DNA from: a virus
Taxonomy: Duplodnaviria > Caudoviricetes
IMG/VR virus record: IMGVR_UViG_3300007760_000655
Span: 1-61,299 of that record
Length of the DNA stretch: 61,299 bases
Direction: 5' to 3' (one strand)
Shown here: one piece after another, positions 1 through 61,299 of the stretch
Numbering within the stretch: the first letter of the stretch is position 1
Layout of the letters: every line of letters begins with the position of its first letter
Made by a program: the position numbers and the translations under genes
The notes under the pieces: generated by a model
What the model saw: the letters and a program-made list of their open reading frames with translations, nothing else
The model's database searches: none
Told to the model about the DNA's origin: nothing

Positions 1-3000
1 GATAATAATTTTCAACATTTAGTATTGAATAGCAACGGTACGATAGCTTTTCAACAAAGAACAACTGGTGGGGGTAATATCTTTTATGAATATACAACTC
101 CAGTGTATCGTGACCCTTCAGCTTGGTACCATATTCTTCTTGCAGTAGATACGACACAAGCAACAGATACTAATAGAGTTAAATTTTATGTTAATGGTGC
201 ACAGGTTACGGATTTAAGTTATTCTGGTTCAATTGATAATTATCCAGCCCAAAATTACGAAGGGTTTATTAATGATGCTTTAGAACACCGAATAGGTATA
301 TGGCAAGAAACTGGAGGGGGTGGTAGCCGAGGTGGTCATATGTATATGGCAGAAGTACATTTCATAGACGGACAAGCCTTAACCCCAGCTTCATTTGGAG
401 AAACAGGTACTTATGGTGAATGGAAACCTAAGGAAGTTACAGGTGTGACATACGGAAATAATGGATTCTATCTACCATTCAAGCAAGACTATACAGTAGA
501 GGGTTTTAGTACGGTTACTTGGAAAGGTAATGGAAACTACGGACATTATATTGGTGGTACTGGATTTAAACCAGATTTAATTTGGACAAAAAGACGAGAC
601 GGTTCAGTTTCTCATCAACTTGTAGATGTCATTAGAGGTGCTGGAAATAGACTAAATTCTAATAATACAAACTCAGAAGGTACATATATTGGTGTTAATT
701 CATTTAATTCTGATGGATTTTCATTAGGAACAGATGATGCTTACAATGGAAGCGGTTCATCTTATGTATCTTGGAACTGGGATATGGGTGCTAATAGTCC
801 TACTGGTTTTGGTTGTGTTATTTGGACAGGCAATGCGGTAGATAATCGAGAAATTTCAGGAGTTGGTTTTCAGCCTGATTTAGTTTGGCTTAAGTCTAGG
901 AGTGATGCAGACCATACTTATGTACAAGATTCTGTTAGAGGGGCTCAAAAACAATTAATTACTACTGAAACAGGTGCTGAAACAAGTTATACAAATGGTG
1001 TTAAATCTTTTACTCCTGATGGATTTACATTAGGCACTTCAAATTGGGCTGGTGAAGATAATCAAACAAGAGTTGCTTGGTGTTGGGATATGGGAGGTAC
1101 TACTGCTACTAATACAGATGGTAGTATTACTTCAACTGTAATGGCTAATCCTACTTATGGGCAATCTATAGTATCTTGGGAAGGTACAGAAGCTAATGCT
1201 ACTATTGGACACGGATTAAGTTCTGCACCTGAAATGATAATTGTAAAAAATCGTGATAGAGTTTGTAATTGGGAAGTTTATTATGGAGATAATACAGACT
1301 ACTTAAGATTAAATACAACAGATGCGACAGTTGATAATGTTAATAGATGGAATGATACATCACCAACATCATCTGTTATATCACTAGGAGCAGGAGCAAA
1401 TGTAAATGGTAATAATGAAAGTGTTATAGCATACTGTTTCCATAGTGTATCTGGCTACAGCAAGTTTGGAACTTATACAGGTGATGCTACAACTAACCAC
1501 TCTAATAGTGTAACTTTAGGATTTAGACCAGCATTTTTAATGGTTAAGAAAACAAGCGGTACTGGTAATTGGGTTATAGTTGATAATGTTCGTAATCCAA
1601 TGTCTAATGATGTTGATAAATATGTTAAAGCAGATACTACTGATGCAGAAGCTACACAGTCTGGAGAGTTATTTAAGTTTACTTCTACTGGATTTACAAT
1701 TGGAGCAAATTTAGGTGATGTAAATGCTAGTGGGGCAACTTATGTTTATATGGCATTTGCTGGTGGTATGGATAGTATCTCAGACTACAATGATACTGGC
1801 TCAATAGACTCTAGGGTTAAAGCAAATCCTACTTATGGACAGAGTATAGTTAAATATGTTGGTGACCAGACTTCTGCTCAAACAGTTGGACACGGACTTA
1901 GTTCCGCTCCAGAAATGATAATAGTTAAAGAATTAGAACTTGCTAAAAGTTGGGCTGTTTACCATACAGGTTTAGGAAATACACATTCATTAAAACTAAA
2001 TGATGATAGTGCTACTTATGATAATGTTAATAGGTGGAATGATACTACACCAACTAGCACAGTATTTTCAATAGGTACAAGTGATGAAACGAATTATACT
2101 GACGATAATCATATAGCCTACTGTTTCCATAGTGTAACTGGGTATAGTAAGTTTGATACATATACTGGTACAGCAGGTACTCATACAATTACAACAGGTT
2201 TTAATCCAGCGTTCATAATGATTAAGAGAACTAATACTACTGGTGAACATTGGTATATGTATGACAATACTCGTTTTCCTCATTCACAACAAAATAATGT
2301 AACTGCTAATAATGATAGTGCTGAAAGTGGTAATTCTTCTATGCTGATTAATTATCTTGCTACTGGATTTCAACTAGTTGGTACAAATGCTGGTATCAAT
2401 GCTTCAGGCGATACCTACATCTACGCAGCTTTCGCTGACAAACGAGAGTACGCTTATTGGTTAGACCAATCAGGCAATAATAATGACTGGGCAAGTAATA
2501 ACTTAACAGAGTCAGATATTATGGTTGATAGTCCTACGAATAACTTTGCTACAATGAATCCTTTAATAAATATGTCGGGTGAACAACCATCAAGTTATGC
2601 AGAAGGAAATTTAAAAGTTGTAACACCTGCCTCTGGTAATGGCTATACAAGTGGTACTATGGGTATGAGTAGCGGTAAGTGGTATTGGGAATTTTTAATG
2701 ACTGCCCATACTGGCTCTGCTGCTGCAAAAATTGGTATTACTAAGGGTATCTTAAATAATTCTGGTGCTGAAGCAGGGGATGTAGCAGATGAGTATATTT
2801 ATACTGCCTTAACTGGTTGGAAACAAAATGTTTCGGGTAGTGCTTATGGTGCTACTTGGACTACTGGCGATATTATTGGGGTTACTTATGATGCTGATGA
2901 TGGTGATTTAGTTTTTTATAAAAATAATGTTTCACAAGGAGATGCGTATACTGGATTAACTGGAACTTTCTTTCCAGTTATGTCAGATGCTAGTGGTGCT

Positions 3001-4176
3001 GCTCACGGTGTTACGATTAATTGGAACTTCGGTGCAGACTCAAGTTTCGCAGGTAACAAGACAGCACAAGGCAATCAAGATGGTAATAGTATAGGTGATT
3101 TCTATTATGAACCGCCTAGTGGTTTCTTAGCGTTATGTACATCTAACCTACCAGCAGCAACTGTTACACCTAGTGAGCATTTTAATACTGTGCTTTATAC
3201 TGGAACTACAGGTGGGCAGAGTATTACAGGAGTTGGGTTTCAACCAGATTTATTAGTAATAAAAAATTATCAAAATGCAGGATATAGCCATCAATGGTTT
3301 GATGTTCTTAGAGGTGTTACTAAGGATATTAATTCAAATAGTACTGAACAAGAACAAACTATTTCCGATTCTATGACTTCTTTTGATTCAGATGGATTTA
3401 CTTTAGGTGCTGATTCTAGTAATGCTGAAGTTAATAATAACACTAAGGGTTACATAGCTCACAGCTGGAAAGGTGGTGGTAGTGGTTCGGCTAATACTGT
3501 TGGTGATATAGATTCTACAGTAAGTGTTAATACAGATGCTGGGTTTAGTATTGTTAGTTATACTGGTGATGGTAATTCTCCTGCTACCATAGGACACGGA
3601 TTGTCTAAAGCACCAGAACTGATTCATATTAAGAATAGAACAGATGTTGATAGCTGGATTTCTTTTACCACAGTTATTGATGGCTCTCTTGATTATATGT
3701 ATCTTAATTTGACAAATGCTAAAGCAAACTTAGGTATCTCAACTCCAACATCTACTGTATTTAGTGTTGATGATGGCAACCAAATAAATGGTTCAGGTGA
3801 TGCACATATAGCCTACTGTTTTCACTCTGTAGATGGCTACTCTAAGGTCGGTTCATATACTGGTAATGGTAATGCTGATGGTACATTTGTGTACACAGGA
3901 TTCAGACCTGCTTATGTTTTAATAAAGCCATCAAGCCGAACTGGTCATTGGCATATAGTTAATAATGAATCAAGTCCTAGTAATGTGGTTGATAAAGTTA
4001 TATTTGCTAATGATAGTGCAGCAGAATATACAGACCCATCTGCTGATTGTAAAAAAGACTTTTTATCAAATGGTTTTAAGATAAGAACAACAGATGACAA
4101 CACCAATGAAAGTGGTTCGACATACATTTACATAGCATTTGCAGAAACACCTTTTAAATACGCAAACGCTAGATAG
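1..4176 (+). CDS. Tail fibre / receptor-binding protein, LamG/SPRY (ConA-like) domains plus repeated modules; 5' truncated by window
   Basis: Frame open from base 1; repeated modules (GVGFQPDLVW, GHGLSSAPEM, IAYCFHSV, GFRPAF), SPRY-like GKWYWE; paralogous to 7278..10712. Confidence 0.75.
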   Translation, partial: DNNFQHLVLNSNGTIAFQQRTTGGGNIFYEYTTPVYRDPSAWYHILLAVDTTQATDTNRVKFYVNGAQVTDLSYSGSIDNYPAQNYEGFINDALEHRIGIWQETGGGGSRGGHMYMAEVHFIDGQALTPASFGETGTYGEWKPKEVTGVTYGNNGFYLPFKQDYTVEGFSTVTWKGNGNYGHYIGGTGFKPDLIWTKRRDGSVSHQLVDVIRGAGNRLNSNNTNSEGTYIGVNSFNSDGFSLGTDDAYNGSGSSYVSWNWDMGANSPTGFGCVIWTGNAVDNREISGVGFQPDLVWLKSRSDADHTYVQDSVRGAQKQLITTETGAETSYTNGVKSFTPDGFTLGTSNWAGEDNQTRVAWCWDMGGTTATNTDGSITSTVMANPTYGQSIVSWEGTEANATIGHGLSSAPEMIIVKNRDRVCNWEVYYGDNTDYLRLNTTDATVDNVNRWNDTSPTSSVISLGAGANVNGNNESVIAYCFHSVSGYSKFGTYTGDATTNHSNSVTLGFRPAFLMVKKTSGTGNWVIVDNVRNPMSNDVDKYVKADTTDAEATQSGELFKFTSTGFTIGANLGDVNASGATYVYMAFAGGMDSISDYNDTGSIDSRVKANPTYGQSIVKYVGDQTSAQTVGHGLSSAPEMIIVKELELAKSWAVYHTGLGNTHSLKLNDDSATYDNVNRWNDTTPTSTVFSIGTSDETNYTDDNHIAYCFHSVTGYSKFDTYTGTAGTHTITTGFNPAFIMIKRTNTTGEHWYMYDNTRFPHSQQNNVTANNDSAESGNSSMLINYLATGFQLVGTNAGINASGDTYIYAAFADKREYAYWLDQSGNNNDWASNNLTESDIMVDSPTNNFATMNPLINMSGEQPSSYAEGNLKVVTPASGNGYTSGTMGMSSGKWYWEFLMTAHTGSAAAKIGITKGILNNSGAEAGDVADEYIYTALTGWKQNVSGSAYGATWTTGDIIGVTYDADDGDLVFYKNNVSQGDAYTGLTGTFFPVMSDASGAAHGVTINWNFGADSSFAGNKTAQGNQDGNSIGDFYYEPPSGFLALCTSNLPAATVTPSEHFNTVLYTGTTGGQSITGVGFQPDLLVIKNYQNAGYSHQWFDVLRGVTKDINSNSTEQEQTISDSMTSFDSDGFTLGADSSNAEVNNNTKGYIAHSWKGGGSGSANTVGDIDSTVSVNTDAGFSIVSYTGDGNSPATIGHGLSKAPELIHIKNRTDVDSWISFTTVIDGSLDYMYLNLTNAKANLGISTPTSTVFSVDDGNQINGSGDAHIAYCFHSVDGYSKVGSYTGNGNADGTFVYTGFRPAYVLIKPSSRTGHWHIVNNESSPSNVVDKVIFANDSAAEYTDPSADCKKDFLSNGFKIRTTDDNTNESGSTYIYIAFAETPFKYANAR

Positions 4177-4219
4177 TCTAGCAAATTTTTTAACAAACAA
4201 AGCAAATCAAGGAGACAAT

Positions 4220-4831
4220 ATGTGGTATTACAATTCACAGATTATTAAGACACCAAAAGCAATGACTATTGGTGACGTAACGTATCCGCCGGGCATTTTC
4301 CGAGATTCGGCGACCTTGACTTCCTTAGGCATTAAGCCTTACAGTCAAGTAACTCCAGATAGTAGATATTACTGGAATGGAGCTTTCACGGTGGATACAT
4401 CAGGAGCAGAAGTAGTGGGAACTTATGCAGGAACAGCTAGAGACGTAGCAACCTTAAAAACAGGTATGTTAGACAAAGCTGATAATCATGCAGCTGGTTT
4501 ACATAAAGCTATAGATTGGTATTGGTCTAGAGCCTCTAAAGGAGGTACAGCAGTACCAGCTAATATAGCTACTTATGCTACAACTTTATATAGTGAGCAT
4601 GAAACAATTAAGACAGCAATAGCTGCTCTTGATACTTTAGACAAAATTAAGGCTTACGAAAATAAGCCTCATACTGAAACTAGAAAAGTTAAGCATACAG
4701 CAGAGAATGGCGATGTTACTTATGGGCCAGATACAACTACTCATACTAGAGAGATAGATATGTGTACACACTTCACAGCTAATCCTACAGATGAGGTAGA
4801 CCCTGCATTTGTATCATTAGTAGCAGATTAA
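4220..4831 (+). CDS. Putative tail-fibre assembly/chaperone-like protein
   Basis: ATG at 4220 follows GGAG SD; lies directly after a fibre gene; DWY...R motif typical of such proteins. Confidence 0.45.
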   Translation: MWYYNSQIIKTPKAMTIGDVTYPPGIFRDSATLTSLGIKPYSQVTPDSRYYWNGAFTVDTSGAEVVGTYAGTARDVATLKTGMLDKADNHAAGLHKAIDWYWSRASKGGTAVPANIATYATTLYSEHETIKTAIAALDTLDKIKAYENKPHTETRKVKHTAENGDVTYGPDTTTHTREIDMCTHFTANPTDEVDPAFVSLVAD

Positions 4832-4841
4832 GGAGTAAACT

Positions 4842-5078
4842 ATGGGCAAAGCAAGACAACTAGCAGAACTACTAGATAGTACAGGAGATGTTTTCGCAGA
4901 ATTTTTAGATAATACAGATGCAAATATTACAACTAAAGGTCTGTATGAACATGCCCATACTATTAGTACAGATTATACAATAGCTACAAATAAGAACGCT
5001 CTGACAGCAGGGCCGGTAACGATAGCTACAAGCGCCTCAGTAACGATTCCAACGGGATCGACCTGGGTAATAGCATAG
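4842..5078 (+). CDS. Small virion/tail-fibre-associated protein
   Basis: AAGGAG SD; C-terminal ALTAGPVTIA..VTIPTGSTW motif common in marine phage fibre clusters. Confidence 0.5.
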   Translation: MGKARQLAELLDSTGDVFAEFLDNTDANITTKGLYEHAHTISTDYTIATNKNALTAGPVTIATSASVTIPTGSTWVIA

Positions 5079-5087
5079 AGGTAAATT

Positions 5088-6494
5088 ATGGCAATCACAA
5101 TTTCAGGTACAGGAATAACAAGTGCTCAAATACAGGCTGATGGAATAGATGGCAGTAAGATAGCTGATGATGTTATTAATAGTGAACATCTAGCGGCAGG
5201 TGGTATTGATAATGAACATTTAGCTACGGGTATTGATGCGGCTAAATTAACTGGTACTTTACCTGCTATAAGTGGGGCTAACTTAACTAACCTTAATTTA
5301 GAATCAATTAGAAGAGATATAGCAACTCTAGCACTACACTCTGCAATAGCAGATAACAAAGCTGCATTTAATCTTCCCAATTCTTTTATAGACCAGTTTG
5401 AAGATGATTCAGGACTTGGCACACAAACAGATGTAGATAGAAATACTACTAGTGAATATGTATCTTCAATAACTCCCGCTGTTGGAGTAAACAGTAATAC
5501 AAAAATACTGCTTCATATGGATGACACTTCTTTAACTGACAGTTCTGGAACATCTGTATCAACTACCGTTACTGGTACAACGAGAAGTTCTGCTCAATCT
5601 AAATTTGGTGGTTATTCGGCTTTATTTGATGGTTCTGAGTATATTACATTTGCTAATGTACCTGCAATAGGCAGTAGTTTATGGGGATTGGATTTTTGGT
5701 GGCGACCAACAAATGTAACTGGTTCTGGAAGGCAAACATTTTTTGCTGGAGTGACTGATGGTCAATGGTTTGCATTTGGTCTTTCTGAAAGTGATACTAA
5801 ATTACAATTAGAAGTAGCAGCTAGTGGAGGTAATTGGCAAAGTTTAGGTACTCCAAAAGGAGCAAAAAATAGTTGGAATACTGGTCAATGGTATCACATA
5901 GCAATAGCAAGAACTTCAGATACAAATATTTCGTGGTATGTTGATGGTACTTTAGATAAATCACAAACAATAGCATCTGGTTCAATTAGCACTACTGGTC
6001 AGCCAAGATTGAGTGAATGGGGTGGAAACCAAAGTTGGTATATTGATGGATATATAGACGAATATCGTATGCAAATTGGAGAAAATCCTTTAGCTGTGGC
6101 AGCTGACCCATTATATATTGCTAGCTCTACATTTACACCACCAACTACAGCTTATTCAGCAGAAGTAGCTAGTGCAACTGGAACATTAATTTCAACAGCA
6201 CAGACTGCTAATGCTGCTCAAACAAAAGTAAGTGGAGTTATTCTTTATAAGAATGAAGAAGGTACAGCTACTTTAGGAACAGATTTAAAAGTTTATTTCA
6301 CTTGCAACGGGGGAAGTAACTGGACTGAAAGTACTCCAGTTGCAGCTGGAACATTTAGTACAGGAATCTTAATGGCAAAATGTCCAGAAGTAACTTGTAC
6401 AAGCGGAACTGATGTTAGATATAAAGTTGTATGGGCAAATCAATCAAGTGGGTCAAAAGAAACACAACTTCATGGCATAGGAATGAATTATTAA
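5088..6494 (+). CDS. Tail fibre protein with ConA/LamG domain
   Basis: LLHMD, QSKFGGYSALFDG, WYHIAIAR, GYIDEYR LamG motifs. Confidence 0.7.
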   Translation: MAITISGTGITSAQIQADGIDGSKIADDVINSEHLAAGGIDNEHLATGIDAAKLTGTLPAISGANLTNLNLESIRRDIATLALHSAIADNKAAFNLPNSFIDQFEDDSGLGTQTDVDRNTTSEYVSSITPAVGVNSNTKILLHMDDTSLTDSSGTSVSTTVTGTTRSSAQSKFGGYSALFDGSEYITFANVPAIGSSLWGLDFWWRPTNVTGSGRQTFFAGVTDGQWFAFGLSESDTKLQLEVAASGGNWQSLGTPKGAKNSWNTGQWYHIAIARTSDTNISWYVDGTLDKSQTIASGSISTTGQPRLSEWGGNQSWYIDGYIDEYRMQIGENPLAVAADPLYIASSTFTPPTTAYSAEVASATGTLISTAQTANAAQTKVSGVILYKNEEGTATLGTDLKVYFTCNGGSNWTESTPVAAGTFSTGILMAKCPEVTCTSGTDVRYKVVWANQSSGSKETQLHGIGMNY

Positions 6495-6530
6495 TATTAT
6501 GAAAACAAAGTACATAAAGGAGAGTAACTT

Positions 6531-7262
6531 ATGAGTACATTAAAGAGCTCATCTACCGATTTAACACTAAACGCAGATGGCGTCGGTAATGACATCATTT
6601 TTCAGTCAAATGCGGGACAAATCGGCTCCTTAACTGCCGAAGGTGTGTTAACAGCTACTACTTTTACTGGAGCTTCAACAGACTCTACTAAATTACCTTT
6701 AGCTGGTGGTACTATGACAGGTGACTTAAATCTTGGTGATAGTGTAGGAATGAATCTTGGTACTAGTAGCGATTTAAGATTGTATCACGATGGTAGTAAC
6801 TCCTATATCAAAGACCAAGGTACTGGTAATTTGAAAATTTATGGAAGTCAAATAGATATTATTGGAACTGATGAAACTATGGCTACATTTGTTGATGATG
6901 GTGCTGTAACTTTGTATCATAATAATGCTTCAAAAATTGCAACATCTGCAAACGGAGTAACTGTAACTGGTGCAGCAGTAGGAACAATGACCACAGATAA
7001 TGATGGTTCATTTGCCTTAAGTGCTAGTAATCACTTTAAGTGTACTCCATCAGGAAATTTCACATTAACTTTCACAAGTATTGTGTCACAATCTGGTAAC
7101 ATACTACTTGTTAATTCAGGTGGACATACCGTGTCAGCACATGCTAATACTAAAGTAGACGCTAATTTTTTATCAACAATATCTACAGCAGGAACATATT
7201 TATTAGCCTATTTTTCAGACGGTACTAACGTCTATATGACTAATTCAGCAATTTATACATAA
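6531..7262 (+). CDS. Tail fibre-like structural protein
   Basis: KLPLAGGTMTGDL and DLRLYHDGSNSYI fibre repeats. Confidence 0.6.
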   Translation: MSTLKSSSTDLTLNADGVGNDIIFQSNAGQIGSLTAEGVLTATTFTGASTDSTKLPLAGGTMTGDLNLGDSVGMNLGTSSDLRLYHDGSNSYIKDQGTGNLKIYGSQIDIIGTDETMATFVDDGAVTLYHNNASKIATSANGVTVTGAAVGTMTTDNDGSFALSASNHFKCTPSGNFTLTFTSIVSQSGNILLVNSGGHTVSAHANTKVDANFLSTISTAGTYLLAYFSDGTNVYMTNSAIYT

Positions 7263-7277
7263 AGGAGTAATTATACA

Positions 7278-10200
7278 ATGTCTTTAATTCCAGCAACAGC
7301 CATACCTGCCTCCTCAGGAGATTTCACTTTAGACCAGAGTCTTAGGTTTGAAGATGGAGATAGTGTTTATTTAAGTAAGACACCAGCTAGTGCTAGTAAT
7401 CGTAGAACTTTTACTTTTAGTGTATGGTTTAAAAGAGGTAATATTTCCTATGGAGCACCACATTTATTTCAACCATTTACTGATGTTAATAATTATGATG
7501 CAATAATGATAAATAGTTCAGACCAAATGATTATAAAAGGACAAGTAAGTGGTAGTTCTTCTTATAATTATACAACAAATCAAAAATTTAGAGATACTTC
7601 TGCTTGGTATCATATAGTTGTTGCTTTTGATACTACAAATGGAACTGCTGGAAATAGAATTAGGCTATATGTAAATGGAACAGAAGTTACAAGTTTTGCA
7701 ACAGAAACAAATCCAAGTGAAAATTTAGACACTAGATATAATTTAGATGTACTCCACAGAGTAGGTGCAAATGGCAGTGGTGGAGAATTATATGATGGCT
7801 ATATGGCAGAGATGCACTTCATAGATGGTACTGCCTTAACACCATCTTCATTCGGAGAAACAGGTGATTACGGAGAGTGGAAACCTAAAGAAGTAAGTGG
7901 AGTAACTTATGGTACTAATGGATTCTATCTACCATTCAAGCAAGACTATGAAGTAGAAGGTTTTAGTGCTAATGTTTATACGGGTACTGGTGCTGCTGAT
8001 AACATAGTGCCAGGTGTAGGCTTTTCACCAGATTTAGTTTGGATTAAAAATAGAACAAATGGGGGTTATTGGGGCACTATATATGACCAAATTAGAGGAA
8101 CTGAAGAGGCTCTATATCCTAATGACTCATCCGCTGAATCTACTATATCCAGTACTTTAACAGCGTTTAATACTGATGGTTTTACAGTGGGTACTAATGT
8201 AGGTTTAAATACAGATGATAACCCACACGTTGCTTGGTGCTGGGATATGGGTGGCTCTAATGCTTCTAACACTAACGGAAGTATTACTTCAACTGTCAGA
8301 GCAAATACTACTTATGGACAGAGTATAGTTTCTTATACTGGTACAGGTTCTAATGCCACAGTAGGACACGGACTTAGTTCTGCACCAGAAATGATGATTA
8401 TTAAACGCAGAAGTTCAAGTCAAAGTTGGTTTGTATACCATGATGGAATAGCTGCTGATGCACAAACTGATGCAATAAAATTAAATTCAACTGCTGCTGC
8501 TTTTGATGACGATGGTGCGTGGAATGATACTGCACCAACAAATGCTTTATTTAGTTTAGGTTCTTCTGGTGGTGTTAATCAAAGTAGTGGAACATATATA
8601 GCCTACTGTTTCCATAGTGTAACTGGGTATAGTTCATTTGGAACTTATAGTGGTACAGGTGGCACAGGAAATGTTACTACAGTTGGATTTAGACCTGCGT
8701 TTATAATGGTTAAAAAATCAAGCGGTACTGGTGATTGGATGATATTTGATACTGCTAGACAACCTGCACCAGATGCCAATAAAACACATAAATATTTAAA
8801 GGCTAATGAACCAAATGCTGAATATACAGCAGGTGATGATGCAGCGGTTACTATAACTGATACATCATTTCAGATGTTTGGAAATATTGGTAATACTAAT
8901 ACTAATGGTCAAACTTATATCTATATGGCTTTCGCTGACAAACGAGAGTACGCATACTGGCTAGACCAAAGTGGTAACAATAATGACTGGACTTCTAATA
9001 ACCTAACAGAGTCAGATATTATGGTTGATAGTCCTACGAATAACTTTTGTACTTATAATCCTTTATCTTCAAATGAAGTATCAGTTCTAATGGAAGGTAA
9101 TTTAAAAAATTACGGAACTAATAATACAGCGACTAATGCTACTTTTGGTGTAACAACAGGAAAATGGTATTGGGAAGTTAGTTGGAACGCTGATATTGCT
9201 ACATCAACAGTTTCTTGGAATGGTGTTACAAGTCATTCACAGGAAAACGATGGCGATACTGCACCAACTATGGTTGGTACTGCTGGCAGGTCAGTATATA
9301 GAAATAAGGGTACTAATACCCAATATAAAGACTATACAGCAACTTCTAGTACAGACGATACTGATGTGGATGCTGGTGGTATTATGGGTTTTCGACTTGA
9401 TATGGATGGTGGTTCTCTCAAGTATTACCGTAATAATACGCTAGTTCATACTGATAGCACTATACCTACAGATGGTACAGTTATATATCCTGTTGCTATG
9501 AATAATAATTCTGGGGTTGCTCGTTATAATTCAAGGGTAGCAAACTTCGGACAAGACTCAAGTTTCGCAGGTACTCAGACAGCACAAGGCAATCAAGATT
9601 CTAATGGTATAGGTGATTTCTATTATGAACCACCTAGTGGCTTCTTAGCATTATGTACATCTAACTTGCCAGCAGTAGCTGTTACACCTAGTGAGCATTT
9701 TAATACTGTGCTTTATACAGCTAATGCTGGAACTAATGCTATTACAGGAGTTGGCTTTCAACCAGATTTAAGTTGGTTTAAGATTAGAAGTTCTACTGGT
9801 AGTCCAGTTTTGTTTGATGCAATAAGAGGTGTAAATAGTGGATTAGCATCTAATCAAACTGCTGCTGAATATATTGCTGCTTCTGATAAAGACCTTGTTT
9901 CTTTTGACTCTGATGGATTTACATTAGGTGCTGGAGAAGATTGGGCGTCTGTAAACCAAACAAACGGTACAACACACGTTGCTTGGAACTGGAAAGCAAA
10001 TGGTAGTGGTTCATCTAATACTAATGGTTCTATAAATACGACAGCAACTTCTGCTAATGTTGACGCTGGGTTTAGTATTGTTACTTGGGTTGGAAACGAA
10101 GGTGCTGATGAAACTGTAGGACACGGATTATCTAAAGCACCAGAAATAATAATTGCTAAAGTATATAGTGGTTTGACAGGCTCTTGGGCAACCTATGTAA

Positions 10201-10712
10201 AAAGCTTAGGCAATAATAAAAAATTGCACCTGAACGGCACTGATGCTGTAACTACAGATACAGATGTTTGGGCAGAAACCACACCTACAGCAAGTGTATT
10301 TTCAATAGGAACTGATACAGAAACAAACTGGGATGGTAGAAGTTACGTAGCCTACTGTTTCCACTCTGTAGATGGCTACTCTAAGGTTGGTTCATATAAA
10401 GGTAATGGAAATAATGACGGAACATTTATTTATACAGGGTTTAGACCTAAATGGGTATTAATTAAAGAATCAAGTCATTCTGGAGAAAATTGGAATATAT
10501 ATGATGGAGTAAGAGATACCTATAATTATGTAAGTAAAGCTTTATTTCCAAATACAAGTGGTGCTGAAACATCTGGTGTATCACAATCTTTAGATTTTGT
10601 GTCTAATGGTTTCAAAATAAGATACAACAATAATCATTATAACGATTCTGCAAGTACATACATCTACTTAGCCTTCGCAGAAACACCTTTTAAATATTCA
10701 AACGCTAGATAA
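7278..10712 (+). CDS. Tail fibre / receptor-binding protein (LamG + SPRY + repeats), paralogue of 1..4176
   Basis: Same architecture and the same C-terminus AFAETPFKYxNAR. Confidence 0.75.
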   Translation: MSLIPATAIPASSGDFTLDQSLRFEDGDSVYLSKTPASASNRRTFTFSVWFKRGNISYGAPHLFQPFTDVNNYDAIMINSSDQMIIKGQVSGSSSYNYTTNQKFRDTSAWYHIVVAFDTTNGTAGNRIRLYVNGTEVTSFATETNPSENLDTRYNLDVLHRVGANGSGGELYDGYMAEMHFIDGTALTPSSFGETGDYGEWKPKEVSGVTYGTNGFYLPFKQDYEVEGFSANVYTGTGAADNIVPGVGFSPDLVWIKNRTNGGYWGTIYDQIRGTEEALYPNDSSAESTISSTLTAFNTDGFTVGTNVGLNTDDNPHVAWCWDMGGSNASNTNGSITSTVRANTTYGQSIVSYTGTGSNATVGHGLSSAPEMMIIKRRSSSQSWFVYHDGIAADAQTDAIKLNSTAAAFDDDGAWNDTAPTNALFSLGSSGGVNQSSGTYIAYCFHSVTGYSSFGTYSGTGGTGNVTTVGFRPAFIMVKKSSGTGDWMIFDTARQPAPDANKTHKYLKANEPNAEYTAGDDAAVTITDTSFQMFGNIGNTNTNGQTYIYMAFADKREYAYWLDQSGNNNDWTSNNLTESDIMVDSPTNNFCTYNPLSSNEVSVLMEGNLKNYGTNNTATNATFGVTTGKWYWEVSWNADIATSTVSWNGVTSHSQENDGDTAPTMVGTAGRSVYRNKGTNTQYKDYTATSSTDDTDVDAGGIMGFRLDMDGGSLKYYRNNTLVHTDSTIPTDGTVIYPVAMNNNSGVARYNSRVANFGQDSSFAGTQTAQGNQDSNGIGDFYYEPPSGFLALCTSNLPAVAVTPSEHFNTVLYTANAGTNAITGVGFQPDLSWFKIRSSTGSPVLFDAIRGVNSGLASNQTAAEYIAASDKDLVSFDSDGFTLGAGEDWASVNQTNGTTHVAWNWKANGSGSSNTNGSINTTATSANVDAGFSIVTWVGNEGADETVGHGLSKAPEIIIAKVYSGLTGSWATYVKSLGNNKKLHLNGTDAVTTDTDVWAETTPTASVFSIGTDTETNWDGRSYVAYCFHSVDGYSKVGSYKGNGNNDGTFIYTGFRPKWVLIKESSHSGENWNIYDGVRDTYNYVSKALFPNTSGAETSGVSQSLDFVSNGFKIRYNNNHYNDSASTYIYLAFAETPFKYSNAR

Positions 10713-11177
10713 TTATTGTCTAACCCAAACCCAGTCAGATTTCTTTCTATCAGTTAGATAGTCGTCTAACTTTGCTAAATAAAACCCATCTGAAAAGTAA
10801 AAGTGCCTATAATCATTTATAGGCTCTTCTAAAAACGCACAAAACCACTTACTTCTATCGAACTTAAATACTAATAATGGGTGTTCTGCGTCATTCTCTT
10901 TAGTTTCTCTAATTGTTTGTTCCCACCATTCTACTACTTGTGGAGTTTTATTACTAAGCATTTTACTTGTAAGATGGTCATCTTTATAATGCTTTACCTC
11001 TACACAGTACTTATTCAATTCTTTAGGAATATATACATCACCTTTTAAACCATGTTTCACATCTAGTGAGCCAGACAAGGGTATTCTTTCCCAATTCCAC
11101 CCAGTAATAGGAGTTAAATACTTACAGAGAGCTAATTCTGCTCTGCTGCCTTTAGCCTTACTTTTATTTACTGCCAC
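10713..11177 (-). CDS. D14: D14-like endonuclease (Holliday-junction resolvase fold)
   Basis: SKAKGSRAE, RIPLSG, KGD, EVK (PD-(D/E)xK); T5 synteny. Confidence 0.85.
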   Translation of the reverse strand: MAVNKSKAKGSRAELALCKYLTPITGWNWERIPLSGSLDVKHGLKGDVYIPKELNKYCVEVKHYKDDHLTSKMLSNKTPQVVEWWEQTIRETKENDAEHPLLVFKFDRSKWFCAFLEEPINDYRHFYFSDGFYLAKLDDYLTDRKKSDWVWVRQ

Positions 11178-12970
11178 TCTATTCTCGAAATGTTTTCAGT
11201 TTTAATTACGTTTGCCTTACTTAAAAGAGGGTGTGACCAACCGTGACTTACTAAAAAGGTATTTAATTCATGTTCTTTTAGGAGAATTTCAATCAATTTC
11301 TCTCTACCTTCATCATCTAATACACCAATTACTTCATCTAAAAATAAAGCATTAATTCTAGACTTAGAAAGCGTACTCATTAATCTTCTAATAGCTAATA
11401 AAGTGGAAGTATTAACTCGTGCAAGCTCACCACTACTTAACGCGAGAATGTCTATATCTTTTCCTTCATCTGATATGACTACGTTTAATTTATCATTAGT
11501 TATAGCAAATTGAAGCCCAAAACGACCATCAGATAATTCTGCAAGATACTGGTTAACTAAATCTTCTAAATCTTTAACAAGATTTTCAATTTTATACGCT
11601 ACTAGTCCATTAGTGCTAAATGCTTTTTTAAGTACTTCTAAATTCGCATATACTTCATTATTTTTCTTTAAATTAGACTCTTCTGATAATAACTTTAATT
11701 TAAACTCTTTTACTTGGGAGATAAGATAATCTAATTCGGTATTAAATTTGGTTATAGCTGCATTTTCATTTGATATATCCCTAATCTCATTTTCTTTCTC
11801 AGAAATTTTTTCATTTAAAGAAGTAATTTTTCTGTCTAATTCGGTTTTGTCCTCAGTCGTAGTAGGTAAATTTTGGTCAACTAGGCTTGAAAATTTTTCA
11901 AATTTTTGAATTATTTTTTGGTGTTCTTCGTGTTCTTTCAACTGGGCTTTTTTAAAGATAAGAAAGTTTTTTATTTCACCTGACCTACGGTTATTTTTCT
12001 TAATAATAGCAGTTTGTTCTGCCTTTAATTCTAATACTTTTTCTTCTTTTATTTCTTGTAGACAAGTAGGACAGCTTGTTCCTAACTTATCTATTTTTTG
12101 TATAACTTGTGTTGCTTGAGCGGATAGATTTTTAAGTGTAGCATCTTCTGTTCTTAAATCTGCTATTCCTGCGGGTTCTATAGTTTCTTTAGTTAATTCT
12201 TCTGGATTAATTTCACTTAACTGACTTCTATACTGGTTATTTAAGTTAATTTTATTATTAATGTCCTTTATATTGTCTAATCTTTCCTGAATTAAAGCTC
12301 TTTCTGATATTAATTCTTCGGGCGAGTCTGGTAACTCTAAAAGTTCCTTCTTCGTGGTACTTGTTATCGGGTTATTCTTAATCCAGGAGTTAATAGTACT
12401 AATACTACCCTTTATTTCCGCAACATCTGAAGCTGCACTCTTGTGTGCTTCTTTAAAGTTATCAAATAACTTCAAATAGCTGTCTAAATTTAACAATTCA
12501 ATCAAAAATCGTTTCCTATTAGTATCTGTAGCCGTTAAAAACTGCAAAGAACTCGTTGTGCTTTGGTAAACCAACTGGCTAAACGTTTTAAAATCTAATC
12601 CTAGTACTTTTTCCACTGTTTTGAAGGTATTAGTTGCTGTATGAGAGGAAATGTCCTCTCCGTCACATAGAAGTACTACTTTAATACTTGCTTTTCTATT
12701 AACAGATATAGAATACTCTTTACCATCTACTTCAAAGTCTAAAATTATTTGGTAACCATCTTTAGGGTTATTTCTATTTACAATATCTACTTTTTTAACC
12801 CCTTTTGAGTTTTTATTGAATAAAGCTTCTTCTAATAATAGAGGAATAGTACTTTTACCAGCACCGTTCTCGCCTACAAGCTGTACTATAATATTACTTT
12901 GTAAGTCTAAGTGATTATCTCTCCCATAAGAAAAGCAATTAGACCATCTAAGGTTTTTAAGTATAATCAT
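11168..12970 (-). CDS. D13: SbcC/Rad50-like recombination ATPase
   Basis: Walker A GENGAGKS, CPTC zinc hook, LSSGE signature, FLDE Walker B. Confidence 0.92.
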   Translation of the reverse strand: MIILKNLRWSNCFSYGRDNHLDLQSNIIVQLVGENGAGKSTIPLLLEEALFNKNSKGVKKVDIVNRNNPKDGYQIILDFEVDGKEYSISVNRKASIKVVLLCDGEDISSHTATNTFKTVEKVLGLDFKTFSQLVYQSTTSSLQFLTATDTNRKRFLIELLNLDSYLKLFDNFKEAHKSAASDVAEIKGSISTINSWIKNNPITSTTKKELLELPDSPEELISERALIQERLDNIKDINNKINLNNQYRSQLSEINPEELTKETIEPAGIADLRTEDATLKNLSAQATQVIQKIDKLGTSCPTCLQEIKEEKVLELKAEQTAIIKKNNRRSGEIKNFLIFKKAQLKEHEEHQKIIQKFEKFSSLVDQNLPTTTEDKTELDRKITSLNEKISEKENEIRDISNENAAITKFNTELDYLISQVKEFKLKLLSEESNLKKNNEVYANLEVLKKAFSTNGLVAYKIENLVKDLEDLVNQYLAELSDGRFGLQFAITNDKLNVVISDEGKDIDILALSSGELARVNTSTLLAIRRLMSTLSKSRINALFLDEVIGVLDDEGREKLIEILLKEHELNTFLVSHGWSHPLLSKANVIKTENISRIEWQ

Positions 12971-13892
12971 GAAACACTCCTAAGACTTCTTTAACTTTTT
13001 TCTCGTTTAAGCCTAAAATAAATTGTAAATACTCTGCTAATTCTTCTTCTAATGTCATTTCAGGTGTTAGAATTAGTGCAGAATCATTGTACCGTTTAAT
13101 AAGTTTCTTGTCTAGTAACTTATTATCTTTGTCTACCTTGACCAATTCAGATACGTCACCCTCTAACTCATAAATAGTATGATGATAGTGAGTTTCAATC
13201 ATTTGGTCTGGGTGACCTACGGTTTGTCGAATAAGTTGAGGTAATTTTAGTTTTAGCCACGACCAGTTCAAAGTACTACTATCAAATAGCAATACTCCTG
13301 TGTCTACAGGGTTTCTATGAAAGGAAGTGGTTACTGGACTGCCAGGATAAACTATATTACCTTGTGAATTTGAATGTGAATGTAAATCTCCTGCAATAAC
13401 TAGTTCCCAGCGTTTAAGTAGGTCTAAGTCAATTTCAGGAGTTACGTGTGGAGGTATTTCGCCTCTAACGTGTGTGAATAATGTTCGCCCACTAAAGTCT
13501 TTTGGGTCGAATATTTTTAATTTGTTGTATGGAATAAAATCCATATCTTCTAGTTTGTAGTAATCGTCTAGAATTGTTACTAAAGGATTAATAGCACGAG
13601 TTACGTCCTTTAAGTTAGAGAAAAAGGTCGTAGTTTTTCTTAGTGCCTCGTGATTTCCAGGGTATATAATAGTTTTTATACTTATACCCTTAATATACTG
13701 AAAGTATAAACTTAATTCGTCTAAAGTTGGTATTCTATCAAATAAATCTCCTCCAATTACATGAAGGTCTACAGTTTTTTCTAACTTGTACAATTCTTTG
13801 AATAGTAATTCGTACCTGTTAGTCGCCCATTTGCGTGGGACGCTTTTTTGTCCTAACTTGATGTGCCAATCAGCGCTGAATAGAATTTTCAT
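12957..13892 (-). CDS. D12: SbcD/Mre11-like metallophosphoesterase nuclease
   Basis: ADWH, GGDLFD, GNHE, GDLH, YPGSP motifs. Confidence 0.92.
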   Translation of the reverse strand: MKILFSADWHIKLGQKSVPRKWATNRYELLFKELYKLEKTVDLHVIGGDLFDRIPTLDELSLYFQYIKGISIKTIIYPGNHEALRKTTTFFSNLKDVTRAINPLVTILDDYYKLEDMDFIPYNKLKIFDPKDFSGRTLFTHVRGEIPPHVTPEIDLDLLKRWELVIAGDLHSHSNSQGNIVYPGSPVTTSFHRNPVDTGVLLFDSSTLNWSWLKLKLPQLIRQTVGHPDQMIETHYHHTIYELEGDVSELVKVDKDNKLLDKKLIKRYNDSALILTPEMTLEEELAEYLQFILGLNEKKVKEVLGVFHDYT

Positions 13893-13912
13893 TGGTGTTT
13901 CCTAAAGGTGAT

Positions 13913-13938
13913 AAAAAGCCCCAGTACCTGGGGCTGAT
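13913..13938 (-). terminator. Intrinsic terminator after D11
   Basis: AGCCCCAG-GTA-CTGGGGCT followed by a T run on the minus strand. Confidence 0.7.
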
Positions 13939-13949
13939 TAGTGTGTAAA

Positions 13950-14588
13950 CTACAGTAGCTCTGAAACTTCGTCTGCGACTTCATCAGGAATATTATCTTT
14001 ACCAGTGTTCTCTAGAACTCTGCTTTCGATAAATTCTTTTTGTAATTCTGAAGTAGGGCGAGCGATTACGTCATCAATGCTCGGTAGTTCTTCAATTGCT
14101 TCCAACTGTTCTGCGTTTAAAGGTTCTGGCTTACACTTAAGAACCTGTAAAGTATACTCTACGTTAAACGGTAGAGGGCCAGTCTTTTGCTTTTTAAAGC
14201 ATAATGCCCAACCAGTTTCAATATCTGTAGGGTCGCCTAAATCTTCTGCGGCTACCATTACAGACTCAAATAGTTTCTTTTTAAGATTGAGAACTTTAAC
14301 TTTGTTGTCGTCATCAATACATTGAACTGCATATGCCCAAGAGCATTTAAGGTCTGGGAAGTAATGTCTTACCCAGTCTTTTTCAATGTTTGTAAACTGC
14401 TCTTTATCTCTGTCAAACCCAAGACATTCCATAGGAACTCTTTTGCCATCAGCAGTTGTTAACCAATATACGTATCTAGGAAGAACATCTCCCACCATAC
14501 GTATTTTGTTGTCTCCGTCTTTATAGGTGTAAGCTTCAACTGATGATTTTTTAGCTTTACCTTCAATATTTCCAAATTTAATTGCCAT
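13950..14588 (-). CDS. D11: D11-like protein (putative ssDNA-binding)
   Basis: RMVGDVLPRYVYW, acidic C-tail, T5 synteny. Confidence 0.8.
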   Translation of the reverse strand: MAIKFGNIEGKAKKSSVEAYTYKDGDNKIRMVGDVLPRYVYWLTTADGKRVPMECLGFDRDKEQFTNIEKDWVRHYFPDLKCSWAYAVQCIDDDNKVKVLNLKKKLFESVMVAAEDLGDPTDIETGWALCFKKQKTGPLPFNVEYTLQVLKCKPEPLNAEQLEAIEELPSIDDVIARPTSELQKEFIESRVLENTGKDNIPDEVADEVSELL

Positions 14589-14976
14589 TTTCTTTTTCCT
14601 CGTAATAAAATGTTATATTATCTTGACCATCTATACTTAAAAGGGGATTATCCTCTATAGCTGCCCGGTCTATCTCTGTGTATTTCAATGGTAACGTTTT
14701 AACGCCATACCATTTGTAATCTAAGTAATTTCTAAGACTCGCCAACTCAATATAGAGTGCCATGTTATTGAAAGTTACTTGTGCTGTGTTTTTAAATATC
14801 TCTCTAGGATTAATTAAGTAGCTATCGCCACTTAGATTATGGTTGTAAAATCGGCTTATGTTCTTATTACTTCGAGGCATCCTGATATTGTAGGTATGAA
14901 TAGCTAGGATTCTTACCACGTTCACGGATTTACCTCCACTCAGTTTTTGTACCTTTTTCCAATCAAAGAAAATCAA
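14578..14976 (-). CDS. Conserved T5-like hypothetical protein
   Basis: FFDWKK...YIELASLRNYLDY; sits between D10 and D11 as in T5-like phages. Confidence 0.6.
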   Translation of the reverse strand: MIFFDWKKVQKLSGGKSVNVVRILAIHTYNIRMPRSNKNISRFYNHNLSGDSYLINPREIFKNTAQVTFNNMALYIELASLRNYLDYKWYGVKTLPLKYTEIDRAAIEDNPLLSIDGQDNITFYYEEKENGN

Positions 14977-15002
14977 CTTAAAAATCTCCCATTTAGAGTA
15001 AT

Positions 15003-15031
15003 ATTATACTATAAAATAACCACTTTGTCAA
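15003..15031 (-). promoter_or_regulatory. Consensus sigma70 promoter
   Basis: TTGACA-17nt-TATAAT. Confidence 0.85.
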
Positions 15032-15040
15032 GAGTTATTT

Positions 15041-16336
15041 TTAATTAGCTACAACCTTTATGTCGTAACCTTGTTTAATGTATACAGCTGAACGTGCTTT
15101 TGCTTGTCTGGTTGCTGTATTGCCCTTCAAGTGTATATCTACTATCACGGGCTGTAATTTACCTTCTTGTTTTCTAATAATTCTCCCTATCAATTGAATC
15201 AATAAAGGTTCATTATTAATTGGAGTTGCTAAGACCAAGGCAGAGAGTTCGTTAACAGAAATGCCCTCTCCGAAGATACTCTGAGAACCATATAGGATAT
15301 CAGCCTCTCCAGTTCGTAACTTATCTATTTCTCTATCTCTCGTTGCTTGGTCTAGCTCCCCAGTTATACATGTAGCGTTATCTCCCGTGAATTCAGCACA
15401 CCTTTTTAGAAGTTGTACTCTATCACTTACTACTAGTACCCTATGTCCTCTAGCGGCATAAACTGACGCTAGTTGGGCTACTATTCGTTGGTAACTTTCG
15501 TCATAAGCGACGGCGTTTACCCTTTTCGCCCAAGGAATTTTAGTACTATCAGGGAATCGGACATCTGACTTTACGATGGTTACTCTCGGTGTTATGTAAT
15601 TCTCTTTCGGGGGTTGATGTACGTCAAAACCGAAATAATCATTAAAGATTACATGTTTCCCATCTTTTCTTTGCAAAGTACCACTCAGACCTATTTTATA
15701 CCTTGCAGAGCACTTGTCAATTATCCCAGAGAATGTAGGAGCGCTTACGTGATGCATTTCGTCCAGAATAATTGTTCCAAACATTTTTGAAATTTCTTTT
15801 ATTCTTTTACTCAAAGTCTGTACGTTCGCTACAACGATTATCGGGTCGGTATTGAATTTTCCGCTTCCGATAATCCCTGGCTTAATACCCAGGCACTTCT
15901 CTACTTCTTCTTCCCACTGCTTTCTTAACGCCAATGTATGTACTACTATTAAAGTTTTCTGACCCAGTTTAGAAGCAACAGCCAGAGCTGTAAAAGTCTT
16001 ACCCCAACTTACAAATGCGTTTATAATTGCATTATCGTCGATAGATTTGAAAATTTTACTCTGACTATCCCTCAATCCAAATTTGAATTCTGGAAAATTT
16101 TCTGGAACTAATACTCTCTTATCAATAATTTCATGTCCTTCTGGAATTAGGTCGAATCTACCTACTGGTACTGTAACAAGGTCTTTACTTATTCTTCCCA
16201 TATTCTTAATTATTTGAGGTGGTTCCGTCGGATTATACGACGGAATCTTATAAGTAAGCTCTAAGTCTAACAGCTTCTGTCGTTTAGCGTCAGCTGTCAT
16301 ATAGATTCGATTTGAAATTACTGCTTTATCCTTCAT
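15041..16336 (-). CDS. D10: D10-like SF2 helicase
   Basis: SWGKT, DEMHH, SGT, QLIGRIIR motifs. Confidence 0.9.
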   Translation of the reverse strand: MKDKAVISNRIYMTADAKRQKLLDLELTYKIPSYNPTEPPQIIKNMGRISKDLVTVPVGRFDLIPEGHEIIDKRVLVPENFPEFKFGLRDSQSKIFKSIDDNAIINAFVSWGKTFTALAVASKLGQKTLIVVHTLALRKQWEEEVEKCLGIKPGIIGSGKFNTDPIIVVANVQTLSKRIKEISKMFGTIILDEMHHVSAPTFSGIIDKCSARYKIGLSGTLQRKDGKHVIFNDYFGFDVHQPPKENYITPRVTIVKSDVRFPDSTKIPWAKRVNAVAYDESYQRIVAQLASVYAARGHRVLVVSDRVQLLKRCAEFTGDNATCITGELDQATRDREIDKLRTGEADILYGSQSIFGEGISVNELSALVLATPINNEPLLIQLIGRIIRKQEGKLQPVIVDIHLKGNTATRQAKARSAVYIKQGYDIKVVAN

Positions 16337-16452
16337 CTGAAAAAGAAGCTTCTCATTATTTCATCTATATACATATAAAACCCAATGGATACAATTCCAA
16401 TTCCAACTAGAGCCGTAAGTATTATAATCCAGGTTAGTGCATTATCTCTCAT
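16333..16452 (-). CDS. 39-aa single-TM protein (not in ORF track)
   Basis: MRDNALTWIIILTALVGIGIVSIGFYMYIDEIMRSFFFR; ATGA overlaps with both neighbours. Confidence 0.55.
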   Translation of the reverse strand: MRDNALTWIIILTALVGIGIVSIGFYMYIDEIMRSFFFR

Positions 16453-16973
16453 ATTTTCCTTCTTGTGTCTTTTAGTTTCTGATTAGTTACTTCATAAAGC
16501 AAGTAACCTTTATCTATTTTTAGTACTCCAGCATATTTTGCGTGAAGGTTAAGCCTGCCTCTAACTTCAAAAGGACTATTTACTCCTTTTAATAAAAAGA
16601 CAGTTGAATTATCCGTATACCACCTATCTAGGATTTCTTTGTAAACTAATGGGTAGAAGGTCGTTTTTTTATATTTATAAATCTTGCCTTCATAATCTAT
16701 GAAACAAAGGTGTCCTGAACTTAATAAGTCTTTCAAAGACCATATAGCCTTAGTTAGTGGGTATAATGGATAATCTTTTAATTGTTTAGCTCGTAGTCGT
16801 CTTACTGTAAATTCTTCTTTACCAGGTAAGTCTATACGTCTAATACCTCTTTTGTCGGTAATTAGACCCCCCGCTATGGATTCGTGAGGTCTAATTATCC
16901 AAACAGGCCAGTGAATATTAGAGAAGTTCGGGGTATTGCTTTTCAAACTTTCCGAATGCATAATCATCTCCAA
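16449..16973 (-). CDS. Conserved T5-like hypothetical protein downstream of pol
   Basis: FIDYEGKIYKYKK motif; synteny. Confidence 0.6.
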   Translation of the reverse strand: MEMIMHSESLKSNTPNFSNIHWPVWIIRPHESIAGGLITDKRGIRRIDLPGKEEFTVRRLRAKQLKDYPLYPLTKAIWSLKDLLSSGHLCFIDYEGKIYKYKKTTFYPLVYKEILDRWYTDNSTVFLLKGVNSPFEVRGRLNLHAKYAGVLKIDKGYLLYEVTNQKLKDTRRKI

Positions 16974-19197
16974 TATCTAAGTCTACTCCTATTGGTTGCC
17001 CTGGAATAGAACATCCTCGGTCTTTTTGAGTTATTTTTGCCATCATATCTGAGACTTCCTCAACTTCCGATTCTTTCACTTCTAGCACTAACGAGTCATG
17101 AACTAGTGCTATTATTTTTGCGTCTTTCTTGTTGTCCTTTAACCATTGACTTAACTCTATTCCAGCCAAGAGGTTAATATCTGAAGCAACAGACTGAATA
17201 AGAAAGTTTATGCCACTTCTTACTTCATGCGACGCAATGCCTTTATCGTTACTGAATACATTAGGTAGTCTACGCTTTCTGCCTAGAATACTGTAAATGA
17301 ATCCGTCCGACTCGATTTGCTCTTTGGACTTTGTTAACCAAGTCTTTAACTTTCTAAAAGTTAAAAAGTACTTGGAAATTGTGTCCTTTGCTTGCTCAAT
17401 GGAGAAAAATTCTCCACTATCTTTAGTTACTGTTTCCGATACCTTTGCAGGCCCAGATCCATACATGATTCCGAAAGTAATAGCTTTTGCAGCTTGTCTT
17501 TCTTTCTTAGCATACACACTAATGTCTGCTGGGTCATGTGGAAGTTGGAAAACCATCTTCGCAACTGTGGAGTGCAAGTCTCCACCACTCTTAAACACAT
17601 TTTGAAGAGCCTTATCTTTACTAAGTACTGAAGCTACATATACTTCAGCTGTTGACAAGTCTTGTTGTAGTATCTTGTACCCTGGATTTGCTTTAATACA
17701 ACCTTTTACAGCAGAGTTATCTCTGGGTAACTGTTGCATATTAAGTTTTCCTGAACTAGATAATCTTCCCGACGTTGTCGAGGTAAGGTTGAATCCTGTA
17801 CGAATACGACTATCTTTATCTAGAGCAGGTATAACTTTATCCAAATAAGTGTTTTTAATTTTCGATTTTTGTCTTATATCTAAAATAACACCAGGTATAG
17901 GGTGTTCTTCTGACAGAGTTTTTAACACCTCCGCATCAGTAGATTGTGCTCCTGTACCCGTTAACTTACCCGTAGGGGTTAGCTTTAAAAAATCAAACAT
18001 TAGTACTCTTAATTGTTGTGTACTATTTGGATTAAATACTTTTCCTTGTGCTTCTTCAAACTTATGTACTTCTTCAAACTCATATAGCTTTTCTTTAGCT
18101 ACCTGAATTTCTGTTTCCATAAGTTTCTGAACTTTTAGTAACCTATCAAGGTCAAAGGGAACTCCCGCTTCCTCAACTTCTTTTAGAAATAGCATACCGG
18201 GAACCATAAGTTCTTTATAGACTTTGGTTAGTTCCACACTACTGATAATTTTCTTAGTGAATAACTGATATAATTCATAAGTAACAGCAGTATCAATAGC
18301 AGCGTACTTATAAAGAATATCAAAAGGAATTAAATCATAAGTGAAATCTCCCTTTAATATACGATTTTCTTTACAGTACTGATTTCTAAAGTTATCTAAG
18401 TCTTTATCATAATCCCCATACTCAGTATATTTTAAAGCTAAGAATTTAAGTCCGTGAGTCCCCTTCGATTCGTCTAAGATATAATGCATAAGCATTGTAT
18501 CTGAAACCTTGGGAAAAGTAAACCCAAAATGATACTCTAACATCTTGAGGTCAAATTTAGCGTTATGGAAAACAATCATTTTACTATCAAAAACCTTTTG
18601 AAATAGTTCTTCTATGTATGTAGTTATACATTCTGCCGATATATAAACTCCTTGTTGGGGTTTATGCGACATACTGATACCGAGAACGTATCCATCTCGG
18701 GGATATAAAGCCGTGGTTTCTGTATCGCAAGTAACAAATCTTATTGATTTATCTTCTATTATTCCTTCCAAATAACTTTCAGCATCTTCTTCGGTAGTTA
18801 TACCTACAAAGTCTCCTGAAAGAGAGGGAGGTAATTGTCCTGCTATATACCCGTGTAGCTTTTCACAAGCTCTATTAAATAGAGGTTTAGCTTCTGGTTT
18901 AAAATTTAACATAGCAGGACTAATCATAGGGATAAATTTCTTATCCACTAAATGTCCTGAAAATTCGGTTACTGATGTTATGCCTCCAATAAATTTGCAG
19001 GCTTCAGAACCTATAAGTACAATATAATCGTACTTATCTTCTTCAAAATCTACTAAGTCCACATCTTTTTTCAAAAGTTTTTTAATCCTTTTTGAAGAGA
19101 GGTGAAAATGGTCGAAATCAAATTTAAAATATGATTTGTAGTTTACCCCACTAGGGGCTTTGTCAACTACTGCTATCTTGCGTGATTGTGGTTCCAT
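16918..19197 (-). CDS. pol: Family A DNA polymerase with 3'-5' exonuclease
   Basis: DTETT, HNAKFD, SGRLSS, RQAAKAITFGIMYG (Phe at the 762-equivalent position), VHDS; T5-like N-terminus KIAVVDK. Confidence 0.96.
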   Translation of the reverse strand: MEPQSRKIAVVDKAPSGVNYKSYFKFDFDHFHLSSKRIKKLLKKDVDLVDFEEDKYDYIVLIGSEACKFIGGITSVTEFSGHLVDKKFIPMISPAMLNFKPEAKPLFNRACEKLHGYIAGQLPPSLSGDFVGITTEEDAESYLEGIIEDKSIRFVTCDTETTALYPRDGYVLGISMSHKPQQGVYISAECITTYIEELFQKVFDSKMIVFHNAKFDLKMLEYHFGFTFPKVSDTMLMHYILDESKGTHGLKFLALKYTEYGDYDKDLDNFRNQYCKENRILKGDFTYDLIPFDILYKYAAIDTAVTYELYQLFTKKIISSVELTKVYKELMVPGMLFLKEVEEAGVPFDLDRLLKVQKLMETEIQVAKEKLYEFEEVHKFEEAQGKVFNPNSTQQLRVLMFDFLKLTPTGKLTGTGAQSTDAEVLKTLSEEHPIPGVILDIRQKSKIKNTYLDKVIPALDKDSRIRTGFNLTSTTSGRLSSSGKLNMQQLPRDNSAVKGCIKANPGYKILQQDLSTAEVYVASVLSKDKALQNVFKSGGDLHSTVAKMVFQLPHDPADISVYAKKERQAAKAITFGIMYGSGPAKVSETVTKDSGEFFSIEQAKDTISKYFLTFRKLKTWLTKSKEQIESDGFIYSILGRKRRLPNVFSNDKGIASHEVRSGINFLIQSVASDINLLAGIELSQWLKDNKKDAKIIALVHDSLVLEVKESEVEEVSDMMAKITQKDRGCSIPGQPIGVDLDIGDDYAFGKFEKQYPELL

Positions 19198-20029
19198 AGA
19201 TGTTTTCCTTTATGTGTTTTATGTCCGTAGCGGACAGGTCTCCCGGATCGAGTCCATCCGGTAATTGTAGTTTAGTTTCTTCGTTTATTATAAATGTATC
19301 TGTTAGTAATCTGTGTGCAGAGTGTTCGGCTTTTCTTCCTGCCTCATCTCCATCAAACATGGTATAAATAGTATGCACACCTTGGAGCTTCAAGGCTTCT
19401 AATAACTCTAGTTGTACATTATTAGCTCCGAGCACTGCTACTGCGTTTACTAAGCCTTTGTCGATTAAATTAAGCGCATCAAATATGCCTTCGACTAAAA
19501 TTACTGAGCCTTCAATAGGAGATACTATAGCTGGAAATAACGGCAGCTCCGCTCCAGAAGGTCTTATCAGGTACTTCGGGTGTGCATTACTATTTATATA
19601 TCTTCCGATAAAAGCTCGAATTTTACCTGTAATATCAGGTAAGGGGAATACTATTCTCCCTTCAAACTCTTTATCATGGATAAATGCCCCAAAACGGGCT
19701 AAAGTTCTTTTATCAATATCTCTGAAATGTCTAGTATAAGGTATTGCCCCGTCTGGTAGTATTAAACCTGTAGAAGCAGCTCGGATTGCTGAAATTTTAT
19801 CTTTCAGTCTTTTTACTCGAACATCTTGCCAGTTTCTATCAACATTAAAGAACTTAAAAACGTTCCCTTTAAAACCACAACTAAAGCAGTGGAACGTGCC
19901 TTCTGCTTGGTCAATATGCATAGAAGGATGATTATCCTCATGGTCTGGACTTAAACAACGTACAACGAAGTCCTGTCCTTTAGGAGTAAACGTAATATTA
20001 TGTTTTGTTAATATCTCACTTACTACCAT
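19163..20029 (-). CDS. pri: DNA primase (Zn finger + TOPRIM)
   Basis: C..H...CFSC zinc finger, VEGIFD, FDGDEAG. Confidence 0.93.
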   Translation of the reverse strand: MVVSEILTKHNITFTPKGQDFVVRCLSPDHEDNHPSMHIDQAEGTFHCFSCGFKGNVFKFFNVDRNWQDVRVKRLKDKISAIRAASTGLILPDGAIPYTRHFRDIDKRTLARFGAFIHDKEFEGRIVFPLPDITGKIRAFIGRYINSNAHPKYLIRPSGAELPLFPAIVSPIEGSVILVEGIFDALNLIDKGLVNAVAVLGANNVQLELLEALKLQGVHTIYTMFDGDEAGRKAEHSAHRLLTDTFIINEETKLQLPDGLDPGDLSATDIKHIKENIYGTTITQDSSS

Positions 20030-21402
20030 AGCATATCCGACGCTTCTTTCTTAGGTGATTTTTTACCTACCTTTCTTGCGTCTGTTTCTTTTCCTAACGC
20101 AGATGGTTTAGGTTTTGCTTGAGGCCCTAACTTGAGGGTATCCCAATCCATTACACTAGTAAATTCTATATCTGGTCCACTTCTTACTTTAGTTGAAGTG
20201 AATGTAATAGCGTTATCTTCTTTAGAGTGTGCGTTAATTAAGAAAGCAGAGTCTGGACTATCTAATAGTCCTTTAGCAAACCTAGTTTGACCACTATCAT
20301 CAATTTGATAAGGGGTTACTAGTGCTATATCATACTTTCTAGCATACTCTTTCAGTTTCTTACTAGCATAAATTTGACTTTGCCAGTCATAAATTTCCTT
20401 TCCAAGACCTGTATCTACTTGGTTAACATAGTCAACCACTACAAGTCCTAGACTGTCGCCAAATTGTGCTTTAGCTTTTTGTAACTGTAAGTCAATACTT
20501 GTTAAAGATAAAGACCTATCATCAACAATTATTATTTGATTATCTTCTTTTAATTTACATTCTGAAGTTAATCTTCGTTCGAACTCTAGTGGGTTTCGTT
20601 TATCAAGAAATTCTTCATATACGCCCTCACTATGTTGGAACATTTCTGCACGAACCTTTGCTACTGCATTCATTTCTTTAGCATCTAATCTATTTTTACG
20701 AATACTAGCATAAGGAACTTTTGATAGCATACTTGTTATTCTATGGAAAGTTTCCATTGCTGTCATCTCGATAGTAAAGAATATAGCAGTTTTACCCATA
20801 TCATACTGGTTTGCTACCATATTCGCACATACTAGAGATTTACCTGCGCCTCTCTTACCACCTATTAGAATAAGTTCTTCTCTATAGGCTCCTCCGACCC
20901 TACTGTCAAAGTCATTATTTATACCAAGCGGAAGACAGGAGTGTTCTTCTATGCCCTGTTCTTGGAATATTAGTAAATCTCCCATACTAGACACTTTCTC
21001 GTCTGTATGGGTCTGTTCATCTAATTTCATTACTATATTGGATAGACTCTCTTTCACTTCTAAGCTATCCATCACAGTTATCTTATCTATATACTTATCT
21101 AATAAGCTAAGAGATTCGTTCTGTGAATACTGGTCGATTAAGGCGTCAATTGCTAGGTCTAGTTCAATTTCTGGTACTTCAAGTAAACGAAGTGCCGCTA
21201 AATCTTTTTGCGTTTTAATATCCCTTGTTACAGTATCTAACTGGTCAAAGGAAGGAATTCGATTGTACTCTTGGTAGAATCTATGAACGCTTGAATACAG
21301 AGAGCTATAGGACTCTTGAAAAAAGTCCTTTTTTACTCTTGCCCAGCCATCGAGACTTTGCTCCTTCATCAACATATGAAGAACTGTTGCCCCGATATCC
21401 AT
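20023..21402 (-). CDS. D6: DnaB-like replicative helicase
   Basis: GGKRGAGKS, FTIEM, VVDY; T5 synteny. Confidence 0.88.
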   Translation of the reverse strand: MDIGATVLHMLMKEQSLDGWARVKKDFFQESYSSLYSSVHRFYQEYNRIPSFDQLDTVTRDIKTQKDLAALRLLEVPEIELDLAIDALIDQYSQNESLSLLDKYIDKITVMDSLEVKESLSNIVMKLDEQTHTDEKVSSMGDLLIFQEQGIEEHSCLPLGINNDFDSRVGGAYREELILIGGKRGAGKSLVCANMVANQYDMGKTAIFFTIEMTAMETFHRITSMLSKVPYASIRKNRLDAKEMNAVAKVRAEMFQHSEGVYEEFLDKRNPLEFERRLTSECKLKEDNQIIIVDDRSLSLTSIDLQLQKAKAQFGDSLGLVVVDYVNQVDTGLGKEIYDWQSQIYASKKLKEYARKYDIALVTPYQIDDSGQTRFAKGLLDSPDSAFLINAHSKEDNAITFTSTKVRSGPDIEFTSVMDWDTLKLGPQAKPKPSALGKETDARKVGKKSPKKEASDMLW

Positions 21403-21719
21403 TATTTTGCCTTATGTTCGTTGTCCTGAATTACCTCGTCTAACTCTGCTGTTAATCTCCCTAGTATTTCTGACCTCAATTCTTTCAATTTTATAGGATA
21501 GAGTGCACCCTCGTCAAAGAGTATGTTCAATTGCTCTCCAGTAACAATTTGTTGGAGTGCAAAGTACACTATATCCCAAGGGTCGTTCGTACTTGGGTAT
21601 GCTTTAATGTCTGTGTAATCGCCTAGAAGGTCTTTTGCTCGTCTAACCGCTTCAGTTGCAGTGAAGCTGTCCACGTCGTGGAATTTTGCTATCAATTTCA
21701 TACTTAAATTCTCCGACAA
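21402..21719 (-). CDS. Hypothetical protein
   Basis: ORF in operon, coupled to helicase start. Confidence 0.55.
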   Translation of the reverse strand: MSENLSMKLIAKFHDVDSFTATEAVRRAKDLLGDYTDIKAYPSTNDPWDIVYFALQQIVTGEQLNILFDEGALYPIKLKELRSEILGRLTAELDEVIQDNEHKAK

Positions 21720-21767
21720 AAAAAGGGTAGCAACGTATGACTGCCACCCTTTGACTTAAATTACCAA

Positions 21768-22499
21768 TTAAGAAGCTGCTGCGTTTTTAGCTGCTTTCTT
21801 AGCACCGTCATGATTTGAACAAGACAAGCCACGGCGTGTTAACATAGTTTTAACACCACGTACCGTCTTATCAATAGACTCGGCTATCTGCTCTACAGTT
21901 AGACCAGAAATATCGCCTAGAGCTTCAAGAGCGTCCACGTTTGCTTTAGCACGTGACTCTTTCTGCTTTGGAATTGAAGTTATGTCGCCAGAACGTAGGA
22001 AAGATAATGCTTTACCACGAATTGAGTTAATAGACTTACCTAATTTTTCTGCTAGCTCTTCAACGAAAGCACCGTTAGCGTGCATTTCTAAGAAAGTAGC
22101 TTCTTCAGCAGGAGTGTAAGTACGAGCGACCTCGATTTTTTCTGCAGGTTTAACATGGTCAGTTAATTCCATAGAAAGAATTTTACCTTGAACTTGCTTA
22201 GCAGTAAAGTTACCACCTTCGAAGTTACCAGCAATATCTGCATATGTGTAAACGCCACTGTTACCAGTAACGAAGCTAGCCAAACTATCTGCTTGACTAT
22301 CAGTGAAGGCCTTTTTATGAGCAGAACTTGCTAGTTCTACGTCATGACCCATTTTACGTAGCTTAGAGCTAACAGAGCGAGTAGTTGTATCAAGCTCTAC
22401 TGCTGCTGAGGCTACAGTTTCTTGTGACACAGTGCCCATACCTTCAACTATTGCTGAAAGGATACGAGTACGGTCTTCTGTCCATCTTGGAGTTGTCAT
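21768..22499 (-). CDS. D5: D5-like DNA-binding protein with tandem HTH repeats
   Basis: RSVSSKLRKMG, KQVQGKILSMELT, NSIRGKALS, RGVKTMLTRRG repeats; position after ligB. Confidence 0.85.
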   Translation of the reverse strand: MTTPRWTEDRTRILSAIVEGMGTVSQETVASAAVELDTTTRSVSSKLRKMGHDVELASSAHKKAFTDSQADSLASFVTGNSGVYTYADIAGNFEGGNFTAKQVQGKILSMELTDHVKPAEKIEVARTYTPAEEATFLEMHANGAFVEELAEKLGKSINSIRGKALSFLRSGDITSIPKQKESRAKANVDALEALGDISGLTVEQIAESIDKTVRGVKTMLTRRGLSCSNHDGAKKAAKNAAAS

Positions 22500-23260
22500 A
22501 ATAAATGTTCCTTTAATATTTCTTTTATTGTTAAAATTGGAATACCATAGCTTTCAGCTTTAGTACTCTTACTTGATTTTCTTCCTTCTTCATCCACTAA
22601 GTAATCTGTTTTCTTAGTAACAGAGGAAGTAACGGTAAACCCTTTAGATTCTAAATACTCTTTTGCAAGAGTTCTATTTTTAAAATCGTTAAGTTTCCCT
22701 GTAATACAGACTGATTTTCCGATACTTTCAGCTGTTGGTTCTTGTACATCTGCCCTGAATGAAAAAGGCAAATACTCTAAGTTATCTTTAAATTGATTTT
22801 GATACCAATTGAGTAAGTTAGCACAGGATTTCGGCCCCAGTCCTGCTGCAGTAGCGCTGGTTGAAGTAATATCTTTCATGTTAGAGATTTTACTAAACAG
22901 TCGCTTGGAAGCAGTGTTGCCTATTAATGGAATGGAGAAAGCTGGAAGGAGAGTTCTCGCATCAACAGATTTACTATTTTCAATCTGCTTAAACAATTTC
23001 TCGCCCAGCTTTTCACCAATCTCAGTGGATATTTCCTTTTCTGTTATAGAATAAATATCCGATATAGAATTTAGAGGTAACTTTTCAATCGTTTTCGGCC
23101 CAAGCCCTTTAATTTTCAAGGTCTTTGCGAAATGCTCTATCAATTTGCTAGACTTAGCCTCACACTTGTTGTTCCTACAGAAAAGTTGGTCTTTCACCAA
23201 TTCTAATGTAGAGTCGCAAGTGGGACATGAGGTAGGTTCGTTAATAGTTGTTAAATTCAT
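22496..23260 (-). CDS. ligB: NAD-dependent DNA ligase subunit B (Zn finger, HhH, BRCT)
   Basis: CPTC...C.N..C, IKGLGPKT, BRCT CITGKL...SVTKKTDYL; start moved to ATG 23260 because a promoter lies in the upstream ORF extension. Confidence 0.88.
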   Translation of the reverse strand: MNLTTINEPTSCPTCDSTLELVKDQLFCRNNKCEAKSSKLIEHFAKTLKIKGLGPKTIEKLPLNSISDIYSITEKEISTEIGEKLGEKLFKQIENSKSVDARTLLPAFSIPLIGNTASKRLFSKISNMKDITSTSATAAGLGPKSCANLLNWYQNQFKDNLEYLPFSFRADVQEPTAESIGKSVCITGKLNDFKNRTLAKEYLESKGFTVTSSVTKKTDYLVDEEGRKSSKSTKAESYGIPILTIKEILKEHLL

Positions 23261-23290
23261 CTTGTTATTTCTCAATTTTCTATATAATAT

Positions 23291-23319
23291 ATTATACTGA
23301 AGTTTTACCAAAAAGTCAA
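23291..23319 (-). promoter_or_regulatory. sigma70 promoter between ligA and ligB
   Basis: TTGACT-17nt-TATAAT. Confidence 0.8.
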
Positions 23320-23339
23320 GTGTTATTTTTTTCGATGTC

Positions 23340-24311
23340 TTAACTGACTCTTTCAATAATTCGGGGGATTATCTTGCCCGCCCTTATTACCTTTACTCGA
23401 CACCCTATTTCAAGATTCAAACTTTTGATGTATGCCATGTTGTTCAAGGTTGCCCTCGAAATGATAGCATCATCAATTTCAATAGGGTCTAGTATTGCTA
23501 CTGGAGTAACTTTTCCACTTTTACCTGTTTGCCATATTACATCTAATAATGTGGTTTCAATACCTTCTTCCCTAGTTTTAAGAGCATAAGCTCCTCTAGG
23601 GTGATGAGAAGTGAAACCTAACGTTATGTATTCTATATTGTCATTTACACGGAATACTTTCCCGTCAGTTGGGAACTCCTCCCAATCACTATCCATTGCT
23701 GTATTAAAACCAGAGTATTCTAAATGGCTCATATCGCCCTCATATGTAGAACTAATATTAGGTTCTATATTATACGCTATAAAAGTAAGGTTTCTTCTTT
23801 TAAACTCCTCAATATCTTTTAAGTTTAATGCTCCTGCTGCGTAATTCCGTGCATTCGGAATTTCTTTGGGAGCTACTATTTCACCTGTAACTTGTAATAG
23901 TCCTTGATTTTTAATATAGTGCCCTGTACCTGCAAATGTGTACTCGGGGTATAGCTTTTGAGGTACGATACTATTATTTAAAAATTTGTCTGTTACTTCT
24001 ATTCCTGCTTTACCATCTCCTCTAGTAATTACACTAGAAAGTTTTCCGTTTCTATACTGTATAGAAATTGCTGCCCCATCTAATTTAGGGGTTTCAATTA
24101 CTTTACTTTTGTATACGGGTGGAGTGTCTTCCCCTTCGAATACTTTTTGTAACGAGTACAAGGGAAACATATGTAACATTCTAGCGTCAGGATTGTATCC
24201 TACACGTTCATAGTCCTCTTTCTTAGCGAGGGAGTCAAATTCTTCGTCTGACAAAAAAGGCGAACCTTCGAAGTACGCCTTTGATGCCTTATCTAATAGT
24301 TCTTTAGTCAT
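23340..24311 (-). CDS. ligA: NAD-dependent DNA ligase subunit A (adenylation + OB)
   Basis: KLDG, TRGDG, RNYAAG, DG.V, RATLNN. Confidence 0.93.
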   Translation of the reverse strand: MTKELLDKASKAYFEGSPFLSDEEFDSLAKKEDYERVGYNPDARMLHMFPLYSLQKVFEGEDTPPVYKSKVIETPKLDGAAISIQYRNGKLSSVITRGDGKAGIEVTDKFLNNSIVPQKLYPEYTFAGTGHYIKNQGLLQVTGEIVAPKEIPNARNYAAGALNLKDIEEFKRRNLTFIAYNIEPNISSTYEGDMSHLEYSGFNTAMDSDWEEFPTDGKVFRVNDNIEYITLGFTSHHPRGAYALKTREEGIETTLLDVIWQTGKSGKVTPVAILDPIEIDDAIISRATLNNMAYIKSLNLEIGCRVKVIRAGKIIPRIIERVS

Positions 24312-24594
24312 ATAAATCTTTTAGTAAGTCTTTAAAGTGTTCTTGTATAATAGTTTTGCTTTCTGATAAGGATAGTAGTTCTACTAAACCTTCAAATAAG
24401 TTGGATAGACTGTTAAGTTCAAATGGAATACATACTCCCTCTTTCGTGGGTTTGTACTCCCCCTCAAAGTCTAAATAGTATTTTCTTATATGAACATACT
24501 CAACATCTCTGAAAGTAGATACAACTAACCTATATTGTATTTCTTTATCTTCTTGTTCTAGAATTATTTTTTCATAAACATCATCACCTGTCAT
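24304..24594 (-). CDS. PC4/transcriptional coactivator p15-like ssDNA-binding protein
   Basis: FRDVEYVHIRKYY...PTKEGV. Confidence 0.8.
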   Translation of the reverse strand: MTGDDVYEKIILEQEDKEIQYRLVVSTFRDVEYVHIRKYYLDFEGEYKPTKEGVCIPFELNSLSNLFEGLVELLSLSESKTIIQEHFKDLLKDLYD

Positions 24595-24869
24595 GGTATT
24601 CTATTCCTTAAAATTGTTCCCAACGGTTGAATACTTGTAACTGCGTTGACGTTTATTTGTCTAAAAGAGTCTGTATCCCAACAAAATAGTAGAATACAAC
24701 CCTCTTTCACCGTTATATTTTTCTTTTGATTTTTCTCTTTAATGTAATTACACGAATCAAATTCTAAAGTGCATACATTGTACTTGAGTTTTTTGGAAAC
24801 TGGGCTTCTGTATGTAATAACTGCATCACCCGCCTCTTCCATTTTCTCTAAGAATAGGGATTTCATCAT
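24591..24869 (-). CDS. Conserved T5-like small SH3/WYL-like fold protein
   Basis: YNVCTLEFD...FCWDTDSFR; synteny. Confidence 0.5.
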   Translation of the reverse strand: MMKSLFLEKMEEAGDAVITYRSPVSKKLKYNVCTLEFDSCNYIKEKNQKKNITVKEGCILLFCWDTDSFRQINVNAVTSIQPLGTILRNRIP

Positions 24870-25476
24870 TTATCTTTACTCCTAACTGTTGTAAATGTCG
24901 TAGACTGCCTAACTCATACCACGGAACGTAAGCATGTTTATAATAATCACCTAGCACCTGTATGCCGTAGCAAGGGTAGTGTAAATCATCTTTATCATGT
25001 CTTACAGTTATTTCCGCTGTATGGTTATATTGGGCAGACCATACTAGTTCACCTGGTTCGTAGTCCTCAGTAAGGACTTCGTCGGGGAGTAACTTTGGGT
25101 GAAAGTAACTATGGCTAGTAGAACGAACGGGGACGTTATTCCTTTCCATAATTCCTTTTATGAAAGCAGAGGAACGATACATAGACTCTGCAATCTTATA
25201 TAGAGGTTCTCCATCAAGATATTCCTCTATTGCTCGTACGGTTTCCTGCTCTGTTGCAGGTTTACCATAGTTTTTTGCTTTAAGTCGCTTTATAGTTGCT
25301 TCTCGTTCCTTAAAGCCTTTGATTATATTACCAAGACGAGTAGTATTATAAGAAATTCTTAATAAATTACACGCTTCTTTCTTAGTAATTGGTTTATCAC
25401 TTTCTAATAGGTCAATTACATGACGAATATTGCTAGGGTTTAGTTTTTCACTATCCTTTACTTTTACTCTTGCCAT
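24826..25476 (-). CDS. D2: D2-like protein
   Basis: TKKEACNLLRISYNTTRL, EYLDG..IAESMYRS; recalled similarity and synteny. Confidence 0.65.
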   Translation of the reverse strand: MARVKVKDSEKLNPSNIRHVIDLLESDKPITKKEACNLLRISYNTTRLGNIIKGFKEREATIKRLKAKNYGKPATEQETVRAIEEYLDGEPLYKIAESMYRSSAFIKGIMERNNVPVRSTSHSYFHPKLLPDEVLTEDYEPGELVWSAQYNHTAEITVRHDKDDLHYPCYGIQVLGDYYKHAYVPWYELGSLRHLQQLGVKINDEIPILRENGRGG

Positions 25477-25506
25477 GCAACCCCCTATTAGAAAATAATA
25501 AAATTT

Positions 25507-25878
25507 CTAAAGTTCGTAATCGCTTGTTTGACGAAGCTTACTGATTACATCTGATAAGTATTCAGCTGCCTTGCCTGTCATTTTGCCAATAATTTCCATA
25601 TCAGGTTCCAAACCTGCGGAAGTTATTTCAGCACATAACTTAGCGTGGGCTGCAACCTTTGATACTCTCTTACCTTTAGAACCATTCGTGGTAGCAGTAC
25701 TAGTAACATCTTTTTTAATGTATACTCCTGCTTTGGTAAGTATCATGCGAACACCGTTTGGGGACTCTCCCACATCTTCAGCTATTTCTTTTACTATTTC
25801 CATTGAAGTTTCAGGAGTAGGATTTGCACCTTCATATTGTGCAACTACTTCTGCTCTTTTGTCATCATCCCATGCCAT
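25507..25878 (-). CDS. D3: D3-like DNA-binding protein
   Basis: IAEDVGESPNGVRMILTKAGVY...KMTGKAAEY. Confidence 0.75.
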   Translation of the reverse strand: MAWDDDKRAEVVAQYEGANPTPETSMEIVKEIAEDVGESPNGVRMILTKAGVYIKKDVTSTATTNGSKGKRVSKVAAHAKLCAEITSAGLEPDMEIIGKMTGKAAEYLSDVISKLRQTSDYEL

Positions 25879-25880
25879 AA

Positions 25881-26105
25881 TTAGTTTCCTTTATTTGATT
25901 GTTGTGTTTTAGGATTCTTAGCTTTATCAATTATTTCTTGAAGCTTTTCCTCCTCTTTCTTTTGCTCTTTATCAGCAACATACTCTAGGGTAGCGATTAT
26001 TTGCTTTAATCCCTTTATGTTTTCATTAAGATTTTCTTGTTGTTCGTACAAGCGAGAGAGCTGTGCTCTTTGTTGTTGTACTTCTTCTTTATATTTGGTG
26101 GACAT
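25881..26105 (-). CDS. Hypothetical coiled-coil protein
   Basis: ORF in operon. Confidence 0.5.
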   Translation of the reverse strand: MSTKYKEEVQQQRAQLSRLYEQQENLNENIKGLKQIIATLEYVADKEQKKEEEKLQEIIDKAKNPKTQQSNKGN

Positions 26106-26125
26106 TGAAATTCCTGTGATAAAAT

Positions 26126-26160
26126 AAAAAGCCCCATATTGCGGAATGGGGCGAAACCGT
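26126..26160 (-). terminator. Intrinsic terminator, possibly pseudoknotted
   Basis: GCCCCAT/ATGGGGC stem + TTTTT. Confidence 0.65.
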
Positions 26161-26164
26161 CTTG

Positions 26165-26455
26165 TTATTTAAGATTTGTTAAACCAGCAATCACTTGGGA
26201 CATCTTGTCTTTTGTGAAATTGCGATAACAAGTTCCAAAACCATTATCACGTATCCACTTAGTCCTAGTTGTAAAAGCATCATCAACTCCCTTTTGTAAC
26301 TCTACTAAACCTTTTTCGAGTTTTACTTTATCCTCAAAGTCCAGTTCCGTAATGTCTAACGTTAAGTAGTTATTACTGGCAGGTGATAGTATAATTGCTT
26401 CTCTATTTGTGATATCTTCTGGTGTTTTGCGATATTGGAATTGAATTGTGTTCAT
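26165..26455 (-). CDS. Hypothetical protein
   Basis: ORF downstream of promoter 26504-26532. Confidence 0.6.
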   Translation of the reverse strand: MNTIQFQYRKTPEDITNREAIILSPASNNYLTLDITELDFEDKVKLEKGLVELQKGVDDAFTTRTKWIRDNGFGTCYRNFTKDKMSQVIAGLTNLK

Positions 26456-26503
26456 CTTTTGCGTTCTCTATGTTAAAGTTAAATTTTCGATTTTTATATA
26501 AAT

Positions 26504-26532
26504 ATTATACTTAATTTTAAGTAAAAAGTCAA
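26504..26532 (-). promoter_or_regulatory. sigma70 promoter
   Basis: TTGACT-17nt-TATAAT. Confidence 0.8.
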
Positions 26533-26565
26533 GAAATATTTTTTATTTGTTATGAGTTAAGGAGC

Positions 26566-26871
26566 TTAATGTAGTGTACTTTTTACCTCTTTTTGGTATT
26601 GTTTATATAGTTCTATTTCACCATTGTAGGCTTCATCTTCTTCAAAAACACCAGTATCTTGATACTGTTTCCAATGTATTAATTCATGGCATATTGCTAC
26701 TGATTGTTCTGCTCGAGAAAGGTTTTCATTAATTTCTATGTAAGCATTATCATAACAGTACCCGTCAGCATCTAATGGTACTAAGTTTATCATAACACTA
26801 CCTTCTATTCCCAGTTCTTTGTATACCCAGGAACCCACCTCTAGAGCTAAATGACTATTACTAAAGACCAT
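26566..26871 (-). CDS. Small HExxH metallopeptidase-like protein
   Basis: CHELIHWKQ...E.EAY. Confidence 0.65.
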   Translation of the reverse strand: MVFSNSHLALEVGSWVYKELGIEGSVMINLVPLDADGYCYDNAYIEINENLSRAEQSVAICHELIHWKQYQDTGVFEEDEAYNGEIELYKQYQKEVKSTLH

Positions 26872-27125
26872 TAATGTACTTTAGTGTCGTCTATACCAAG
26901 AACTTGTCTAGCCCTCTCTGCCGTTTCTTCTAAAGACCACCCATTTTCTACTTCTAGTTGGGCGATTCTTTCTTCTTGTACTAATACTATATCCTTTAGT
27001 CTTATTACTAATTCTCCAAGCTCTACTGTTGCTTGAGATTGAGTATTAACTGTAGTATTGATTTTTTCAGCCATCTCTGCTACTTCTCCAATGAGAGTTG
27101 CTAATGTTTCTTTTTTAATCCACAT
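26871..27125 (-). CDS. Hypothetical protein
   Basis: GGAGG SD, ORF in operon. Confidence 0.55.
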   Translation of the reverse strand: MWIKKETLATLIGEVAEMAEKINTTVNTQSQATVELGELVIRLKDIVLVQEERIAQLEVENGWSLEETAERARQVLGIDDTKVH

Positions 27126-27612
27126 TATTTTTTCCTCCTTTCAATAACTTAAATAAGTCATAGTGTTTAGTTTCAACATCTTGACTATCTACCGTATCGG
27201 GAAGACTATCAAAATACTCTTTAGCAGATACTTGTTTGTTTCTGCCTGTTTCTTTGTCTTTAACATATATGTTATCGTTTTCTGATGAAGTTAATTTCTC
27301 GGGTAATCTATCATGCTCTTTAACGAATGTGCCATCAGACCTGAGGTATCCCTTTCTGTCTTTTATTTCATTGTAGGCTGCTTCTGCACAGGAAGTTAAG
27401 TCTATACCCTCTACTATGCATACTCCTCTAAGCGTAACATATATGTCGCCTACTGCATCTACTATCTCAAGCAAATTATTAGTATTTATTGCGTCAATTA
27501 ATTCAGTAGTTTCTTCTAAGGTTTTTATAGCCTGACTCATAGTTTTACCGTTTGCTACTATCCCCCTATCTTCAAACCATTGGTCAATTTTATCATCTAC
27601 TGTTTTGTGCAT
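27115..27612 (-). CDS. MazG-like nucleotide pyrophosphohydrolase
   Basis: KTLEETTEL...DAVGD...AYNEIKDRKG...FVK. Confidence 0.8.
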   Translation of the reverse strand: MHKTVDDKIDQWFEDRGIVANGKTMSQAIKTLEETTELIDAINTNNLLEIVDAVGDIYVTLRGVCIVEGIDLTSCAEAAYNEIKDRKGYLRSDGTFVKEHDRLPEKLTSSENDNIYVKDKETGRNKQVSAKEYFDSLPDTVDSQDVETKHYDLFKLLKGGKNNVD

Positions 27613-27887
27613 TATGTTATTCCTCCTTTCATTAGAAACTTAACTACCCCTGTGAGGTATATAAATATCGCCATAGCATTAACAACTATTAATGCTCTAT
27701 CGTGCCATATAATGGCAACAAGAGCCCAACCAGCAACACCGATTAGGGAAATTATCATTTGTAGTAAAGGGTATTGGCCTCCTGCACTTATTAGTACCAT
27801 ACCAGCTAGACAGAATACATTAGCAATCCATTTTATATACCAGCTAAGTTCCCGTACAGGAGTTACCTTTTGATAGGCTATTTTCAT
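27612..27887 (-). CDS. Small 3-TM membrane protein
   Basis: SWYIKW...WHDRALIVVN, hydrophobic helices. Confidence 0.6.
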   Translation of the reverse strand: MKIAYQKVTPVRELSWYIKWIANVFCLAGMVLISAGGQYPLLQMIISLIGVAGWALVAIIWHDRALIVVNAMAIFIYLTGVVKFLMKGGIT

Positions 27888-27913
27888 GTTAAATTTTTGA
27901 TTTTTAAATGAAT

Positions 27914-27942
27914 ATTATACTATAATTTGAGGTTAATGTCAA
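27914..27942 (-). promoter_or_regulatory. sigma70 promoter
   Basis: TTGACA-17nt-TATAAT. Confidence 0.85.
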
Positions 27943-27961
27943 GTATTATTTTTAAACAATG

Positions 27962-28234
27962 TTAATTTTTGGAGTTTCTTTCAAGAAATCCTTGAGTTAA
28001 ACTGATTATAAAGTTTTTTCTGACTTTATCATTTAATATGGGATATATCAAGGCTGGAAGGGCTACTATAGCTAAGCTAGTCCATACTAGTCCTGATAAG
28101 ATTTGATTGCGTAACATAGGGTGATTACCTTCTGTTGCACGGGCTAATAACTGTACTGAAGGTCTAAAAATTGCCCACCAGGTTACTAAAGCACCTGATA
28201 TTGCAAACGTCGTATAATAATAAAACCATTCCAT
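27962..28234 (-). CDS. Hypothetical membrane protein
   Basis: Two hydrophobic segments; own promoter at 28282-28310 (TTGACT-17-TATAAT). Confidence 0.55.
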   Translation of the reverse strand: MEWFYYYTTFAISGALVTWWAIFRPSVQLLARATEGNHPMLRNQILSGLVWTSLAIVALPALIYPILNDKVRKNFIISLTQGFLERNSKN

Positions 28235-28333
28235 TATGTTATTCCTTAAAAACCCTAGAAGTTACTACTACTTCTTTACATATTATAACAAATTTGACCA
28301 AAAAAGTCAAGGAATAATTTTCTTATCCATACT

Positions 28334-28356
28334 AAAAAGCCCTCCGTAGAGGGCTT
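28334..28356 (-). terminator. Intrinsic terminator after hsp20
   Basis: AAGCCCTC-TACG-GAGGGCTTTTT. Confidence 0.75.
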
Positions 28357-28363
28357 AGTCCGA

Positions 28364-28777
28364 CTATAATGAAATCCGTCTAGGCTTTAGTTCCTCAGGA
28401 ATATCGAGGCTTAAGTCTACTACTAGAACCCCGTTCTTTAAGTCAGCGTGAGTCACATTCATATGCTCTGCTAACTTGAACTCTCTTGTAAAAGCTCTAT
28501 TACCAATTCCTTTGTATACGAACTCGGTCTCTGTCATACTATCAGGTTTTGCACCTTTAATAGTTAGTTTACCGTTATGTTGTTCGATAGTAAGTTGGTC
28601 TTTTGACCATCCAGCCAAAGCTACCTCGATGGTATACTTCTCATCAGAGTGTTTTGCTATGTTGTATGGGGGGTATTTAAGATTGCCTGAAATTCTATCT
28701 GCGTGTGAGAAGAAGTCGTCGAATCCTATCATTAAATCCCTAAAAGGGAAGTCGTGTACTAATTGTGTTGCTACCAT
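28364..28777 (-). CDS. Small heat-shock protein Hsp20 (IbpA-like)
   Basis: IGFD, YPPYNI, IEVALAG, YKGIGNRAFTREF.L, LKNGVL, PEELKPRRI. Confidence 0.95.
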   Translation of the reverse strand: MVATQLVHDFPFRDLMIGFDDFFSHADRISGNLKYPPYNIAKHSDEKYTIEVALAGWSKDQLTIEQHNGKLTIKGAKPDSMTETEFVYKGIGNRAFTREFKLAEHMNVTHADLKNGVLVVDLSLDIPEELKPRRISL

Positions 28778-28890
28778 TATAATTTCTCCTTATAAAGTAA
28801 GAATTGTGTGCTTATATTAAGCCACACGGGTTAAAAGTGGGCTAATGCCCGTCTATAATAGTTGGTAACCCCGAAGGCATTACTACTATT
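28778..28890 (-). promoter_or_regulatory. ROSE-like RNA thermometer 5' UTR of hsp20
   Basis: UUCG-capped hairpin, further hairpins, and UUCUUACUU-UAU-AAGGAGAA pairing over the SD; promoter TTGACT-17-TATAAT at 28898-28926. Confidence 0.6.
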
Positions 28891-29067
28891 TATGTATATT
28901 ATATCAAATTTCACCAAAAAAGTCAAGCACTATTTTCCTCATCTTCAAGTTCTATAATGCCCAGCCTTTCTAGACTATTAACTGCGTCTAGAATACCTTG
29001 TTTACGTCCTATATAATAAGAACTGCCTGTTGCAATAATTAAAAATATACCTACTAATATCTGTATA

Positions 29068-29208
29068 TCAGATACTCCCATTTTGACACCTCTTTGAGTT
29101 AGGGTGACGTTTACACCTGTATGTGCCATGACTATACATCTTTTTAGAAATTCTGTTTTTGTTGGCGTCCCTCTTTAATATAACGCCTGGTATTGCTCTC
29201 TTGCTCAT
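29068..29208 (-). CDS. 46-aa basic protein (not in ORF track)
   Basis: MSKRAIPGVILKRDANKNRISKKMYSHGTYRCKRHPNSKRCQNGSI; SD AAGGAGAGG. Confidence 0.6.
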   Translation of the reverse strand: MSKRAIPGVILKRDANKNRISKKMYSHGTYRCKRHPNSKRCQNGSI

Positions 29209-29435
29209 ATTCCTCTCCTTGAAATTTAATAATTAAAAAATAAAAGCCCTTCTATTTATTTAGGGGACCGAAGGGCGAGTCCCGCAGGATTGTTGTACTA
29301 TCACAATTTTAAGGGTTGGGAGGAGTATTTGCACCCACCTTATAAAGATTCCCTAAGACTTTTAGGTATATAAGGCACTTTGAATCCCTCGATAGTTAGG
29401 GTAGGTAGTCGACCTACTTTCCTTTTTCACAACAA

Positions 29436-29570
29436 CTATTTACCCTGACCTCTATACTTCTTGAAACTTCTTCGTTTGGACTTATTCATAGTGGAAGTTT
29501 TTATCCACCTCCTGCCAATGCTCGTTTTCTTCCGAGTTGCGTATTCCCATTTCTTCTTTACCCAACTCAT
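29436..29570 (-). CDS. 44-aa highly basic peptide ending KKYRGQGK (not in ORF track)
   Basis: MSWVKKKWEYATRKKTSIGRRWIKTSTMNKSKRRSFKKYRGQGK; resembles a small family I recall from marine phages. Confidence 0.7.
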   Translation of the reverse strand: MSWVKKKWEYATRKKTSIGRRWIKTSTMNKSKRRSFKKYRGQGK

Positions 29571-29841
29571 TTTCTGAACCCGACTCTTTCACTAACTTTA
29601 AATATTGCCCTAGCTTGTGGGAACACACGTCTAGCGTGTTCTTTATTAGGGGCTCGCAGGTTCTCTATACGGAGGTTCTGCTTGTATATTAAAAAGTTTT
29701 GAAACATTCTGTAATTTTAGTTTATTAAAAAGTTCTGAAGATAAAGTTGGTTTCCCAAAATATTCTACACATTGGTAAGTAATTCTTAAGGTTGGGTAAA
29801 TAGGACACCCATTATTGGCTTTGGTACAATGATTGCATAAA

Positions 29842-30192
29842 TCAATCATCATAGTGTTCACCTTCAGCTAATAGGTGTACTATATTCAACATTGTAAATC
29901 CTCTACGCAGTTTTTGACAAGTCATACTATTTGCTTGGTCATAACCTCTTGCGTAATAGGCATCTTGAGTATCTTCTGTAGAAAAACCATGTATCTCTAC
30001 TGCTTTTTCTATAAATTCTCCTCCTAGTACTGATATGCCACCACATCTTACGTGGTAGTTTGCCATAGCACCCAGTACTGCTCCTGTATAATCTCTATAC
30101 TCTAGAAGTAATTTTTCATTCCAGTTATCTCCTAGTTCTGAAAAACTACTTGTAGAACATATTAAGAGTAAAGTACATATTAGTTTTTTCAT
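29842..30192 (-). CDS. Hypothetical exported protein
   Basis: N-terminal signal peptide MKKLICTLLLICSTSSFS. Confidence 0.55.
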   Translation of the reverse strand: MKKLICTLLLICSTSSFSELGDNWNEKLLLEYRDYTGAVLGAMANYHVRCGGISVLGGEFIEKAVEIHGFSTEDTQDAYYARGYDQANSMTCQKLRRGFTMLNIVHLLAEGEHYDD

Positions 30193-30512
30193 ATTCCGTA
30201 GTCCTTTAACCAGTGTGCAAAAAATCCTTTATCTGTTACTCCTGTGTGTCTGGCAACCTCTGTGCCATTAACAAATAGAACTAGAGTAGGGATACTTCTA
30301 ATGTTATATCTTTCAGATAAATACTTGTTTTCATCTACATCTATCTTTACAACACCAAATTCACCGTAACCATCTCTTGCAACCTTCTCTAATATTGGAG
30401 CCATCTGCTTACAGGGTTCACACCAACTAGCATAGAAATCTACTATAACTAGACTTTTATTTAGTACATCATAATCAAATCTATTATCATCTGACGCTAT
30501 TACATAACTCAT
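30189..30512 (-). CDS. trxA: Thioredoxin
   Basis: VDFYASWCEPCK, IRSIPTL; probable start ATG 30512 after AGAGG SD. Confidence 0.92.
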   Translation of the reverse strand: MSYVIASDDNRFDYDVLNKSLVIVDFYASWCEPCKQMAPILEKVARDGYGEFGVVKIDVDENKYLSERYNIRSIPTLVLFVNGTEVARHTGVTDKGFFAHWLKDYGI

Positions 30513-30529
30513 ACAGTTTCCTCTTAAAT

Positions 30530-30800
30530 TAAGTTGGAGGCTGTTGTAGGACAGCCTGCCTAAACCTGTTGCTCTTATACCAACCGAGGTGTTTTTCGTC
30601 ATGCCTCATCCGACTACAGGATATTTTCTCATTGAGGGGTCTTCCCGTGACCTATCCTTAGTTAAAGTCTAATCTATTTCAGCCCCATCAGGGTGACACT
30701 AACACACTAAATGTGTGGGAGGAGCATGTTAATGCCACATTGGTGGAGCTGGCTGGTACTGCCCCAGCGTGCTAAAACCATTGGATTTAATCCTTTCGCA
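30530..30800 (-). ncRNA. ssrA: Circularly permuted (two-piece) tmRNA-like gene
   Basis: T-arm GCTGG-GGCAGTA-CCAGC + CAGCTCC-A-CCA ending at 30741, a 54-nt spacer, then GGGGCTGAAATAGATTAGAC starting at 30686; 7-bp acceptor stem with G3.U alanine determinant; outer ends approximate. Confidence 0.85.
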
Positions 30801-30809
30801 GATATAGGC

Positions 30810-31195
30810 AAAAAAGTGGGGGGAGGTTTCCGCGTCTGACCTCACCCCCGCCTAGGCTACGTCTATTAGAATTTCTTTTCTCTCAAAGAGGGAAGTCGAT
30901 TCAAGGCACTAGTTTCCCATGACTTCAAGTCTCCTTATTTTAGGGCGTGAAAGACTCCTACGCCCCTAACTACATTTTTTTATCCTGCGATTCGTTTAGA
31001 ACTTGCAGTCTTAACTAGCTGGTTTGGTCTTCGCCCCTTTAGTTGCTAAGCCTTTATCCAACCACCAATCAGTACGGAATGCTATCAATACCCCCTCTGA
31101 CGAGTTTTCGGGTCAGTTGTTTCTGTTCCCCTACTTGATACTGAAGCCCTTATTTGACATTGGCTGTTAATTACTGGTTAAATTTCTCAATTTCT
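30810..31195 (-). ncRNA. Candidate structured ncRNA (~380 nt)
   Basis: Between perfect promoter 31203-31231 and a hairpin+T6 at 30810-30853; no credible ORF; many hairpins. Confidence 0.5.
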
Positions 31196-31202
31196 GAACT
31201 AT

Positions 31203-31231
31203 ATTATACTCGGAAATCACCAAAATGTCAA
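31203..31231 (-). promoter_or_regulatory. sigma70 promoter driving the ncRNA/tmRNA cluster
   Basis: TTGACA-17nt-TATAAT. Confidence 0.85.
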
Positions 31232-31635
31232 GTTATATTTTTCAGAGAAGGATTAGGTAAGAAATCCAATATACCCAAGCGGCTATTAGTCCAACCACCA
31301 AAAATGCAAATATTAAATTGTTATGTATTGTTTTCATTTTCTCCAATCGTTACGCCACAAAGGGCGTGGTTTAGTTTGTTCTTCCTCTCTTTTTTCTTTC
31401 TCTCTTTTTTCTTCCTGCAGTTTTAGGTACTGCATCATTGTTCTATCTACCTTTATTAAACCCATATTTTTAAGTTCCATATTAGTAACAATTTATGTTT
31501 CTCCCTTCTGCTATGGCTTCTAATACATCTATACCATATAATACTGAGAGGCTTTGGCAGGAGTCTGCCACTATACTATAGCCTATGATTAAACCTAACC
31601 CTAGAGTTAAAACACCCCCTATGGTTAGTATAAAT

Positions 31636-32091
31636 TTATTCAAAAGCTTCTATTCCTAACTTGTGTGAGTCTATACCGAATAATCGTATATACTCCGAGT
31701 CTTTTTTCCAACTTGTAGCGTCTGGAGTCCATTTTGTATTTACTTCATCAGCAATTTCAGTTCTGGCAACATTTGCCTCCAACGCTTTTTGTTTCAGTAA
31801 TTTTTCCTTGTCGCCTTTACTCTCGATAAGCTCATCTAGTTGCTTATCAAGACTTTGTTGCTGTTTTTTCTCTAAGCCTTTTTCGAATTGTTCCCAGAAA
31901 TCAATAGTTGAACGAAGAACTTCTTCTTCTGCTTGACACTCTGATAATCTTAATTCTGCTGCGATATATTCTTTGTCCGTAAGTTCAGGCCAATTAAATT
32001 TTTCTGCTATAGCCTCTTGCATACGTTCGTTTGCAACCAATTCTTCTTTGGCTTCATCTATTGTCATTTTGAACATAATTTTTGTAGACAT
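31636..32091 (-). CDS. Hypothetical coiled-coil protein
   Basis: ORF downstream of promoter 32141-32169 (TTGACA-17-TATAAT). Confidence 0.6.
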   Translation of the reverse strand: MSTKIMFKMTIDEAKEELVANERMQEAIAEKFNWPELTDKEYIAAELRLSECQAEEEVLRSTIDFWEQFEKGLEKKQQQSLDKQLDELIESKGDKEKLLKQKALEANVARTEIADEVNTKWTPDATSWKKDSEYIRLFGIDSHKLGIEAFE

Positions 32092-32178
32092 AATTTTTTA
32101 GTTTCCTTTTTTTAAGTTAAATTTCGATTTTATAATGAATATTATACCAAAGTTTTAGGTTTTTGTCAAGAATTATTT

Positions 32179-32508
32179 TTAAAGTAGTTGATTATTAATT
32201 TTTCCACTACAAACTCCTTTATCCATAGTTTCAAAACTAGAACCTAGCTCTGCTTTATAAACTTCCGTCATGAGGTCTTCTTCTGACTTTTCTTTGGTAT
32301 CAATTTTGTAATCGTATTTAGCAAAGTTCCAGTTAATATGTGCGATATTACTTAGAGAATGCCATTTTCCTCCTACATGTTTGTATCTTACTACTATCGG
32401 AATTCCTTTTATGTGTGCATCTATTATTTCTCTTGCTTTGTAACTAGCTTGTAAGTTCATTAATTTGTACTCCTCCGGGGTGTGATAGTCTAATTCCATT
32501 TGATGCAT
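32179..32508 (-). CDS. Hypothetical protein
   Basis: ORF with AGGAG SD. Confidence 0.5.
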   Translation of the reverse strand: MHQMELDYHTPEEYKLMNLQASYKAREIIDAHIKGIPIVVRYKHVGGKWHSLSNIAHINWNFAKYDYKIDTKEKSEEDLMTEVYKAELGSSFETMDKGVCSGKINNQLL

Positions 32509-32812
32509 TTTCTTTACAGTCTCCTTTTTCTCTTGGGATAAAATGAATATGAGGCCACATTACGGATTGTCCTGCTGCCACACCTATATTCTGTCCTATG
32601 TTAACTCCATCTATTCCACCTACTAACATCCAGGTTTCTGCCCAGTCTAGGGCTTTTTTATATGCTTCTGCTATACATTCATTAGTGTTTTCTTTGGGGA
32701 TAAATAATAAGTGTGAAGTTACTACAGGGTGTCTATCTTTAAAGATTGCCACTCTTGTATCTTCCTGTAGGGGTTCGTCGTTGCTTACCCAAACTGTTTC
32801 TTCATATATCAT
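32444..32812 (-). CDS. HIT family hydrolase
   Basis: D.HPV..HLLFIPK, NIGVAAGQSVMWPHIHFIPR. Confidence 0.85.
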   Translation of the reverse strand: MIYEETVWVSNDEPLQEDTRVAIFKDRHPVVTSHLLFIPKENTNECIAEAYKKALDWAETWMLVGGIDGVNIGQNIGVAAGQSVMWPHIHFIPREKGDCKENASNGIRLSHPGGVQINELTS

Positions 32813-34029
32813 AAATCCTCCAAAGTAAAATCCTCGTCTAATGAACTGTCTATAGCTGCAACATAATTTACTGACTCAATCTCTTGAGGAGCAGACTTAA
32901 TATGGCTAGAATCTAAGTAGTTATCCACCCACGGTAGTGGGTTGGTCTTTAGTTTTAGACCAATAATACTTGGATCCATACCTATATTGGTTATTCTTAC
33001 AGCGAATATATAATCCATATATTCTTTTAAGATAGTTTCGTTCATACCTATTAAAGGAGAGCCTTTGCTGAACAAGTGTTCAATCCAATCCATCTCTTCT
33101 TTGTGTGCAATTCTAAATAATTCATATATCTCATCTTCCATTTCTTCAACTACTTCAAAGAACCCTTCTTCTTTACTTGTTCTAAGAAGCTTTATTACCT
33201 TTTGAAAGACATCTAAATGAATCATCTCATCTCTTGCGATTAGTTTAAATATGTTAGAAGAACCTGCTAGTAATTTTTCTGGTTGTTCAGAAAAACTCCA
33301 TGCAGTAACAAAGGTTGCAAAGAACCTAATGCCTTCAAACATGTTTAAAATAATAGCACTCTTATAGATGCACTTCTTTATTAGTTTATCATTAATAAAC
33401 TCTTCACTATTGGCGGCTTTATGGAATACAGTATTCTGCCAGCCTGCATCCCACGCTGTTAGATTCGCCTCTCTACGGTCTAAGATATTAGTAACTTTAT
33501 CTAACTCTTTCAGTATGGAACTTGCTCTTTTTAGTACAAATTTATCAGTTATTATAGACTCAATAAAGTCATCAACATCATTGAAAATAGCTCGTACCAT
33601 TTCAGTATAAGACTCCGAATGTAATAACTCATTGTTCTGATGGTTAGTCAAGTATAATTCCCATTCTGGGTTGTTACTTAGTCCTCCTTCACTAAACAAT
33701 CTTAAAGGACTACGACCAGCACAACTATCTAAAGCTATACCAAACTTTAACCCTTTTTCAAATATGTGTCTACCTGCTTCACTTAATGAATCAAAATCCT
33801 TCTTCTCTTTAGACAAGTCTATTTCGTTCTTTGACCAGTTTCCAACAGCTCTTAATTCTTCAGCGAATTCTAAAAGCCAAGGGTATTTAGGGGCGTGATA
33901 AGTTTGTATGTTACGGTTACTAGAGTTTTCACCTAAGAATAGGCGAGTGTCTTTACTTCGTACAGTTTCTTCTGTATTGAATATTTTAGTTGTATTATCA
34001 CTTAATTTAATTACATCTTCGTGTATCAT
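32809..34029 (-). CDS. nrdB: Ribonucleotide reductase class Ia beta subunit
   Basis: LDS, ELLHSESY (radical Tyr), EGIRF, RDEMIH, APQE.E..NY. Confidence 0.93.
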   Translation of the reverse strand: MIHEDVIKLSDNTTKIFNTEETVRSKDTRLFLGENSSNRNIQTYHAPKYPWLLEFAEELRAVGNWSKNEIDLSKEKKDFDSLSEAGRHIFEKGLKFGIALDSCAGRSPLRLFSEGGLSNNPEWELYLTNHQNNELLHSESYTEMVRAIFNDVDDFIESIITDKFVLKRASSILKELDKVTNILDRREANLTAWDAGWQNTVFHKAANSEEFINDKLIKKCIYKSAIILNMFEGIRFFATFVTAWSFSEQPEKLLAGSSNIFKLIARDEMIHLDVFQKVIKLLRTSKEEGFFEVVEEMEDEIYELFRIAHKEEMDWIEHLFSKGSPLIGMNETILKEYMDYIFAVRITNIGMDPSIIGLKLKTNPLPWVDNYLDSSHIKSAPQEIESVNYVAAIDSSLDEDFTLEDL

Positions 34030-34208
34030 CTATTCCACCATATTCCTGCTACCTTCTCTATATTACCAACTTTCCACTTTCTATACTCTTCTGAAAATTT
34101 AGTATGTTGTTCTAATGTAATGTCATGGATATTAACAGCTTTATAGTATGTTAACCATTCATCATATGTTATTCTATTCTTGTTAGACTTCGCATGCACC
34201 ACTTTCAC
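34026..34208 (-). CDS. Small hypothetical protein between nrdA and nrdB
   Basis: Overlaps both neighbours. Confidence 0.45.
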   Translation of the reverse strand: MKVVHAKSNKNRITYDEWLTYYKAVNIHDITLEQHTKFSEEYRKWKVGNIEKVAGIWWNR

Positions 34209-36477
34209 AGCCCTCCTCTAATATTGTTTCACTTATATTTGATTTATCTTTACTTCTAATATAGTACAAACTCTTTAACCCATATTTATAGGCAGTAAGT
34301 ATATCTCTTTTCACCCTATTACTATCTAAAATTTTATTAGGTAGTTTAGTTAAATCGTACCATTGGTTTGTACTTATACCTTGGTCTATAAACTTTTGTA
34401 AGATAGCTATTAACTTTAAATACTCAGCTGAATTGTTACCAGGCATATCCCAGGCTTTCATATAGTAATCTTCCTTTTCGAAGTCAGGAACTAAAGATTT
34501 AACTGTGAAGTTAGAAGCCTCATAAGTGTCTGTTGTACTTTGAATAGGGTCTATTCCTTGTGTGCTATTAGATACTAGCGAAGAAGATGCTGTGGGAGGT
34601 ATAGCACTTAGAGTCATATTTCTAATCCCATACATTTGAGCTTTCTGCCCTAAGTCTGCCCAATCACACTTCAAATCATTAGGAGTTATAAGGTCTACAT
34701 TAATATTATAAGTATCTACAGGCATTATTCCTCTGGAATAAGCACTTCTATTTGAATACTCACATGCTCCTCTTTCAGCAGCTAAGTCTACTGAGGCACG
34801 AATTAGTCCATATTGGAATCTCTCTGCCCACTCATGTGTCAAGCGTTTAGCTTTATTTGAACCTAGAGGTGCTTCGTGTTTGGCTAAAAAGTGAGCAAAG
34901 TCACTTATACCTATACCCAAGAACCTATACCCTTTGGTAGGCCACTCTGTGGCGTCCATTGGGTACTTCTGAGCTTCTATTAAATTATCTAGAAATCTTA
35001 CCATAAGTCTAGTTAGTCTATCTAGTTCTTCTATCTTATTTAACTTGCCAAAGTTTATACAACCTAAAATACAGAGTGAAATCATACCGTCGTCTAGGTC
35101 ATACTCATCTATATCCTGATATTGAGTATTATTCAATCCTTCAAAAGTCATAGCTCTGGTAGGAAGAAATATTTCTGAGCAAAGGTTTGTTTGGGTTACT
35201 CTTTCATCAAACATACCTTGCTTGTTTACATTATCTACAAAGTGAATGTATATCCTACCTGTTCCTACTCGTTCCTTTACTAGTTTATTAAAGATAGTAT
35301 TAGCATCAAGCACTCTCTTACGAATTGACTCGTCTGCTTCATACTTTTCATATGCTATCGTAAATCGTACATCATCACCATAGTAGTCAAACAACTCAGG
35401 AACATCTTCTGAACTAAATAAAGTAAATGTGCCTTTCTGTAATACTCTTTCGATAAATAAGTTTGGAAGTCCAATAGAATAGTCTATAAATCTTGCTCTG
35501 TTTGTATTAGAACCTTGATTATTTTTATACTCAAGTACATCCATTATCTCCCAGTTAAATACTGGGTAGTTTACTACTGTAGCTCCAGTTCTAAGACTAT
35601 TTTGTGTGAATTGTTTTGAACTTGATTCTATTGCCTTTAATAGGGGTAACGCACCTGTGTGTTTAACAGTATTATTTTTAACGGGAGCAAGAATACCTCT
35701 TACTGGCCCCATATCTACACCTATGCCTGCTCTACGAGCCGTCATAAGACTTAGTGCATATTCAGATGCTAAAATAGATTCAGTATGGTCTCCCATTTTA
35801 ATTTTGCAACAAGAACTATACATTTTCATCTTAGTTCTTACTCCACTAATTATAGGAGTTGGAAGACTTATTAAATCGTCTTTTAATGCGTTATACATAT
35901 TTAAAATCCAACTCATTGGAGAATCCTCGTCAGCAAATATAACCATTGCTATCAACATAAAGGTTTCCTGAGGCATTTCTAACCTTCGATTAGTCTTTGA
36001 ATCCTTTATCAGATACTTACTATCCATTTGAACAATAGAAGAATAAGGTCTAGAAAAGTCGTTATTATAATCTATTTGAGTTCCCAAATAGTTTATTTCA
36101 TTTTCTGTGTATATTTCAACTATAGCTGGGTCGTATAAACCACTCTCTACATTTAACTTAATATACTCTAAGAATGGTAAAGGCTCGAAACTTCCGTAAA
36201 CTTCTTTTCTCATTTCAGTTACTAATAACCTTCCTGCAAATATAGAATAGTCAGGGGTTGCAGTACTAATATGCTCTGCAGCTGATTTGATGAGAGTTTG
36301 CTGTATATCAGATGTAGACATACCATCAGCAAACTTTATGTGTGCGTTGATAGCTGTGTCAGATACTGATACATCGAGTTCTCTACCCAAATCTTCTCTC
36401 TTACAATTTTCTAACATTCTATGAATGTTATCAATGTTTAGTTCTTCGAGGGAACCGTTTCTTTTTGTTACTCTCAT
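34183..36477 (-). CDS. nrdA: Ribonucleotide reductase class Ia alpha subunit with ATP cone
   Basis: VTKRNG cone, SSCC, TNLCSEI, PTASSS, KSLYY, C-terminal CESGAC. Confidence 0.96.
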   Translation of the reverse strand: MRVTKRNGSLEELNIDNIHRMLENCKREDLGRELDVSVSDTAINAHIKFADGMSTSDIQQTLIKSAAEHISTATPDYSIFAGRLLVTEMRKEVYGSFEPLPFLEYIKLNVESGLYDPAIVEIYTENEINYLGTQIDYNNDFSRPYSSIVQMDSKYLIKDSKTNRRLEMPQETFMLIAMVIFADEDSPMSWILNMYNALKDDLISLPTPIISGVRTKMKMYSSCCKIKMGDHTESILASEYALSLMTARRAGIGVDMGPVRGILAPVKNNTVKHTGALPLLKAIESSSKQFTQNSLRTGATVVNYPVFNWEIMDVLEYKNNQGSNTNRARFIDYSIGLPNLFIERVLQKGTFTLFSSEDVPELFDYYGDDVRFTIAYEKYEADESIRKRVLDANTIFNKLVKERVGTGRIYIHFVDNVNKQGMFDERVTQTNLCSEIFLPTRAMTFEGLNNTQYQDIDEYDLDDGMISLCILGCINFGKLNKIEELDRLTRLMVRFLDNLIEAQKYPMDATEWPTKGYRFLGIGISDFAHFLAKHEAPLGSNKAKRLTHEWAERFQYGLIRASVDLAAERGACEYSNRSAYSRGIMPVDTYNINVDLITPNDLKCDWADLGQKAQMYGIRNMTLSAIPPTASSSLVSNSTQGIDPIQSTTDTYEASNFTVKSLVPDFEKEDYYMKAWDMPGNNSAEYLKLIAILQKFIDQGISTNQWYDLTKLPNKILDSNRVKRDILTAYKYGLKSLYYIRSKDKSNISETILEEGCESGACEV

Positions 36478-36591
36478 TTTACTCCTTTATCCATACTTGC
36501 TTCTAATTCAGCAATTAATTTGCCTATTCGATACTTTTCCATTCCTACCATATTTTTGTGCATTTTCTTATAGGTTTCCAATAATAGTTCT

Positions 36592-37434
36592 TTAGTTTTT
36601 TGGCTTAGCATCGAGTTTCTCCCTTATGTCTTTAGCATTGTCTATTCCAACTGCGTCTTCACAGTAGGTTACTAAGTCCATTAACTCATAATTTCTCATT
36701 ATATTTTTTGCACCAAAATCATTTAAAGATTGTATGTATTTATACTTACCTTCTAAAGGCATGGCGTCGGCTACATCTAGTGCGCTACCATAAGTCTTTA
36801 TTAGACTTAGACCTCGTTTAGGTCCTACCCCAGGCACTCCAGGTACGTTATCTCCTGTATCTCCTGTTAAACATTTAAGACTAATAAACTCATCAGGCTC
36901 TACATCATAGTGTTCATACCAATTAGTCGCTGTTATTTCTTTTCTAGTAACATAACTAAATCTAGAAACTGTGGGCGATATAAGTAAATCCCAATCTTTA
37001 TCTGAAGATACTAACCATATATTATGATTGTGCTTTTTTATACGTACTATGTACGCAGCAATGTCATCAGCTTCTACTCCTAAATATCTAAATATAGGAT
37101 AATGGCACTCTAGTAATAGTAGAGTTTCTTCAAAATCCTCCATAAAATTAGCAAAATCCTCTGCTTCCTGCTCTGTTTGCTGAGCATACTTATCCTGCCT
37201 GTTTTGTTTATATTCAGGTAGTATCTTTCTTCTGTATGATGATGAGCCGAGGTCGGCTGTGATATATACACAACCTGCGTTATAGGAATTTGCTAGGCTT
37301 TGAACTGTTCTAAGATAATCTTCTGCGAAGTCTCTTTTCTTCTGATGTTTGTATCTAAAGGCTAAGTTTAGAGCATCAACTATTAGTATATTGTCATTTG
37401 TTTTACTAGCTATGTCTTTGAAGCTCTTTGCCAT
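36592..37434 (-). CDS. D15: 5'-3' flap endonuclease
   Basis: VDALNLAFR, EYKQNR, GVEADD, SSDKDW, GDTGDNVPGVPGVGPKR. Confidence 0.93.
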   Translation of the reverse strand: MAKSFKDIASKTNDNILIVDALNLAFRYKHQKKRDFAEDYLRTVQSLANSYNAGCVYITADLGSSSYRRKILPEYKQNRQDKYAQQTEQEAEDFANFMEDFEETLLLLECHYPIFRYLGVEADDIAAYIVRIKKHNHNIWLVSSDKDWDLLISPTVSRFSYVTRKEITATNWYEHYDVEPDEFISLKCLTGDTGDNVPGVPGVGPKRGLSLIKTYGSALDVADAMPLEGKYKYIQSLNDFGAKNIMRNYELMDLVTYCEDAVGIDNAKDIREKLDAKPKN

Positions 37435-37547
37435 GTTATTTACCTTCGGGGTTGGTTAGTTGAAAAAACAGAAAATACAGCACATTAGTACCTATACAGT
37501 ACCATTATACTCGTATTATTCTTACAATTTTTGATTTTATAATGAAT

Positions 37548-37647
37548 ATTATACCGAAGTTTTACCTTTTTGTCAAGGAATATTTTTAAGCATCTGAAGG
37601 GGCATAGAAAAATTCTTCTTGACATAAAACCCCACTTAGGGTATAAT
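37548..37647. promoter_or_regulatory. Divergent pair of consensus sigma70 promoters
   Basis: Minus TTGACA-17-TATAAT 37548-37576; plus TTGACA-17-TATAAT 37619-37647. Confidence 0.85.
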
Positions 37648-37733
37648 ATAGATTATTGGAATGGAAATTCCGGTATAGGGAAAGTCGACCCCATTATTTA
37701 TCTTCGACTTAACGTTAAAAAGAGGACAAATTT

Positions 37734-38471
37734 ATGAATAAATTACTAATGGCGGCTGCAGCCGTCACTTTAGCTACTTCAGCTCATGCTGCAGTCAGCA
37801 TTTCTGGTGAATATGAGGGCACACTTACACAAGCAGGTGTATACTCTCAAACATTAGACTTAAAACTAGTAGGTTCAACACCATTTGGTTCAGTAACTAC
37901 TATTGTTGATGAGACTAATACTATCACAGATTTGTATGCTACAGCTAAGTTGCGTGGTGTAGATTTAACTCTAGGAACTGTAGAATCAGTAAGTACTATT
38001 AAGGCTTCAACTACTATAGGAGGTATGACGGTAACTATGTCTAAACCTTCCGCTGGTAAAGAATCTTTAGATATAAAAGGCAAATTTGGTGGAGTCGATG
38101 TAACAGTCGAGGACTTAACCAGAGATGACCGTGAAACTACTATTGGTACTACTGTAGCAGGTGTTACCTCTACTATGAGTTATCAAAAGACTACTGCTGG
38201 CACTGTATTGGATATAGATGCTAGTACTAAAGTTGGTAGCTTCACAGTTGCACTAGAGCACGATAAAGCAGCTGATGATACAAGTTCTAATGGTGGTTCT
38301 GTTTCTATGCCTTTAGGTATGGTAGGAACTGTTAAAGGTGGAGTATCTATAGCATCAACTGATGTCAAGACTTATTCTTTAGAAGTCACACAAGGCATAC
38401 TCACTGGGAAGTGGGAGAAGGTCGGTGACGCAGACGGAGTGGTTTCTGTAGTTGCGAAAATTAACTTCTAA
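37734..38471 (+). CDS. Outer-membrane porin-like beta-barrel protein
   Basis: Signal peptide (AHA), alternating beta-strand pattern, C-terminal Phe (AKINF). Confidence 0.7.
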   Translation: MNKLLMAAAAVTLATSAHAAVSISGEYEGTLTQAGVYSQTLDLKLVGSTPFGSVTTIVDETNTITDLYATAKLRGVDLTLGTVESVSTIKASTTIGGMTVTMSKPSAGKESLDIKGKFGGVDVTVEDLTRDDRETTIGTTVAGVTSTMSYQKTTAGTVLDIDASTKVGSFTVALEHDKAADDTSSNGGSVSMPLGMVGTVKGGVSIASTDVKTYSLEVTQGILTGKWEKVGDADGVVSVVAKINF

Positions 38472-38494
38472 ACAATACTAAGTTAAAAACAATG

Positions 38495-38522
38495 AACCCG
38501 ACCTCGTGTCGGGTTTTTTGTT
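38495..38522 (+). terminator. Intrinsic terminator
   Basis: AACCCGAC-CTCGT-GTCGGGTTTTTT. Confidence 0.8.
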
Positions 38523-38744
38523 CTGTTACTATATTTTTAGCGTATTTTTGAGTCTTGGAAACAGGCTCTACATATATTGGAAATTATTAAATCAAAACAC
38601 CAAAAGGTTAATTTTCAACCAAATTTTTTGATTTAAAACTTTTGGTTTCAAACTTCGCTATTTCATTATTGATACGGACAAGTCGCTATGAATTGGTAGG
38701 ATTCTACTCAATAAATTATATTGACAAGTGGTTGAAAAAACTTC

Positions 38745-38773
38745 TTGACAAAATGGTTAAAATTCGGTATAAT
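38745..38773 (+). promoter_or_regulatory. sigma70 promoter
   Basis: TTGACA-17nt-TATAAT. Confidence 0.85.
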
Positions 38774-38821
38774 AATGTTTTAAAAATTTGGAAATTTAAC
38801 TAAAATTTAGAGAGGAACGAA

Positions 38822-39064
38822 ATGACAATGGTTACAAAATCAGTTACTAAACAAGAGGTTGACGGGTTTTTGGGTATAGATACTCAAATTAACTGCTCGG
38901 ATAACCCACTAGAGGAAGCAGTAGCGATACTCACTGATTTAATCAATGGTGATTATTCCGTAGACCAATTGCGTAGAGATATGCACGAATGGAAGGATAC
39001 ATGGACTGTTATTACACCTAAAGAGCGTCCAGCACCAATGCCACCAATGTCGCCGTTTGAGTAA
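38822..39064 (+). CDS. Hypothetical protein
   Basis: GAGG SD, downstream of promoter. Confidence 0.6.
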   Translation: MTMVTKSVTKQEVDGFLGIDTQINCSDNPLEEAVAILTDLINGDYSVDQLRRDMHEWKDTWTVITPKERPAPMPPMSPFE

Positions 39065-39750
39065 TTACTGTTGCTAGTAATTCACAATGGAAACGAGTAG
39101 AATAGGACATTATATTAAGGGAATGACTACAAACACCCGGCTCGTTTCAACAGACTGTGTCCAGAGCAGTCTTTAAATTCCAACTGGAGACGAGGAGTGC
39201 CACCCTCGCGTTAAATAATAGACTCAATGGTAGAACCTAAGTCTGGCAAGGAGGTTTTAGCATGACCTACCGCGTATAAGGAACTATCGACTGGTGAGTA
39301 ACCTACGACAAACTGATAGTCTATCGACTGGTGAGTAGTCTGAACGAGATGCCTGAAATATGGTAACTGAGAAGATGAGAAGCCTACGGCAAACTGATAG
39401 AGCGTGTGGACAAAGGAGGTTCCACCACCCTACTCTCCTTCAAATGCCTTAAGAGTACCAGTTTATCTGTTGTACCTAAAGAGCACGGAGACGGTAAAAG
39501 GATAAGATGCTGACTTATCGTGGATAAGTAGGACGAACCCCCCGACAACAGGGGGGTAAGCCCACTCCACAGATAATGCAACCAGACTTCACGAGGTCTG
39601 TATCCACGCTGGGTTTCGAGTAAATCAAGCCCCAGACAGGTGGGAACACAAGTAAACTCGTGCGTCCTCGAGCCATGACGGAAGTGAACAGGTGTAAGGC
39701 AGCAACCATCGAACTATCACTAGGGTATTAAACTGGCTCCCCTATTCTAA
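39065..39750 (+). ncRNA. Candidate large structured ncRNA (~700 nt)
   Basis: No ORF of 60 aa or more on the + strand, visibly GC-richer, many nested helices, two H-type pseudoknots, duplicated motif. Confidence 0.6.
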
Positions 39751-39776
39751 CACACAACACATTTTCAGGAGGGAAA

Positions 39777-40256
39777 ATGGCAATTAATTATCAAGTAAAA
39801 GTTAAACAACTCAATACTGTCGTATTTGACAACATTTCAGCGAACTCTGAGGAAGAGGCTATTAAAATAGCAGAGGAGAACGCTGAGTGCGAGTGGGCAG
39901 ATAAATTGAAGGAGTACAAGGTTACTTCCCAAGCGTTTGCTTTAGAGGACAGAAAGGTCTATATTGACACTTACGAGAAATCAAGACGAGATATTGGCGA
40001 CCCCGTTCGTCCGAACTATGCAAACATTTACGAGGTTCGTGCTGACTATGATGTACCAGAGGTTGGTGAAAACTACTACCAAATACGGTATTTTTCGCCT
40101 AGACTAACCCAAAACTACCAGATGGAAACTTGCTATCATGAGGAGAACTATCCTTATAAGAGTTTACAATATGTTAGGGACGCAGCTAGTAACTGGGAAA
40201 GAGGTATTAAGAAATTAGACCTTAAATTCGACAATGACGAAACGAGGTATTTCTAA
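39777..40256 (+). CDS. Hypothetical protein
   Basis: AGGAGG SD. Confidence 0.6.
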   Translation: MAINYQVKVKQLNTVVFDNISANSEEEAIKIAEENAECEWADKLKEYKVTSQAFALEDRKVYIDTYEKSRRDIGDPVRPNYANIYEVRADYDVPEVGENYYQIRYFSPRLTQNYQMETCYHEENYPYKSLQYVRDAASNWERGIKKLDLKFDNDETRYF

Positions 40257-40945
40257 TGGAAGAAGTACCTGCCGAGTGGAAAGTTTATGTTCTCAATAAG
40301 CAAAGAGATAACCTCAAGAAATTTCTAACAGAGAAAGGGTTTAATGACGACATGATTAAAGAAGTTGCAAAAACAGGTCGCACACCAGAACAAGCAATCA
40401 AAGAGAAGTATTCTACTACTCAGGAAAAGAATGATAAAGTTCGTTCCTACCTCAAGAACTACTGGGGTTACACTCATAGAATGATAGATGAGGTTATGAA
40501 AACAGGAGAAACTCCTCATAGAGCAGAATACTTAGACGATGGAACTATGGTACTAGGCAAAAAGCTTCTCACTACTACTGAGAAGAAGGCAAACTTGGAG
40601 AAATACCTATTAGATGTAATCGGTTATACCTACAAGATGGTAGAAGAAATCCAAGAAACTGGTCTTTTAGACCCAGCATTGCAACCATACCCATCAAAAG
40701 ATAACAACCCTATCTCACCACAACACTACCAACAAGGCAACATTCAAGTACTTGACTTCATTACTGACCAGAAATTCACTTATCTAGAAGGTAATATAGT
40801 CAAGTATATTAGTCGTTATAAGACTAAAAATGGTATCGAGGACTTACACAAAGCACAATACTACTTGAATGAACTTATACAACAAGTCTTTAAACAAGAC
40901 GATAAAATAGCAGACGAAATAGACGAGGAGATACTCTGTGGATAA
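40256..40945 (+). CDS. DUF3310 (T7 gp1.7-like) domain protein with three N-terminal repeats
   Basis: SPQHYQQG...GNIVKYISRYKTKNGIEDLHKAQYYL. Confidence 0.8.
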   Translation: MEEVPAEWKVYVLNKQRDNLKKFLTEKGFNDDMIKEVAKTGRTPEQAIKEKYSTTQEKNDKVRSYLKNYWGYTHRMIDEVMKTGETPHRAEYLDDGTMVLGKKLLTTTEKKANLEKYLLDVIGYTYKMVEEIQETGLLDPALQPYPSKDNNPISPQHYQQGNIQVLDFITDQKFTYLEGNIVKYISRYKTKNGIEDLHKAQYYLNELIQQVFKQDDKIADEIDEEILCG

Positions 40946-41243
40946 TATTATAAAAAACCAGTCTGATAAGGTTAAAGAACTAGAGCAACGAATATTAAAA
41001 CTAGAATCTAAGGTTGAAATCCTAAAAGAGGTACTAATGGAAAGTAAACCGAAAACCTTTAAATTCTACTCTGAAGAAGAAACAAAAGCACTGTTAGATG
41101 CACTAACAGGAGTACCCCTAGGCCCACAAGTGATGAAAACTTGTCAAAGGCTTATAGAACTCGGTTGGAACGACCGTTTCGACCAAAAACGCACAGCTTC
41201 CGCTCTGCGTTCCAAATATCTACGCTTAATAGGTGAAAAATAG
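40938..41243 (+). CDS. Hypothetical protein with coiled coil and Myb/HTH-like C-terminus
   Basis: YSEEETKALL...RTASALRSKY. Confidence 0.5.
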   Translation: MDNIIKNQSDKVKELEQRILKLESKVEILKEVLMESKPKTFKFYSEEETKALLDALTGVPLGPQVMKTCQRLIELGWNDRFDQKRTASALRSKYLRLIGEK

Positions 41244-41797
41244 CGAAAACAAATGGTTTTGGCTGGACTACTGCTTTGGTGGTACTTTAGGCATAATTAT
41301 AGCTTCGCTCTTCACGTCCAATCACTATATAGCTGCAACTTGGTTCATAGTATCAGGGATAATTTTTAACATCTATATGAGCGATAGAAGAAATTCCCAA
41401 CAGTGAACTTCCAATTCATCCAACATATCAAAAATAGTTAACATATGTTGCTCAAAATATGATATAATTATAGTAATTTTTAAATACTTAAAAAATCTAT
41501 TTAGTTTTTACTACTGGGTAAAGAAATTTCCGAGATATCACTACATCTGACTGATGAGCCTAAAGCGAATCATGGCAGATGTGTTGATGATATTGAAGGA
41601 AATTTTACTAAATAAATTTTTAATACGATAAATAGTCAAAGCCTATTACTGCGTTCTAAAGCCGTGTGATTATACTACTTTGAAGTTACACTACTATAAT
41701 AAGTCATATTTAAACTTTTAAAGCGTACCTAAATTTGAAGCAGAGCAGGACAATTTAATGAAGTTATATACTGCATCTTTAGTGAACTCCATCGCCG

Positions 41798-42033
41798 TCG
41801 TTTAGCGTAAACTACCTTTTCAAATCACCATTCTTCCTCGACAATTCTAGTCGATAAACCTCATTCTTAGCATAACTATGGGAAACAACTCTTAGCATAA
41901 CGGGGCAAAAATATCCTTTCAGGATAAAATTTGCCCAATTTAGCGTAGACTGATTTCCCAACTTAGCGTAAATTCTTTTAGACGAAAAAAATGCCACCCG
42001 AAGGTGGCACTTTGCTATCGTTTAGCGTAAATT
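41798..42033 (+). repeat. Six direct copies of YTTAGCRTAR
   Basis: Copies at 41801, 41866, 41891, 41939, 41962, 42021. Confidence 0.75.
41985..42013. terminator. Intrinsic terminator (mainly minus strand)
   Basis: A7-TGCCACC-CGAA-GGTGGCA; UUCG loop on the minus strand. Confidence 0.75.
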
Positions 42034-42105
42034 AACTAAGATAGGCTAAAAATAGTAGTGGAAAAAATACTATTAAAAACAATATATCAATCCAATCTAG
42101 GTGTT

Positions 42106-42348
42106 TCATAATTTCCTCCAATGTTTCATTATAATTCCGTGAAATTCCTCTAGTGCAGTTACTATGTCTTGATAAACATCCCACCCATGCTCTTCCCATG
42201 CGTAGTGATTAGCATCTGCTTGCCCTAAATCGTCTAGTTTGCTAACTTCTTGTAAACTTAGGCGATATTCTTCGTACTCTTTGATTAACTCAAATAGCGT
42301 AAGGGTTTTTAACCACTCTCTATTACCAGAATTTGTATACTTATGCAT
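42106..42348 (-). CDS. Hypothetical protein
   Basis: AGGAGG SD. Confidence 0.55.
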   Translation of the reverse strand: MHKYTNSGNREWLKTLTLFELIKEYEEYRLSLQEVSKLDDLGQADANHYAWEEHGWDVYQDIVTALEEFHGIIMKHWRKL

Positions 42349-42600
42349 ATCGACCTCCTAGTAATGTAGGTGAGTTCTGTTGTACCTTTCTTGTTGAAAG
42401 GCAGTTAATTTCTTGTCCTTGTCTTTCCGTCCTAAGAAAATTAGGGTAGAAAACAGAACAGTTACTATAATAAAAAATGTTGTCATACTTCTTGCTCCTC
42501 CTAGATGTGTAATTCCATTAGAATTACGAATTGTAATGTTAAAATAGCTATTGGGACTATCGTACGGACTACTTCCATACTTATACGGAAAGTTCTCATA

Positions 42601-42930
42601 CTAGAAACCCTCCTTTAAGTCCTCCACTAATACTTTCAGATATAATAATTCTGCTTTAGACGACTTCTCTAGCGTCTGTAAGCGTTCCTTATCGCCCCTT
42701 AACATATCAGCGATTTCCTCGACCATTTGTAACTTAGTAATGGGTTTTTCACCACGCTTAGTAACATAGTCTTTTTTAATGTAAACCTTTTCACGGGACA
42801 GTTTACCTATGACTGACTTAACAGTCTTACCCATTTCCATTGCCAACTTATCTACTGTTTCACGGCATGGATTTGATTGATATACCTCAATCATGTGCTT
42901 TGTTTGTTCGTCAGTATAATTCTTTGCCAC
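42601..42930 (-). CDS. A2-like DNA-binding protein (paralogue 1)
   Basis: KNYTDEQ...LAMEMGKTVKSVIGKL...LEKSSKAEL; resembles T5 A2. Confidence 0.7.
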   Translation of the reverse strand: MAKNYTDEQTKHMIEVYQSNPCRETVDKLAMEMGKTVKSVIGKLSREKVYIKKDYVTKRGEKPITKLQMVEEIADMLRGDKERLQTLEKSSKAELLYLKVLVEDLKEGF

Positions 42931-43298
42931 TATACTAACTCCTTAATGCGCCCTAGTAATCCTTCTAGGTCTACTTTAGTCGCATTCTTTAGAGAACTTA
43001 GTCCATCAATACCTAAACGGTCTTGAATGTCTACTACTAGTTCATCTTTAGTAACCTGCTTTGGCTTAGCAGTTTTAGTACTTAGTTTGATGTAATGACC
43101 TACGGCAACTAATTTAGCACGAATAGAACCTACAGTCTTGCCCATTTCTTTAGCAAGTCTTTCAATTACTGCTCTGCGTTCGTCATCAGAGTTACCCTCG
43201 CCATACAACTTTATGATACGAGCGACTTGCTCGTCTGTATAATTTTTCTTCATATTCCTTGCTCCTTCAAGTTGTTGTAAGTAAAATCTCTCACCCAT
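42930..43298 (-). CDS. A2-like DNA-binding protein (paralogue 2)
   Basis: KNYTDEQ...LAKEMGKTVGSIRAKL...SLKNATKVDL. Confidence 0.7.
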   Translation of the reverse strand: MGERFYLQQLEGARNMKKNYTDEQVARIIKLYGEGNSDDERRAVIERLAKEMGKTVGSIRAKLVAVGHYIKLSTKTAKPKQVTKDELVVDIQDRLGIDGLSSLKNATKVDLEGLLGRIKELV

Positions 43299-43482
43299 GA
43301 TAAATCCTCTCTACTGATAGGACATTCTTGTGGGCGAATTTCCTTGCAGATATATTCTTTGCACTTTTTAGATTACGAGCAAATACGTATTCGTTAGAAT
43401 GATTTACTCCATCGAAGGTGTGCAACTTGAATACATTGCTTCGGGTTTTGGTCTGGTTTTTTAGATAATTTTTCATTATCAT
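43291..43482 (-). CDS. Small hypothetical protein
   Basis: Directly after promoter 43483-43511, possibly near-leaderless. Confidence 0.45.
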   Translation of the reverse strand: MIMKNYLKNQTKTRSNVFKLHTFDGVNHSNEYVFARNLKSAKNISARKFAHKNVLSVERIYHG

Positions 43483-43511
43483 ATTATACTAAAATTTCAC
43501 CTTTTTGTCAA
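43483..43511 (-). promoter_or_regulatory. sigma70 promoter
   Basis: TTGACA-17nt-TATAAT. Confidence 0.85.
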
Positions 43512-43710
43512 GAACTTTATTAACCGAAACTGCAAAATAAATCGCAAAATTACTTCTGGGCCGCGACCACGAAATCTTTGCCCGAATTGCCCCAACTTGG
43601 CCCCAATTCGGCTCAAACTGGTCATGAATTGCGTCAATTCGGGCTGAAAGCCCACCGTTACGCCCAGTTGGGCAGAATTTGATTAAATTGGTCTTTTTCG
43701 AAAATAATTC

Positions 43711-43739
43711 TTGACAATTTGCCAAAATTCATGTATAAT
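43711..43739 (+). promoter_or_regulatory. sigma70 promoter with no credible downstream gene
   Basis: TTGACA-17nt-TATAAT; hairpin terminator at 43908-43942. Confidence 0.75.
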
Positions 43740-44070
43740 ATATGTTATAATGGGGAAATTTGTGTCGCCCGCGGTCGGCGCAGATTAGTACTTAGGTGGG
43801 AGGCCGATTCGGTGCAAAATGGTACTTAGCTCTCGGCGCAGGGAACAAGGTTTTGGCGCATATCAGTACTTAGGTCGGTGCAAAGCACCATTTTTTGTGC
43901 TGCACACAAAAAAGCCCCAAATCACCGTAGTGTGGGGCTTTTCGAGGGCATCTTCTATCTTTAGTCTGCCATGCTCATGTCCTAGAGAGTCGCAGAGGTC
44001 AATTTTAACCACCTTTCCGAGTGGCCTCTCAGGGGGTTTTTCTTACCCGACCCCGAGAGAGGGGGTCTTA

Positions 44071-44397
44071 CTAACCTAAGTTGTCAACAAGGTTTTGGAG
44101 GTCAACTTTAGTCGCTTTGACTAGAGAAGGCATCTCGAAACCGAAGTGGTTTTCGATTTGTCCTACCAAAGTGCCTTTGGATACAACTGGTAGACCTGTC
44201 TTAGTGACTTTTGCCTCTGTCACATAGAGGTTTAGTGAAACTAACTTGGCGACTATGGACTTAGTAGAGCGACCTAGTTCTTTTGCCATCTCGGTTACGA
44301 ACTCTTTGTTAGTACCTTCTTTTGTAGCATATCCTGATACCAAAGTAGCGACCATTTCGTCAGTGTAGTTCTTTTGTGCGATCTTTTCCAATTTCAT
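44071..44397 (-). CDS. A2-like DNA-binding protein (paralogue 3)
   Basis: KNYTDEM...MAKELGRSTKSIVAKL...MPSLVKATKVDL; own promoter 44445-44473. Confidence 0.7.
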   Translation of the reverse strand: MKLEKIAQKNYTDEMVATLVSGYATKEGTNKEFVTEMAKELGRSTKSIVAKLVSLNLYVTEAKVTKTGLPVVSKGTLVGQIENHFGFEMPSLVKATKVDLQNLVDNLG

Positions 44398-44541
44398 TCT
44401 CCTTAAATGGTGGGTTAAACAATATTTCTCAATTTCTAGATATAATTATACGCCGATTTCACCGAAATGTCAAGATATTTTTTTCGAAAGTTTGGTATAA
44501 ATTCATAATATGAAAAAATCAAATAAATTTGAAAAAAAGTC

Positions 44542-44862
44542 TTGACAAATAATCAAAAATCTGGTATAATCGGCGCGGCCGGCCACTTCGGCGCAGATGC
44601 GCACTTAAAAATCGGCGCTGCCGCGCACTTAGGCGCAGAGCGCGAATGATAATCATTCGCAAATGCGAATGAGAATCATTCTCATTTGGAGAGTTGAATT
44701 TAATTCAATCTAAGTTGAATATTTTTCTCTTGACAATGTCCCAAAATGTGGTATAATTATGTTATGGTCGGGAATCCGTCTGCCCGTCGGCGCAAAGTTG
44801 AATTGAATTCAAGTTAAGTTGAATATTTTTCTCTTGACAATCGTGGTGGTGTAGTGTAAAAT
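44542..44862 (+). promoter_or_regulatory. Three tandem sigma70 promoters in a repeat-rich non-coding region
   Basis: TTGACA..TATAAT at 44542-44570 and 44730-44757, TTGACA..TAAAAT at 44834-44862; ~45-bp direct repeat upstream of the last two. Confidence 0.7.
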
Positions 44863-44898
44863 CGGCGCGCAAATGCGAATGAGAATCATTCGCATTTG
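44642..44898. promoter_or_regulatory. Three Fur-box-like 19-bp palindromes
   Basis: GCGAATGATAATCATTCGC 44642-44660, GCGAATGAGAATCATTCTC 44665-44683, GCGAATGAGAATCATTCGC 44875-44893. Confidence 0.6.
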
Positions 44899-45162
44899 AG
44901 TGTAGTTATAATATTGTGTTGAATGGTGCGACAGTTAGAAGTATTCCAACCATAGCAAAGATATATAATCCAACACACCCCAAACAAAATCCAATTATAT
45001 ATTTTGGTTTCATAAGTTCATACCCCTGAAAAAGCACCAAGCGATAGCAAGGTTAGAAAATAGAATTGCACCAAGTAAAATTGTAATATGTTCTAGTTTG
45101 TATTCGGTATAGTCCATAATAAAATATTGGGGTGATTGCTCACCCCAAGTCCTAGTTAAAAG

Positions 45163-45474
45163 TTAGAGATTAGTAACCATTTTTTCTAAATCTTCTTTGG
45201 TTGCCTTGACCAATGATGGCATTTCAAGATTGTAATGCTCATTGATAATTTTAACCAAATCTGATTTTGAAATAACAGGTTTGCCGTTTTTGGTCTTGCG
45301 TTCTATCTTCTTATATACACCAAGTTGAGATAGTTTTGCAGTAACAGACCTTACAGATTTTCCCAAATCTTTTGCCAATTTCTCGACAGTTTCACGATTT
45401 GGATTTTCTCTATATTCATTCAGAAGTTTTGCAACATCATCTTGATTATAGTTTTTAGGTTGAAGATTTTTCAT
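45163..45474 (-). CDS. A2-like DNA-binding protein (paralogue 4)
   Basis: KNYNQDD...LAKDLGKSVRSVTAKL...MPSLVKATKEDL; start at ATG 45474 after AAAGGA. Confidence 0.7.
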   Translation of the reverse strand: MKNLQPKNYNQDDVAKLLNEYRENPNRETVEKLAKDLGKSVRSVTAKLSQLGVYKKIERKTKNGKPVISKSDLVKIINEHYNLEMPSLVKATKEDLEKMVTNL

Positions 45475-45502
45475 AATCGTTCCTTTAAAATTATCTATGG
45501 TG

Positions 45503-45790
45503 TCAAACACCGACACCATAGATTGTTGCTAGTAAAATCAGATTACCAATTATACCGATAGTATTTCCAACAGTATATAAAGTATCTGATGCCTTTATTG
45601 ACCTAACCAAATATAGAAATAATCCGATTAGAGTCAATGCCACAGTGCCGACAGGAGTTGTCGAACCTGTTTCGATAGATGACATAATCGCTGGAACAGA
45701 GTTGAATTGTAAGCAACCAAGTCCAACCCAACCAGCGACCTCACCATAGTTAAGTTTTATTTTCATATTTTCTCCTTTCTTATTAACCAT
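45503..45790 (-). CDS. 3-TM membrane protein, possibly PQ-loop/SemiSWEET-like
   Basis: Three hydrophobic helices, Pro after TM1, Y..GN in TM3. Confidence 0.4.
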   Translation of the reverse strand: MVNKKGENMKIKLNYGEVAGWVGLGCLQFNSVPAIMSSIETGSTTPVGTVALTLIGLFLYLVRSIKASDTLYTVGNTIGIIGNLILLATIYGVGV

Positions 45791-46011
45791 ACATATATAA
45801 TACCAGATTGCTACCTAAAGTCAAGCAAAAAAGCAACTATTTTACACATTATTTTCTTCTTTTTTTCACCCCATAGGGGGGATAAAAGACCAAGTTTCTT
45901 CTGCAACTGCTGGGCACCCCCGCACGTACTACTTGGGAAATATTCAAGAATCGTAAACGGTGTATTGAAAAAATTTTTTTAATTTTTTTAATGACCTTGG
46001 AAAAATAAGAC

Positions 46012-46040
46012 TTGACTTCGTGCTAAAACTTTGATATAAT
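46012..46040 (+). promoter_or_regulatory. sigma70 promoter for terS operon
   Basis: TTGACT-17nt-TATAAT. Confidence 0.8.
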
Positions 46041-46062
46041 ATCGAGATAATTGGAGAAATAT

Positions 46063-46533
46063 ATGAATAATTTAGCAAAAATTGAAGAAGCACACATTTC
46101 TCCAGAAGGCCTGGAGATTGCGAACACTTACTTAAAGACCACGTCTGTCTCAGAAACAGCCCTTTCCTTAGGCGTGCCTGAGGACGAAGTAAGCAGATAC
46201 TTAAATCAACGTGAAGTGAAGAAATACGTTGACACAGTATTTCTAGACGTTGGCTACAGAAACCGATTCAAGTTAGCAGCAACTTTAGATGAAATTATCG
46301 AAAAGAAGCTGGAAGAGTTGGATGAAGCAGACATGACGTCAAACAAAGACATTGCAGAATTACTTCAATTAGCTCATAAAATGCGTGTTGACGAAATGAA
46401 AATTCAAACAGACGCAGCCAAAGCCGAACAGTCTAGTATCAAACATCAAACTAATGTTCAAATAAATGATAACTCTACTTTCGGTGAGGGTAATTATGGT
46501 GAGCTAATGAAAAAGTTATTGGAGTCAGGTTAA
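46063..46533 (+). CDS. terS: Terminase small subunit (T5-type)
   Basis: SPEGLEIA..YL, EVKKYVD.VF...GYRNR, KKLEEL, AHKMR, QTNVQ match T5 TerS as recalled. Confidence 0.88.
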   Translation: MNNLAKIEEAHISPEGLEIANTYLKTTSVSETALSLGVPEDEVSRYLNQREVKKYVDTVFLDVGYRNRFKLAATLDEIIEKKLEELDEADMTSNKDIAELLQLAHKMRVDEMKIQTDAAKAEQSSIKHQTNVQINDNSTFGEGNYGELMKKLLESG

Positions 46534-46656
46534 TGAATCAAAGTAAATTTGAAGCAATAAAGAAGGCTTCCTTAGAATATACAGAGGAGCAGTATCGTAC
46601 TGCGTATCCTCAACTTACTGAGGAACAGATTTTAATTTTAATAAAAGGAGAGGCGG

Positions 46657-46830
46657 ATGAGCCAAGCAGAGAGAGCGTACAAAGTTCTACAACAACTAAC
46701 AAACGACAAGGAAGCTCCAAGTGGGGAAGATTTCGACAGTTGGACACTTAGGGTAATAGAAGCAATAGCTGAAAAACTTAAGAGTTTAGAACTTAAAGTA
46801 GCCAAGTTGACAGTTAAAGGAAACAAATGA
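46657..46830 (+). CDS. 57-aa hypothetical protein (not in ORF track)
   Basis: AGGAGAGG SD; MSQAERAYKVL...KGNK; ATGA overlap with next gene. Confidence 0.5.
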   Translation: MSQAERAYKVLQQLTNDKEAPSGEDFDSWTLRVIEAIAEKLKSLELKVAKLTVKGNK

Positions 46831-46991
46831 ACGCAGACAAAATTAAACGCAAAATAGCGGAAGGACACACAGATGAAGAAATAGCCGCTATGGCAGGTAT
46901 AACAGCAGACGAGGTTAACAAAATCCGTACTCCTGCACCAAAACCGGCACCCAAAGCTGCACCAAAGAAAGCAGCCCCAAAAAAGAAGTAA
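46827..46991 (+). CDS. 54-aa HTH protein with histone-like PAK-rich tail (not in ORF track)
   Basis: MNADKIKRKIAEGHTDEEIAAMAGITADEVNKIRTPAPKPAPKAAPKKAAPKKK. Confidence 0.6.
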   Translation: MNADKIKRKIAEGHTDEEIAAMAGITADEVNKIRTPAPKPAPKAAPKKAAPKKK

Positions 46992-47001
46992 GGGGAGGAC
47001 T

Positions 47002-47265
47002 ATGGGAGCGCCTGAAAAATGGCACTTATCTAAAGCGATAAGTGTAAGTCATCTTGCAACTACATTTGCCTTAATACTGGCAGGTGTTATATACATTACA
47101 GGTATTGAAAAAGACGTTGCAGTCTTAGAAGCTAATATAGCTAACATGCAAAAACAAATCATTCAGATTGAAACAGACAATAAAGCAATGTTTGAGAAGA
47201 TTGATAAAAAACTCGATCAAATGATTGAAATAATTCACCAGTACCAATTAAAGAGGGATAGCTAA
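47002..47265 (+). CDS. TM + coiled-coil protein
   Basis: GGAGG SD; single TM followed by heptads. Confidence 0.55.
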   Translation: MGAPEKWHLSKAISVSHLATTFALILAGVIYITGIEKDVAVLEANIANMQKQIIQIETDNKAMFEKIDKKLDQMIEIIHQYQLKRDS

Positions 47266-47705
47266 ATGCAATTAAATGATAGGTGGGTAACATTATTATA
47301 CGAAAGTTGTTCGGAAGCAGTCTCACATCTCCAACCCAGGAGAAGACTACTAAGCCAGGATGAAGAAGGACTACTAAATCTTAGTGAGGCAGTTGTTTTT
47401 CTATATGACGAACTTCACAAAGATCCACGCTATCAATTACCTTCAGAGGAAACCTCTAGGGTACTTCACTAATTTAAGCATCATAAATGTGATACTTAGA
47501 TACTGTATTAAAAACTTTCGGGGAGTTTTTATACTTTTATTCTACCCTCTTCGAAAGAAGGGGGTAAACTTATTATGAAAATAACTACTATACTTATCAT
47601 TATATTACTATCGGGTTGTAGTATGTTTTCTGAACAACTGGAGGAACTTCAACGATTAAAATGCGAAGATTCCTCTTCATCTTTATGTGCAGGATTTAAC
47701 GATTA

Positions 47706-48152
47706 ATGACAAAAGAAATTCTAGCAGGCGTGTTAGCCCTATCCTTATCAGGATGTTCGTTATTCGGGCTTAACTCTTTAGAGCCTGGAAACCTTATTAA
47801 AACTACCGCCGCTTCAACTGTAGCTTACGTTACAGGTGGGCCTGTACCTGCACTCTCAGTTTTATTAACCTCAGTAGCAGTCGATGAAGTCTTACCCGAA
47901 GATAAACCCGATGTTACTCAAATTGAAGAAGGAAATAAAGAACAAATGATAGCTTATATAGCACAAAATATTATGTCAAACATCCTATATGTTATTATAG
48001 GATTTTTAGTTTTTACAAACGTTATCGGCCCCTGGGCAGCACAACGCAGAGCTAGACGCAAAGCAGAAGCTGCGGCAGAGGACGCAAGACGTAAACACAA
48101 GTACGATACAATGAAAGCAGAACTTAACGCTCGAAGATTGAACGATAAGTAA
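47706..48152 (+). CDS. Putative lipoprotein with TM segment
   Basis: Lipobox LSGC. Confidence 0.6.
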   Translation: MTKEILAGVLALSLSGCSLFGLNSLEPGNLIKTTAASTVAYVTGGPVPALSVLLTSVAVDEVLPEDKPDVTQIEEGNKEQMIAYIAQNIMSNILYVIIGFLVFTNVIGPWAAQRRARRKAEAAAEDARRKHKYDTMKAELNARRLNDK

Positions 48153-48433
48153 TGAAAAAGCGGAAGCTATCTACCAAACAACGGCAGATAGCATATTGGA
48201 TGTTATTGGTGGGAATGACAATAATTTTATTTTGGAATGGTACATGAATAAAATCACTAGAAGAAATGAACGTAAGGCAGCTCAACTAGAACATACAAAA
48301 AAGAAACTAAAAGAAATAAAAATAAAACCAAAAAGTGGGCAATCAAAATATAAGAAAGCCTACAAGAAGAAACTAAGTCTAGTTAAGAGCTTAAAGAATT
48401 TACAGAAAAGGATTATTAGGAAGGAAGTAAAAA

Positions 48434-48916
48434 ATGCACGAATATAAATGCACAATTTTAAGGGTAATTGATGGAGATACCGTTGATGTCGATATTGACT
48501 TAGGTTTTGGTATATGGATACACAAAGAAAGAGTCAGAGTAATGGGCATAGATACCCCTGAGAGCCGAACTAGAGATTTGGTAGAAAAAGCTTTCGGACT
48601 AGCAGCCAAAGAGCGACTACAGCAACTATTACCCGTGGGCTCACCTAGAGTACTTAAAACAGAAGTGGATAAGAAAGGTGGGGACGCTAAAGGTAAGTTC
48701 GGTCGCATACTAGGGGACTTCTTCGTTGAAATGAACAATGCTGGTCCAAAACGAGTAACAGATGTACTAATTAAAGAGGGGCATGCAGTACCTTACTTCG
48801 GAGGTTCTAAAGATGACTTAGAAGAAGCTCATCAAGCAAATAGAAGAATGTTAGTAAGAACCGGCAAAGTTAGTTTACCCCCAGGCACTTTACCAGAGGG
48901 ACAATTACGATTATGA
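48434..48916 (+). CDS. Thermonuclease (SNase-like)
   Basis: RVIDGDTVD, RVRVMGIDTPE, GKFGRILG. Confidence 0.9.
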   Translation: MHEYKCTILRVIDGDTVDVDIDLGFGIWIHKERVRVMGIDTPESRTRDLVEKAFGLAAKERLQQLLPVGSPRVLKTEVDKKGGDAKGKFGRILGDFFVEMNNAGPKRVTDVLIKEGHAVPYFGGSKDDLEEAHQANRRMLVRTGKVSLPPGTLPEGQLRL

Positions 48917-49209
48917 TAATAATTTATAATTACGAAGGCAATGTTGGTGTAATAACCCCTAAGAAAAGTTATAAAGATTTGTTTTCTGGTTCAGAAGAGG
49001 AAAAACTAATCCAAATTGCAAACGCAGAATTACCCAATGGTACTAAATTTGAGGTCAGCCCTTTTGATACCGTTGAAATGGAAGATAGAACTATAGGTGC
49101 GGATTGGAAGTATAAAGGTACAGGGCGAGAAAGAACCTCTGTTGCTTTAAGTGCAGAAGACCAAACTGCTTATGAAACGCAACGAGATTCATACGAGGAC
49201 GCATTATGA
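48913..49209 (+). CDS. Hypothetical protein
   Basis: ORF in operon. Confidence 0.5.
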   Translation: MIIIYNYEGNVGVITPKKSYKDLFSGSEEEKLIQIANAELPNGTKFEVSPFDTVEMEDRTIGADWKYKGTGRERTSVALSAEDQTAYETQRDSYEDAL

Positions 49210-49306
49210 TATTTGCAGCATTTATGATTGGCTTCATTGTGGGATGGATAGTCAATGAAAAATTAGAAAAAGGAATCGGCAACTTAAATCCTTGGAAAAA
49301 TAGGAA

Positions 49307-51136
49307 ATGAAGAAGCTAGCTGTAATAGTGCCATTATTATTGGCATTGTTACTTACATTCGTACACTATAACGGTGGCAAGGTTGTAGAAACGGCCAAGC
49401 TTAAACAGTTCGATTTACTTCAACAAACAGATGAACCCGTACTATCTCAGGATATTGGAGTTCTCACAATAGATGAGGAAGCTATAGAGAAGTATGGTCA
49501 ATGGCCTTGGTCTAGAGAAATACTAGGTGATTTAATTTGGAACTTACGCGAGGCGGGAGCAGGCATAATAGTTGTTCCAATCCTTTTTTCGGAAGAAGAT
49601 AGGCTAGGTGGAGACGAGTTATTTGTATCCGCACTACCAAACAACGGTGTAGTTATTGCACAGGTTGGTTCTAGCCAAATAAATAAGAATGGTGTACCTA
49701 GAGGTGTAGCGAAAATAGGAGACCCAATTCCGTTCCTCTTTGAGTGGGGCGGTATGCTTGGGCCGATACCCTTATTAGGACTGAATGCAGATGGAGTTGG
49801 AGTACTAAATACGGTACCCGAGATTGACGGAGTTGTACGTCGATTGCCTCTTATGATGCGCATAGGAGAAGAAGTATATCCTTCAATAGCGGTGGAAGTA
49901 CTTAGAGTTGCAACTGGTAATCCTTCATATCAGGTTAAGGCTAACGCGGGCGGTATAAGCGCAGTACGTGTTAAAGGTTTCCCAGTTATGAAGACTGACC
50001 AGAATGCTCGAATCTGGCTGAGGTGGAATAAGAAATTTGATACAGTTTCTGCCGCCTCTACCGATTTATCTTCTTTTGAAGGGAGAACAGTATTAATAGG
50101 AGCAACGGCGGAAGGTGTTGGTGGTAAGATTGGCTCACCAACTGGCCCACAACATAACTTCATCCCTGCTGCAGTTTCTTTACAAACACTAATAGAGGGA
50201 GAAACTATACAGAGGCCGTACTGGGCTCATACTGCGGAATTACTAACAACATTACTACTTGGATTATTTATTGTTGTTTTAGTAAGGTTTGCTCCGTACT
50301 GGTTAATTGGATTATTCTTTGCAGTAGATATAGGTGCGCTTGTTTACGGTACATTGTACGCATGGCAGAACTACTTATATTTACTGAATATGACAATGGC
50401 TCTGACTACTACTTTAATAGTAGGACTCGTAGCAGTATTTGGCAGATTTATAATAGAATTTAAAGCCAAACAACTTATTAAGAAACAGTTTGAGCACTAT
50501 CTCGACCCACGACAGGTCGCTATACTGCAAAAGAACCCAGAGATGCTTAAGTTGGGTGGCGATAGGAAAGAAATGTCGTTTTTGTTTTCTGACATTGTAG
50601 GGTTTACCCCAATTTCAGAACATTTTAAAAATAATGATGACCCAGAAGGGTTGTGTGAATTAATTAATGACTACCTGGATAGAATGACCAAAATTATTAA
50701 CGATAATGGTGGTTGTGTAGATAAATATATGGGTGACTGTATTATGGCGTTTTGGAACGCACCTATACCATGTGAGAACCACGCCGAGATGGCTGTAAAG
50801 AGTTCTATGGAGATAGCAGTCGAGACAGAGAAGCTTAAAGCCGAACTAGCTGCTAAAGGGTTACCAGAAATAAAAATAGGCTCTGGTGTGAATACTGGAG
50901 ATTGTATTGTTGGTAATATGGGTTCCAAGACTAGGTTTGATTATTCTTGTATCGGTGACGCAGTTAACTTAGCCGCTAGACTTGAGGCACAGACTAGACA
51001 ATATCCTAACTGTACTACTTTATACTCATCTTACACAATGGAACAATTACCTAATAATATGAAGTCAGTAGAAATTGATAAAGTTAAGGTGAAAGGTAAA
51101 GATGAACTAGTTACTATATATTCACCAACGGAGTAA
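49307..51136 (+). CDS. CHASE2-domain class III adenylate cyclase
   Basis: IDE...GQWPWSR, DGVVRR (CHASE2), 3 TM, FSDIVGFT, DKYMGD (adenine-selecting Lys), GDAVNLAARLE. Confidence 0.93.
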   Translation: MKKLAVIVPLLLALLLTFVHYNGGKVVETAKLKQFDLLQQTDEPVLSQDIGVLTIDEEAIEKYGQWPWSREILGDLIWNLREAGAGIIVVPILFSEEDRLGGDELFVSALPNNGVVIAQVGSSQINKNGVPRGVAKIGDPIPFLFEWGGMLGPIPLLGLNADGVGVLNTVPEIDGVVRRLPLMMRIGEEVYPSIAVEVLRVATGNPSYQVKANAGGISAVRVKGFPVMKTDQNARIWLRWNKKFDTVSAASTDLSSFEGRTVLIGATAEGVGGKIGSPTGPQHNFIPAAVSLQTLIEGETIQRPYWAHTAELLTTLLLGLFIVVLVRFAPYWLIGLFFAVDIGALVYGTLYAWQNYLYLLNMTMALTTTLIVGLVAVFGRFIIEFKAKQLIKKQFEHYLDPRQVAILQKNPEMLKLGGDRKEMSFLFSDIVGFTPISEHFKNNDDPEGLCELINDYLDRMTKIINDNGGCVDKYMGDCIMAFWNAPIPCENHAEMAVKSSMEIAVETEKLKAELAAKGLPEIKIGSGVNTGDCIVGNMGSKTRFDYSCIGDAVNLAARLEAQTRQYPNCTTLYSSYTMEQLPNNMKSVEIDKVKVKGKDELVTIYSPTE

Positions 51137-51139
51137 TAG

Positions 51140-51421
51140 ATGGGCGAATATTTAGCACTTGTAACGGACGTAGGTTTCCCTATAGTAGCATCTTTAGCTG
51201 GTGGTTACTTTGTATTCTTAACACTTAACTTTATTTTAGATGGTGTATTAGATGATATTAAGCAACAACGTATGTTTTCTAAAGCTCTTGATAATAGAGT
51301 GAAAACAATGAATAACGAGATTATTCGTATTGACCTTAAAATGTGTAGGGCTTTTGGCGTAAGACCAGATTTAGACAGGGTAGCAAGAGCTGATGGACAG
51401 AAAGATGCGAGAAAGGATTGA
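51140..51421 (+). CDS. Small membrane protein (paralogue of 52234)
   Basis: GFPIVA...GYF, TM + coiled coil. Confidence 0.6.
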   Translation: MGEYLALVTDVGFPIVASLAGGYFVFLTLNFILDGVLDDIKQQRMFSKALDNRVKTMNNEIIRIDLKMCRAFGVRPDLDRVARADGQKDARKD

Positions 51422-52023
51422 TGATAGAACATATCTTTCCAATATCTGTAGGAGTGAAATTTTTTGATAAACACTCTGAATATGAGGAACATTTAACTAA
51501 AAAATGTTTTGAGTTAGAAAAGACAGTATCTTTAGGTGAGTCTTGGTTACAGAATAATACTTATAATACTATGGGTAGTTATGATTTGAGCAAAGATGCA
51601 GACTTTAATCCAATAACAGAATTTATAGTAAAAGAGGTTAAAGAATATTGTAAAAAATTAGGGCTAGACCCGAATTGTATGGAAGAAACCCCTAGACAAC
51701 CTTGGTTTAATATATACAGAAAGGGAGACTACCAGGATTATCACTATCATGCAAATACTTTGTTTTCTTGTGTGTACTTTTTAAGTGGTAACCCTACAAT
51801 AGGTGCAAAATTATTTCTAAAAAGTCCTATAAAAGATTTTTTAGCTCCCAGAGTAACTAATAATCAATGGGAGAATGATGATAGGTTCTTTTATGCTCCT
51901 GACCCAGGTAAACTTATAATTATGAGAGGGTACGTTGAACATGCAGTAGAGCAGCACGGGGACGATAAGCCTAGAATATCTTTAGCATACAATTTTGTAA
52001 GGAAGGGTCATGAAAGCGAATAA
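51418..52023 (+). CDS. Putative 2OG-Fe(II) oxygenase
   Basis: WFNIY..GDYQDYHYH, SCVYF, H.V...RISLAYN. Confidence 0.8.
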   Translation: MMIEHIFPISVGVKFFDKHSEYEEHLTKKCFELEKTVSLGESWLQNNTYNTMGSYDLSKDADFNPITEFIVKEVKEYCKKLGLDPNCMEETPRQPWFNIYRKGDYQDYHYHANTLFSCVYFLSGNPTIGAKLFLKSPIKDFLAPRVTNNQWENDDRFFYAPDPGKLIIMRGYVEHAVEQHGDDKPRISLAYNFVRKGHESE

Positions 52024-52234
52024 AGAATCAATTTGGCATTTTACTTGTGACCATTGTAGTGGGTTTTGGAGTATTGCCACAATGGATGCTTGGTATCCAA
52101 AAGAATTGTATTGTCCACATTGTGGAACACTAAATAAAAATGATAGATGTTCATGTGGGCATAAAATAGGAGAGTGTGACTGTAAAGCAGGATGTAGTTG
52201 CGAATGTAATAAAAGATACTTAGGTGCATATTAA
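52010..52234 (+). CDS. Cys-rich zinc-ribbon / metallothionein-like protein
   Basis: CDHC, CPHC, CSCGH, CDC, CSCEC. Confidence 0.55.
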   Translation: MKANKESIWHFTCDHCSGFWSIATMDAWYPKELYCPHCGTLNKNDRCSCGHKIGECDCKAGCSCECNKRYLGAY

Positions 52235-52521
52235 TGGAATTAGGTGAAATAATCAATAAGTATGGTTTCCCTATTATCGCAGCAGGTGGTTTAGGTTATT
52301 TTATATACTTTATATGGAGATGGGTAACTGAGAAAGTAGACCCGATTATTGGTGAGAGTCATATGACTCTTATTGCTCTAATTGATAGAATACGAATGTT
52401 AGATAATGATTTAATCAGACTTAATGCTAAATTAGATATGATTATACAGCAAAAGGAAGAAGCGAATGAAATTAAAACTAACGATATTACTACTTCTAAG
52501 TCTAACGGCTCAGGCGGGTAA
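52234..52521 (+). CDS. Small membrane protein (paralogue of 51140)
   Basis: GFPIIA...GYF, LIDRIRMLDNDLIR. Confidence 0.6.
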   Translation: MELGEIINKYGFPIIAAGGLGYFIYFIWRWVTEKVDPIIGESHMTLIALIDRIRMLDNDLIRLNAKLDMIIQQKEEANEIKTNDITTSKSNGSGG

Positions 52522-52951
52522 TCTAAATTTCAGTTTTAGTAACCCATCATTTAGTGGGGAAGGGTACTCAAGCCACGTACTGTCGATTGAGCAACTGCAA
52601 CACAATAGAGAACAAGGTGTACTAGATGACGCAACCGCAGCAGAGAAAGCCGCGGATAGAGCAGCTAAGAACACTACTTTAGCTAAGTTTGTAACTAATG
52701 TTGAAAGTCGTATATTTGCAAATCTTTCTAAGCAGATGGTGGATAATATGTTTGGTACTAATTGTACTCCATCTGATGATGAAATAGCAGATGACGTAGA
52801 ATGTCCTACCTCAGGTTCAGCAACTTTACCAGATGGGTCTACCGTACATTGGATAAAGGATGAAACAGCAGAAACTATTACATTAACAGTTACCGATGCT
52901 TCTGGAAGTATAACTCAATTGATTGTACCAGTGGGTGATTTTAAATTTTAA
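52466..52951 (+). CDS. csgF: Curli assembly protein CsgF-like
   Basis: Signal peptide then L.F.FSNPSFSG; adjacent to csgG. Confidence 0.8.
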   Translation: MKLKLTILLLLSLTAQAGNLNFSFSNPSFSGEGYSSHVLSIEQLQHNREQGVLDDATAAEKAADRAAKNTTLAKFVTNVESRIFANLSKQMVDNMFGTNCTPSDDEIADDVECPTSGSATLPDGSTVHWIKDETAETITLTVTDASGSITQLIVPVGDFKF

Positions 52952-52961
52952 GGTGATTAAT

Positions 52962-53858
52962 ATGGAGTACCTAGCAATAGCTTTATTATCCTGTGTAGTG
53001 GGAGCTTGTTCTGTTAATCAAAAAACAGAAGCAATACAGGGCGATATGCCTTTTGTACAAGGAACTCCAACTAAAACCTTGTTACAAGAGATGCCAGAGC
53101 TGATAAACGTGCCGACAGATGGCGAGGGTAACCCAGTAAAGATTACGGTAGCTGTTTACAAGTTCCCTGATGTTACAGGACAGAGAAAGCCAGTTGGATT
53201 ATCGACAGCAGTTTCACAAGGAGCTGATGTATGGGTTATACAGGCTTTAATGGCAGTTAGTAATGGAGAATGGTTCACAGTTGTCGAAAGAGCGAGTTTA
53301 GACTCTTTAGTTAAAGAAAGACAACTTATAAGGAGTACTAGAGAATTATATGACGGCACAGACGCAGGAGATGCGTTACAGCCTATGTTATTCGCAGGTT
53401 TAATATTAGAAGGCGGTATTGTTGGTTATGATACTAACACAACAAGTGGGGGTGCTGGAGCAAGATATTTTGGTTTAGGTTCACATGAAGAATATAGAAC
53501 AGACCAAGTAACAATATCTTTAAGACTCGTTGCTGTACAGACAGGAGAGATTCTACTGACTGTATCATCAACTAAAACAATAGCAAGTATCAGTAATGGA
53601 GCAGATGTATTTAGATTTTTAGATTTGGGTACAAGAGCTTTAGAAATAGAATCAGGCAATGCAGCGAATGAGCCAGTTAACTATGCTATTCGAACTGCAA
53701 TTGAATACGGAATTTTACAAATGCTTTACGACGGTAAAGAAAAAGGGCTATGGGAGTGGGAAGAATCAACAACCGCAGAAGTTGTTGAGAACGTAGTCGA
53801 TTATGAATTAGTAGACGGTTGGGCACAACACCCAATTTCTGAAAAACAAGGGGAATAA
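52962..53858 (+). CDS. csgG: Curli secretion pore CsgG
   Basis: Lipobox VGAC, AVYKFPDVTGQRK, STAVSQG, VVER..L..L.KERQLIR, EGGIVGYDTN. Confidence 0.92.
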   Translation: MEYLAIALLSCVVGACSVNQKTEAIQGDMPFVQGTPTKTLLQEMPELINVPTDGEGNPVKITVAVYKFPDVTGQRKPVGLSTAVSQGADVWVIQALMAVSNGEWFTVVERASLDSLVKERQLIRSTRELYDGTDAGDALQPMLFAGLILEGGIVGYDTNTTSGGAGARYFGLGSHEEYRTDQVTISLRLVAVQTGEILLTVSSTKTIASISNGADVFRFLDLGTRALEIESGNAANEPVNYAIRTAIEYGILQMLYDGKEKGLWEWEESTTAEVVENVVDYELVDGWAQHPISEKQGE

Positions 53859-53875
53859 GAATATGGGAGAGTAGT

Positions 53876-54991
53876 ATGAAACTTATAACATTCTTTATCA
53901 TGTTAATGATGAGTTTGCCCTCTATGGCAACAAATAAGATTTATGTAACCCAAGCAGGTGCATCACTTGTATTTGATGTGTTACAAGACGGCGATGGCAA
54001 CATGATAGGTAATAGTACTACAGCTTCCACCGCCAGTGGTTCAGCAACAAATTTTAATATAGACCAGGTTGGTAATAGTAATATAATTACTTTTGATATT
54101 CATGGTGATAGCTTTACCGGTGTGTGGAGTACAACAGGTAATAGTAACAATATTGATTTTAACTGTGATTCGGCGGATGCTACTTCAGGATGTGATAGTG
54201 TTAATGCTACAATCACCTTTACAGGTAACTCACAAGATATTGATATAGATGTGGGTCTTACCTCATCAAAGTCAGGTGATAGCGCTGATATTGATGTTGT
54301 TGGTCAATCAGGTACGGACAGTACTGTTGTTGCTGCTACAATTGATGGCACAAGTGCAATATTAAGATTAACAATTGATGGTGATACTAATAACTATCTA
54401 ATCGATATTGACGATAATGGAGATGTTAACGGTCATACTTTAATTATGACACAGACGGGAATTACAGCAGATGTTGATGTAGTTCAATCGGGTTCTTACG
54501 ATAATATAGCAACAGTAACAACAACAGGTGACTCACAAAATATTGATATCAATCAGACTGCTGGAGGTTCAATAACAGCAACAACTACTGGAAGTACATC
54601 ATCTGCAGTTAAAACACTAAATATTAACCAGACAGGACATGCAACATTTAATACAGATGGTACTATTCTTGGGCAAACATCTTCTGGTTTAGCTGGTGCT
54701 GGTGGTACTTATGATATAGATCAAACAAGTACTGGTACAATCAATTTAGATGTCAATGGTGCAAGTGCGAATGTCAGTATTGAACAAACAAGTACAGGCA
54801 CAGTTCACATAGATGCTGCGGGTTCAAGTTTTACAGCTGATATAGACCAAGATAATGCAAGTACAATTTCATTACACCATGACGGGGCAAGTGCAGATTA
54901 CGTTATTTTGCAGACTGGCGGTAGTGGTGACATCTTAACTTTAACAGTAAATGGTGCAAGCGCAAATGTGGACATTATTCAGAGGGATTAG
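53876..54991 (+). CDS. Secreted curlin-like beta-solenoid repeat protein
   Basis: Signal peptide; repeated I.Q.G..N units. Confidence 0.7.
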   Translation: MKLITFFIMLMMSLPSMATNKIYVTQAGASLVFDVLQDGDGNMIGNSTTASTASGSATNFNIDQVGNSNIITFDIHGDSFTGVWSTTGNSNNIDFNCDSADATSGCDSVNATITFTGNSQDIDIDVGLTSSKSGDSADIDVVGQSGTDSTVVAATIDGTSAILRLTIDGDTNNYLIDIDDNGDVNGHTLIMTQTGITADVDVVQSGSYDNIATVTTTGDSQNIDINQTAGGSITATTTGSTSSAVKTLNINQTGHATFNTDGTILGQTSSGLAGAGGTYDIDQTSTGTINLDVNGASANVSIEQTSTGTVHIDAAGSSFTADIDQDNASTISLHHDGASADYVILQTGGSGDILTLTVNGASANVDIIQRD

Positions 54992-56072
54992 TCTATTACT
55001 AATTAGTACTTCAATTCTAGCTAATATAGGTTTAGTAACAAAATTTAGTGGAAGTGCTGCGATAGAGCGCGATGAAGGTTTTGAAGTATACGAGGTAGAG
55101 AAAGACCTTGGGGTGGAAATGCTAGATGTTGTTGCGACAGCAAAAGGTAAAGTACAAATAGACTTCATTGACGAAACCAGGGTTGATGTAACAGAGCACA
55201 GTCGTTTAGTAATTGATGACTTTGTGTACGACCCAGCTTCCCAAGAGGGTTCTCTTTCACTAAAAGCTAGCCTCGGTACTATAAGATACGCAAGTGGGCA
55301 GATAGCAAAGACTAGCCGTCAGAATGTTAAGATTACTACTCCTAGTGCTGTAATTGGTGTTCGTGGAACAGATTTTACAATGACAGTAGACGAGATTGGC
55401 GGTTCTACTATTATTTTGTTGCCTTCTTGTGATACAAATGGTAATTGTTTTGTGGGAGAGATTTCAGTTGAGTCTGATGCAGGTATGGTTATCATGAATC
55501 AAGCGTTTCAGGCTACTACTGTAGCTACAAGCGCAAGTAGACCATTAAAACCAGTAGTTCTAGATTTAGAGGAAAGTTTAATTAGTAATCTATTAATTAT
55601 ATCTAAACCTAGAGCAATTGCAGAGGCGGAACAAACTCAAGAACTAAATAAGGTTGCCACTGCGTTAGATATTGATTTCTTAAAGTTTGAGGACTTAGAT
55701 ATAGATTTTCTAGCAGAAGAAGAGGATACTTGGAAAACTGCTCTTGATACAGATTTCTTAGACCAAAACTTTTTAGGCGATATTTTAGCCCAATTGAATT
55801 TACAACTAGCTTTACAAATGAGAAGCGAGTTTGAGAAGCAGAAGAAAGTGGGAGATTTAAAATTAGGTAAAGATTCAGAAACAGGAATAACTTTATTAGA
55901 TGAAGACCCCGAATGGTATTGGCATAGGGAAGCCGCAAGTGGCAGTGTTATAGAATTCAGACTTGAAAAAGAAAATAGTTACATTATAAATATAGTGCAA
56001 GGCGATTTTGAGTTAATTGACTTCGAGCTAGGGGGTACAGAAAGTGAAATCACTATTTACCAAAGTCAGTAG
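54966..56072 (+). CDS. FecR-domain protein
   Basis: F.DET.V..TEHS.LVIDDFVYDP, TPSAVIGVRGTDF. Confidence 0.85.
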   Translation: MWTLFRGISLLLISTSILANIGLVTKFSGSAAIERDEGFEVYEVEKDLGVEMLDVVATAKGKVQIDFIDETRVDVTEHSRLVIDDFVYDPASQEGSLSLKASLGTIRYASGQIAKTSRQNVKITTPSAVIGVRGTDFTMTVDEIGGSTIILLPSCDTNGNCFVGEISVESDAGMVIMNQAFQATTVATSASRPLKPVVLDLEESLISNLLIISKPRAIAEAEQTQELNKVATALDIDFLKFEDLDIDFLAEEEDTWKTALDTDFLDQNFLGDILAQLNLQLALQMRSEFEKQKKVGDLKLGKDSETGITLLDEDPEWYWHREAASGSVIEFRLEKENSYIINIVQGDFELIDFELGGTESEITIYQSQ

Positions 56073-56838
56073 TATTTTATTATTATGTTTACCTGTATTT
56101 GCTAATAATGAAATATACATCACCCAAGTTGGTACAAGCAATAGTTTCACCCTTGACATCTTACAAGATGGTGATGATAATGTAGTACAAATTTCTGTAT
56201 CACATGACAGTAATAGTATTGATATTGACCAAGAAGGAAACAATAATACAATTAGTTGGGTTTCTTACTGGGGGTCTGGTCAAGGTTGGGGTGGTGATTT
56301 AGATGGTTCAAGTAATACTTTAAAATTTGAACAATATAATACAACAGGCACAGATGCAAATAAGATAGGGTTTCATATACCAAGTAGTAATAATACTATT
56401 CATCTTTGTCAAGGTAAAACATTTGATAACTCATCTGATACAACTTGCGAACCAACCACATCATCTGAATATGGTGGACATACAATTGATTTAGATATTC
56501 ATTCTGGCGGCACAGATTTAAAAGGCTCACAAGAAACTGGCACGGGCAATGCAGACCACTATGCAAGAGTTTATACTTACAACGGTGATAATAATGACAT
56601 TTTCTTTAAACAATCAGGTAATGGAGATAAATGGTTATCATTAATCGTTAGAACCGATAACGGGGAGCAAGAGATTATACAGGCGGGTAATGGTGACCAC
56701 ACAGCAACAGTAGATTTAACTGGTGCTTATACAACAGATTTATCATTGACTCAAAATAGTAGCTCAGATAAAACATACACATTAACAAATAACTGCCAAA
56801 CATCATCAGGGTGCAGTATTACAGTAACACAGAATTAA
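56044..56838 (+). CDS. Second secreted curlin-like repeat protein
   Basis: NEIYITQVG, ILQDGDDN, IDQEGNNN, QAGNGDH repeats. Confidence 0.7.
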   Translation: MKSLFTKVSSILLLCLPVFANNEIYITQVGTSNSFTLDILQDGDDNVVQISVSHDSNSIDIDQEGNNNTISWVSYWGSGQGWGGDLDGSSNTLKFEQYNTTGTDANKIGFHIPSSNNTIHLCQGKTFDNSSDTTCEPTTSSEYGGHTIDLDIHSGGTDLKGSQETGTGNADHYARVYTYNGDNNDIFFKQSGNGDKWLSLIVRTDNGEQEIIQAGNGDHTATVDLTGAYTTDLSLTQNSSSDKTYTLTNNCQTSSGCSITVTQN

Positions 56839-56840
56839 TT

Positions 56841-57134
56841 ATGACTGAAAGAGAAATAAGTACAATGAGATGGCGATGGTCGGCATTGATTTTATATCTT
56901 GTGATATGTTTTTATGACTTTATGTTTGTACCTATATGGTACGGGCTTAATAGACCTGACATAGCACAATTTATTGATATACTTAACACTGTGGAAGACC
57001 CTTTGATACAGTTAGAACTGATGAAGAAATTGACAGGACAACACAATCCATTTACTCTTATGGGCGGTGGGTTGTTTCATTTAGCATTTGGTGCAATACT
57101 TACAGGTAGTGCATTTGGAATAGGAAAAGATTAA
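56841..57134 (+). CDS. 2-TM membrane protein (holin-like)
   Basis: Y..IC.YDF.F.P...[16 protein letters not shown]. Confidence 0.5.
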
Positions 57135-57289
57135 TGAGAGTAAACATACGAATGCAATCAACAGAGTCTCCGCACTACTATACATGTACGAAGAATAAAA
57201 GGTTGCACCCTGAAAATATGAGGTTAAAGAAGTTTGACCCTGTTGTGCGAAAGCATGTACTTTATACAGAAAAGAAACTTAAAAAGTAA
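57134..57289 (+). CDS. rpmG: 50S ribosomal protein bL33, Zn-independent type (not in ORF track)
   Basis: [51 protein letters not shown]. Confidence 0.92.
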
Positions 57290-57502
57290 ATGGCTAGACA
57301 TAAAAATGATTTTATATTTGATAAAGATTTCGATACTAGATATTTTAAAAGTCCTTGTATAAGTGTTTGTACTTATAATGGGGAAGACTATTGTATTGGG
57401 TGTAAAAGGCACATGACAGAAATATATGATTGGTATGACTATAGTGATACAATGAGAAATGCCATCTTAAAGGATTTGAAAACAAGGAGAGTAGATGTTT
57501 GA
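57290..57502 (+). CDS. DUF1289 putative Fe-S/Zn protein
   Basis: SPCISVC......CIGCKR...EI..W. Confidence 0.8.
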   Translation: MARHKNDFIFDKDFDTRYFKSPCISVCTYNGEDYCIGCKRHMTEIYDWYDYSDTMRNAILKDLKTRRVDV

Positions 57503-57752
57503 AGATACATTATGGATTTATACAAGTATAGTTGGAGCCTTATTAGGCGCAGCTTTCTTGTTTTATATAAAGGATACTAGAGTAGGTCTTTGGGGCTACT
57601 CACAGTTTGATAAAACAGTAGACTACTGTAGGGATTATTTAGGTTGGACATGGCTAAACCAAGACCCAGATGCTTGGAAGAAGGTAAACCCTAAGATAGC
57701 TGCAAAGATTGGGGAGTTGGAAAAGCGCCTCGAAGTGCTAGAGGAGAAGTAA
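57495..57752 (+). CDS. Hypothetical membrane-anchored protein
   Basis: N-terminal TM. Confidence 0.55.
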   Translation: MFEDTLWIYTSIVGALLGAAFLFYIKDTRVGLWGYSQFDKTVDYCRDYLGWTWLNQDPDAWKKVNPKIAAKIGELEKRLEVLEEK

Positions 57753-58525
57753 TGACTATATCCGAAATGAATTTAAAGCAAAGAAGTCTGCTCTTTGCAA
57801 GATTATCAGCAGATGCTTACGGAAAGGAGTCAGCAGTTAGGGAGGCAGTAAAAGAGTACGGATTTAAAGATATAGAATTTTATAATCTTCATGGAGCTCA
57901 AGCTTATCGATTTGAGAATAAAACTGATATTGTAATTGCCTGTCGTGGAACGCAACCTACAGAATTTAATGACTTAAAAGCAGACCTTAAAGCGTTCCCA
58001 GTAGTAGCTGAAACAGTCTCAAGAGTACATAGAGGCTTTAAAGCAGAGGTCGATGAACTTTGGCCTGAAGTTAGAAAAGATACTTTTACAAGTAAAAAGC
58101 TGTGGTTTTGTGGGCACTCTTTAGGAGCAGCAATGGCTACTATTATGGCTTCTCGTTGTATGGATGACCCAGCTTTAGCAAACCCAATTCAGTTATATAC
58201 TTATGGTTCACCACGAGTTGGTTGGCCTAAATATGTAAGGTCATTAAAAGTAGACCACATAAGGTGGCAAAATAATAATGATATAGTTACTCGTGTACCT
58301 TTAAAAATTATGAATTATAGGCATCATGGTAAATTACATTATATTAGTAGTACAGGAAAGATAAACTCTACTGGCAGGTCTAACTGGTTTAGTAGATTTA
58401 AAGATAGATTAAATGGTATGTGGTTAGGCTTAAAGAAGGGACAAATTGACAACTTCTCTGACCACGCTATGGTAGGTTATATTGACTATTTAAAGAAATG
58501 GAATGGTTTTTATAAAGAACTTTAA
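57752..58525 (+). CDS. Lipase class 3
   Basis: RGT, VHRGF, GHSLGAA, YGSPRVG, DIVTRVP, DH. Confidence 0.9.
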   Translation: MTISEMNLKQRSLLFARLSADAYGKESAVREAVKEYGFKDIEFYNLHGAQAYRFENKTDIVIACRGTQPTEFNDLKADLKAFPVVAETVSRVHRGFKAEVDELWPEVRKDTFTSKKLWFCGHSLGAAMATIMASRCMDDPALANPIQLYTYGSPRVGWPKYVRSLKVDHIRWQNNNDIVTRVPLKIMNYRHHGKLHYISSTGKINSTGRSNWFSRFKDRLNGMWLGLKKGQIDNFSDHAMVGYIDYLKKWNGFYKEL

Positions 58526-58526
58526 C

Positions 58527-58580
58527 TAGTACAACGAAGTACTAACACTTGAGACAACGAAGTCCTTTTATTAAAAAGGA
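58527..58580 (+). promoter_or_regulatory. ANTAR-type dual hexaloop RNA element overlapping an anti-SD hairpin
   Basis: TAGTAC-AACGAA-GTACTA, 8-nt linker, GAC-AACGAA-GTC; TCCTTTT pairs with AAAAGGA (SD). Confidence 0.7.
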
Positions 58581-58585
58581 ATAAA

Positions 58586-59587
58586 ATGAATAAATTCGAT
58601 TATGTATGGTTAGATGGCTATTTGCCTGAACCTAACCTAAGAAGTAAAGTAAAAATAGGTAAAACTGCAGATGTGTGGTCATTTGATGGCTCATCTACTA
58701 AGCAAGCTACAGGGGATAAATCAGATTGTATCTTAAACCCAGTAGCACATTATAAAACAATTGACAGAATTCGTCCTGACGCTACACGTACGGGTCCAGG
58801 GTTGGGTGGTACTTATGTAATGTGTGAAGTTTTAGACGCAAACTATGAGCCGCATGAAAGTAATACTAGAACATACTGTGAAGGTATAAGTGAGGATTGG
58901 TGGTTTGGGTTTGAACAAGAATACTTTATGTATAAGAATGGGCGCCCACTAGGGTGGCCTAGTGAGCTGAGAGGAGACCCAGAACCGCAAGGAGAGTACT
59001 ACTGTGGCGTCGGTACGGGTAATGTAGTGGGCAGAGCAATTGTTGATAGACATACTGAAGCTTGCATGAATGCAGGAATAGGTATAACAGGTACTAATGC
59101 TGAAGTTGCCTTAGGGCAATGGGAGTATCAGGTATTAGGTAAAGGAATAAAGGCGGGAGACGACTTATGGATGTCCCGTTATATTCTTATTAAGATTGCA
59201 GAGAAACACGGTGTAGAAATCAATTTCCACCCCAAACCTCAGCAAGGTGATTGGAATGGGTCTGGTATGCATACTAACTTCTCTAATAGTTTCATGAGGA
59301 ACGAAGGGGGAGAAATGGAACTGCTAAGCATGTGCCATAAATTAAGTTTAAACCACGAAGTAGCTATGGTATTATATGGTTCTAATAACAACTTAAGATT
59401 AACAGGGAAGCATGAAACCCAATCTATAGATAAATTTAGTTACGGAGTTAGTGACAGGGGAGCAAGTATACGTATCCCTGCTATAGTAGCTACTGAATGG
59501 AAAGGGTACTTAGAGGATAGGAGACCCGCTTCAAATGCAGACCCTTACAAAGTAATGCGACATATTGTCGAAGCATTAGAAGAATAG
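58586..59587 (+). CDS. glnII: Glutamine synthetase type II
   Basis: [54 protein letters not shown]; 333 aa. Confidence 0.93.
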
Positions 59588-59588
59588 A

Positions 59589-59909
59589 ATGACATTAACA
59601 AAACAAGCCGCACACGTAATGCTAGACCGACTTAAGAATAGAGGTTCGGGGTTAGGTATTCGAGTGGGGGTGAGAACCGCAGGATGTTCTGGGTATGAAT
59701 ATGCCTTAGAATATGTAGATTCACTAAATAGTGATGATACTGTATTTAAAAATAGAGGAGTAAATCTTATTGTTGATTCTAAAAGTCTATTGTACTTGTC
59801 AGGTACAGAATTAGACTATCAAAGACAGGGTCTTAATGAGGGGTTTGAATTTTACAACCCAAATGTTAAGGCAGCGTGCGGGTGCGGGGAGTCAGTAACA
59901 TTTAATTAA
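59589..59909 (+). CDS. iscA: Fe-S cluster assembly protein IscA
   Basis: GCSG, NPN...CGCGES. Confidence 0.93.
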
Positions 59910-59918
59910 GGATAAAAA

Positions 59919-60440
59919 GTGGTAACAATAATAGATGAGTTTTTGGAACCGAGTTTACATAATTGGATATGTAAAGGAATTATAGAAAATAAATATTTTC
60001 CCTGGTACTTCCAACCAGTTACTGTACCTAACCCATTAATAAAACCTACTTTCAATACCTATTATGAACCTCAATCTAGTTACAATCATTTAATATATTT
60101 AGAGGAGTGGAGTGACTGGGGGCATTTAGTTAAGCCTATAATAGATAAGCTGGAAGTAGATAGAGTTTCTAGAATAAAGGTAAACTCTGTAATTAAAAGA
60201 AAACAACCTACTTTACATGGTTGGCATTTAGACCAAGCAAGGGAAGGAGAAAGTAAAGAAGATTTAAAAATAGCAATATATTATTTAAATACTACTAATG
60301 GGTACACTCTTTTAGAAGATGGTACTCGGATAGCTTCAGTAGCAAATAGACTTGTTATGTTTAATAATACTATGTTACATACTTGTGTTTCACAAACAGA
60401 TGTATATAGAAGAGTTGTAATAAATATAAACTATTACTAA
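59919..60440 (+). CDS. 2OG-Fe(II) oxygenase-like protein
   Basis: WHLD, YYLNTTNGYT, H....TD..RVVININY. Confidence 0.7.
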   Translation: MVTIIDEFLEPSLHNWICKGIIENKYFPWYFQPVTVPNPLIKPTFNTYYEPQSSYNHLIYLEEWSDWGHLVKPIIDKLEVDRVSRIKVNSVIKRKQPTLHGWHLDQAREGESKEDLKIAIYYLNTTNGYTLLEDGTRIASVANRLVMFNNTMLHTCVSQTDVYRRVVININYY

Positions 60441-60449
60441 GGAGAAATT

Positions 60450-60830
60450 ATGGCATATAGCGCAGCAGTACTAGATCATTATAATAATCCACGTAATGTG
60501 GGTAAAATGGATATGGAAGATAGAAACGTTGGAACAGGGATGGTCGGCGCTCCCTCTTGTGGAGATGTAATGAAGTTACAAATCAGAGTAAAAGATGACA
60601 TTATTGAGGATGCCAAATTTAAATGTTATGGTTGTGGCTCTGCAATAGCTTCTTCTAGTATTATTACTGAGATGCTTAAAGGTATGACCGTTAATGAAGC
60701 AAAAGAAATAAAAAATGTAGAGGTAGTCGACCAGCTTAACTTACCCCCAGTAAAAATACATTGTTCAGTACTAGCAGAGGATTCCATTAAGGCCGCTATT
60801 GCTGATTATAAATCAAAACAACATAGGTAA
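60450..60830 (+). CDS. iscU: Fe-S scaffold IscU
   Basis: DHYNNPRNVG, CGD, GCGSAIASSS, LPPVKIHCS. Confidence 0.95.
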   Translation: MAYSAAVLDHYNNPRNVGKMDMEDRNVGTGMVGAPSCGDVMKLQIRVKDDIIEDAKFKCYGCGSAIASSSIITEMLKGMTVNEAKEIKNVEVVDQLNLPPVKIHCSVLAEDSIKAAIADYKSKQHR

Positions 60831-60835
60831 AAATA

Positions 60836-61024
60836 ATGGCACAAACAGAAGACGAGGGCAAACTAGAAATGTCACTTCGCATCTTAGGAAATGAAATAAT
60901 TGGATTCAAGATGGTAGTAGATGACTTTAAAATGAAATGGATGTTACTAGGCATAATAGCTCTAGCAGCAATTAGTTTTGTTATGGTTCAGTTCGGCCCA
61001 CAATTAATGGAGACATTCTCATGA
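60836..61024 (+). CDS. Small membrane protein
   Basis: LRILGNE + C-terminal TM. Confidence 0.55.
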   Translation: MAQTEDEGKLEMSLRILGNEIIGFKMVVDDFKMKWMLLGIIALAAISFVMVQFGPQLMETFS

Positions 61025-61299
61025 ACCCAAATGACTTCGGATTACAAATCGCAGACTTAATTACCCCATTCATGGCAATGATGATAGGTATTATTGTCGC
61101 TTTATGGATAAAAGATTTTGCTACGAAAGTAGCTGCTGGTATGAGTTTTAAGTATTTTGGTCCTTTTAAAGAAGGAGACATTGTCCAGCTTGATGGCAAG
61201 AAAGCTATGGTTATTAAAATAGGATTGATGATGACAGTTTTTGGGCATAAAGATGTTGAACGGGGTTATATATGGAGATACGTTCCCAATGAAAAAATA
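61021..61299 (+). CDS. MscS-like small membrane protein, 3' truncated
   Basis: TM, then PFKEGDIV.LDG...V.KIG...YVPN. Confidence 0.55.
   Translation, partial: MNPNDFGLQIADLITPFMAMMIGIIVALWIKDFATKVAAGMSFKYFGPFKEGDIVQLDGKKAMVIKIGLMMTVFGHKDVERGYIWRYVPNEKI

Follow-up and report, generated by a model that had tools for sequence, protein, structure and literature searches.

A diverged two-piece tmRNA-like gene, probably without a fixed tag, in a clade of marine phages

About 727 bases separate a small upstream ORF from a thioredoxin gene on the minus strand of a viral contig, and no minus-strand ORF of 40 or more amino acids lies among them. What does lie there, in the direction of transcription, is a promoter, a conserved non-coding RNA and the two pieces of a tmRNA-like gene. 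The contig is an IMG/VR record of 61.3 kb and about 36% G+C, estimated to be about 50% complete, and its whole length is referred to here as the window. Among its replication genes are those for a family A DNA polymerase, a primase, a DnaB-like helicase, a 5′-3′ exonuclease, ribonucleotide reductase and an NAD-dependent ligase that is split over two ORFs; the polymerase is closest to those of T5-like phages, at 46% identity. Genes for CsgF and CsgG are also present. No SmpB gene is found in the window or in two related viral records (all three are fragments, 24-50% complete), and so host SmpB would be needed by any tmRNA encoded there.

All the features described below are on the minus strand. 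The thioredoxin gene (30189..30512, with its ATG at 30512) encodes 107 amino acids with a WCEPC active site, and residues 6-103 of the product match Pfam PF00085 with an E value of 1.1e-26. A Shine-Dalgarno sequence, AAGAGGAAA, is at 30525-30517, and the start ATGAGTTATGTA together with its ribosome-binding site is present in all 18 related loci that reach the gene. Upstream of thioredoxin and the entire non-coding locus there is a single strong promoter on the minus strand, of the sigma-70 type (TTGACA-17 nt-TATAAT, 31203..31231, with 12 of 12 matches), and both of its hexamers are identical in the 14 loci that extend that far. No terminator-like site was found in the window between the coding piece of the tmRNA-like gene and thioredoxin, which is probably co-transcribed with the RNA locus.

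The first product of this promoter would be a conserved non-coding RNA of about 375 nt (30810..31196, the start near 31196 being placed from the promoter). It has no Rfam match at E values up to 10 and no minus-strand ORF of 40 amino acids or more. RNAalifold finds compensatory changes in 18 of 75 pairs. A G+C-rich end hairpin (30849-30818), followed by a U run (30815-30810), is paired in 98% of cases with six of its nine pairs covarying, and a pseudoknot helix is 100% paired with three of six covarying. Pairing of a CGCGG loop with a downstream CUGCG is possible in 98%, with one-sided changes only. A further candidate, UAGGC/GCCUA pairing around the end hairpin, was set aside, being paired in only 36-39% of the cells of alignment A2. 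A degenerate pattern derived from this RNA gave 120 or more matches, none of which extends past 24 nt, and these are therefore due to chance.

Contigs from the RNA libraries of four studies cover the stretch from 30852, 30885 or 30905 to between 31104 and 31174. In two studies they end at 30852/30853; another, belonging to a relative, stops beside adapter sequence at 30819, where the hairpin has its foot. As contigs, these data are no proof of transcription, strand or level, and their ends give only a weak hint. The sole RNA contig across the tRNA-like domain comes from a relative, has a depth of 2 and spans the spacer between the two pieces; it is either a precursor or DNA carry-over. None covers thioredoxin or most of the coding piece, so that for these parts they are uninformative either way. 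There are thus weak hints of an independent upstream RNA whose end lies at the hairpin and U run, read-through then accounting for expression of the tmRNA-like gene and of thioredoxin.

The tmRNA-like gene itself has the circularly permuted order of two-piece tmRNAs, the 3′ half with its CCA end coming first, then a spacer and then the 5′ half. From Rfam alignments the acceptor piece extends over 30741..30809, its 5′ limit being uncertain, and comprises a P2 strand, GGUUUUAG (30779-30772), the T stem-loop GCUGG-GGCAGUA-CCAGC (30768-30752), the acceptor 3′ strand CAGCUCC (30751-30745) and ACCA, that is discriminator A and an encoded CCA (30744-30741). The coding piece, about 150 nt long (30531..30686), opens with the acceptor 5′ strand GGGGCUG (30686-30680), and goes on to its own P2 strand CUUUAAC (30667-30661). 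Next come a structured module (30660-30586), a small hairpin considered below and a 3′ hairpin (30557-30538) with CCAACU after it. The two acceptor strands form seven base pairs with G3:U, the T arm adjoins the acceptor 3′ strand, and in place of an anticodon arm there is only a D-loop-like stretch after the 5′ strand. In the Rfam alignments this D-loop region is AAAUAGAUUAGAC, and it departs from the family consensus, with AUAGAUUAGAC in the window against AaUGGuUUCGAC in the model, because of which alanylation and SmpB binding are assumptions here.

The P2 helix of the Rfam alignment consists of GUU/AAC and UAG/CUU and has one non-standard pair. By eye, and with no formal count, further P2 pairs can be drawn whose registers shift, AUCC/GGAU in the window and CCAU/AUGG in the relative L041. 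As to pseudoknot PK1, which in tmRNAs lies just upstream of the resume codon, relatives have the module GGCGUCAACGACUUGGACGUUAAACAGUC, for which an H-type pseudoknot is possible by eye, and in the relative L119 the covariance model aligns the hairpin to a model stem; the window carries a different module there, with nested helices according to RNAalifold. The spacer that parts the CCA end from the 5′ acceptor strand, 54 nt in the window (30687..30740) and 54-65 nt in the clade, would be excised during maturation. Within it GUGGCA can, by eye, pair with UGUCAC.

That this is a tmRNA gene was taken for granted in a preliminary description of the locus, and the identification is less secure than was assumed. 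ARAGORN calls no tmRNA in the window and none in 13 loci of the clade, and no Rfam family matches the window at its gathering score. At an E-value threshold the tRNA-like domain alone is matched, on the minus strand at 30654-30782, by RF04321 (tmRNA_permuted; 45.3 bits, cut-off 47, E 2.6e-7) and by RF01849 (alpha_tmRNA; 43 bits, cut-off 50, E 1.9e-10). No other family is listed on that domain, lower-scoring matches of the same clan being left unlisted. In favor of the assignment, all ten relatives tested match both models with E values below 1e-3, and one of the ten, L119, passes the RF04321 cut-off with 48.8 bits.

The clade was found through the thioredoxin protein, a search with which brought up two viral contigs arranged in the same way. 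A scan of metagenomes with a T-arm/acceptor pattern gave at least 119 stretches, and by blastn the whole locus is common to 18 of the matches listed. In all it is found at the same place in at least 20 other viral or metagenome loci, and the sequencing runs of 12 studies contain at least part of the stretch. The set compared, the window included, has 14 distinct coding-piece sequences and 11 full-length loci that run from the promoter to thioredoxin. Three further scans of viral contigs returned only the same two contigs and one chance match in a coding region (L052). The phage collection holds no DNA match to the window, and a search of the contigs of 185,579 genomes representing bacterial and archaeal species gave no copy of the exact T-arm/acceptor sequence. 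Of 47 other matches listed in the metagenome scan, 14 are called by ARAGORN as permuted tmRNAs with a tag of the AN..AA type and 33 give no tmRNA call; these other matches are ordinary one-piece or two-piece tmRNA ends. A pattern for permuted genes, with the CCA end joined to a GGGGCUGAAAU start, matched 37 viral contigs, at least one of which (L008) is not a tmRNA and two of which are incomplete. Among these viral contigs 27 distinct sequences carry AN..AA-stop tags, and the five such canonical relatives that were tested all score 89-119 bits over the full RF04321 model.

Identities of ten relatives to the window differ greatly from one part of the locus to another. The tRNA-like 3′ half (39 nt up to the CCA) is 95-100% identical and the 5′ half 89-100%, the spacer is unusually conserved, 79-98% identical with a core of about 45 nt that is near-invariant across the clade, and the first 300 nt of thioredoxin are 74-93% identical in the nine relatives that reach it. 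By comparison the message part, from P2 to the 3′ hairpin, is down to 43-52% in seven of the ten, with 94-95% in the three closest. The fifth acceptor pair, C:G in the window, is A:U in four of 15 aligned loci (L041, L042, L088 and L150), both strands having changed, and G3:U is kept in all 15. These comparisons indicate that the tRNA-like domain is under strong constraint. An alternative fold proposed by RNAalifold, a one-piece reading in which an upstream GGGGC pairs with the acceptor 3′ strand, was rejected; it breaks in the three loci with a changed acceptor strand, where it is the downstream GGGG(A/C)UG that compensates.

The stretch in which a tag would be encoded is, on these alignments, the fastest-evolving part of the locus, and the pattern is the reverse of that expected for a tag-encoding gene. 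The segment after P2 is replaced in relatives by other hairpin or pseudoknot modules, the length of the tag stretch changes in the clade by numbers not divisible by three, and in L077 an insertion of 12 nt merely lengthens a hairpin of the message part.

One element of the message part is kept. A small hairpin at 30568..30584, supported by covariation, has the stem GUUG/CAAC and a 9-nt loop, GUAUAAGAG, and the codon GCA (30572-30570) straddles the loop-stem junction as GUAUAAGAG|CA. Over 13 loci the four inner positions of the stem can pair in 36 of 36 cells, with covariation at three of them; the covariation score of 0.444 (0.241 in shuffles) is reached by none of 500 shuffles and exceeds that of all slid controls. 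Retention of the UAAG-containing loop in all 13 aligned loci suggests that selection acts on it. For L119, alignment to the family model places the equivalent UUAAGU|GCU AGC, with high posterior, on the model's resume site UAAaU|GCa AAC. From this alignment and the conserved, covarying loop, GCA 30572 is probably a vestigial resume site, the homologue of an ancestral resume codon.

No canonical tag follows it. Translation of the three frames of the window's coding piece gives no AN..AA-stop tag, there is none in any of the 14 distinct coding pieces of the clade, and none occurs anywhere between promoter and thioredoxin in the 11 full-length loci. The 14 sequences share no conserved frame, length, stop or C-terminus. 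By eye L042 might pass for a relic of a canonical ...DYALAA-stop, a candidate that finds no support, with alignment scores no better than those of shuffles: the message parts of ten clade members give local alignment scores of 14-20 against the 27 canonical resume-plus-tag stretches, where shuffle controls have their median at 17-18 and their 95th percentile at 21-24. An apparently conserved ATKGAKTKPAS-stop reading of the window's upstream RNA (about 31049-31014) was discarded as a hidden tag, since a covarying hairpin has it in its loop and relatives differ in where it stops and how long it is. A common NSLQL frame is reached by six of ten sequence types, which end in it or pass through it; this could be a hint at a weak lineage-specific tag, tempered by the relatedness of the sequences and by a chance expectation of one third.

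From GCA 30572-30570 the window's own frame reads ATGLGRLSYNSLQLNLRGNC and then the initiating methionine of thioredoxin without meeting a stop. In ten of the 14 distinct sequences a stop comes 7-29 codons after the resume-like codon, and the ends of these frames differ (LQLI, LHLI, LQL, TASN, SNLI, EIV, VPH and RLP); that of L090 is AVGSGRLSLTASN-stop. The other four run on into thioredoxin: L073, and a single lineage of near-identical sequences made up of the window, L128 and L160. Relatives differ in the frame in which the invariant 3′ hairpin is translated, and at this hairpin 1-nt indels separate the close relatives window and L127, and L073 and L150. Distances from the start of the coding piece to the thioredoxin ATG are 174, 175, 245, 171, 218, 173, 155, 158, 171, 159, 132 and 219 nt, so that all three values modulo 3 occur. 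Immediately before the ATG the AU-rich ribosome-binding spacer UUAAUUUAAGAGG (...CUUAAUUUAAGAGG...AUG) has UAA in two frames, the sole open one being that of thioredoxin. As two of three frames are closed there whatever lies upstream, an in-frame link is expected in one case in three, and the ten stops and four fusions equal the chance expectation. The open frame of the window thus looks like a chance by-product.

Several proposals of the preliminary description can be judged on these data. Its choice of GCA 30572 as the resume codon picked out what is probably the true homologue, given the L119 alignment and the retention of the loop in 13 of 13 loci; the absence of a canonical tag holds on three-frame translation, as does the stop-free opening from that codon into thioredoxin. 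Comparison of homologues finds the site conserved and the frame not. The idea that the RNA appends thioredoxin to stalled chains is not supported, the frame link being absent in ten of the 14 distinct relatives, and the accompanying caution that the link might be chance was apt, with one third expected and four of 14 seen. What stands of the overall interpretation is its other part, that of a tag-less tmRNA that rescues ribosomes or titrates SmpB; with no tag in any of the 14 coding pieces or the 11 full loci, it is the reading preferred here.

On that reading, which we put somewhat above even, the locus encodes a diverged, alphaproteobacterial-type two-piece tmRNA that has no tag and acts through its tRNA-like domain, in a clade of uncultured marine phages with a DNA polymerase nearest to that of T5-like phages. 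The RNA would be matured like other two-piece tmRNAs, charged with alanine, bound by host SmpB and EF-Tu, and would so enter stalled ribosomes. Two outcomes may be envisaged. In one, ribosomes would be freed without addition of a defined proteolysis tag, termination being at the first stop or, should the RNA stay joined, at the stop of thioredoxin. In the other, the RNA would compete with host tmRNA for SmpB and so dampen the tagging of phage proteins. Conservation of the loop argues that some translation is still selected, which suits irrelevance of the tag content better than a pure decoy.

A different role, outside translation altogether, is conceivable and in our view unlikely. The tRNA-like structure would then be a signal for RNA processing or stabilization only, with RNase P cutting 5′ of GGGG, the CCA end trimmed and the upstream RNA parted in this way from thioredoxin mRNA. 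Such a role would sit well with a single strong promoter that is apparently common to the upstream RNA, the tRNA-like domain and thioredoxin, with the unusual conservation of the spacer, and with the appearance of the upstream RNA as a separate species in RNA-library contigs (ends at 30852/30853, and at 30819 in a relative). It leaves unexplained why a resume-like loop, the P2 helix and an alpha-type 3′ hairpin are retained, and why a permuted tmRNA architecture is present instead of an ordinary tRNA-like hairpin. The invariance of G3:U and ACCA neither supports nor excludes it.

Less probable still is a real, non-canonical and lineage-specific tag starting at GCA 30572. It would be 13-29 residues long in most relatives and, in the window, about 20 residues followed by thioredoxin, a 1-nt insertion having removed the stop in the window lineage; for this the coding piece must stay joined to thioredoxin mRNA. 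The conserved resume-like context, the stop within 29 codons in ten of 14 sequences, the in-frame entry of two lineages (window/L128/L160 and L073) into thioredoxin and the lack of a terminator-like site between coding piece and thioredoxin can all be cited for it. Against this, with a spacer that shuts two of the three frames the ten stops and four fusions are what chance gives, relatives do not agree on the frame in which they read the conserved 3′ hairpin, close relatives (window and L127, L073 and L150) are separated by 1-nt indels, and the C-terminal residues that would define a degron are not conserved.

It is very doubtful that the gene is a decaying relic, a pseudogene of a once canonical phage tmRNA with no present function. 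Scores below the detection thresholds of ARAGORN and Rfam and an unconstrained message part are as expected of a relic; conservation of the tRNA-like domain beyond that of the neighboring protein gene, the compensatory change in the acceptor stem, and the keeping of the locus at the same place in at least 20 other loci, with a partial stretch in runs of 12 studies, are not.

We give hardly any credence to the notion that after an RNase P cut the coding piece stays joined to thioredoxin mRNA and the alanine-charged RNA serves as a ribosome-capturing leader, nor, as part of it, to ribosomes that have stalled on broken messages of host or phage resuming at the loop codon and then being released at the first stop or, in lineages such as that of the window, carried into thioredoxin; if true, rescued ribosomes would feed phage gene expression without normal initiation. 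That the tRNA-like structure marks an integration site is unlikely, with no integrase family found among the 88 ORFs of the window and covariation in both tRNA-like halves.

The usual assumption about phage tmRNAs is that they mirror the host system down to the tag. What is new is a phage clade with a two-piece tmRNA that keeps the tRNA-like domain and resume loop and has no fixed tag. On the preferred reading, that of a tag-less tmRNA, the clade is a natural system in which the release of ribosomes, one task of tmRNA, has come apart from the other, the labeling of proteins for destruction, and it may provide either a rescue-only factor or an SmpB decoy. As the clade is missed by ARAGORN and falls under Rfam thresholds, such genes are probably under-counted in viromes. 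The adjoining RNA of about 375 nt, which is strongly structured, is present in ocean RNA-library contigs and has no Rfam family assignment, merits study in its own right.

Within the literature searched, whose coverage is incomplete, a permuted phage tmRNA that lacks a conserved tag is nowhere described. Alpha-type two-piece tmRNAs are known from the OM43 phage Melnitz, from pelagimyophages and from cyanophages (Buchholz et al. 2022, PMC9004378). The window gene shares with them the permuted order, an alphaproteobacterial-type T arm, a promoter just upstream and a protein gene that has a ribosome-binding site of its own and follows the coding piece directly, and CsgF and CsgG genes are common to both. 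In contrast to the clade with no conserved tag, these tmRNAs and 27 distinct viral-contig relatives encode tags of the canonical AN..AA kind, and ARAGORN or Rfam calls them; the clade further differs in the conserved RNA of about 375 nt upstream and in a replication module that is T5-like and not T4-like.

The nearest phage precedent, beside which the clade would be a second and independent example, is mycobacteriophage DS6A, whose tmRNA is described in Hudson et al. 2014 (PMC4131195) and in PMC11915505 as little more than a tRNA-like domain. A molecule similar to it is reported to inhibit tmRNA strongly, perhaps by titrating SmpB (PMC4131195). Both are phage-borne tmRNA derivatives without a tag reading frame, but that of DS6A has the standard form while the window gene is permuted and keeps P2, pseudoknot-like modules, the resume-like loop and the 3′ hairpin. 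The 2025 tmRNA database (PMC11915505) has 72 unique sequences under ‘Permuted, no CDS’, and mitochondrial tmRNA is noted there as apparently lacking a tag frame. Jakobid and oomycete mitochondrial tmRNAs (RF02544) are like the window gene in being alphaproteobacterial-derived and permuted, with a tRNA-like domain and no recognizable tag frame, and unlike it in being organellar and much reduced, with a nucleus-encoded SmpB as partner. The best-scoring specific model is that of the bacterial alphaproteobacterial two-piece tmRNA (RF01849), with which the window gene shares a T loop of the GGCAGUA type, an encoded CCA and G3:U; by eye, its 3′ hairpin followed by CCUCCA(A)CU also resembles the 3′ end of that model. 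From the bacterial tmRNA it is set apart by a score below the cut-off and by the absence of a tag.

Between the acceptor and coding pieces of the permuted, two-piece tmRNA-like gene lies a spacer (30687-30740, minus strand) of which about 45 nt are nearly invariant across the clade, that is, the window and related viral and metagenome loci with the same RNA locus. Such a spacer is expected to be discarded in tmRNA maturation. Because its conservation exceeds that of the downstream thioredoxin gene, sequence comparison suggests that it may be a processing signal or have some other function.

Upstream, a perfect sigma-70 promoter heads a conserved and highly structured RNA of about 375 nt (promoter and RNA together 30810-31231, minus strand) that matched no Rfam family and is contained in RNA-library contigs from four studies. 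The 3′ end of this RNA is a covarying G+C-rich hairpin followed by a U run, and these immediately precede the tmRNA-like acceptor piece. Further upstream of the promoter there is a T/C-rich low-complexity short repeat (31381-31418), which was left out as a repeat when RNA-library sequences were placed on the window.

Elsewhere in the window the NAD-dependent DNA ligase is split between two adjacent ORFs (22496-24311, minus strand), one with the adenylation and OB domains and the other with the BRCT domain, and a gene for a PC4-like transcriptional coactivator (24304-24594) adjoins them. Possible tail-fibre or receptor-binding proteins are two very large plus-strand products, of 1383 aa (25-4176) and 1144 aa (7278-10712), both of which combine a SPRY domain with repeated DUF7483 domains. 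On its plus strand the phage contig also encodes a protein of 609 aa (49307-51136) in which a CHASE2 sensor domain occurs together with an adenylate/guanylate cyclase domain, and it carries a run of host-like metabolic genes (58586-60830) for a short (333 aa) glutamine-synthetase-like protein, an IscA-type Fe-S assembly protein, a 2OG-Fe(II) oxygenase and NifU/IscU.

Genes for the curli-pore proteins CsgF and CsgG (52466-53858, plus strand) are present in this phage, whose polymerase is T5-like. This odd pair has also been reported from the marine pelagimyophages and phage Melnitz (PMC9004378).

Follow-up and report, generated by a model that had tools for sequence, protein, structure and literature searches.

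On the minus strand of a phage genome that is best described as distantly T5-like lies a circularly permuted gene of the tmRNA type, in which the tRNA-like domain (TLD) of the alphaproteobacterial form is present and a canonical proteolysis tag is missing. The DNA analysed, called the window below, is a stretch of 61,299 nucleotides from an IMG/VR record. The gene is real, it is under selection and it is present in RNA libraries. It is read here, tentatively, as a permuted tmRNA descended from the canonical ones of sister phages, which would have kept the TLD and lost the tag, and which would release stalled ribosomes by way of a very short frame that does not encode a degron. Two-piece tmRNAs of marine phages are known; the tag-less form, the spacer loop and the leader set this clade apart.

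Every tmRNA element quoted in the initial annotation was found by direct reading, on the minus strand (Table 1), and the circular permutation with an alpha-type T-loop that it proposed is supported by the sequence and by the Rfam alignments. The half that ends in CCA (to 30741) comes first and is followed by the spacer and by the half that begins with GGGG at 30686; the spacer of 54 nt and the 7-bp acceptor helix with G3.U were both confirmed by sequence reading. The TLD thus comprises the acceptor stem with G3.U, the discriminator A, CCA and the T-arm, and a U occupies position -1 of the 5' strand (TGAT before GGGG). The 5' limit of the acceptor piece (30810) is uncertain and was placed from the U-rich linker.

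Table 1. Features of the tmRNA-type unit and its surroundings, in order along the minus strand (window coordinates)
Feature	Position	Strand	Basis or detail
Sigma-70 promoter, TTGACA-17-TATAAT	31203..31231	-	12/12 consensus positions
Structured leader RNA, ~380 nt	30819..31197	-	covariation, nhmmer
GC-rich leader hairpin, ~10 bp, conserved loop CAGACGCGGAA, then U-rich linker	30818..30849	-	
Acceptor piece: P2 5' strand, T-arm, acceptor 3' strand, A, CCA	30741..30810	-	Rfam alignments; 5' limit uncertain
T-stem GCTGG/CCAGC	30768-30764 + 30756-30752	-	read from sequence
T-loop GGCAGTA (RNA GGCAGUA)	30763-30757	-	read from sequence
Acceptor 3' strand CAGCTCC	30751-30745	-	read from sequence
Discriminator A	30744	-	
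Encoded CCA	30743-30741	-	
Intervening spacer	30687..30740	-	exactly 54 nt
Spacer stem, 16 bp	30738-30723 with 30708-30693	-	
Spacer loop CCUCCCACACAUUU, 14 nt	30722-30709	-	contains CCUCC
5' acceptor strand GGGGCTG (GGGGCUG)	30686-30680	-	TGAT precedes
GGGGCUG, D-loop-like GAAAUAGAUUAGAC, P2 3' strand	30654..30686	-	Rfam alignments
Module B (window type): helices GUCA/UGAC + CGGGA/UCCUG, small hairpin, A-rich GAAAAAC	30591..30653	-	
Candidate tag frame CGA AAA ACA CCU CGG UUG GUA UAA	30575..30598	-	frame tables
P5-like hairpin GUUG-GUAUAAGAG-CAAC, UAA in loop	30568..30584	-	alignments
Terminal hairpin GGCUGU-CCUACA-ACAGCC	30539..30556	-	just before thioredoxin ribosome-binding site
Thioredoxin gene	30189..30512	-	Pfam PF00085, E 1.1e-26

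In an alignment of distinct loci of the clade described below, the TLD is near-invariant. The fifth acceptor pair covaries among 19 distinct sequences, with G-C in 13 and U-A in 6. G3.U is kept and the T-stem is paired in all 19, an invariance that is partly due to the search pattern, which fixed the T-arm and the acceptor 3' strand when the loci were fetched and leaves the 5' strand and P2 as the free evidence. The proximal part of P2 is paired to 83.5% and is mostly invariant, and its distal part is paired to 65.8% and shifts between sequence types. The minimum free energy fold of the precursor core consists of P2, the T-arm, the acceptor stem and the spacer hairpin (-47.5 kcal/mol, z -3.4). 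Co-folding of the two pieces gains -11.1 kcal/mol compared to -9.8 +/- 2.7 kcal/mol for shuffles, which is non-discriminating.

The Rfam alpha_tmRNA model, named in the initial annotation as a check, does match the region, below its cut-off and in the core only. With E-values as the yardstick, this model (RF01849) scores 43 bits (E 2.7e-10, model positions 90-166 of 355) against a gathering cut-off of 50 bits, and the tmRNA_permuted model (RF04321) scores 45.3 bits (E 3.6e-7, model positions 22-119 of 213) against a cut-off of 47 bits; both matches are confined to the tRNA-like core, and a search at the gathering thresholds returned no match in the window. Two close kin of the window, L123 and L124, stay below the RF04321 cut-off as well (41 and 38.6 bits). 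The standard tmRNA model, RF00023, had no match on the record at E up to 10, ARAGORN called neither a tRNA nor a tmRNA in the 61-kb window, and neither the region nor the canonical tmRNA of the sister locus L131 had a blastn match among deposited phages. The claim of a complete tmRNA is not borne out: the gene fails on two properties of a tmRNA, a score above the RF04321 cut-off and a proteolysis-tag frame. The remark that standard finders miss the permuted form holds for ARAGORN in the window but not in five sister phages, whose permuted tmRNAs ARAGORN calls, so that the miss would be caused by the missing tag and not by the permutation.

The alpha-type permuted core as such is common in phages: viral contigs contain at least 120 and 115 such stretches in searches with two overlapping spacer ranges. 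A search with the small subunit of ribonucleotide reductase (RNR) gave 29 related loci, the more distant ones at 68-76% amino acid identity. In L123 and L124 this element is found again, in synteny, and the acceptor pair is A5-U in place of C5-G. A further 28 loci came from scanning metagenomes for the 30-mer of the clade's T-arm and acceptor; these, the window, L123 and L124 make up the clade of 31 marine loci with 25 distinct sequences. Canonical permuted tmRNAs were called by ARAGORN in five of the 29 RNR-related loci, with the tags ANANTYSLAA in L130 and L151, ANANTYAIAA in L131, ANANTYALAA in L132 and ...YMALAA in L147. Three of them, L130, L131 and L147, have Rfam scores that span 71.9-105.6 bits, with 83.4 bits as the middle value, well above the cut-off. 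The remaining 22 of the 29 loci had none within their retrieved DNA.

These sisters share with the window the phage group, the RNR-linked locus, the design of acceptor and P2 and the flanks of the terminal hairpin; L131 also has the T-loop GGCAGUA, and L130 and L151 have a C-rich spacer loop. They differ from the window in having canonical tags and, in L130, L131 and L147, in passing the Rfam cut-off. The spacer hairpin of L130 and L151 is shorter, with a UCCCCC loop, and the L132 promoter lies ~15 nt upstream of its gene, without a long leader. Canonical and tag-less versions at one locus in close phages form a natural pair, which lets one ask what a phage needs from a tmRNA: ribosome release, tagging or host interference. 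Two further observations concern the sisters. The spacer of the canonical tmRNA of L147 (~5187-5360) is 173 nt long and, by eye, holds an open frame of 54 codons that begins with ATG and whose TGA stop adjoins the 5' GGGG. The tmRNA of L131 (10078-10415) has the 'alpha' T-loop GGCAGUA, yet it matches best the beta_tmRNA model (93.2 bits, cut-off 84), and the T-loop type does not track the Rfam lineage models in these phages.

The coding piece is 135-248 nt long in every member of the clade. A canonical tag frame, with a resume codon, a stop and a hydrophobic end in ...AA, was found in none of the 18 complete coding pieces, and a canonical tag in none of 18 leader sequences. The frames that are present have 4-8 codons and are all non-canonical. 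Every complete coding piece has an A-rich AAAC motif and, 11-24 nt later, a stop codon that lies within a hairpin or next to one. The candidate frame of the window, whose stop sits in the loop of the next hairpin, would yield at most RKTPRLV and possibly PRLV, and no other frame ends at the loop stop. The short frames of the relatives read ..P(P/L/Q)LV, SLLV, SPLV, SPLLKC and TYSGGRTR, and the SLLV frame of L291 ends in tandem UAA UAG. The second-last-but-one codon of the candidate peptide varies between R, P, L and Q among the relatives, and the conservation of its L-V is confounded with that of stem and loop. When the window is read directly after AAAC, in the resume mode of the sisters, the frame misses the loop stop and enters the thioredoxin gene. 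This longer frame, open in the window, the L278 type and L268, is taken to be a coincidence because it is stopped in L272, L277 and L270.

After P2 the coding piece is a mosaic, and members carry module A only, module B only or both. Module A consists of a hairpin or pseudoknot, UUAAAC and a short frame. In module B, the type of the window, the two helices are nested and GAAAAAC is followed by a hairpin with UAA in its loop; it occurs in 8 of the 18 complete distinct coding pieces and, in a diverged form, in two more. The window type is without a module of ~65 nt (hairpin, AAAAC and frame) that L270 and L269 have between P2 and module B, and its tag region may have been deleted outright. A PK1-like pseudoknot can be drawn in both modules; the version for module B was dropped, as covariation gives it no support. 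The region of the coding piece and module B folds no better than shuffles (z 0.02). The stem of the P5-like hairpin, as read from the alignments, changes on both sides (GUUG/CAAC, GCUG/CAGC, GUUAG/CUAAC), and the position of this hairpin resembles that of the stop-bearing hairpin of the canonical L130. The terminal hairpin is near-invariant in the clade, and its flanks UUUAGGCAGG...CCUCCAAC are common to L130. The thioredoxin gene follows directly downstream, is syntenic in all clade members that reach that far and is possibly co-transcribed with the tmRNA unit.

The contrast between a near-invariant TLD and a coding piece that is mosaic, tag-less and without excess fold stability would also suit a decoy, that is, an RNA which soaks up SmpB or blocks stalled ribosomes and so shuts down trans-translation in the host. 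The very strong promoter described below would supply the excess copies that such a role needs. In the available parts of the sources, a decoy role was proposed earlier for the TLD-only RNA of mycobacteriophage DS6A (PMC4131195, PMC11915505), and a molecule similar to it strongly inhibits the tmRNA of E. coli, perhaps by titrating SmpB (PMC4131195). A pure decoy, however, is expected to lose the features of its coding piece, and here the piece is kept in every member, with recurring units of AAAC and stop hairpin and with a covarying hairpin. The canonical tmRNAs that the sister phages keep in full imply, moreover, that this phage group generally profits from rescue and not from blocking. A decoy is considered unlikely.

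The promoter of the unit lies ~420 nt upstream of the T-arm and is conserved across the clade, fully so in both hexamers; transcription would start near 31197. The window contains 18 sites of the type TTGACA-N17-TATAAT with at most one mismatch, 11 of them perfect, compared to 1.0 expected, which points to a heavy reliance of the phage on consensus host-type promoters, like that of T5. Further sites are found, for example, at 15003-15031, 27914-27942, 32141-32169, 37548-37576 and 43483-43511.

RNAalifold gave 86 pairs from the predicted start to CCA, 22 of which are retained through changes on both sides. With nhmmer the leader was found only beside this TLD, at 34 loci and in the window, with the exception of a marginal match in L129 (E 4e-4). 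No Rfam family was found for it, the search with the leader alone giving one spurious hairpin match. The leader appears to be specific to this tmRNA variant and looks like an insertion, because the promoter of L132 stands so close to its gene. In the GC-rich leader hairpin 7 of the 10 pairs are compensatory and 93% of the cells are paired. The CGCGG of its loop can pair with CUGCG at 30801-30797, a pairing kept in 97.9% of the cells with little variation. In the alignment, the helix that encloses the upstream hairpin is only 61% paired, owing to a misplacement of its 3' strand by MAFFT; on inspection by eye, the pairing is kept in three sequence types. Positions 30851-30859 and 30805-30809 (minus strand) also co-vary across the clade by eye (GCCUAGGC..GCCUA, GUCUAGAC..GUCUA, GCUCGAGC..GCUCU), and the helix that they form bridges the U-rich linker, in which an RNA 3' end appeared. 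At 31482-31643 (minus strand) there is an ORF of 53 codons that is small-membrane-protein-like by eye, overlaps the stop of an upstream 151-aa ORF and aligns across most clade members.

The spacer is predicted to fold into a single hairpin (-18.5 kcal/mol, z -3.87) stacked on the acceptor stem, a model that supersedes an earlier one with two helices. In the 19 sequences, 99.7% of the cells of the stem are paired, versus 19-51% when the partners are slid; three pairs are compensatory, and the observed score was reached by none of 500 shuffles. The loop is identical in all 19. Its C-rich motif occurs in 2 of 148 distinct other spacers of alpha-type phage tmRNAs, both from the clade of the window. 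An ORF on the plus strand (30711-30839), with GGGAGGAG as its ribosome-binding site, is not a gene, because among the 19 sequences its length varies between 2 and at least 48 codons, and an antisense ORF thus fails as the cause of the loop's invariance.

The RNA evidence consists of assembled contigs, whose reach does not extend to ends, strand or DNA carry-over. About a quarter of a 601-base query is contained in six metatranscriptome runs from four studies. A contig of depth 16 without a mismatch extends from beside CCA through the spacer into the coding piece (30742-30589), another, of depth 2, covers 30778-30658, and contigs from three studies cover ~30847-31150 in the leader. In a contig of depth 51 from a close variant, the sequence passes into a sequencing adapter precisely at 30819, where the leader hairpin has its 3' foot; on a reading of this one contig, the junction marks a dominant RNA fragment end. 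No RNA contigs lie over 30350-30588 and 30779-30818, which is uninformative either way. Processing had been postulated at 30741 and 30686. The first site receives a weak hint from the one contig that starts at 30742; the second receives none, and two RNA contigs cross it. The contigs hint weakly at a cut at CCA and at a stable 3' end of the leader. Half or more of the stretch is contained in 14 DNA runs from at least nine studies. The element is thus widespread in marine metagenomes, yet it is missed by ARAGORN and by the Rfam cut-offs, which amounts to an annotation blind spot.

A spacer loop that is invariant above a covarying stem and bears a lineage-specific motif, together with a clade-specific leader, suggests selection on parts of the precursor that are usually deemed waste. 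The TLD might accordingly be a processing scaffold, a tRNA-type cutting signal for RNase P and 3' trimming that frees the leader and the spacer hairpin as riboregulators. The leader is conserved, richly structured and always beside the TLD, the dominant RNA 3' end at 30819 and the spacer-containing contig of depth 16 are in line with such a role, and the failure of the antisense ORF as an explanation leaves room for it. No target was identified, however, for the spacer loop or the leader, and the contigs cannot reveal the spacer as a free RNA. G3.U, the discriminator A and the encoded CCA are explained by charging no less well than by cutting alone. L130, moreover, combines a C-rich spacer loop with a normal tag, so the loop does not need tag loss. 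This function of the TLD is regarded as doubtful. More speculative, and rather improbable, is an early RNA operon with three products, in which host enzymes recruited by the TLD would free the leader and a 54-nt anti-Shine-Dalgarno (CCUCC) hairpin acting in trans on ribosome-binding sites or on a protein, and the tag-less tmRNA would free or block stalled ribosomes but leave proteins unmarked for destruction. The usual view takes phage tmRNAs for plain copies of the quality-control RNA of the host; if such an operon existed, the 'discarded' spacer would function as a riboregulator under selection, and the tmRNA would serve host takeover, not quality control.

The loss of the tag and the indels and module swaps of the coding piece could also mark a decaying relic, a tmRNA gene en route to loss and conserved through recent divergence only. 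This is very improbable: the many compensatory changes nearby (in one hairpin at 7 of its 10 pairs, and at 22 pairs in the leader) indicate time enough for decay, and in the meantime neither the TLD nor the spacer loop changed; the promoter, moreover, is perfect, and the region is found in RNA libraries. That the element is a host ssrA fragment, serving as attP or left by faulty excision, can practically be dismissed, even though ssrA is a common integration target (PMC4383910 and PMC9004378, in their available parts), since both halves of the TLD are present and pair, no integrase was found among the 86 ORFs scanned, the phage is of the lytic T5-like type and the bacterial and archaeal reference genomes scanned do not contain the exact 27-mer of the core.

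Under the preferred reading, a tag-less tmRNA that releases ribosomes, the host RNA polymerase would make a precursor of ~670 nt from the sigma-70 promoter, and host enzymes would cut it three times: once in the U-rich linker that follows the leader hairpin, once at CCA (30741) or beyond it and once, through RNase P, on the 5' side of G30686. A U at -1 and a 3' ACCA fit the preferences of RNase P. The 7-bp acceptor stem, together with P2, would keep the acceptor and coding pieces paired. Charging by host AlaRS would go through G3.U and the discriminator A, and host SmpB and EF-Tu would bring it to stalled ribosomes; no match to SmpB or AlaRS was found among the 86 ORFs scanned in the window, and the absence of SmpB implies host factors. 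Translation would resume on a frame of ~4-7 codons (...PRLV in the window) and end at the UAA of the hairpin loop, so that ribosomes would come free and no canonical ClpXP degron would be added. What was observed is the gene with its conservation and covariation, the match to a promoter and the presence in RNA libraries; the steps of processing, charging and translation are predicted. This reading is supported by the Rfam matches of the core, the 31 loci, the covarying acceptor stem and stop hairpin, the recurring AAAC motif with its stop codon, the canonical sisters, the 12/12 promoter and the RNA contigs over the unit. It is counted against by the missing canonical tag, the failure of ARAGORN and of both Rfam cut-offs, the frame after AAAC that misses the loop stop, the module absent from the window type, the mosaic coding piece, the varying peptide and the RNA contigs across 30686.

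Two-piece tmRNA of the Caulobacter type was reportedly described from alphaproteobacteria by Keiler et al. in 2000. The bacterial RNA (RF01849) has the same order of acceptor piece, spacer and coding piece and the T-loop GGCRGUA; the GGCAGUA of the window fits the consensus GGCgGUA, and GAAAUAG follows the 5' strand. It differs in that the window is without a tag of the ANDN type and its core occurs in no bacterial reference genome. The novelty suggested in the initial annotation was overstated, since two-piece tmRNAs have been published for marine phages (Buchholz et al. 2022, PMC9004378, available in part) and canonical ones occur in the same phage group. That source, in its available part, describes one in the OM43 myophage Melnitz and, for 18,146 phage genomes, arrives at a count of 53, of which 50 are marine or aquatic. 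For a T5-like or Demerecviridae phage, no tmRNA gene was found in the literature at the level of titles and abstract openings, and Table S1 of PMC9004378 could include one.

The RNAs of Melnitz and the pelagimyophages are, like that of the window, phage-encoded, permuted, alpha-type and marine, with an early sigma-70-type promoter, but their carriers are T4-like myophages and they are complete and callable by ARAGORN (PMC9004378, available part). The window differs from the Melnitz type in its T5-like phage, the lack of a canonical tag, the 380-nt leader and the invariant spacer loop. The available part of PMC11915505 lists 79 phage tmRNA sequences and 72 'permuted, no CDS' forms, as well as 2-aa tags and the DS6A TLD-only RNA. 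The DS6A RNA and the 'no CDS' forms resemble the RNA of the window in that a tRNA-like domain is kept and no tag frame can be recognised; the DS6A RNA, however, is in one piece with little beyond the TLD, whereas that of the window is permuted and has a structured coding piece of 135-248 nt (PMC4131195, PMC11915505, available parts). The 2-aa (Ala-Ala) tags of Fermentibacterota are a precedent for ribosome release being viable without a long degron, but these tmRNAs are bacterial and have a clear resume codon, and the candidate of the window ends in L-V, not A-A (PMC11915505, available part).

The assignment to a T5-like phage, made in the initial annotation, is supported by polymerase matches and gene content. 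The record has a CheckV completeness of 50% and 36% G+C. The best matches of its family-A DNA polymerase (PolA) are T5-like Demerecviridae, at 45.7-46.7% amino acid identity, and the gene set is of the T5 type, with an NAD-ligase in two ORFs, SbcC/D-like proteins, a flap nuclease, a DnaB-like helicase, a primase, RNR and thioredoxin. On these grounds and that of the 18 near-consensus promoters the label is fair, though distant. Neither the exact 27-mer of the core nor the sister tag ANANTYALAA in back-translation occurs in the bacterial and archaeal reference genomes (for the 27-mer, a collection of 185,579 species by the tool's description), and the host was therefore not identified.

Several other genes of the window, all on the plus strand, may be mentioned. 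The curli secretion genes CsgF and CsgG lie at 52466-53858; curli genes are shared with Melnitz and the pelagimyophages, where the curli operon is an odd feature, and Melnitz has in addition a glutamine riboswitch (PMC9004378, available part), for which the window gave no riboswitch match. A glutamine-synthetase-like gene followed by Fe-S assembly genes (IscA-like, NifU-like) occupies 58586-60830, and these are probably auxiliary metabolic genes. A protein of 609 aa with a CHASE2 sensor and adenylate/guanylate cyclase domains is encoded at 49307-51136. Two very large paralogues of 1383 and 1144 aa, at 25-4176 and 7278-10712, have SPRY and DUF7483 domains and are labelled by PHROGs as virion structural or tail fibre proteins.

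Follow-up and report, generated by a model that had tools for sequence, protein, structure and literature searches.

A probable gene for a large structured RNA in a narrow clade of uncultured marine phages

Locus and gene neighbourhood

The window, the whole 61,299-nt stretch of DNA that was analyzed, carries a conserved element between two protein genes, ORF80 and ORF159 (Table 1). Replication genes form its neighbourhood in the phage. The preceding unit (ORF245) is closed by a terminator-like hairpin, and a consensus sigma-70 promoter lies upstream of ORF80. An identical promoter sequence is present upstream in two of the related contigs, L010 and L002. With these two, ORF80 shares 75-82% amino acid identity and ORF159 41%. 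A longer form of ORF80 with a C-terminal tail of ~37 aa occurs in L010, L002, L051, L017, and L024. ESM Atlas look-ups for ORF159 and ORF80 yielded nothing above chance level (best scores 0.76). The GC content of the element region is 0.44-0.49 (300-nt segments starting at 39000-39600), compared to 0.27-0.41 on either side (segments starting at 38550-38850 and 39750-40500) and 0.364 in the entire window. The higher GC content reported in the preliminary description of this DNA is thus confirmed.

The element would be co-transcribed with ORF80 from the sigma-70 promoter. No terminator was found 3′ of the element, and neither terminator nor promoter between element and ORF159. Hence, a separate stable RNA would need processing. 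The same arrangement suits a giant cis-acting leader, which would remain part of the polycistronic mRNA and regulate either message stability or the translation or read-through of ORF159 and the following genes. Conservation in L010 extends right up to the ribosome-binding site of the next gene, and the order ORF80-element-ORF159 is kept in all seven further contigs that reach both flanks. Such a leader is nevertheless improbable: ORF159 is poorly conserved while the element is nearly fixed, the ORF159 ribosome-binding site lies outside every predicted helix, and no riboswitch or leader family of Rfam 15 matched. With 690 nt and many domains the element also exceeds the cis regulators known to us, all of which are far smaller. 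A switch for the next gene is probably not encoded here, and a trans-acting particle is moderately favored over a cis leader.

Table 1. Positions of the genes, signals and predicted RNA features, counted from the first nucleotide of the window.
Feature	Position	Strand	Description
Terminator-like hairpin	38494..38516	+	closes preceding unit (ORF245); 9-pair stem, 5 G-C pairs, T run
Consensus sigma-70 promoter	38745..38773	+	TTGACA, 17 nt, TATAAT; score 12/12
ORF80	38822..39064	+	small acidic protein without known family; stop codon 1 nt 5′ of element
Structured RNA element, whole conserved extent	39066..39754	+	~690 nt; from comparison between contigs
P0	39066..39079	+	5′-terminal hairpin UACUG/UAGUA; invariant in 9/9 rows
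P1	39090..39148	+	GAAACGAG/CUCGUUUC; 8 pairs, 100% of cells paired
GAAUAGG	39100-39106	+	in P1 loop
P1a	39119-39121 with 39136-39138	+	in P1 loop
P2	39152..39188	+	hairpin AGACUG/CAGUCU, with pseudoknot PK1
PK1	39160-39164 with 39184-39188	+	P2-loop UCCAG with CUGGA; 5 pairs, 100% paired, 2 compensatory
P3	39191..39208	+	hairpin CGAGG/CCUCG; 75.6% of cells paired
Window-specific insertion	39223..39244	+	22 nt; absent from the other 8 rows
First AAGGAGGU octamer	39248-39255	+	Shine-Dalgarno match
Mini-ORF	39262-39279	+	5 codons; AUG 7 nt after first octamer
P6 domain	39280..39403	+	closing helix 39280-39289 with 39395-39403
Replaceable peripheral domain	39290-39394	+	inside P6
Central domain	39404..39609	+	closed by P7; folding energy z -3.35
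P7	39404-39410 with 39603-39609	+	long-range GUGUGGA/UCCACGC; 7 pairs, 100% paired
Second AAGGAGGU octamer	39413..39420	+	kept in 8/9 rows
P8	39434..39491	+	UCUCC/GGAGA, encloses P9 arm; 100% paired
P9 arm	39445-39458 with 39472-39485	+	12 pairs, 99.1% paired, 1 compensatory
P10	39492..39512	+	hairpin CGGUA/UGCUG; 5 pairs, 100% paired, wobble changes only
P11	39515..39576	+	UUAUCGUGG/CCACAGAUAA, encloses P12; 9 pairs, 100% paired
P12	39531-39563	+	hypervariable hairpin; 3 compensatory pairs
P13	39583..39600	+	hairpin CAGACUU/AGGUCUG; 1 compensatory pair
P14	39610..39634	+	hairpin UGGGUUU/AAGCCCCA
3′ core	39660..39754	+	95 nt, almost invariant
P15 (tentative)	39670-39675 with 39734-39739	+	never varies
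P16 (tentative)	39683-39688 with 39716-39721	+	never varies
Candidate 5′-3′ closing helix	39741-39747 with 39100-39106	+	CCUAUUC with GAAUAGG; never varies
ORF159	39777..40256	+	next gene, without known family; own AGGAGG ribosome-binding site, own ATG

Relatives, conservation and coding potential

The element was matched by nhmmer in two of nine viral loci fetched via the flap endonuclease and in seven of 42 metagenome loci fetched via an 18-mer; one of these seven looks like the same contig as L002. The alignment (A5) comprises nine rows, namely the window and eight further marine viral or metagenome contigs. They fall into about six lineages that are 86-89% identical, and the element sequences of L010 and L017 are alike. 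As the rows are few and close, compensatory events are few. All nine contigs carry the element at a single locus, and no empty site is known; L048 reaches its contig end inside the element. The 5′ boundary is sharp. Conservation begins at UACUG in every contig, while the upstream gene ends in two ways and the upstream flank is unrelated between lineages. Seven other viral loci share with the window solely the flap endonuclease (63-68% identical) and lack the element.

DNA identity to the window was compared by region in five loci. The element showed 86-89%, ORF245 83-86% (four loci spanning it), ORF80 78-87%, the promoter spacer as true intergenic DNA 60-67%, the DUF3310 gene 57-74%, and ORF159 53-54%. 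Judged by these identities, constraint on the element exceeds that on most neighbouring regions.

No match to the element was found in 50,697 phage records (blastn, distant setting), and none to ORF245, ORF159, and ORF80 in cultured phages (tblastn). In viral contigs, single flanking-protein queries yielded no relatives, and alignments of ORF80 and ORF245 recovered only two already-known contigs each. A 20-mer and an 18-mer recovered there known contigs only, plus one chance locus; a 19-mer in genome contigs gave two chance loci only. A covariance model of the central domain (R1, 115 positions) matched none of five records at E <= 1 (HTVC008M, Melnitz, and three viral contigs). On 54 sources (392,579 nt, in fragments, so that an empty answer proves little) it recovered the nine known copies only. 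Part or all of the stretch is present in sequencing runs of 11 studies.

The element had been described as free of long + strand ORFs, and this holds: the longest comprise 30-35 aa, and each + frame contains 14-16 stops in the window row and 11-20 over the set of homologues. In each of the six frames, the numbers of synonymous and non-synonymous changes are similar, which reveals no coding-type substitutions. Among small ORFs, none keeps its frame across the rows except a 23-codon GTG frame, which sits in the invariant 3′ block and is uninformative. The search for a hidden conserved ORF, named earlier as a possible refutation, thus revealed none. A decayed or hidden protein gene is scarcely credible, including the antisense frame that is open over 183 codons in L010, L017, and L051. 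This frame exceeds mononucleotide shuffles, of which 1 in 1000 reaches that length, but it is broken in the other lineages, with longest open stretches of 109 (window), 89 (L002), and 74 codons (L048). Antisense ORFs matched neither Pfam nor PHROG, and the indels (22, 27, and 13 nt) do not all preserve a reading frame. Reassignment of TAA, TAG, or TGA opens no + strand frame common to the rows; it also lengthens antisense stretches to 189-211 codons in several rows. By its stops and substitutions, the element does not code for protein.

Pairing model and its conservation

The folding energy of the whole element is no better than that of shuffled sequences (z +0.41; 14 of 20 shuffles fold as well), and the case consequently rests on the comparison between contigs. 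The central domain alone stands out (z -3.35; 1/200 shuffles). The 5′ domain has a z of -0.45 and the 3′ domain of +1.43; the best-conserved part, the 3′ core, folds worse than its shuffles. The dense pairing read earlier from one sequence is therefore borne out by energy in the central domain and not for the element as a whole.

Long-range pairings predicted by RNAalifold differed between alignments of three and nine rows, for which reason the helices were curated by hand. The resulting model contains 18 helices with 123 pairs, and 97.5% of its cells are paired in the nine rows. Both-sided, compensatory change occurs at 14 pairs compared to 6.2 +/- 1.5 in shuffles, none of 500 reaching 14. 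Slid controls gave 0-5 compensatory pairs and 37-44% pairing. The controls are somewhat flattering, since the model was derived from the same rows. On the + strand, 960 cells are Watson-Crick pairs, 97 are G.U, and 27 are unpaired; on the - strand, the same model gives 960, 4, and 120, respectively. The 97 G.U cells become A.C mismatches on the other strand, which identifies the + strand as the RNA. As read from the alignment, the element folds on the + strand, with many helices and at least one pseudoknot kept by compensatory change. It is very probably a real structured RNA.

These data also bear on an element acting as DNA, i.e. a replication origin, a packaging or recombination site, or a single-stranded DNA structure. 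Conserved non-coding DNA among phage replication genes would suit such a function. The G.U cells fit a single-stranded + molecule, however, a duplex DNA site would not keep its helices by compensation, and the element is present in RNA-library contigs. A function as DNA is highly unlikely.

In the 5′ half, the early proposal of the pairing GAAACGAG/CUCGUUUC stands as P1, with one compensatory pair (A-U to G-C in two rows) and one wobble. In L002 and L048, insertions that compensate each other extend P2. The pseudoknot UCCAG/CUGGA, predicted on this hairpin from the window, covaries and reads CCAAG/CUUGG in the same two contigs. CGAGG/CCUCG (P3) was only partly retained. The outermost pair varies among C-G, U-A, and a mismatch. 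A 1-nt alignment shift of L002 and L048 accounts for some of the missing pairing. A further hairpin, AGACU..AGUCU (about 39221-39244), consists of the window-specific insertion plus the bases just upstream. It is absent from the other eight rows, and the pseudoknot assigned to it is thus no conserved family feature. The first octamer and the mini-ORF region fall within a 36-nt block that is invariant in seven of nine rows; the mini-ORF AUG is AUA in L048, and L051 has one spacer change. The closing helix of P6 has nine pairs (97.5% paired, one compensatory). The domain that it closes differs between lineages. L024 has a P6 domain of 63 nt only, with a CCGAAAGG hairpin, two other P6 inserts of 39-40 nt were found in RNA-library contigs, and the window row contains a 27-nt internal duplication at 39307-39333.

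The central domain is closed by P7, a long-range helix recognized from the window and fully paired in all rows, with wobble changes only. At the second octamer, L021 reads AAGGCAGGU. AAGGAG/CUCCUU, proposed earlier inside P7, holds in the window row only; UCUCC/GGAGA (P8) fits nine of nine rows, one of its pairs varying between C-G, U-A, and U.G. An RNA-library contig showed compensatory changes at two adjacent P9 pairs, one of them the already-covarying pair. P11 has one compensatory pair and four pairs with one-sided changes. A competing local hairpin likewise has one compensatory change. The proposed helix UUAUCUGU/ACAGAUAA was abandoned: it has a mismatch in L002 with no compensation, and its 3′ strand pairs better with UUAUCGUGG to form P11. 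GAUAAG/CUUAUC is possible as suggested, but P11 and this helix are mutually exclusive. The CCCCCC/GGGGGG hairpin of the preliminary description (P12) is kept in five different sequence versions, all of which fold, with energies from -11.7 to -22.5 kcal/mol; two have UUCG loops. P13 and P14 had likewise been recognized. In an RNA-library contig, P13 shows a further outer-pair change from C-G to U-A, while other changes break the loop-adjacent pairing. P14, seen as CUGGG/CCCAG, has a G-C pair turned into C-G in L021, and L048 forms a wholly different helix, GCUACU/AGUAGC, in the same place. Palindromic loop motifs, considered by reading as possible kissing sites, were inconsistent between lineages and were discarded.

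The 3′ core has a single varying column (A in the window, T in the other seven) among the eight rows that reach it. P15, P16, and the 5′-3′ closing helix are tentative, because their columns show no variation. From the alignment it appears that peripheral hairpins and one whole sub-domain are swappable or deletable, and that the 95-nt 3′ core hardly changes.

RNA libraries, known RNA classes and interpretation

Contigs from RNA libraries, from four runs of four studies, cover 38818-39703 in pieces. Such contigs carry neither strand, ends, nor level and come from libraries in which DNA is possible. The four runs show zero cover on 38700-38817 and 39704-40300, which does not indicate transcript ends. 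The depth of the contigs is 5.9-163 on the listed pieces of the element and 2.7-7.2 on ORF80; it is one figure per contig with strains summed and does not rank expression. RNA-library contigs from ORF80 reach 17-29 nt into the element, below the 31-letter bridging rule and thus too short to demonstrate co-transcription. One X17 contig begins at 39096 behind adapter-like letters, a single record that is no evidence of an RNA end. Another contig (X17, 39405-39648), which took no part in model building, differs from the window at 20 positions. Six of these constitute three compensatory pairs (P9 and P13), five keep the pair by wobble, one breaks a loop-adjacent pair, and eight are unpaired.

GOLLD, ROOL, OLE, HEARO, and raiA have Rfam families. 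Rfam 15 (4227 models) gave zero matches at gathering score in the entire window. On 38900-39900 with E up to 10, only mir-670 (E 0.5) and sR30 (E 7.4) appeared, far below gathering, and nothing was found on the element in L021, L024, L048, and L017 up to E = 5. No GOLLD, ROOL, intron, or RNase P was detected, in agreement with the earlier statement that the sequence matches no family.

A self-processing or mobile RNA, either a self-excising ribozyme or an ORF-less intron-like element, is very improbable, and the ribozyme raised as an alternative in the preliminary description received no support. Large RNAs with pseudoknots and an invariant core have the typical look of catalytic RNAs, which the element shares, and its boundaries are sharp and identical despite the differing upstream flank. 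Group I, group II, RNase P, and small-ribozyme models did not match even at E = 10, however, and the flanks are two complete genes, which leaves no exons to join. A group I intron would interrupt one gene, but here the upstream ORF has its own stop in both of its forms and the downstream ORF its own ribosome-binding site and ATG. For group II introns no covariance model matched; the UACUG start also differs from what we take to be the 5′ boundary motif of group II introns. No RNA-library contig joins across the whole element, although rare forms drop from contigs, and the single locus in nine of nine contigs without a known empty site further argues against mobility.

ARAGORN identified no tmRNA in ten element sequences at the default and 90% thresholds; at 80%, inconsistent calls occurred in three of ten. 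The element contains no tRNA-like domain, no tag frame, and no tmRNA model match. The same search mode was positive elsewhere in the window, where a permuted tmRNA-like gene is located at 30654-30782 on the - strand. The two-piece tmRNA of Methylophilales phage Melnitz and of pelagimyophages is likewise a large stable RNA gene with an early promoter of sigma-70 type, and these phages share with the window phage a cyclase (49-59% identity), curli CsgG/CsgF, and PC4. Apart from the missing domain and tag frame, the element differs from tmRNA by about twice the size.

GOLLD and ROOL form RNA-only cages, GOLLD as a 14-mer (PMC12286853). Like GOLLD as described there, the element belongs to phages, measures several hundred nt, and has multiple domains with pseudoknots. 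Both combine a conserved 3′ region with a 5′ region that is less well conserved and an internal part of poor conservation; a marine metagenome was the source of one GOLLD (PMC12286853). GOLLD is often located near tRNA islands and many members exceed 800 nt, whereas the ~690-nt element lies inside a protein-coding operon of a window with 0 tRNA genes (ARAGORN) and has no Rfam match. ROOL is similarly described as large, ornate, and encoded by phages, with multiple pseudoknots, a linker that varies, and no known protein partner (PMC12286853), traits that the element shares. It differs in the lacking model match and tRNA neighbourhood, and ROOL was named for the rumen while the element stems from seawater phages. 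The likeness to GOLLD and ROOL noted at first sight accordingly applies in kind (large, ornate, phage-borne) and not to membership. OLE is encoded on the chromosome and functions together with partner proteins of its own; the proteins flanking the element have no known family, and the OLE model gave no match. Size and ornate fold are similar, and OLE, an RNA of about 600 nt from extremophilic Firmicutes that forms a dimeric RNP, also acts as RNA (PMC12286853). A set of 10,006 candidate viral RNAs of 29-151 nt has been derived from IMG/VR (PMC10690425), and pieces of the element may be listed among them.

Taken together, 39066-39754 on the + strand probably encodes a structured RNA of ~690 nt that belongs to no Rfam family and is carried by a narrow clade of uncultured marine phages. 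The new large ncRNA suspected earlier is supported by conserved, covarying helices with a pseudoknot, strand-specific G.U pairs, RNA-library cover, and the absence of an Rfam match. The RNA is proposed to form a closed particle consisting of the 5′ domain, the replaceable P6 domain, the stable central domain closed by P7, and the 3′ core, which would pair back to the 5′ domain. This stable particle would function as RNA and most likely in trans, binding a host or phage factor or itself. Two of the three window copies of AAGGAGGT lie inside the element, and these two perfect Shine-Dalgarno octamers, the sole hint at a partner in the sequence, point to the 30S subunit. Both are able to pair locally with pyrimidine tracts. 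The lead is weak, as L021 breaks the second octamer and L048 has no AUG after the first, and ribosome binding is, on these motifs, doubtful. Self-assembly like that of ROOL or GOLLD would be a little less likely still.

Tentatively, the element may represent a class of giant phage RNA that is new in function and is produced early when phages infect streamlined marine bacteria. It might engage the host ribosome via the two exposed, perfect Shine-Dalgarno sequences as a decoy or loading platform, or form an RNA-only particle by self-assembly. Alternatively, the invariant 3′ core, for which standard folding offers no explanation, might be a new catalytic or ligand-binding centre. Beyond rRNA, we know of few bacterial or phage RNA classes above 500 nt, i.e. 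group I and II introns, OLE, GOLLD, ROOL, and HEARO, and to our knowledge each one studied has shown unexpected RNA architecture. The element would add another class, whose length and domain plan are well defined. Natural "deletion mutants" mark its dispensable parts, and its 95-nt core is almost frozen. In gene content, the window phage overlaps with phages that infect SAR11 and OM43 bacteria. Considering this overlap in a seawater phage and the presence in runs of 11 studies, the RNA could be an abundant player in marine infections.

Relatives and non-coding character of the element

The structured RNA candidate between ORF80 and ORF159 (the element, about 690 nt) lies in a gap whose largest plus-strand ORF has at most 35 aa. 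The GC content of the gap is 0.44-0.49 versus 0.364 for the whole window. Both traits, no long plus-strand ORF and a raised GC content, had been named in the preliminary description. No match to the element was obtained in 50,697 phage records. Nine viral loci were retrieved via the flap endonuclease and searched with the element by nhmmer, yielding two relatives, the contigs L010 (E 2.6e-142) and L002 (E 5.3e-139). Among 42 metagenome loci retrieved with an 18-mer of the most conserved block, seven contained true matches (E <= 3.6e-92). L027 is apparently the same contig as L002, being equally long and carrying an identical element. Other sequence scans added no family members, and the known family comprises the window and eight contigs. 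L010 and L017 are alike across the element, while L048 is cut by the contig end.

The gene order ORF245-ORF80-element-ORF159-DUF3310 gene-ORF101 is common to L010, L002 and L051. The conserved start is UACUG (39066) in every contig, and the conserved 3' end is UUCUAACACA (39754) in all eight contigs reaching it. Two forms of ORF80 occur: the long one carries a C-terminal tail of about 37 aa (L010, L002, L051, L017, L024), and the short one lacks it and ends right at the element (window, L021, L042, L048). The element start is fixed whichever form precedes it. The ORF80 form does not track the element lineage, L042 combining an L010-like element with the short ORF; this disagreement suggests a recombination at the ORF80/element junction. 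DNA identities to the window were measured over five loci (see table), and the ORF159 protein reaches only 41% identity. The element is non-coding, yet its conservation equals or exceeds that of the best-conserved genes around it; it is therefore under selection on its own sequence.

Features of the region in window coordinates unless a contig is named, with DNA identities to the window
Feature	Position	Strand	DNA identity	Remark
Permuted (two-piece) tmRNA-like match	30654-30782	-		just under Rfam gathering scores
Sigma-70 promoter, 12/12	31231-31203	-		upstream of tmRNA-like match
ORF245	37734-38471	+	83-86%	identity from four loci spanning ORF245
Terminator-like hairpin	38494-38516			upstream of ORF80
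Sigma-70 promoter, 12/12	38745-38773			upstream of ORF80
Promoter spacer			60-67%	
ORF80	38822-39064	+	78-87%	
ORF80 end/element junction	39062-39066			long-form ORF80: L010 2222-2575 (-), L002 4446-4796 (-)
Element	39066-39754	+	86-89%	
Shine-Dalgarno octamers AAGGAGGT	39248-39279 (with AUG and mini-frame), 39413-39420	+		two of three copies in the 61-kb window
ORF159	39777-40256	+	53-54%	
DUF3310 gene			57-74%	

A reading of the element as a protein gene was rejected. Every homologue has 11-20 stops per plus frame, and reassignment of one stop codon gave no plus-strand frame common to the rows. Small plus-strand ORFs shift frame or disappear between lineages. Synonymous and non-synonymous codon differences stood in a similar ratio in all six frames, with no synonymous excess. 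An antisense frame is open over 183 codons in L010, L017 and L051, a length reached by one in 1000 shuffles, and is broken in other lineages (109, 89 and 74 codons). Antisense ORFs matched no Pfam or PHROG family. A 177-aa antisense ORF with an ATG start lies at L010 1598-2131 (+) and is confined to the same three contigs. A hidden conserved ORF, which the preliminary description had set against a non-coding RNA, was looked for in the homologues, and none is kept across lineages except an uninformative 23-codon GTG frame of the invariant 3' block.

Secondary structure, covariation and modularity

Folding of the whole gap on the plus strand gave no energy signal (z +0.41). The central domain (39404-39609) reached z -3.35, with 1 of 200 shuffles as good; the 5' and 3' domains scored -0.45 and +1.43, respectively. 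Because long-range pairings from RNAalifold were unstable, the nine-row alignment of the window and eight contigs was searched for helices formable by all rows, which were then curated by hand. The resulting model comprises 18 helices with 123 pairs, two pseudoknots included, and pairing occurs in 97.5% of 1084 cells (one helix pair in one row). Changes on both sides were found in 14 pairs versus 6.2 +/- 1.5 in shuffles (0 of 500 reach 14), a count from related rows and a model derived from the very rows being scored. This pair-count measure is the one reported as rarely fooled. Sliding the partners by 1-3 columns left 0-5 such pairs and 37-44% pairing.

Compensatory changes occur in P1, P2, PK1 (the UCCAG/CUGGA pseudoknot of the P2 loop), P3, P6, P9, P11, P12, P13 and P14. 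Helices P7, P8 and P10 show wobble changes only, and no row varies in the predicted helices P0, P1a, P15, P16 and GAAUAGG/CCUAUUC (the closing helix). Pair counts are lowered by a 1-nt misalignment of L002 and L048 in P3 and by a different 6-bp helix replacing P14 in L048. Much of the dense pairing proposed earlier is upheld, and one of its pseudoknots covaries. Watson-Crick/G.U alternation was found in 18 of 123 pairs. The plus strand holds 97 G.U cells; the same model on the minus strand gives 4 G.U and 120 unpaired cells. Since the plus-strand G.U cells turn to mismatches there, the folded molecule is the plus strand.

Five unrelated versions of the P12 hairpin occur, all of which fold (-11.7 to -22.5 kcal/mol). 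The P6 domain measures 112-127 nt in most rows; in L024 it has 63 nt, having lost both flanks of an inner helix and kept a CCGAAAGG hairpin. Contigs of three RNA runs carry two other inserts (39-40 nt) in place of 39301-39391, with joints detected at 85% likeness and some sides short; these inserts again mark the domain as replaceable. Two insertions are private to the window: a 22-nt hairpin insert (39223-39244, +) and a 27-nt internal duplication (39307-39333, +), which repeats the P6 closing helix in miniature.

The stretch was found, whole or in part, in 20 of 24 listed runs from 11 studies, with RNA on record for six and two flagged as the possible source. Four RNA runs of four studies were compared, one coming from the study of the possible source. 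Their contigs span 38818-39703 in pieces, which shows presence in RNA libraries; being contigs, they carry no information on strand, ends or abundance, and such libraries may contain DNA. One contig of run X17 differs from the window at 20 positions mapped on the model. Three compensatory pairs account for six of the changes (39452+39477 and 39453+39476 in P9, 39583+39600 in P13), five preserve a pair via wobble, one breaks a loop-adjacent pair, and eight are at unpaired positions. In a contig of run X20, both loop-side P13 pairs are broken. One X17 contig, a single record, starts at 39096 (+) right after 24 adapter-like letters; fragments might often end at this position, within helix P1.

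Phage context and a second non-coding unit

The window, an IMG/VR virus record of 61,299 nt with an estimated completeness of about 50%, is from a lytic-type phage equipped for replication (DNA polymerase, DnaB-like helicase, SbcC-like nuclease, ribonucleotide reductase, flap endonuclease). The flap endonuclease shares 47% identity with T5-like phage counterparts, and a 609-aa cyclase shares 59% with that of Pelagibacter phage HTVC008M and 49% with that of Methylophilales phage Melnitz. CsgG, CsgF, PC4, glutamine synthetase and NifU domains were detected among 63 scanned ORFs. The gene content is mosaic. Reports on pelagimyophage or Melnitz-type phages likewise mention a cyclase, curli genes and PC4. 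The PC4 gene was not among ten small ORFs scanned between 41233 and 47265. All region-containing runs with an organism label in plain words are marine or seawater samples.

No terminator-like signal follows the gap on the plus strand. ORF245, upstream of the ORF80 promoter, starts with a signal-peptide-like segment, continues in a repetitive body rich in Thr, Ser and Gly, and ends in Phe; by eye it looks like an outer-membrane beta-barrel. Neither Pfam nor PHROG gave a match to it, and cultured phages yielded no relative; protein identity in sister contigs is 84-89%. Other stretches without an ORF of at least 50 aa are 44398-45162 (765 nt, GC 0.36) and 41407-41811 (405 nt, GC 0.29).

Another non-coding unit (about 30650-31640) is conserved in L010, L002 and L051, and its hairpins also change compensatingly. 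It contains the tmRNA-like match, which scored 45.3 versus 47 bits gathering for tmRNA_permuted (E 1.8e-7) and 43 versus 50 bits for alpha_tmRNA (E 1.3e-10), and was absent from the ARAGORN and gathering-score results. Since about 1 kb exceeds the length of a tmRNA, the unit may hold more than that. Melnitz-type phages reportedly encode a two-piece tmRNA that is preceded by an early promoter (PMC9004378).

Known RNA families and possible mode of action

Rfam 15 gave no match at gathering score in the whole window, only two chance-level matches on the element up to E = 10, and none on the element in four homologues; ARAGORN found no tRNA or tmRNA. The permissive mode does pick up the tmRNA-like match in another part of the window, which shows that weak RNA genes are within its reach here. 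By model test, the element is therefore outside GOLLD, ROOL, OLE, the intron families, RNase P and tmRNA, in agreement with the earlier failure to assign it. The likeness to GOLLD and ROOL suggested in the preliminary description holds for shared traits, namely carriage by phages, great length, pseudoknots, conservation of the 3' part and a variable stretch that can be dispensed with (PMC12286853). It does not extend to a model match or to a tRNA neighbourhood, which GOLLD and ROOL have and the element lacks. An IMG/VR structured-RNA screen is reported to give candidates of 29-151 nt only (PMC10690425), and no description of such an RNA was found in the literature at title and abstract level.

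The comparisons show a plus-strand fold that is conserved and modular. Transcription would start from the ORF80 promoter, and the element would act as RNA. Two of the three perfect Shine-Dalgarno copies (AAGGAGGU) in the window lie in it (39248, 39413). An AUG 7 nt after the first copy opens a 5-codon frame closed by UAA, kept in eight of nine rows. L048 lacks the AUG, and L021 has a disrupted second octamer. These octamers are a candidate functional lead. Although almost invariant, the 95-nt 3' core lacks a stable secondary structure of its own, a pattern that would fit tertiary contacts or a binding surface. A leader of ORF159 is the less favoured reading; a trans-acting particle is preferred, because the constraint on the element is far above that on ORF159, the architecture is closed, and peripheral parts are swappable around a fixed core.

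What the first reader, a model, noticed from the sequence alone, without database searches (positions are those of the whole stretch)
58527..58588. ANTAR-type dual-hexaloop switch gating translation of the phage glutamine synthetase
Seen: two hairpins with the identical loop AACGAA closed by C-G (58527-58544 and 58553-58564), 8 nt apart. The 3' arm of the second overlaps TCCTTTT (58563-58569), which can pair with the SD AAAAGGA (58574-58580); ATG is at 58586. Established: ANTAR proteins (NasR/NasT, EutV, AmiR) bind tandem hexaloops with A at position 1 and G at position 4, and many respond to nitrogen signals. No ANTAR gene is in the window. Inference: the phage plugs its GSII into a host nitrogen-sensing ANTAR regulator, whose binding would stabilise hairpin 2 and free the RBS. 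I know of no described phage example.
Basis: partly seen in the sequence, partly recalled or inferred. Interest (0 to 1): 0.85.

Follow-up and report, generated by a model that had tools for sequence, protein, structure and literature searches.

The report
ANTAR-like twin hairpins before phage GS
A marine T5-like phage has, just before its glutamine synthetase gene, two small RNA hairpins that look like the binding site of a bacterial nitrate-sensing regulator, but near-identical copies of the gene lack them, so whether they regulate anything is still open.

Summary
The sequence is as described. There are two AACGAA hexaloop hairpins, 6 bp and 3 bp, 8 nt apart. A 7-bp hairpin buries the Shine-Dalgarno (SD) site and shares 2 nt with hairpin 2.

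The generic ANTAR rule (A1/G4) is uninformative: it gives about 29 hits per shuffled window.

I collected genuine dual-hexaloop leaders next to ANTAR genes in gammaproteobacteria. All sit before nitrate/nitrite-assimilation genes. The phage element matches all 11 invariant columns of their alignment, including the commonest P2 stem, GAC/GTC. Covariance models built from those leaders alone rank it top in the window, but only marginally: 16.9 bits (E 0.02) and 12.7 bits (E 0.4). Genuine leaders score 19.6 bits or more.

Against a regulatory role:
- No terminator follows the hairpins.
- No ANTAR gene is in the 61-kb record, and the host is unknown.
- 0 of 153 homologous GS leaders carry the motif.
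- Contigs from two other studies join a ~99%-identical GS to the lipase gene by 8 letters in place of the 66-nt leader.
- The closest backbone relative lacks GS altogether.

Verdict: most likely a lineage-specific leader created at a recombination junction, acting in cis (0.42). A genuine NasT/NasR-type translational switch remains a live, testable rival (about 0.3).

The parts
57752..58525 (+). Class-3 lipase gene, the upstream cistron; stop codon TAA at 58523-58525
   Evidence: ORF. Pfam Lipase_3, E 3.7e-18.
58526..58585 (+). 60-nt lipase-GS intergenic leader. It is the only gap of 25 nt or more in the co-directional gene array from 49.3 to 61.3 kb.
   Evidence: Intergenic list; sequence.
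58527..58544 (+). Hairpin 1 (P1-like): 6-bp stem, loop AACGAA, closing C-G. Read as DNA it also spells GTA-N8-TAC at 58529-58542.
   Evidence: -4.7 kcal/mol alone; occupancy 0.64. for GTA-N8-TAC.
58553..58564 (+). Hairpin 2 (P2-like): GAC / AACGAA / GTC, 3-bp stem
   Evidence: -0.7 kcal/mol; occupancy 0.05. The same stem, GAC/GTC, occurs in 12 of 22 genuine P2 hairpins.
58528..58564 (+). Span matched by the covariance models built from genuine ANTAR-gene-adjacent leaders
   Evidence: R1: 16.9 bits, E 0.022. R2: 12.7 bits, E 0.43.
58563..58580 (+). SD-sequestering hairpin: anti-SD TCCTTTT (58563-58569), loop ATTA, SD AAAAGGA (58574-58580). It shares 58563-58564 with the 3' arm of hairpin 2.
   Evidence: -4.9 kcal/mol; SD unpaired probability 0.07.
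58517..58582 (+). 66-nt segment replaced by 8 other letters in sibling contigs that carry a ~99%-identical GS
   Evidence: joint 58516->58583 in runs X5 and X7 (tables 5, 5c, 8).
58586..59587 (+). Glutamine synthetase gene, 333 aa
   Evidence: Pfam Gln-synt_C (E 5e-18) and Gln-synt_N (E 1.6e-8). 463 viral and 598 or more metagenomic relatives.
59589..59909 (+). IscA-like Fe-S assembly gene. In the closest backbone relative it follows the lipase gene directly.
   Evidence: Pfam Fe-S_biosyn. L109 gene order.

Best explanation
The 60-nt leader is a lineage-specific piece of DNA. It arose at the junction where a mobile GS cassette was recombined in between the lipase and IscA genes of a marine T5-like phage. 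It works in cis, without a dedicated protein.

Proposed mechanism:
- The leader supplies GS with its own Shine-Dalgarno site (AAAGGA). This uncouples GS translation from the lipase cistron.
- The 7-bp SD hairpin (-4.9 kcal/mol) moderately dampens initiation.
- Hairpin 1, which starts one base after the lipase stop codon, acts at most as an intercistronic structural or stability element.
- The second 'hairpin' exists because the 10-nt top of hairpin 1 was duplicated 23 nt downstream. That unit already carries two complementary flanking bases on each side.

On this reading the likeness to ANTAR targets is a coincidence of a low-information motif.

Shown: the structures and their energies, the insertion and indel history, and the lack of conservation. 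Inferred: that no trans-acting factor is involved.
For: The GS plus leader is an insertion.
- The closest backbone relative, L109 (lipase 86%, IscA 92% identical), has lipase followed by an 11-nt spacer and then IscA.
- 0 of 80 lipase-bearing loci hold GS within the fetched flanks.

The leader is not part of the shared GS module.
- In X5 (record 17) and X7 (record 25), from two studies, contigs run from a lipase allele into GS. The lipase part has 95 differences over 617 nt (X5) and 51 over 323 nt (X7).
- The GS part has only 2 differences over 113 nt (X5) and 4 over 506 nt (X7). The two parts are joined by 8 letters in place of 58517-58582.
- The depth bin 58510-58570 is the lowest bin in X5 and X12 and lies below both neighbouring bins in X5, X7 and X12. 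In X10 several bins have no depth at all (table 2).

The motif is not conserved.
- 0 of 153 evaluable GS-homolog leaders have an AACGAA hairpin. 4 of 153 have any A1/G4 tandem.
- 72 of 153 have an upstream ORF ending within 15 nt of the GS start.
- BLAST of the leader against 2.27 Mb of fetched loci finds no relative. Hairpin 1 has no exact copy in viral contigs.

Other points.
- The generic ANTAR rule occurs about 29 times per shuffled window.
- The SD-region accessibility of GS ranks 12th of 69 genes, so it is not an outlier.
- The covariance scores are marginal and depend on the model.
Against: This reading leaves several coincidences unexplained.
- The element matches 11 of 11 invariant columns of genuine gammaproteobacterial ANTAR leaders, plus their commonest P2 stem.
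- It is the single top hit of both independent models in the window. R1 gives 16.9 bits against a next-best 7.0. The best background scores are 9.9 and 9.0 bits in 197 kb of related phage DNA searched with filters off.
- It lies on the sense strand, directly before a nitrogen-assimilation gene.
- The 3' arm of its P2 overlaps the repressive helix, just as P2 overlaps the terminator in genuine leaders.
- The refined descriptor hits in only 27 of 1000 shuffles of the whole window.
- The leader-bearing form leaves some depth in runs from other studies. X12 record 10 covers 58340-58540 with 1 difference, so it is not an assembly artefact.
Confidence: 0.42

Rival explanations
1. The element is a genuine ANTAR-type target. 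A host NasT/NasR-like regulator, active when nitrate or nitrite is being assimilated, binds the two hexaloops as a dimer and stabilises P2. This removes U58563 and C58564 from the anti-SD helix and frees the SD, turning GS translation on. It would be antitermination logic moved to translation, in a phage auxiliary gene.
For: - It meets the published minimal definition (PMC3369931 passages; sequence).
- I fetched 40 regions round ANTAR genes. Genuine leaders from them show closing C-G pairs, loops AA[ACT]G.., and a GAC/GTC P2 stem in 12 of 22. AACGAA occurs once as a P1 loop and never as a P2 loop.
- The phage element matches 11 of 11 invariant columns.
- It is the top hit of models R1 (E 0.022) and R2 (E 0.43), neither trained on it.
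- Forcing P2 costs 2.3 kcal/mol and raises SD accessibility from 0.07 to 0.42.
- The phage polymerase is nearest to those of T5-like phages of enterobacteria. In the sampled class, 56 of 201 genomes carry an ANTAR protein.
- ANTAR RNA hits before glutamine-synthesis genes are reported in bacteria (PMC3369931 section 10 passage).
- Translational control by ANTAR RNAs that overlap the RBS is reported in actinobacteria (PMC8164766 passages).
Against: - The scores lie below all 35 genuine leaders, which score 19.6 bits or more. They fall with the broader model.
- P2 loop positions 5-6 are AA. This is seen in 0 of 22 genuine P2 loops, and C at position 6 is nearly invariant.
- A fourth P2 pair would be an A-C mismatch.
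- No terminator follows.
- P2 and the anti-SD helix share only 2 nt.
- No ANTAR domain is found in the 61-kb record, which is about half the genome. The host is unknown.
- The motif is absent from 153 of 153 homologous leaders and from a ~99%-identical GS allele.
- The 35 sampled genuine leaders precede nitrate/nitrite genes, none a GS.
- A strict canonical pattern found 28 viral stretches. 27 of them have no T-run, and none looks like a leader.
Confidence: 0.3
2. The two identical 10-13-nt units are the operator of some other dimeric factor. It could be encoded by the phage (perhaps in the missing half of the genome) or by the host. It could bind the RNA hairpins, or bind the DNA direct repeat 23 bp apart. 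Either way it would control GS expression.
For: - The exact 10-nt direct repeat extends to 12 of 13 nt.
- This is the only sizeable intergenic gap in a 12-kb gene array.
- The leader is an orphan with no relatives, as expected for a lineage-specific operator.
Against: - There is no candidate protein.
- The unit has no second site elsewhere in an intergenic region of the window. The only other exact copy, at 19962, lies inside the primase gene.
- This reading does not explain the match to the ANTAR invariants.
Confidence: 0.15
3. Read as DNA, hairpin 1 is an NtcA-type box, GTA-N8-TAC. The consensus is recalled, not taken from any call. It would drive a nitrogen-regulated promoter for GS, as for cyanobacterial glnA.
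For: - GTA-N8-TAC lies at 58529-58542.
- It is the only one of 29 such boxes in the window that lies between genes.
Against: - 29 boxes is about what base composition alone would give (my own estimate was about 21).
- No sigma-70-like promoter is called in the leader.
- A start about 41 nt from the box centre would leave almost no 5' UTR.
- The phage's replication genes and polymerase are T5-like, so the host is probably not a cyanobacterium.
Confidence: 0.03

Closest known systems
NasT/NasR-type nas operon leaders of Gammaproteobacteria (dual hexaloop antiterminators)
   Same: - Two adjacent hairpins with six-nt loops.
- Closing C-G pairs, with A1, A2 and G4 in both loops.
- P2 stem GAC/GTC.
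- A linker inside the natural range of 1-16 nt.
- The 3' arm of P2 is shared with a repressive helix.
- A nitrogen-assimilation gene lies downstream.
   Different: - No intrinsic terminator. 27 of 28 descriptor hits near ANTAR genes have a T-run.
- The repressive helix hides the SD instead.
- Loop positions 5-6 are AA, not GC or AC.
- The stems are AT-rich.
- The position is intercistronic, inside a phage operon.
- The downstream gene is GS, not a nitrate or nitrite gene.
- The model score is below every genuine example.
[quoted passage not shown]
   Same: The minimal definition is met: stems of 3 bp or more, A1/G4 hexaloops, and a linker within 5-12 nt. Only G4 is contacted base-specifically, so AACGAA is compatible.
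   Different: - EutV acts by antitermination in Firmicutes and responds to ethanolamine.
- No cognate two-component system is known here.
Actinobacterial ANTAR-target RNAs that overlap the RBS or start codon (PMC8164766, passages read)
   Same: An ANTAR-type dual stem-loop sits next to the ribosome-binding site and acts on translation rather than termination.
   Different: - There, protein binding represses translation.
- Here, the geometry predicts activation, by freeing a pre-sequestered SD.
- The phylum differs, and those genomes are GC-rich.
Ordinary SD-sequestering leader hairpins and intercistronic stem-loops in phage operons
   Same: A 7-bp hairpin of -4.9 kcal/mol covers the SD, and a stable hairpin follows the upstream stop codon. 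The SD accessibility lies within the range of other genes in this phage (rank 12 of 69).
   Different: Ordinary leaders do not usually carry two identical hexaloops that match the invariant positions of a known protein-binding motif.

Membership tests
ANTAR-target RNA (dual hexaloop motif) | Two adjacent stem-loops, each with at least 3 bp and a six-nt loop | tested here: met
   Stems of 6 and 3 bp, both with six-nt loops. Hairpin 2 is thermodynamically marginal at -0.7 kcal/mol.
ANTAR-target RNA (dual hexaloop motif) | A at loop position 1 and G at position 4 in both loops | tested here: met
   Both loops are AACGAA. The criterion comes from PMC3369931 passages.
ANTAR-target RNA (dual hexaloop motif) | Short linker (5-12 nt in the E. 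faecalis eut leaders; 3 or 14 nt impair induction) | tested here: met
   The linker is 8 nt (criterion). Genuine gammaproteobacterial examples have linkers of 1-16 nt.
ANTAR-target RNA (dual hexaloop motif) | P2 mutually exclusive with an intrinsic terminator | tested here: not met
   No terminator-like site is called in the leader, and no T-run follows the hairpins. 27 of 28 descriptor hits near ANTAR genes have a T-run.
ANTAR-target RNA (dual hexaloop motif) | P2 mutually exclusive with some repressive helix (generalised form of the feature) | tested here: met
   The 3' arm of P2 shares 58563-58564 with the anti-SD helix. Forcing P2 costs 2.3 kcal/mol and raises the SD unpaired probability from 0.07 to 0.42.
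ANTAR-target RNA (dual hexaloop motif) | Significant score against a covariance model of genuine leaders | tested here: inconclusive
   - R1 (19 leaders): 16.9 bits, E 0.022, top hit in the window, next-best 7.0 bits.
- R2 (35 leaders): 12.7 bits, E 0.43, still the top hit.
- Genuine leaders score 19.6-48.4 bits.
- No Rfam family matched.
ANTAR-target RNA (dual hexaloop motif) | Invariant positions of gammaproteobacterial nas leaders | tested here: met
   11 of 11 invariant columns of alignment A1 are matched. The one nearly invariant column, C at P2 loop position 6, is not matched.
ANTAR-target RNA (dual hexaloop motif) | Cognate ANTAR-domain protein in the same system | tested here: not met
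   PF03861 has no match in the 61-kb record, which is about 50% complete. The host is unknown, so host carriage cannot be tested. In the sampled class, 56 of 201 genomes have one.
ANTAR-target RNA (dual hexaloop motif) | Conservation of the motif in homologous leaders | tested here: not met
   0 of 153 GS-homolog leaders carry it. Sibling contigs with a ~99%-identical GS lack the leader.
ANTAR-target RNA (dual hexaloop motif) | Protein binding and loop-dependent regulation | not testable with these tools
   This needs EMSA or MST and reporter assays.
NtcA-activated promoter | GTA-N8-TAC box about 22 nt upstream of a -10 box, in a cyanobacterial host (consensus recalled, from no call) | tested here: not met
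   The box is present at 58529-58542. No promoter is called in the leader, and the phage is T5-like.
Intrinsic terminator | GC-rich hairpin followed by a T-run | tested here: not met
   None is called in 58526-58585 on either strand.

The most novel reading that the evidence does not exclude
A lytic marine T5-like phage has wired its acquired glutamine synthetase to the host's nitrate-assimilation regulator. It would do this through a NasT/NasR-type dual-hexaloop RNA that works as a translational ON switch, with P2 competing against an anti-SD helix rather than a terminator. That would be the first ANTAR target in a virus and the first ANTAR element that activates translation.
Probability: 0.3. 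Interest if true: 0.85.

Novelty: new variant of a known kind. Interest (0 to 1): 0.55.

Why it matters
If real, it would show three things.
- Phages can copy not only riboswitches but also the small, low-information binding sites of host RNA-binding regulators. That would let them time an auxiliary metabolic gene to the host's nitrogen state.
- ANTAR control can be rebuilt on a ribosome-binding site to switch translation on.
- Nitrate sensing would be linked to viral reprogramming of ammonium assimilation in the sea.

If it is not real, the case is a caution. The A1/G4 dual-hexaloop rule gives dozens of hits per 60 kb and needs family-specific models plus conservation before it can be trusted.

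In either case the locus documents a GS cassette that moves between phage backbones with three coexisting junction forms.

Tried and rejected
- **Rfam.** There was no match at gathering thresholds for the whole window. At E up to 10 on 58400-58700 only chance-level mir-5 and RAGATH-8 matches appeared.
- **Exact tandem 10-mer pattern, viral contigs.** 25 loci, all unrelated tandem repeats.
- **Exact tandem 10-mer pattern, genome contigs.** All the rows I could read were tandem arrays, and part of that output was cut.
- **Exact hairpin 1 in viral contigs.** 0 hits.
- **BLAST of the leader against all fetched loci.** Nothing beyond 13-19-nt chance matches.
- **Canonical nas-leader pattern in viral contigs.**
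  - 28 stretches were found, and 27 have no T-run.
  - Most lie in GC-rich sequence, and several repeat the same stretch.
  - I judged them to be coding matches, but did not verify this by frame analysis.
- **NtcA-box reading.** Rejected on phage type and the lack of a promoter.
- **Background searches with default filters.**
  - The best scores were 14.9 and 13.9 bits.
  - These are not valid controls, because the same filters drop the window's own 16.9-bit hit.
  - I replaced them with filters-off searches of 97.7 and 99.5 kb.
- **Expression.** No RNA holder is listed among the 20 runs found.
- **Literature.**
  - The searches listed no paper on an ANTAR target in a phage (listings only).
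  - The search listed papers on phage-encoded GS as an auxiliary metabolic gene (listings only).
  - Supplementary seed alignments of the ANTAR papers could not be opened. The models used here are therefore my own, not the published ones.
Full report
**What is there.**
- The window is a complete IMG/VR virus record of 61.3 kb, estimated about 50% complete.
- Between a class-3 lipase gene (57752-58525) and a 333-aa glutamine synthetase (GS) gene (58586-59587; Pfam Gln-synt_C and Gln-synt_N) lies a 60-nt spacer.
  - Hairpin 1 is 58527-58544 (TAGTAC/AACGAA/GTACTA).
  - An 8-nt linker follows.
  - Hairpin 2 is 58553-58564 (GAC/AACGAA/GTC).
  - TCCTTTT (58563-58569) is complementary to the Shine-Dalgarno (SD) stretch AAAAGGA (58574-58580).
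  - The ATG is at 58586.
- The two hairpin tops are an exact 10-nt direct repeat.
- The spacer is the only gap of 25 nt or more in the co-directional gene array from 49.3 to 61.3 kb.

**Structure.**
- The minimum-free-energy fold holds hairpin 1 and the SD hairpin, not hairpin 2.
- Folded alone, the energies are -4.7 kcal/mol (hairpin 1), -0.7 (hairpin 2) and -4.9 (SD hairpin).
- In the ensemble the SD is unpaired with probability 0.07 and hairpin 2 has 5% occupancy.
- Forcing hairpin 2 costs 2.3 kcal/mol and raises SD accessibility to 0.42. The proposed switch is therefore energetically possible, though only partial.
- The leader as a whole folds only slightly better than shuffles (z = -1.85).
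- The SD-region accessibility of GS ranks 12th of 69 genes in the window, so it is not exceptional.

**Chance, by the generic rule.**
- I used tandem A1/G4 hexaloops with stems of 3 bp or more and gaps up to 20 nt.
- These occur 38 times in the window, against 28.9 +/- 5.5 in 200 dinucleotide shuffles. 16 of the 200 shuffles reach 38.
- A tandem with identical loops arises in 37 of 200 shuffles. One with stems summing to 9 bp or more arises in 9 of 200.
- The textbook ANTAR rule alone therefore carries almost no information.
- Rfam has no matching family.

**Comparison with genuine leaders.**
- ANTAR domains (PF03861) are found in 56 of 201 sampled genomes of the class of a marine BD1-7 gammaproteobacterium.
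- I fetched regions of up to 18 kb round 40 of these ANTAR genes.
- I applied a descriptor read off the first examples: C-AA.G..-G twice, with stems of 3 bp or more.
  - It hits 28 times in 20 of the 40 loci.
  - 27 of the 28 hits are followed by a T-run.
- Among 22 clean examples the P2 stem is GAC/GTC in 12. The loops are AA[ACTG]G.., with AACGAA and AATGAA each occurring once as a P1 loop.
- The ORFs downstream of 35 model-confirmed leaders are:
  - NMT1_2 nitrate-binding proteins: 22
  - NirB-like reductases: 4
  - MFS transporters: 3
  - porin-like proteins: 3
  - unassigned: 3
  - glutamine synthetase: none
- These are bona fide nitrate-assimilation leaders.
- The same descriptor hits the phage window exactly once on both strands, at the GS leader.
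- It hits in 27 of 1000 shuffles.
- It hits none of the 240 fetched phage and metagenome loci that had not been selected for the 10-mer itself.

**Covariance models.**
- R1 was built from 19 terminator-proximal genuine leaders, without the phage sequence.
  - With filters off, the GS leader is the best hit in the window: 16.9 bits, E 0.022. These E-values are rough. The next-best hits score 7.0 and 6.0 bits.
  - Its alignment matches all 11 invariant columns of the training alignment. It misses the one nearly invariant column, C at P2 loop position 6.
- R2 was rebuilt from the 35 hits with E up to 0.06 in the bacterial loci. It still ranks the leader first, but at 12.7 bits, E 0.43.
- Genuine leaders score 19.6-48.4 bits. 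The 16 that were not used for training score 19.6-33.5 bits.
- With filters off, 197 kb of related phage DNA gives at most 9.9 and 9.0 bits.
- Two larger background searches with default filters are void as controls. Those filters also drop the window's own hit.
- The resemblance is therefore real and specific to this one place, but statistically marginal and model-dependent.
- The main penalty is AA at loop positions 5-6, above all in P2. In antiterminators those bases pair within the terminator. A translational version would not need them, but that is an argument, not evidence.

**History of the locus.**
- PHROGs annotation finds a family-A DNA polymerase, a split NAD-dependent ligase, SbcCD, a D5-like regulator and a class Ia ribonucleotide reductase.
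- The nearest cultured polymerases, about 46% identical, belong to T5-like phages of enterobacteria with genomes of 104-122 kb.
- This makes the record a distant marine T5-like phage with a probably gammaproteobacterial host. That host assignment is an inference.
- The closest backbone relative, L109 (lipase 86%, IscA 92% identical), has lipase, an 11-nt spacer and then IscA, with no GS.
- 0 of 80 lipase-bearing loci carry GS within the fetched flanks.
- Of 160 GS-homolog loci, 153 could be evaluated.
  - Seven were dropped: four had too little upstream sequence, two had no start codon, and one was cut at the 5' end.
  - 0 of 153 have an AACGAA hairpin within 100 nt upstream.
  - 4 of 153 have any A1/G4 tandem.
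  - 72 have an upstream ORF ending within 15 nt of the GS start.
- No relative in these collections exceeds 76% GS identity.
- Public runs do hold closer relatives.
  - Contigs in X5 and X7, from two studies, run from a lipase allele into GS. The lipase part has 95 differences over 617 nt (X5) and 51 over 323 nt (X7).
  - The GS part has only 2 differences over 113 nt (X5) and 4 over 506 nt (X7). The two parts are joined by 8 letters (TAAATTAA) in place of 58517-58582.
  - Other contigs in the same runs join 58483 to 59588, that is lipase straight to IscA.
  - The depth bin over the hairpins (58510-58570) is the lowest bin in X5 and X12 and lies below both neighbouring bins in X5, X7 and X12. 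In X10 several bins have no depth at all.
  - X12 record 10 covers hairpin 1 with a single difference, so the leader-bearing form is real and recurs.
- Three junction forms therefore coexist, and the leader lies outside the ~99%-identical GS block.
- It has no detectable relative anywhere I could search.

**Weighing.**
- For a real ANTAR-type switch:
  - the 11 of 11 invariant positions and the P2 stem;
  - the unique top model hit;
  - the sense-strand position directly before a nitrogen-assimilation gene;
  - the overlap of P2 with the repressive helix;
  - a plausible host class in which 28% of sampled genomes carry ANTAR proteins.
- Published precedents, read as passages:
  - ANTAR hits before glutamine-synthesis genes (PMC3369931);
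  - translational ANTAR control at the RBS (PMC8164766).
- Against it:
  - marginal scores, below every genuine leader;
  - atypical loop positions 5-6;
  - only 2 shared nucleotides between P2 and the anti-SD helix;
  - no terminator;
  - no ANTAR gene in the available half of the genome and no known host;
  - no conservation at any distance;
  - a leaderless sibling allele;
  - no convincing canonical leader among the 28 viral stretches found with a strict pattern;
  - the large number of sequences that a scan like this looks through.
- The duplication of a 10-nt unit that already carries two complementary flanking bases on each side also explains cheaply why there are 'two hairpins with the same loop'.
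- I put the cis-only junction-leader reading first at 0.42. The ANTAR switch follows at about 0.30, another dimeric factor at 0.15, and an NtcA-type DNA box at 0.03. The last is a recalled consensus and sits badly with a T5-like phage.

**Novelty.**
- Searches of the paper library (listings only) returned nothing on ANTAR targets in phages.
- Phage-encoded GS as an auxiliary metabolic gene is already described (listing).
- If the switch is real, it is a new variant of a known kind: ANTAR recognition moved to a viral gene and to translational activation.
- The experiments that would settle it are simple and are listed under next steps.

Noticed in passing
window 44645-44657, 44668-44680, 44878-44890: Three Fur-box-like palindromes (GCGAATGA[T/G]AATCATTC) lie just downstream of consensus sigma-70 promoters at 44542 and 44834. 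The phage also carries IscA, IscU and a FecR-domain protein. This may point to iron-responsive control of an early region. The Fur-box consensus is recalled.
   Followed up: no
window 15031-44834: There are 14 matches to the sigma-70 consensus pattern TTGACA-N16-18-TA[TA]AAT, 12 of them between 27.9 and 44.9 kb. This recalls the strong promoters of T5-like phages.
   Followed up: no
window 28.9-29.5, 30.6-31.15, 38.8-39.8 and 41.4-41.8 kb: Long stretches without ORFs, some of them GC-rich. They hold no tRNA and no Rfam match. Their nature is unknown.
   Followed up: no
window 57900-59700, from runs X5 and X7: Three junction forms coexist in seawater metagenomes: lipase-leader-GS-IscA, lipase-8 letters-GS, and lipase-IscA without GS. 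The GS block is ~99% identical while the lipase alleles differ at about 15% of positions, so GS moves as a cassette between backbones.
   Followed up: partly
L111-L139, downstream of the lipase stop codon: Many lipase-bearing relatives (63-71% identical) carry TGTATAAATA directly after the lipase stop codon. This is reminiscent of the T4-type late promoter TATAAATA (recalled). The lipase cassette therefore also sits in phages with a different promoter type.
   Followed up: no
L275, L290, L308, L321, L350, L385 and other loci: Flavobacteriales and other Bacteroidota MAGs hold tandem arrays of a 14-nt unit, (A/T)ACAACG(A/T/C)AGTTC. They are unrelated to the phage leader.
   Followed up: no
L398, L408, L418: Some genuine nas leaders carry three hexaloop hairpins in a row rather than two.
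   Followed up: no
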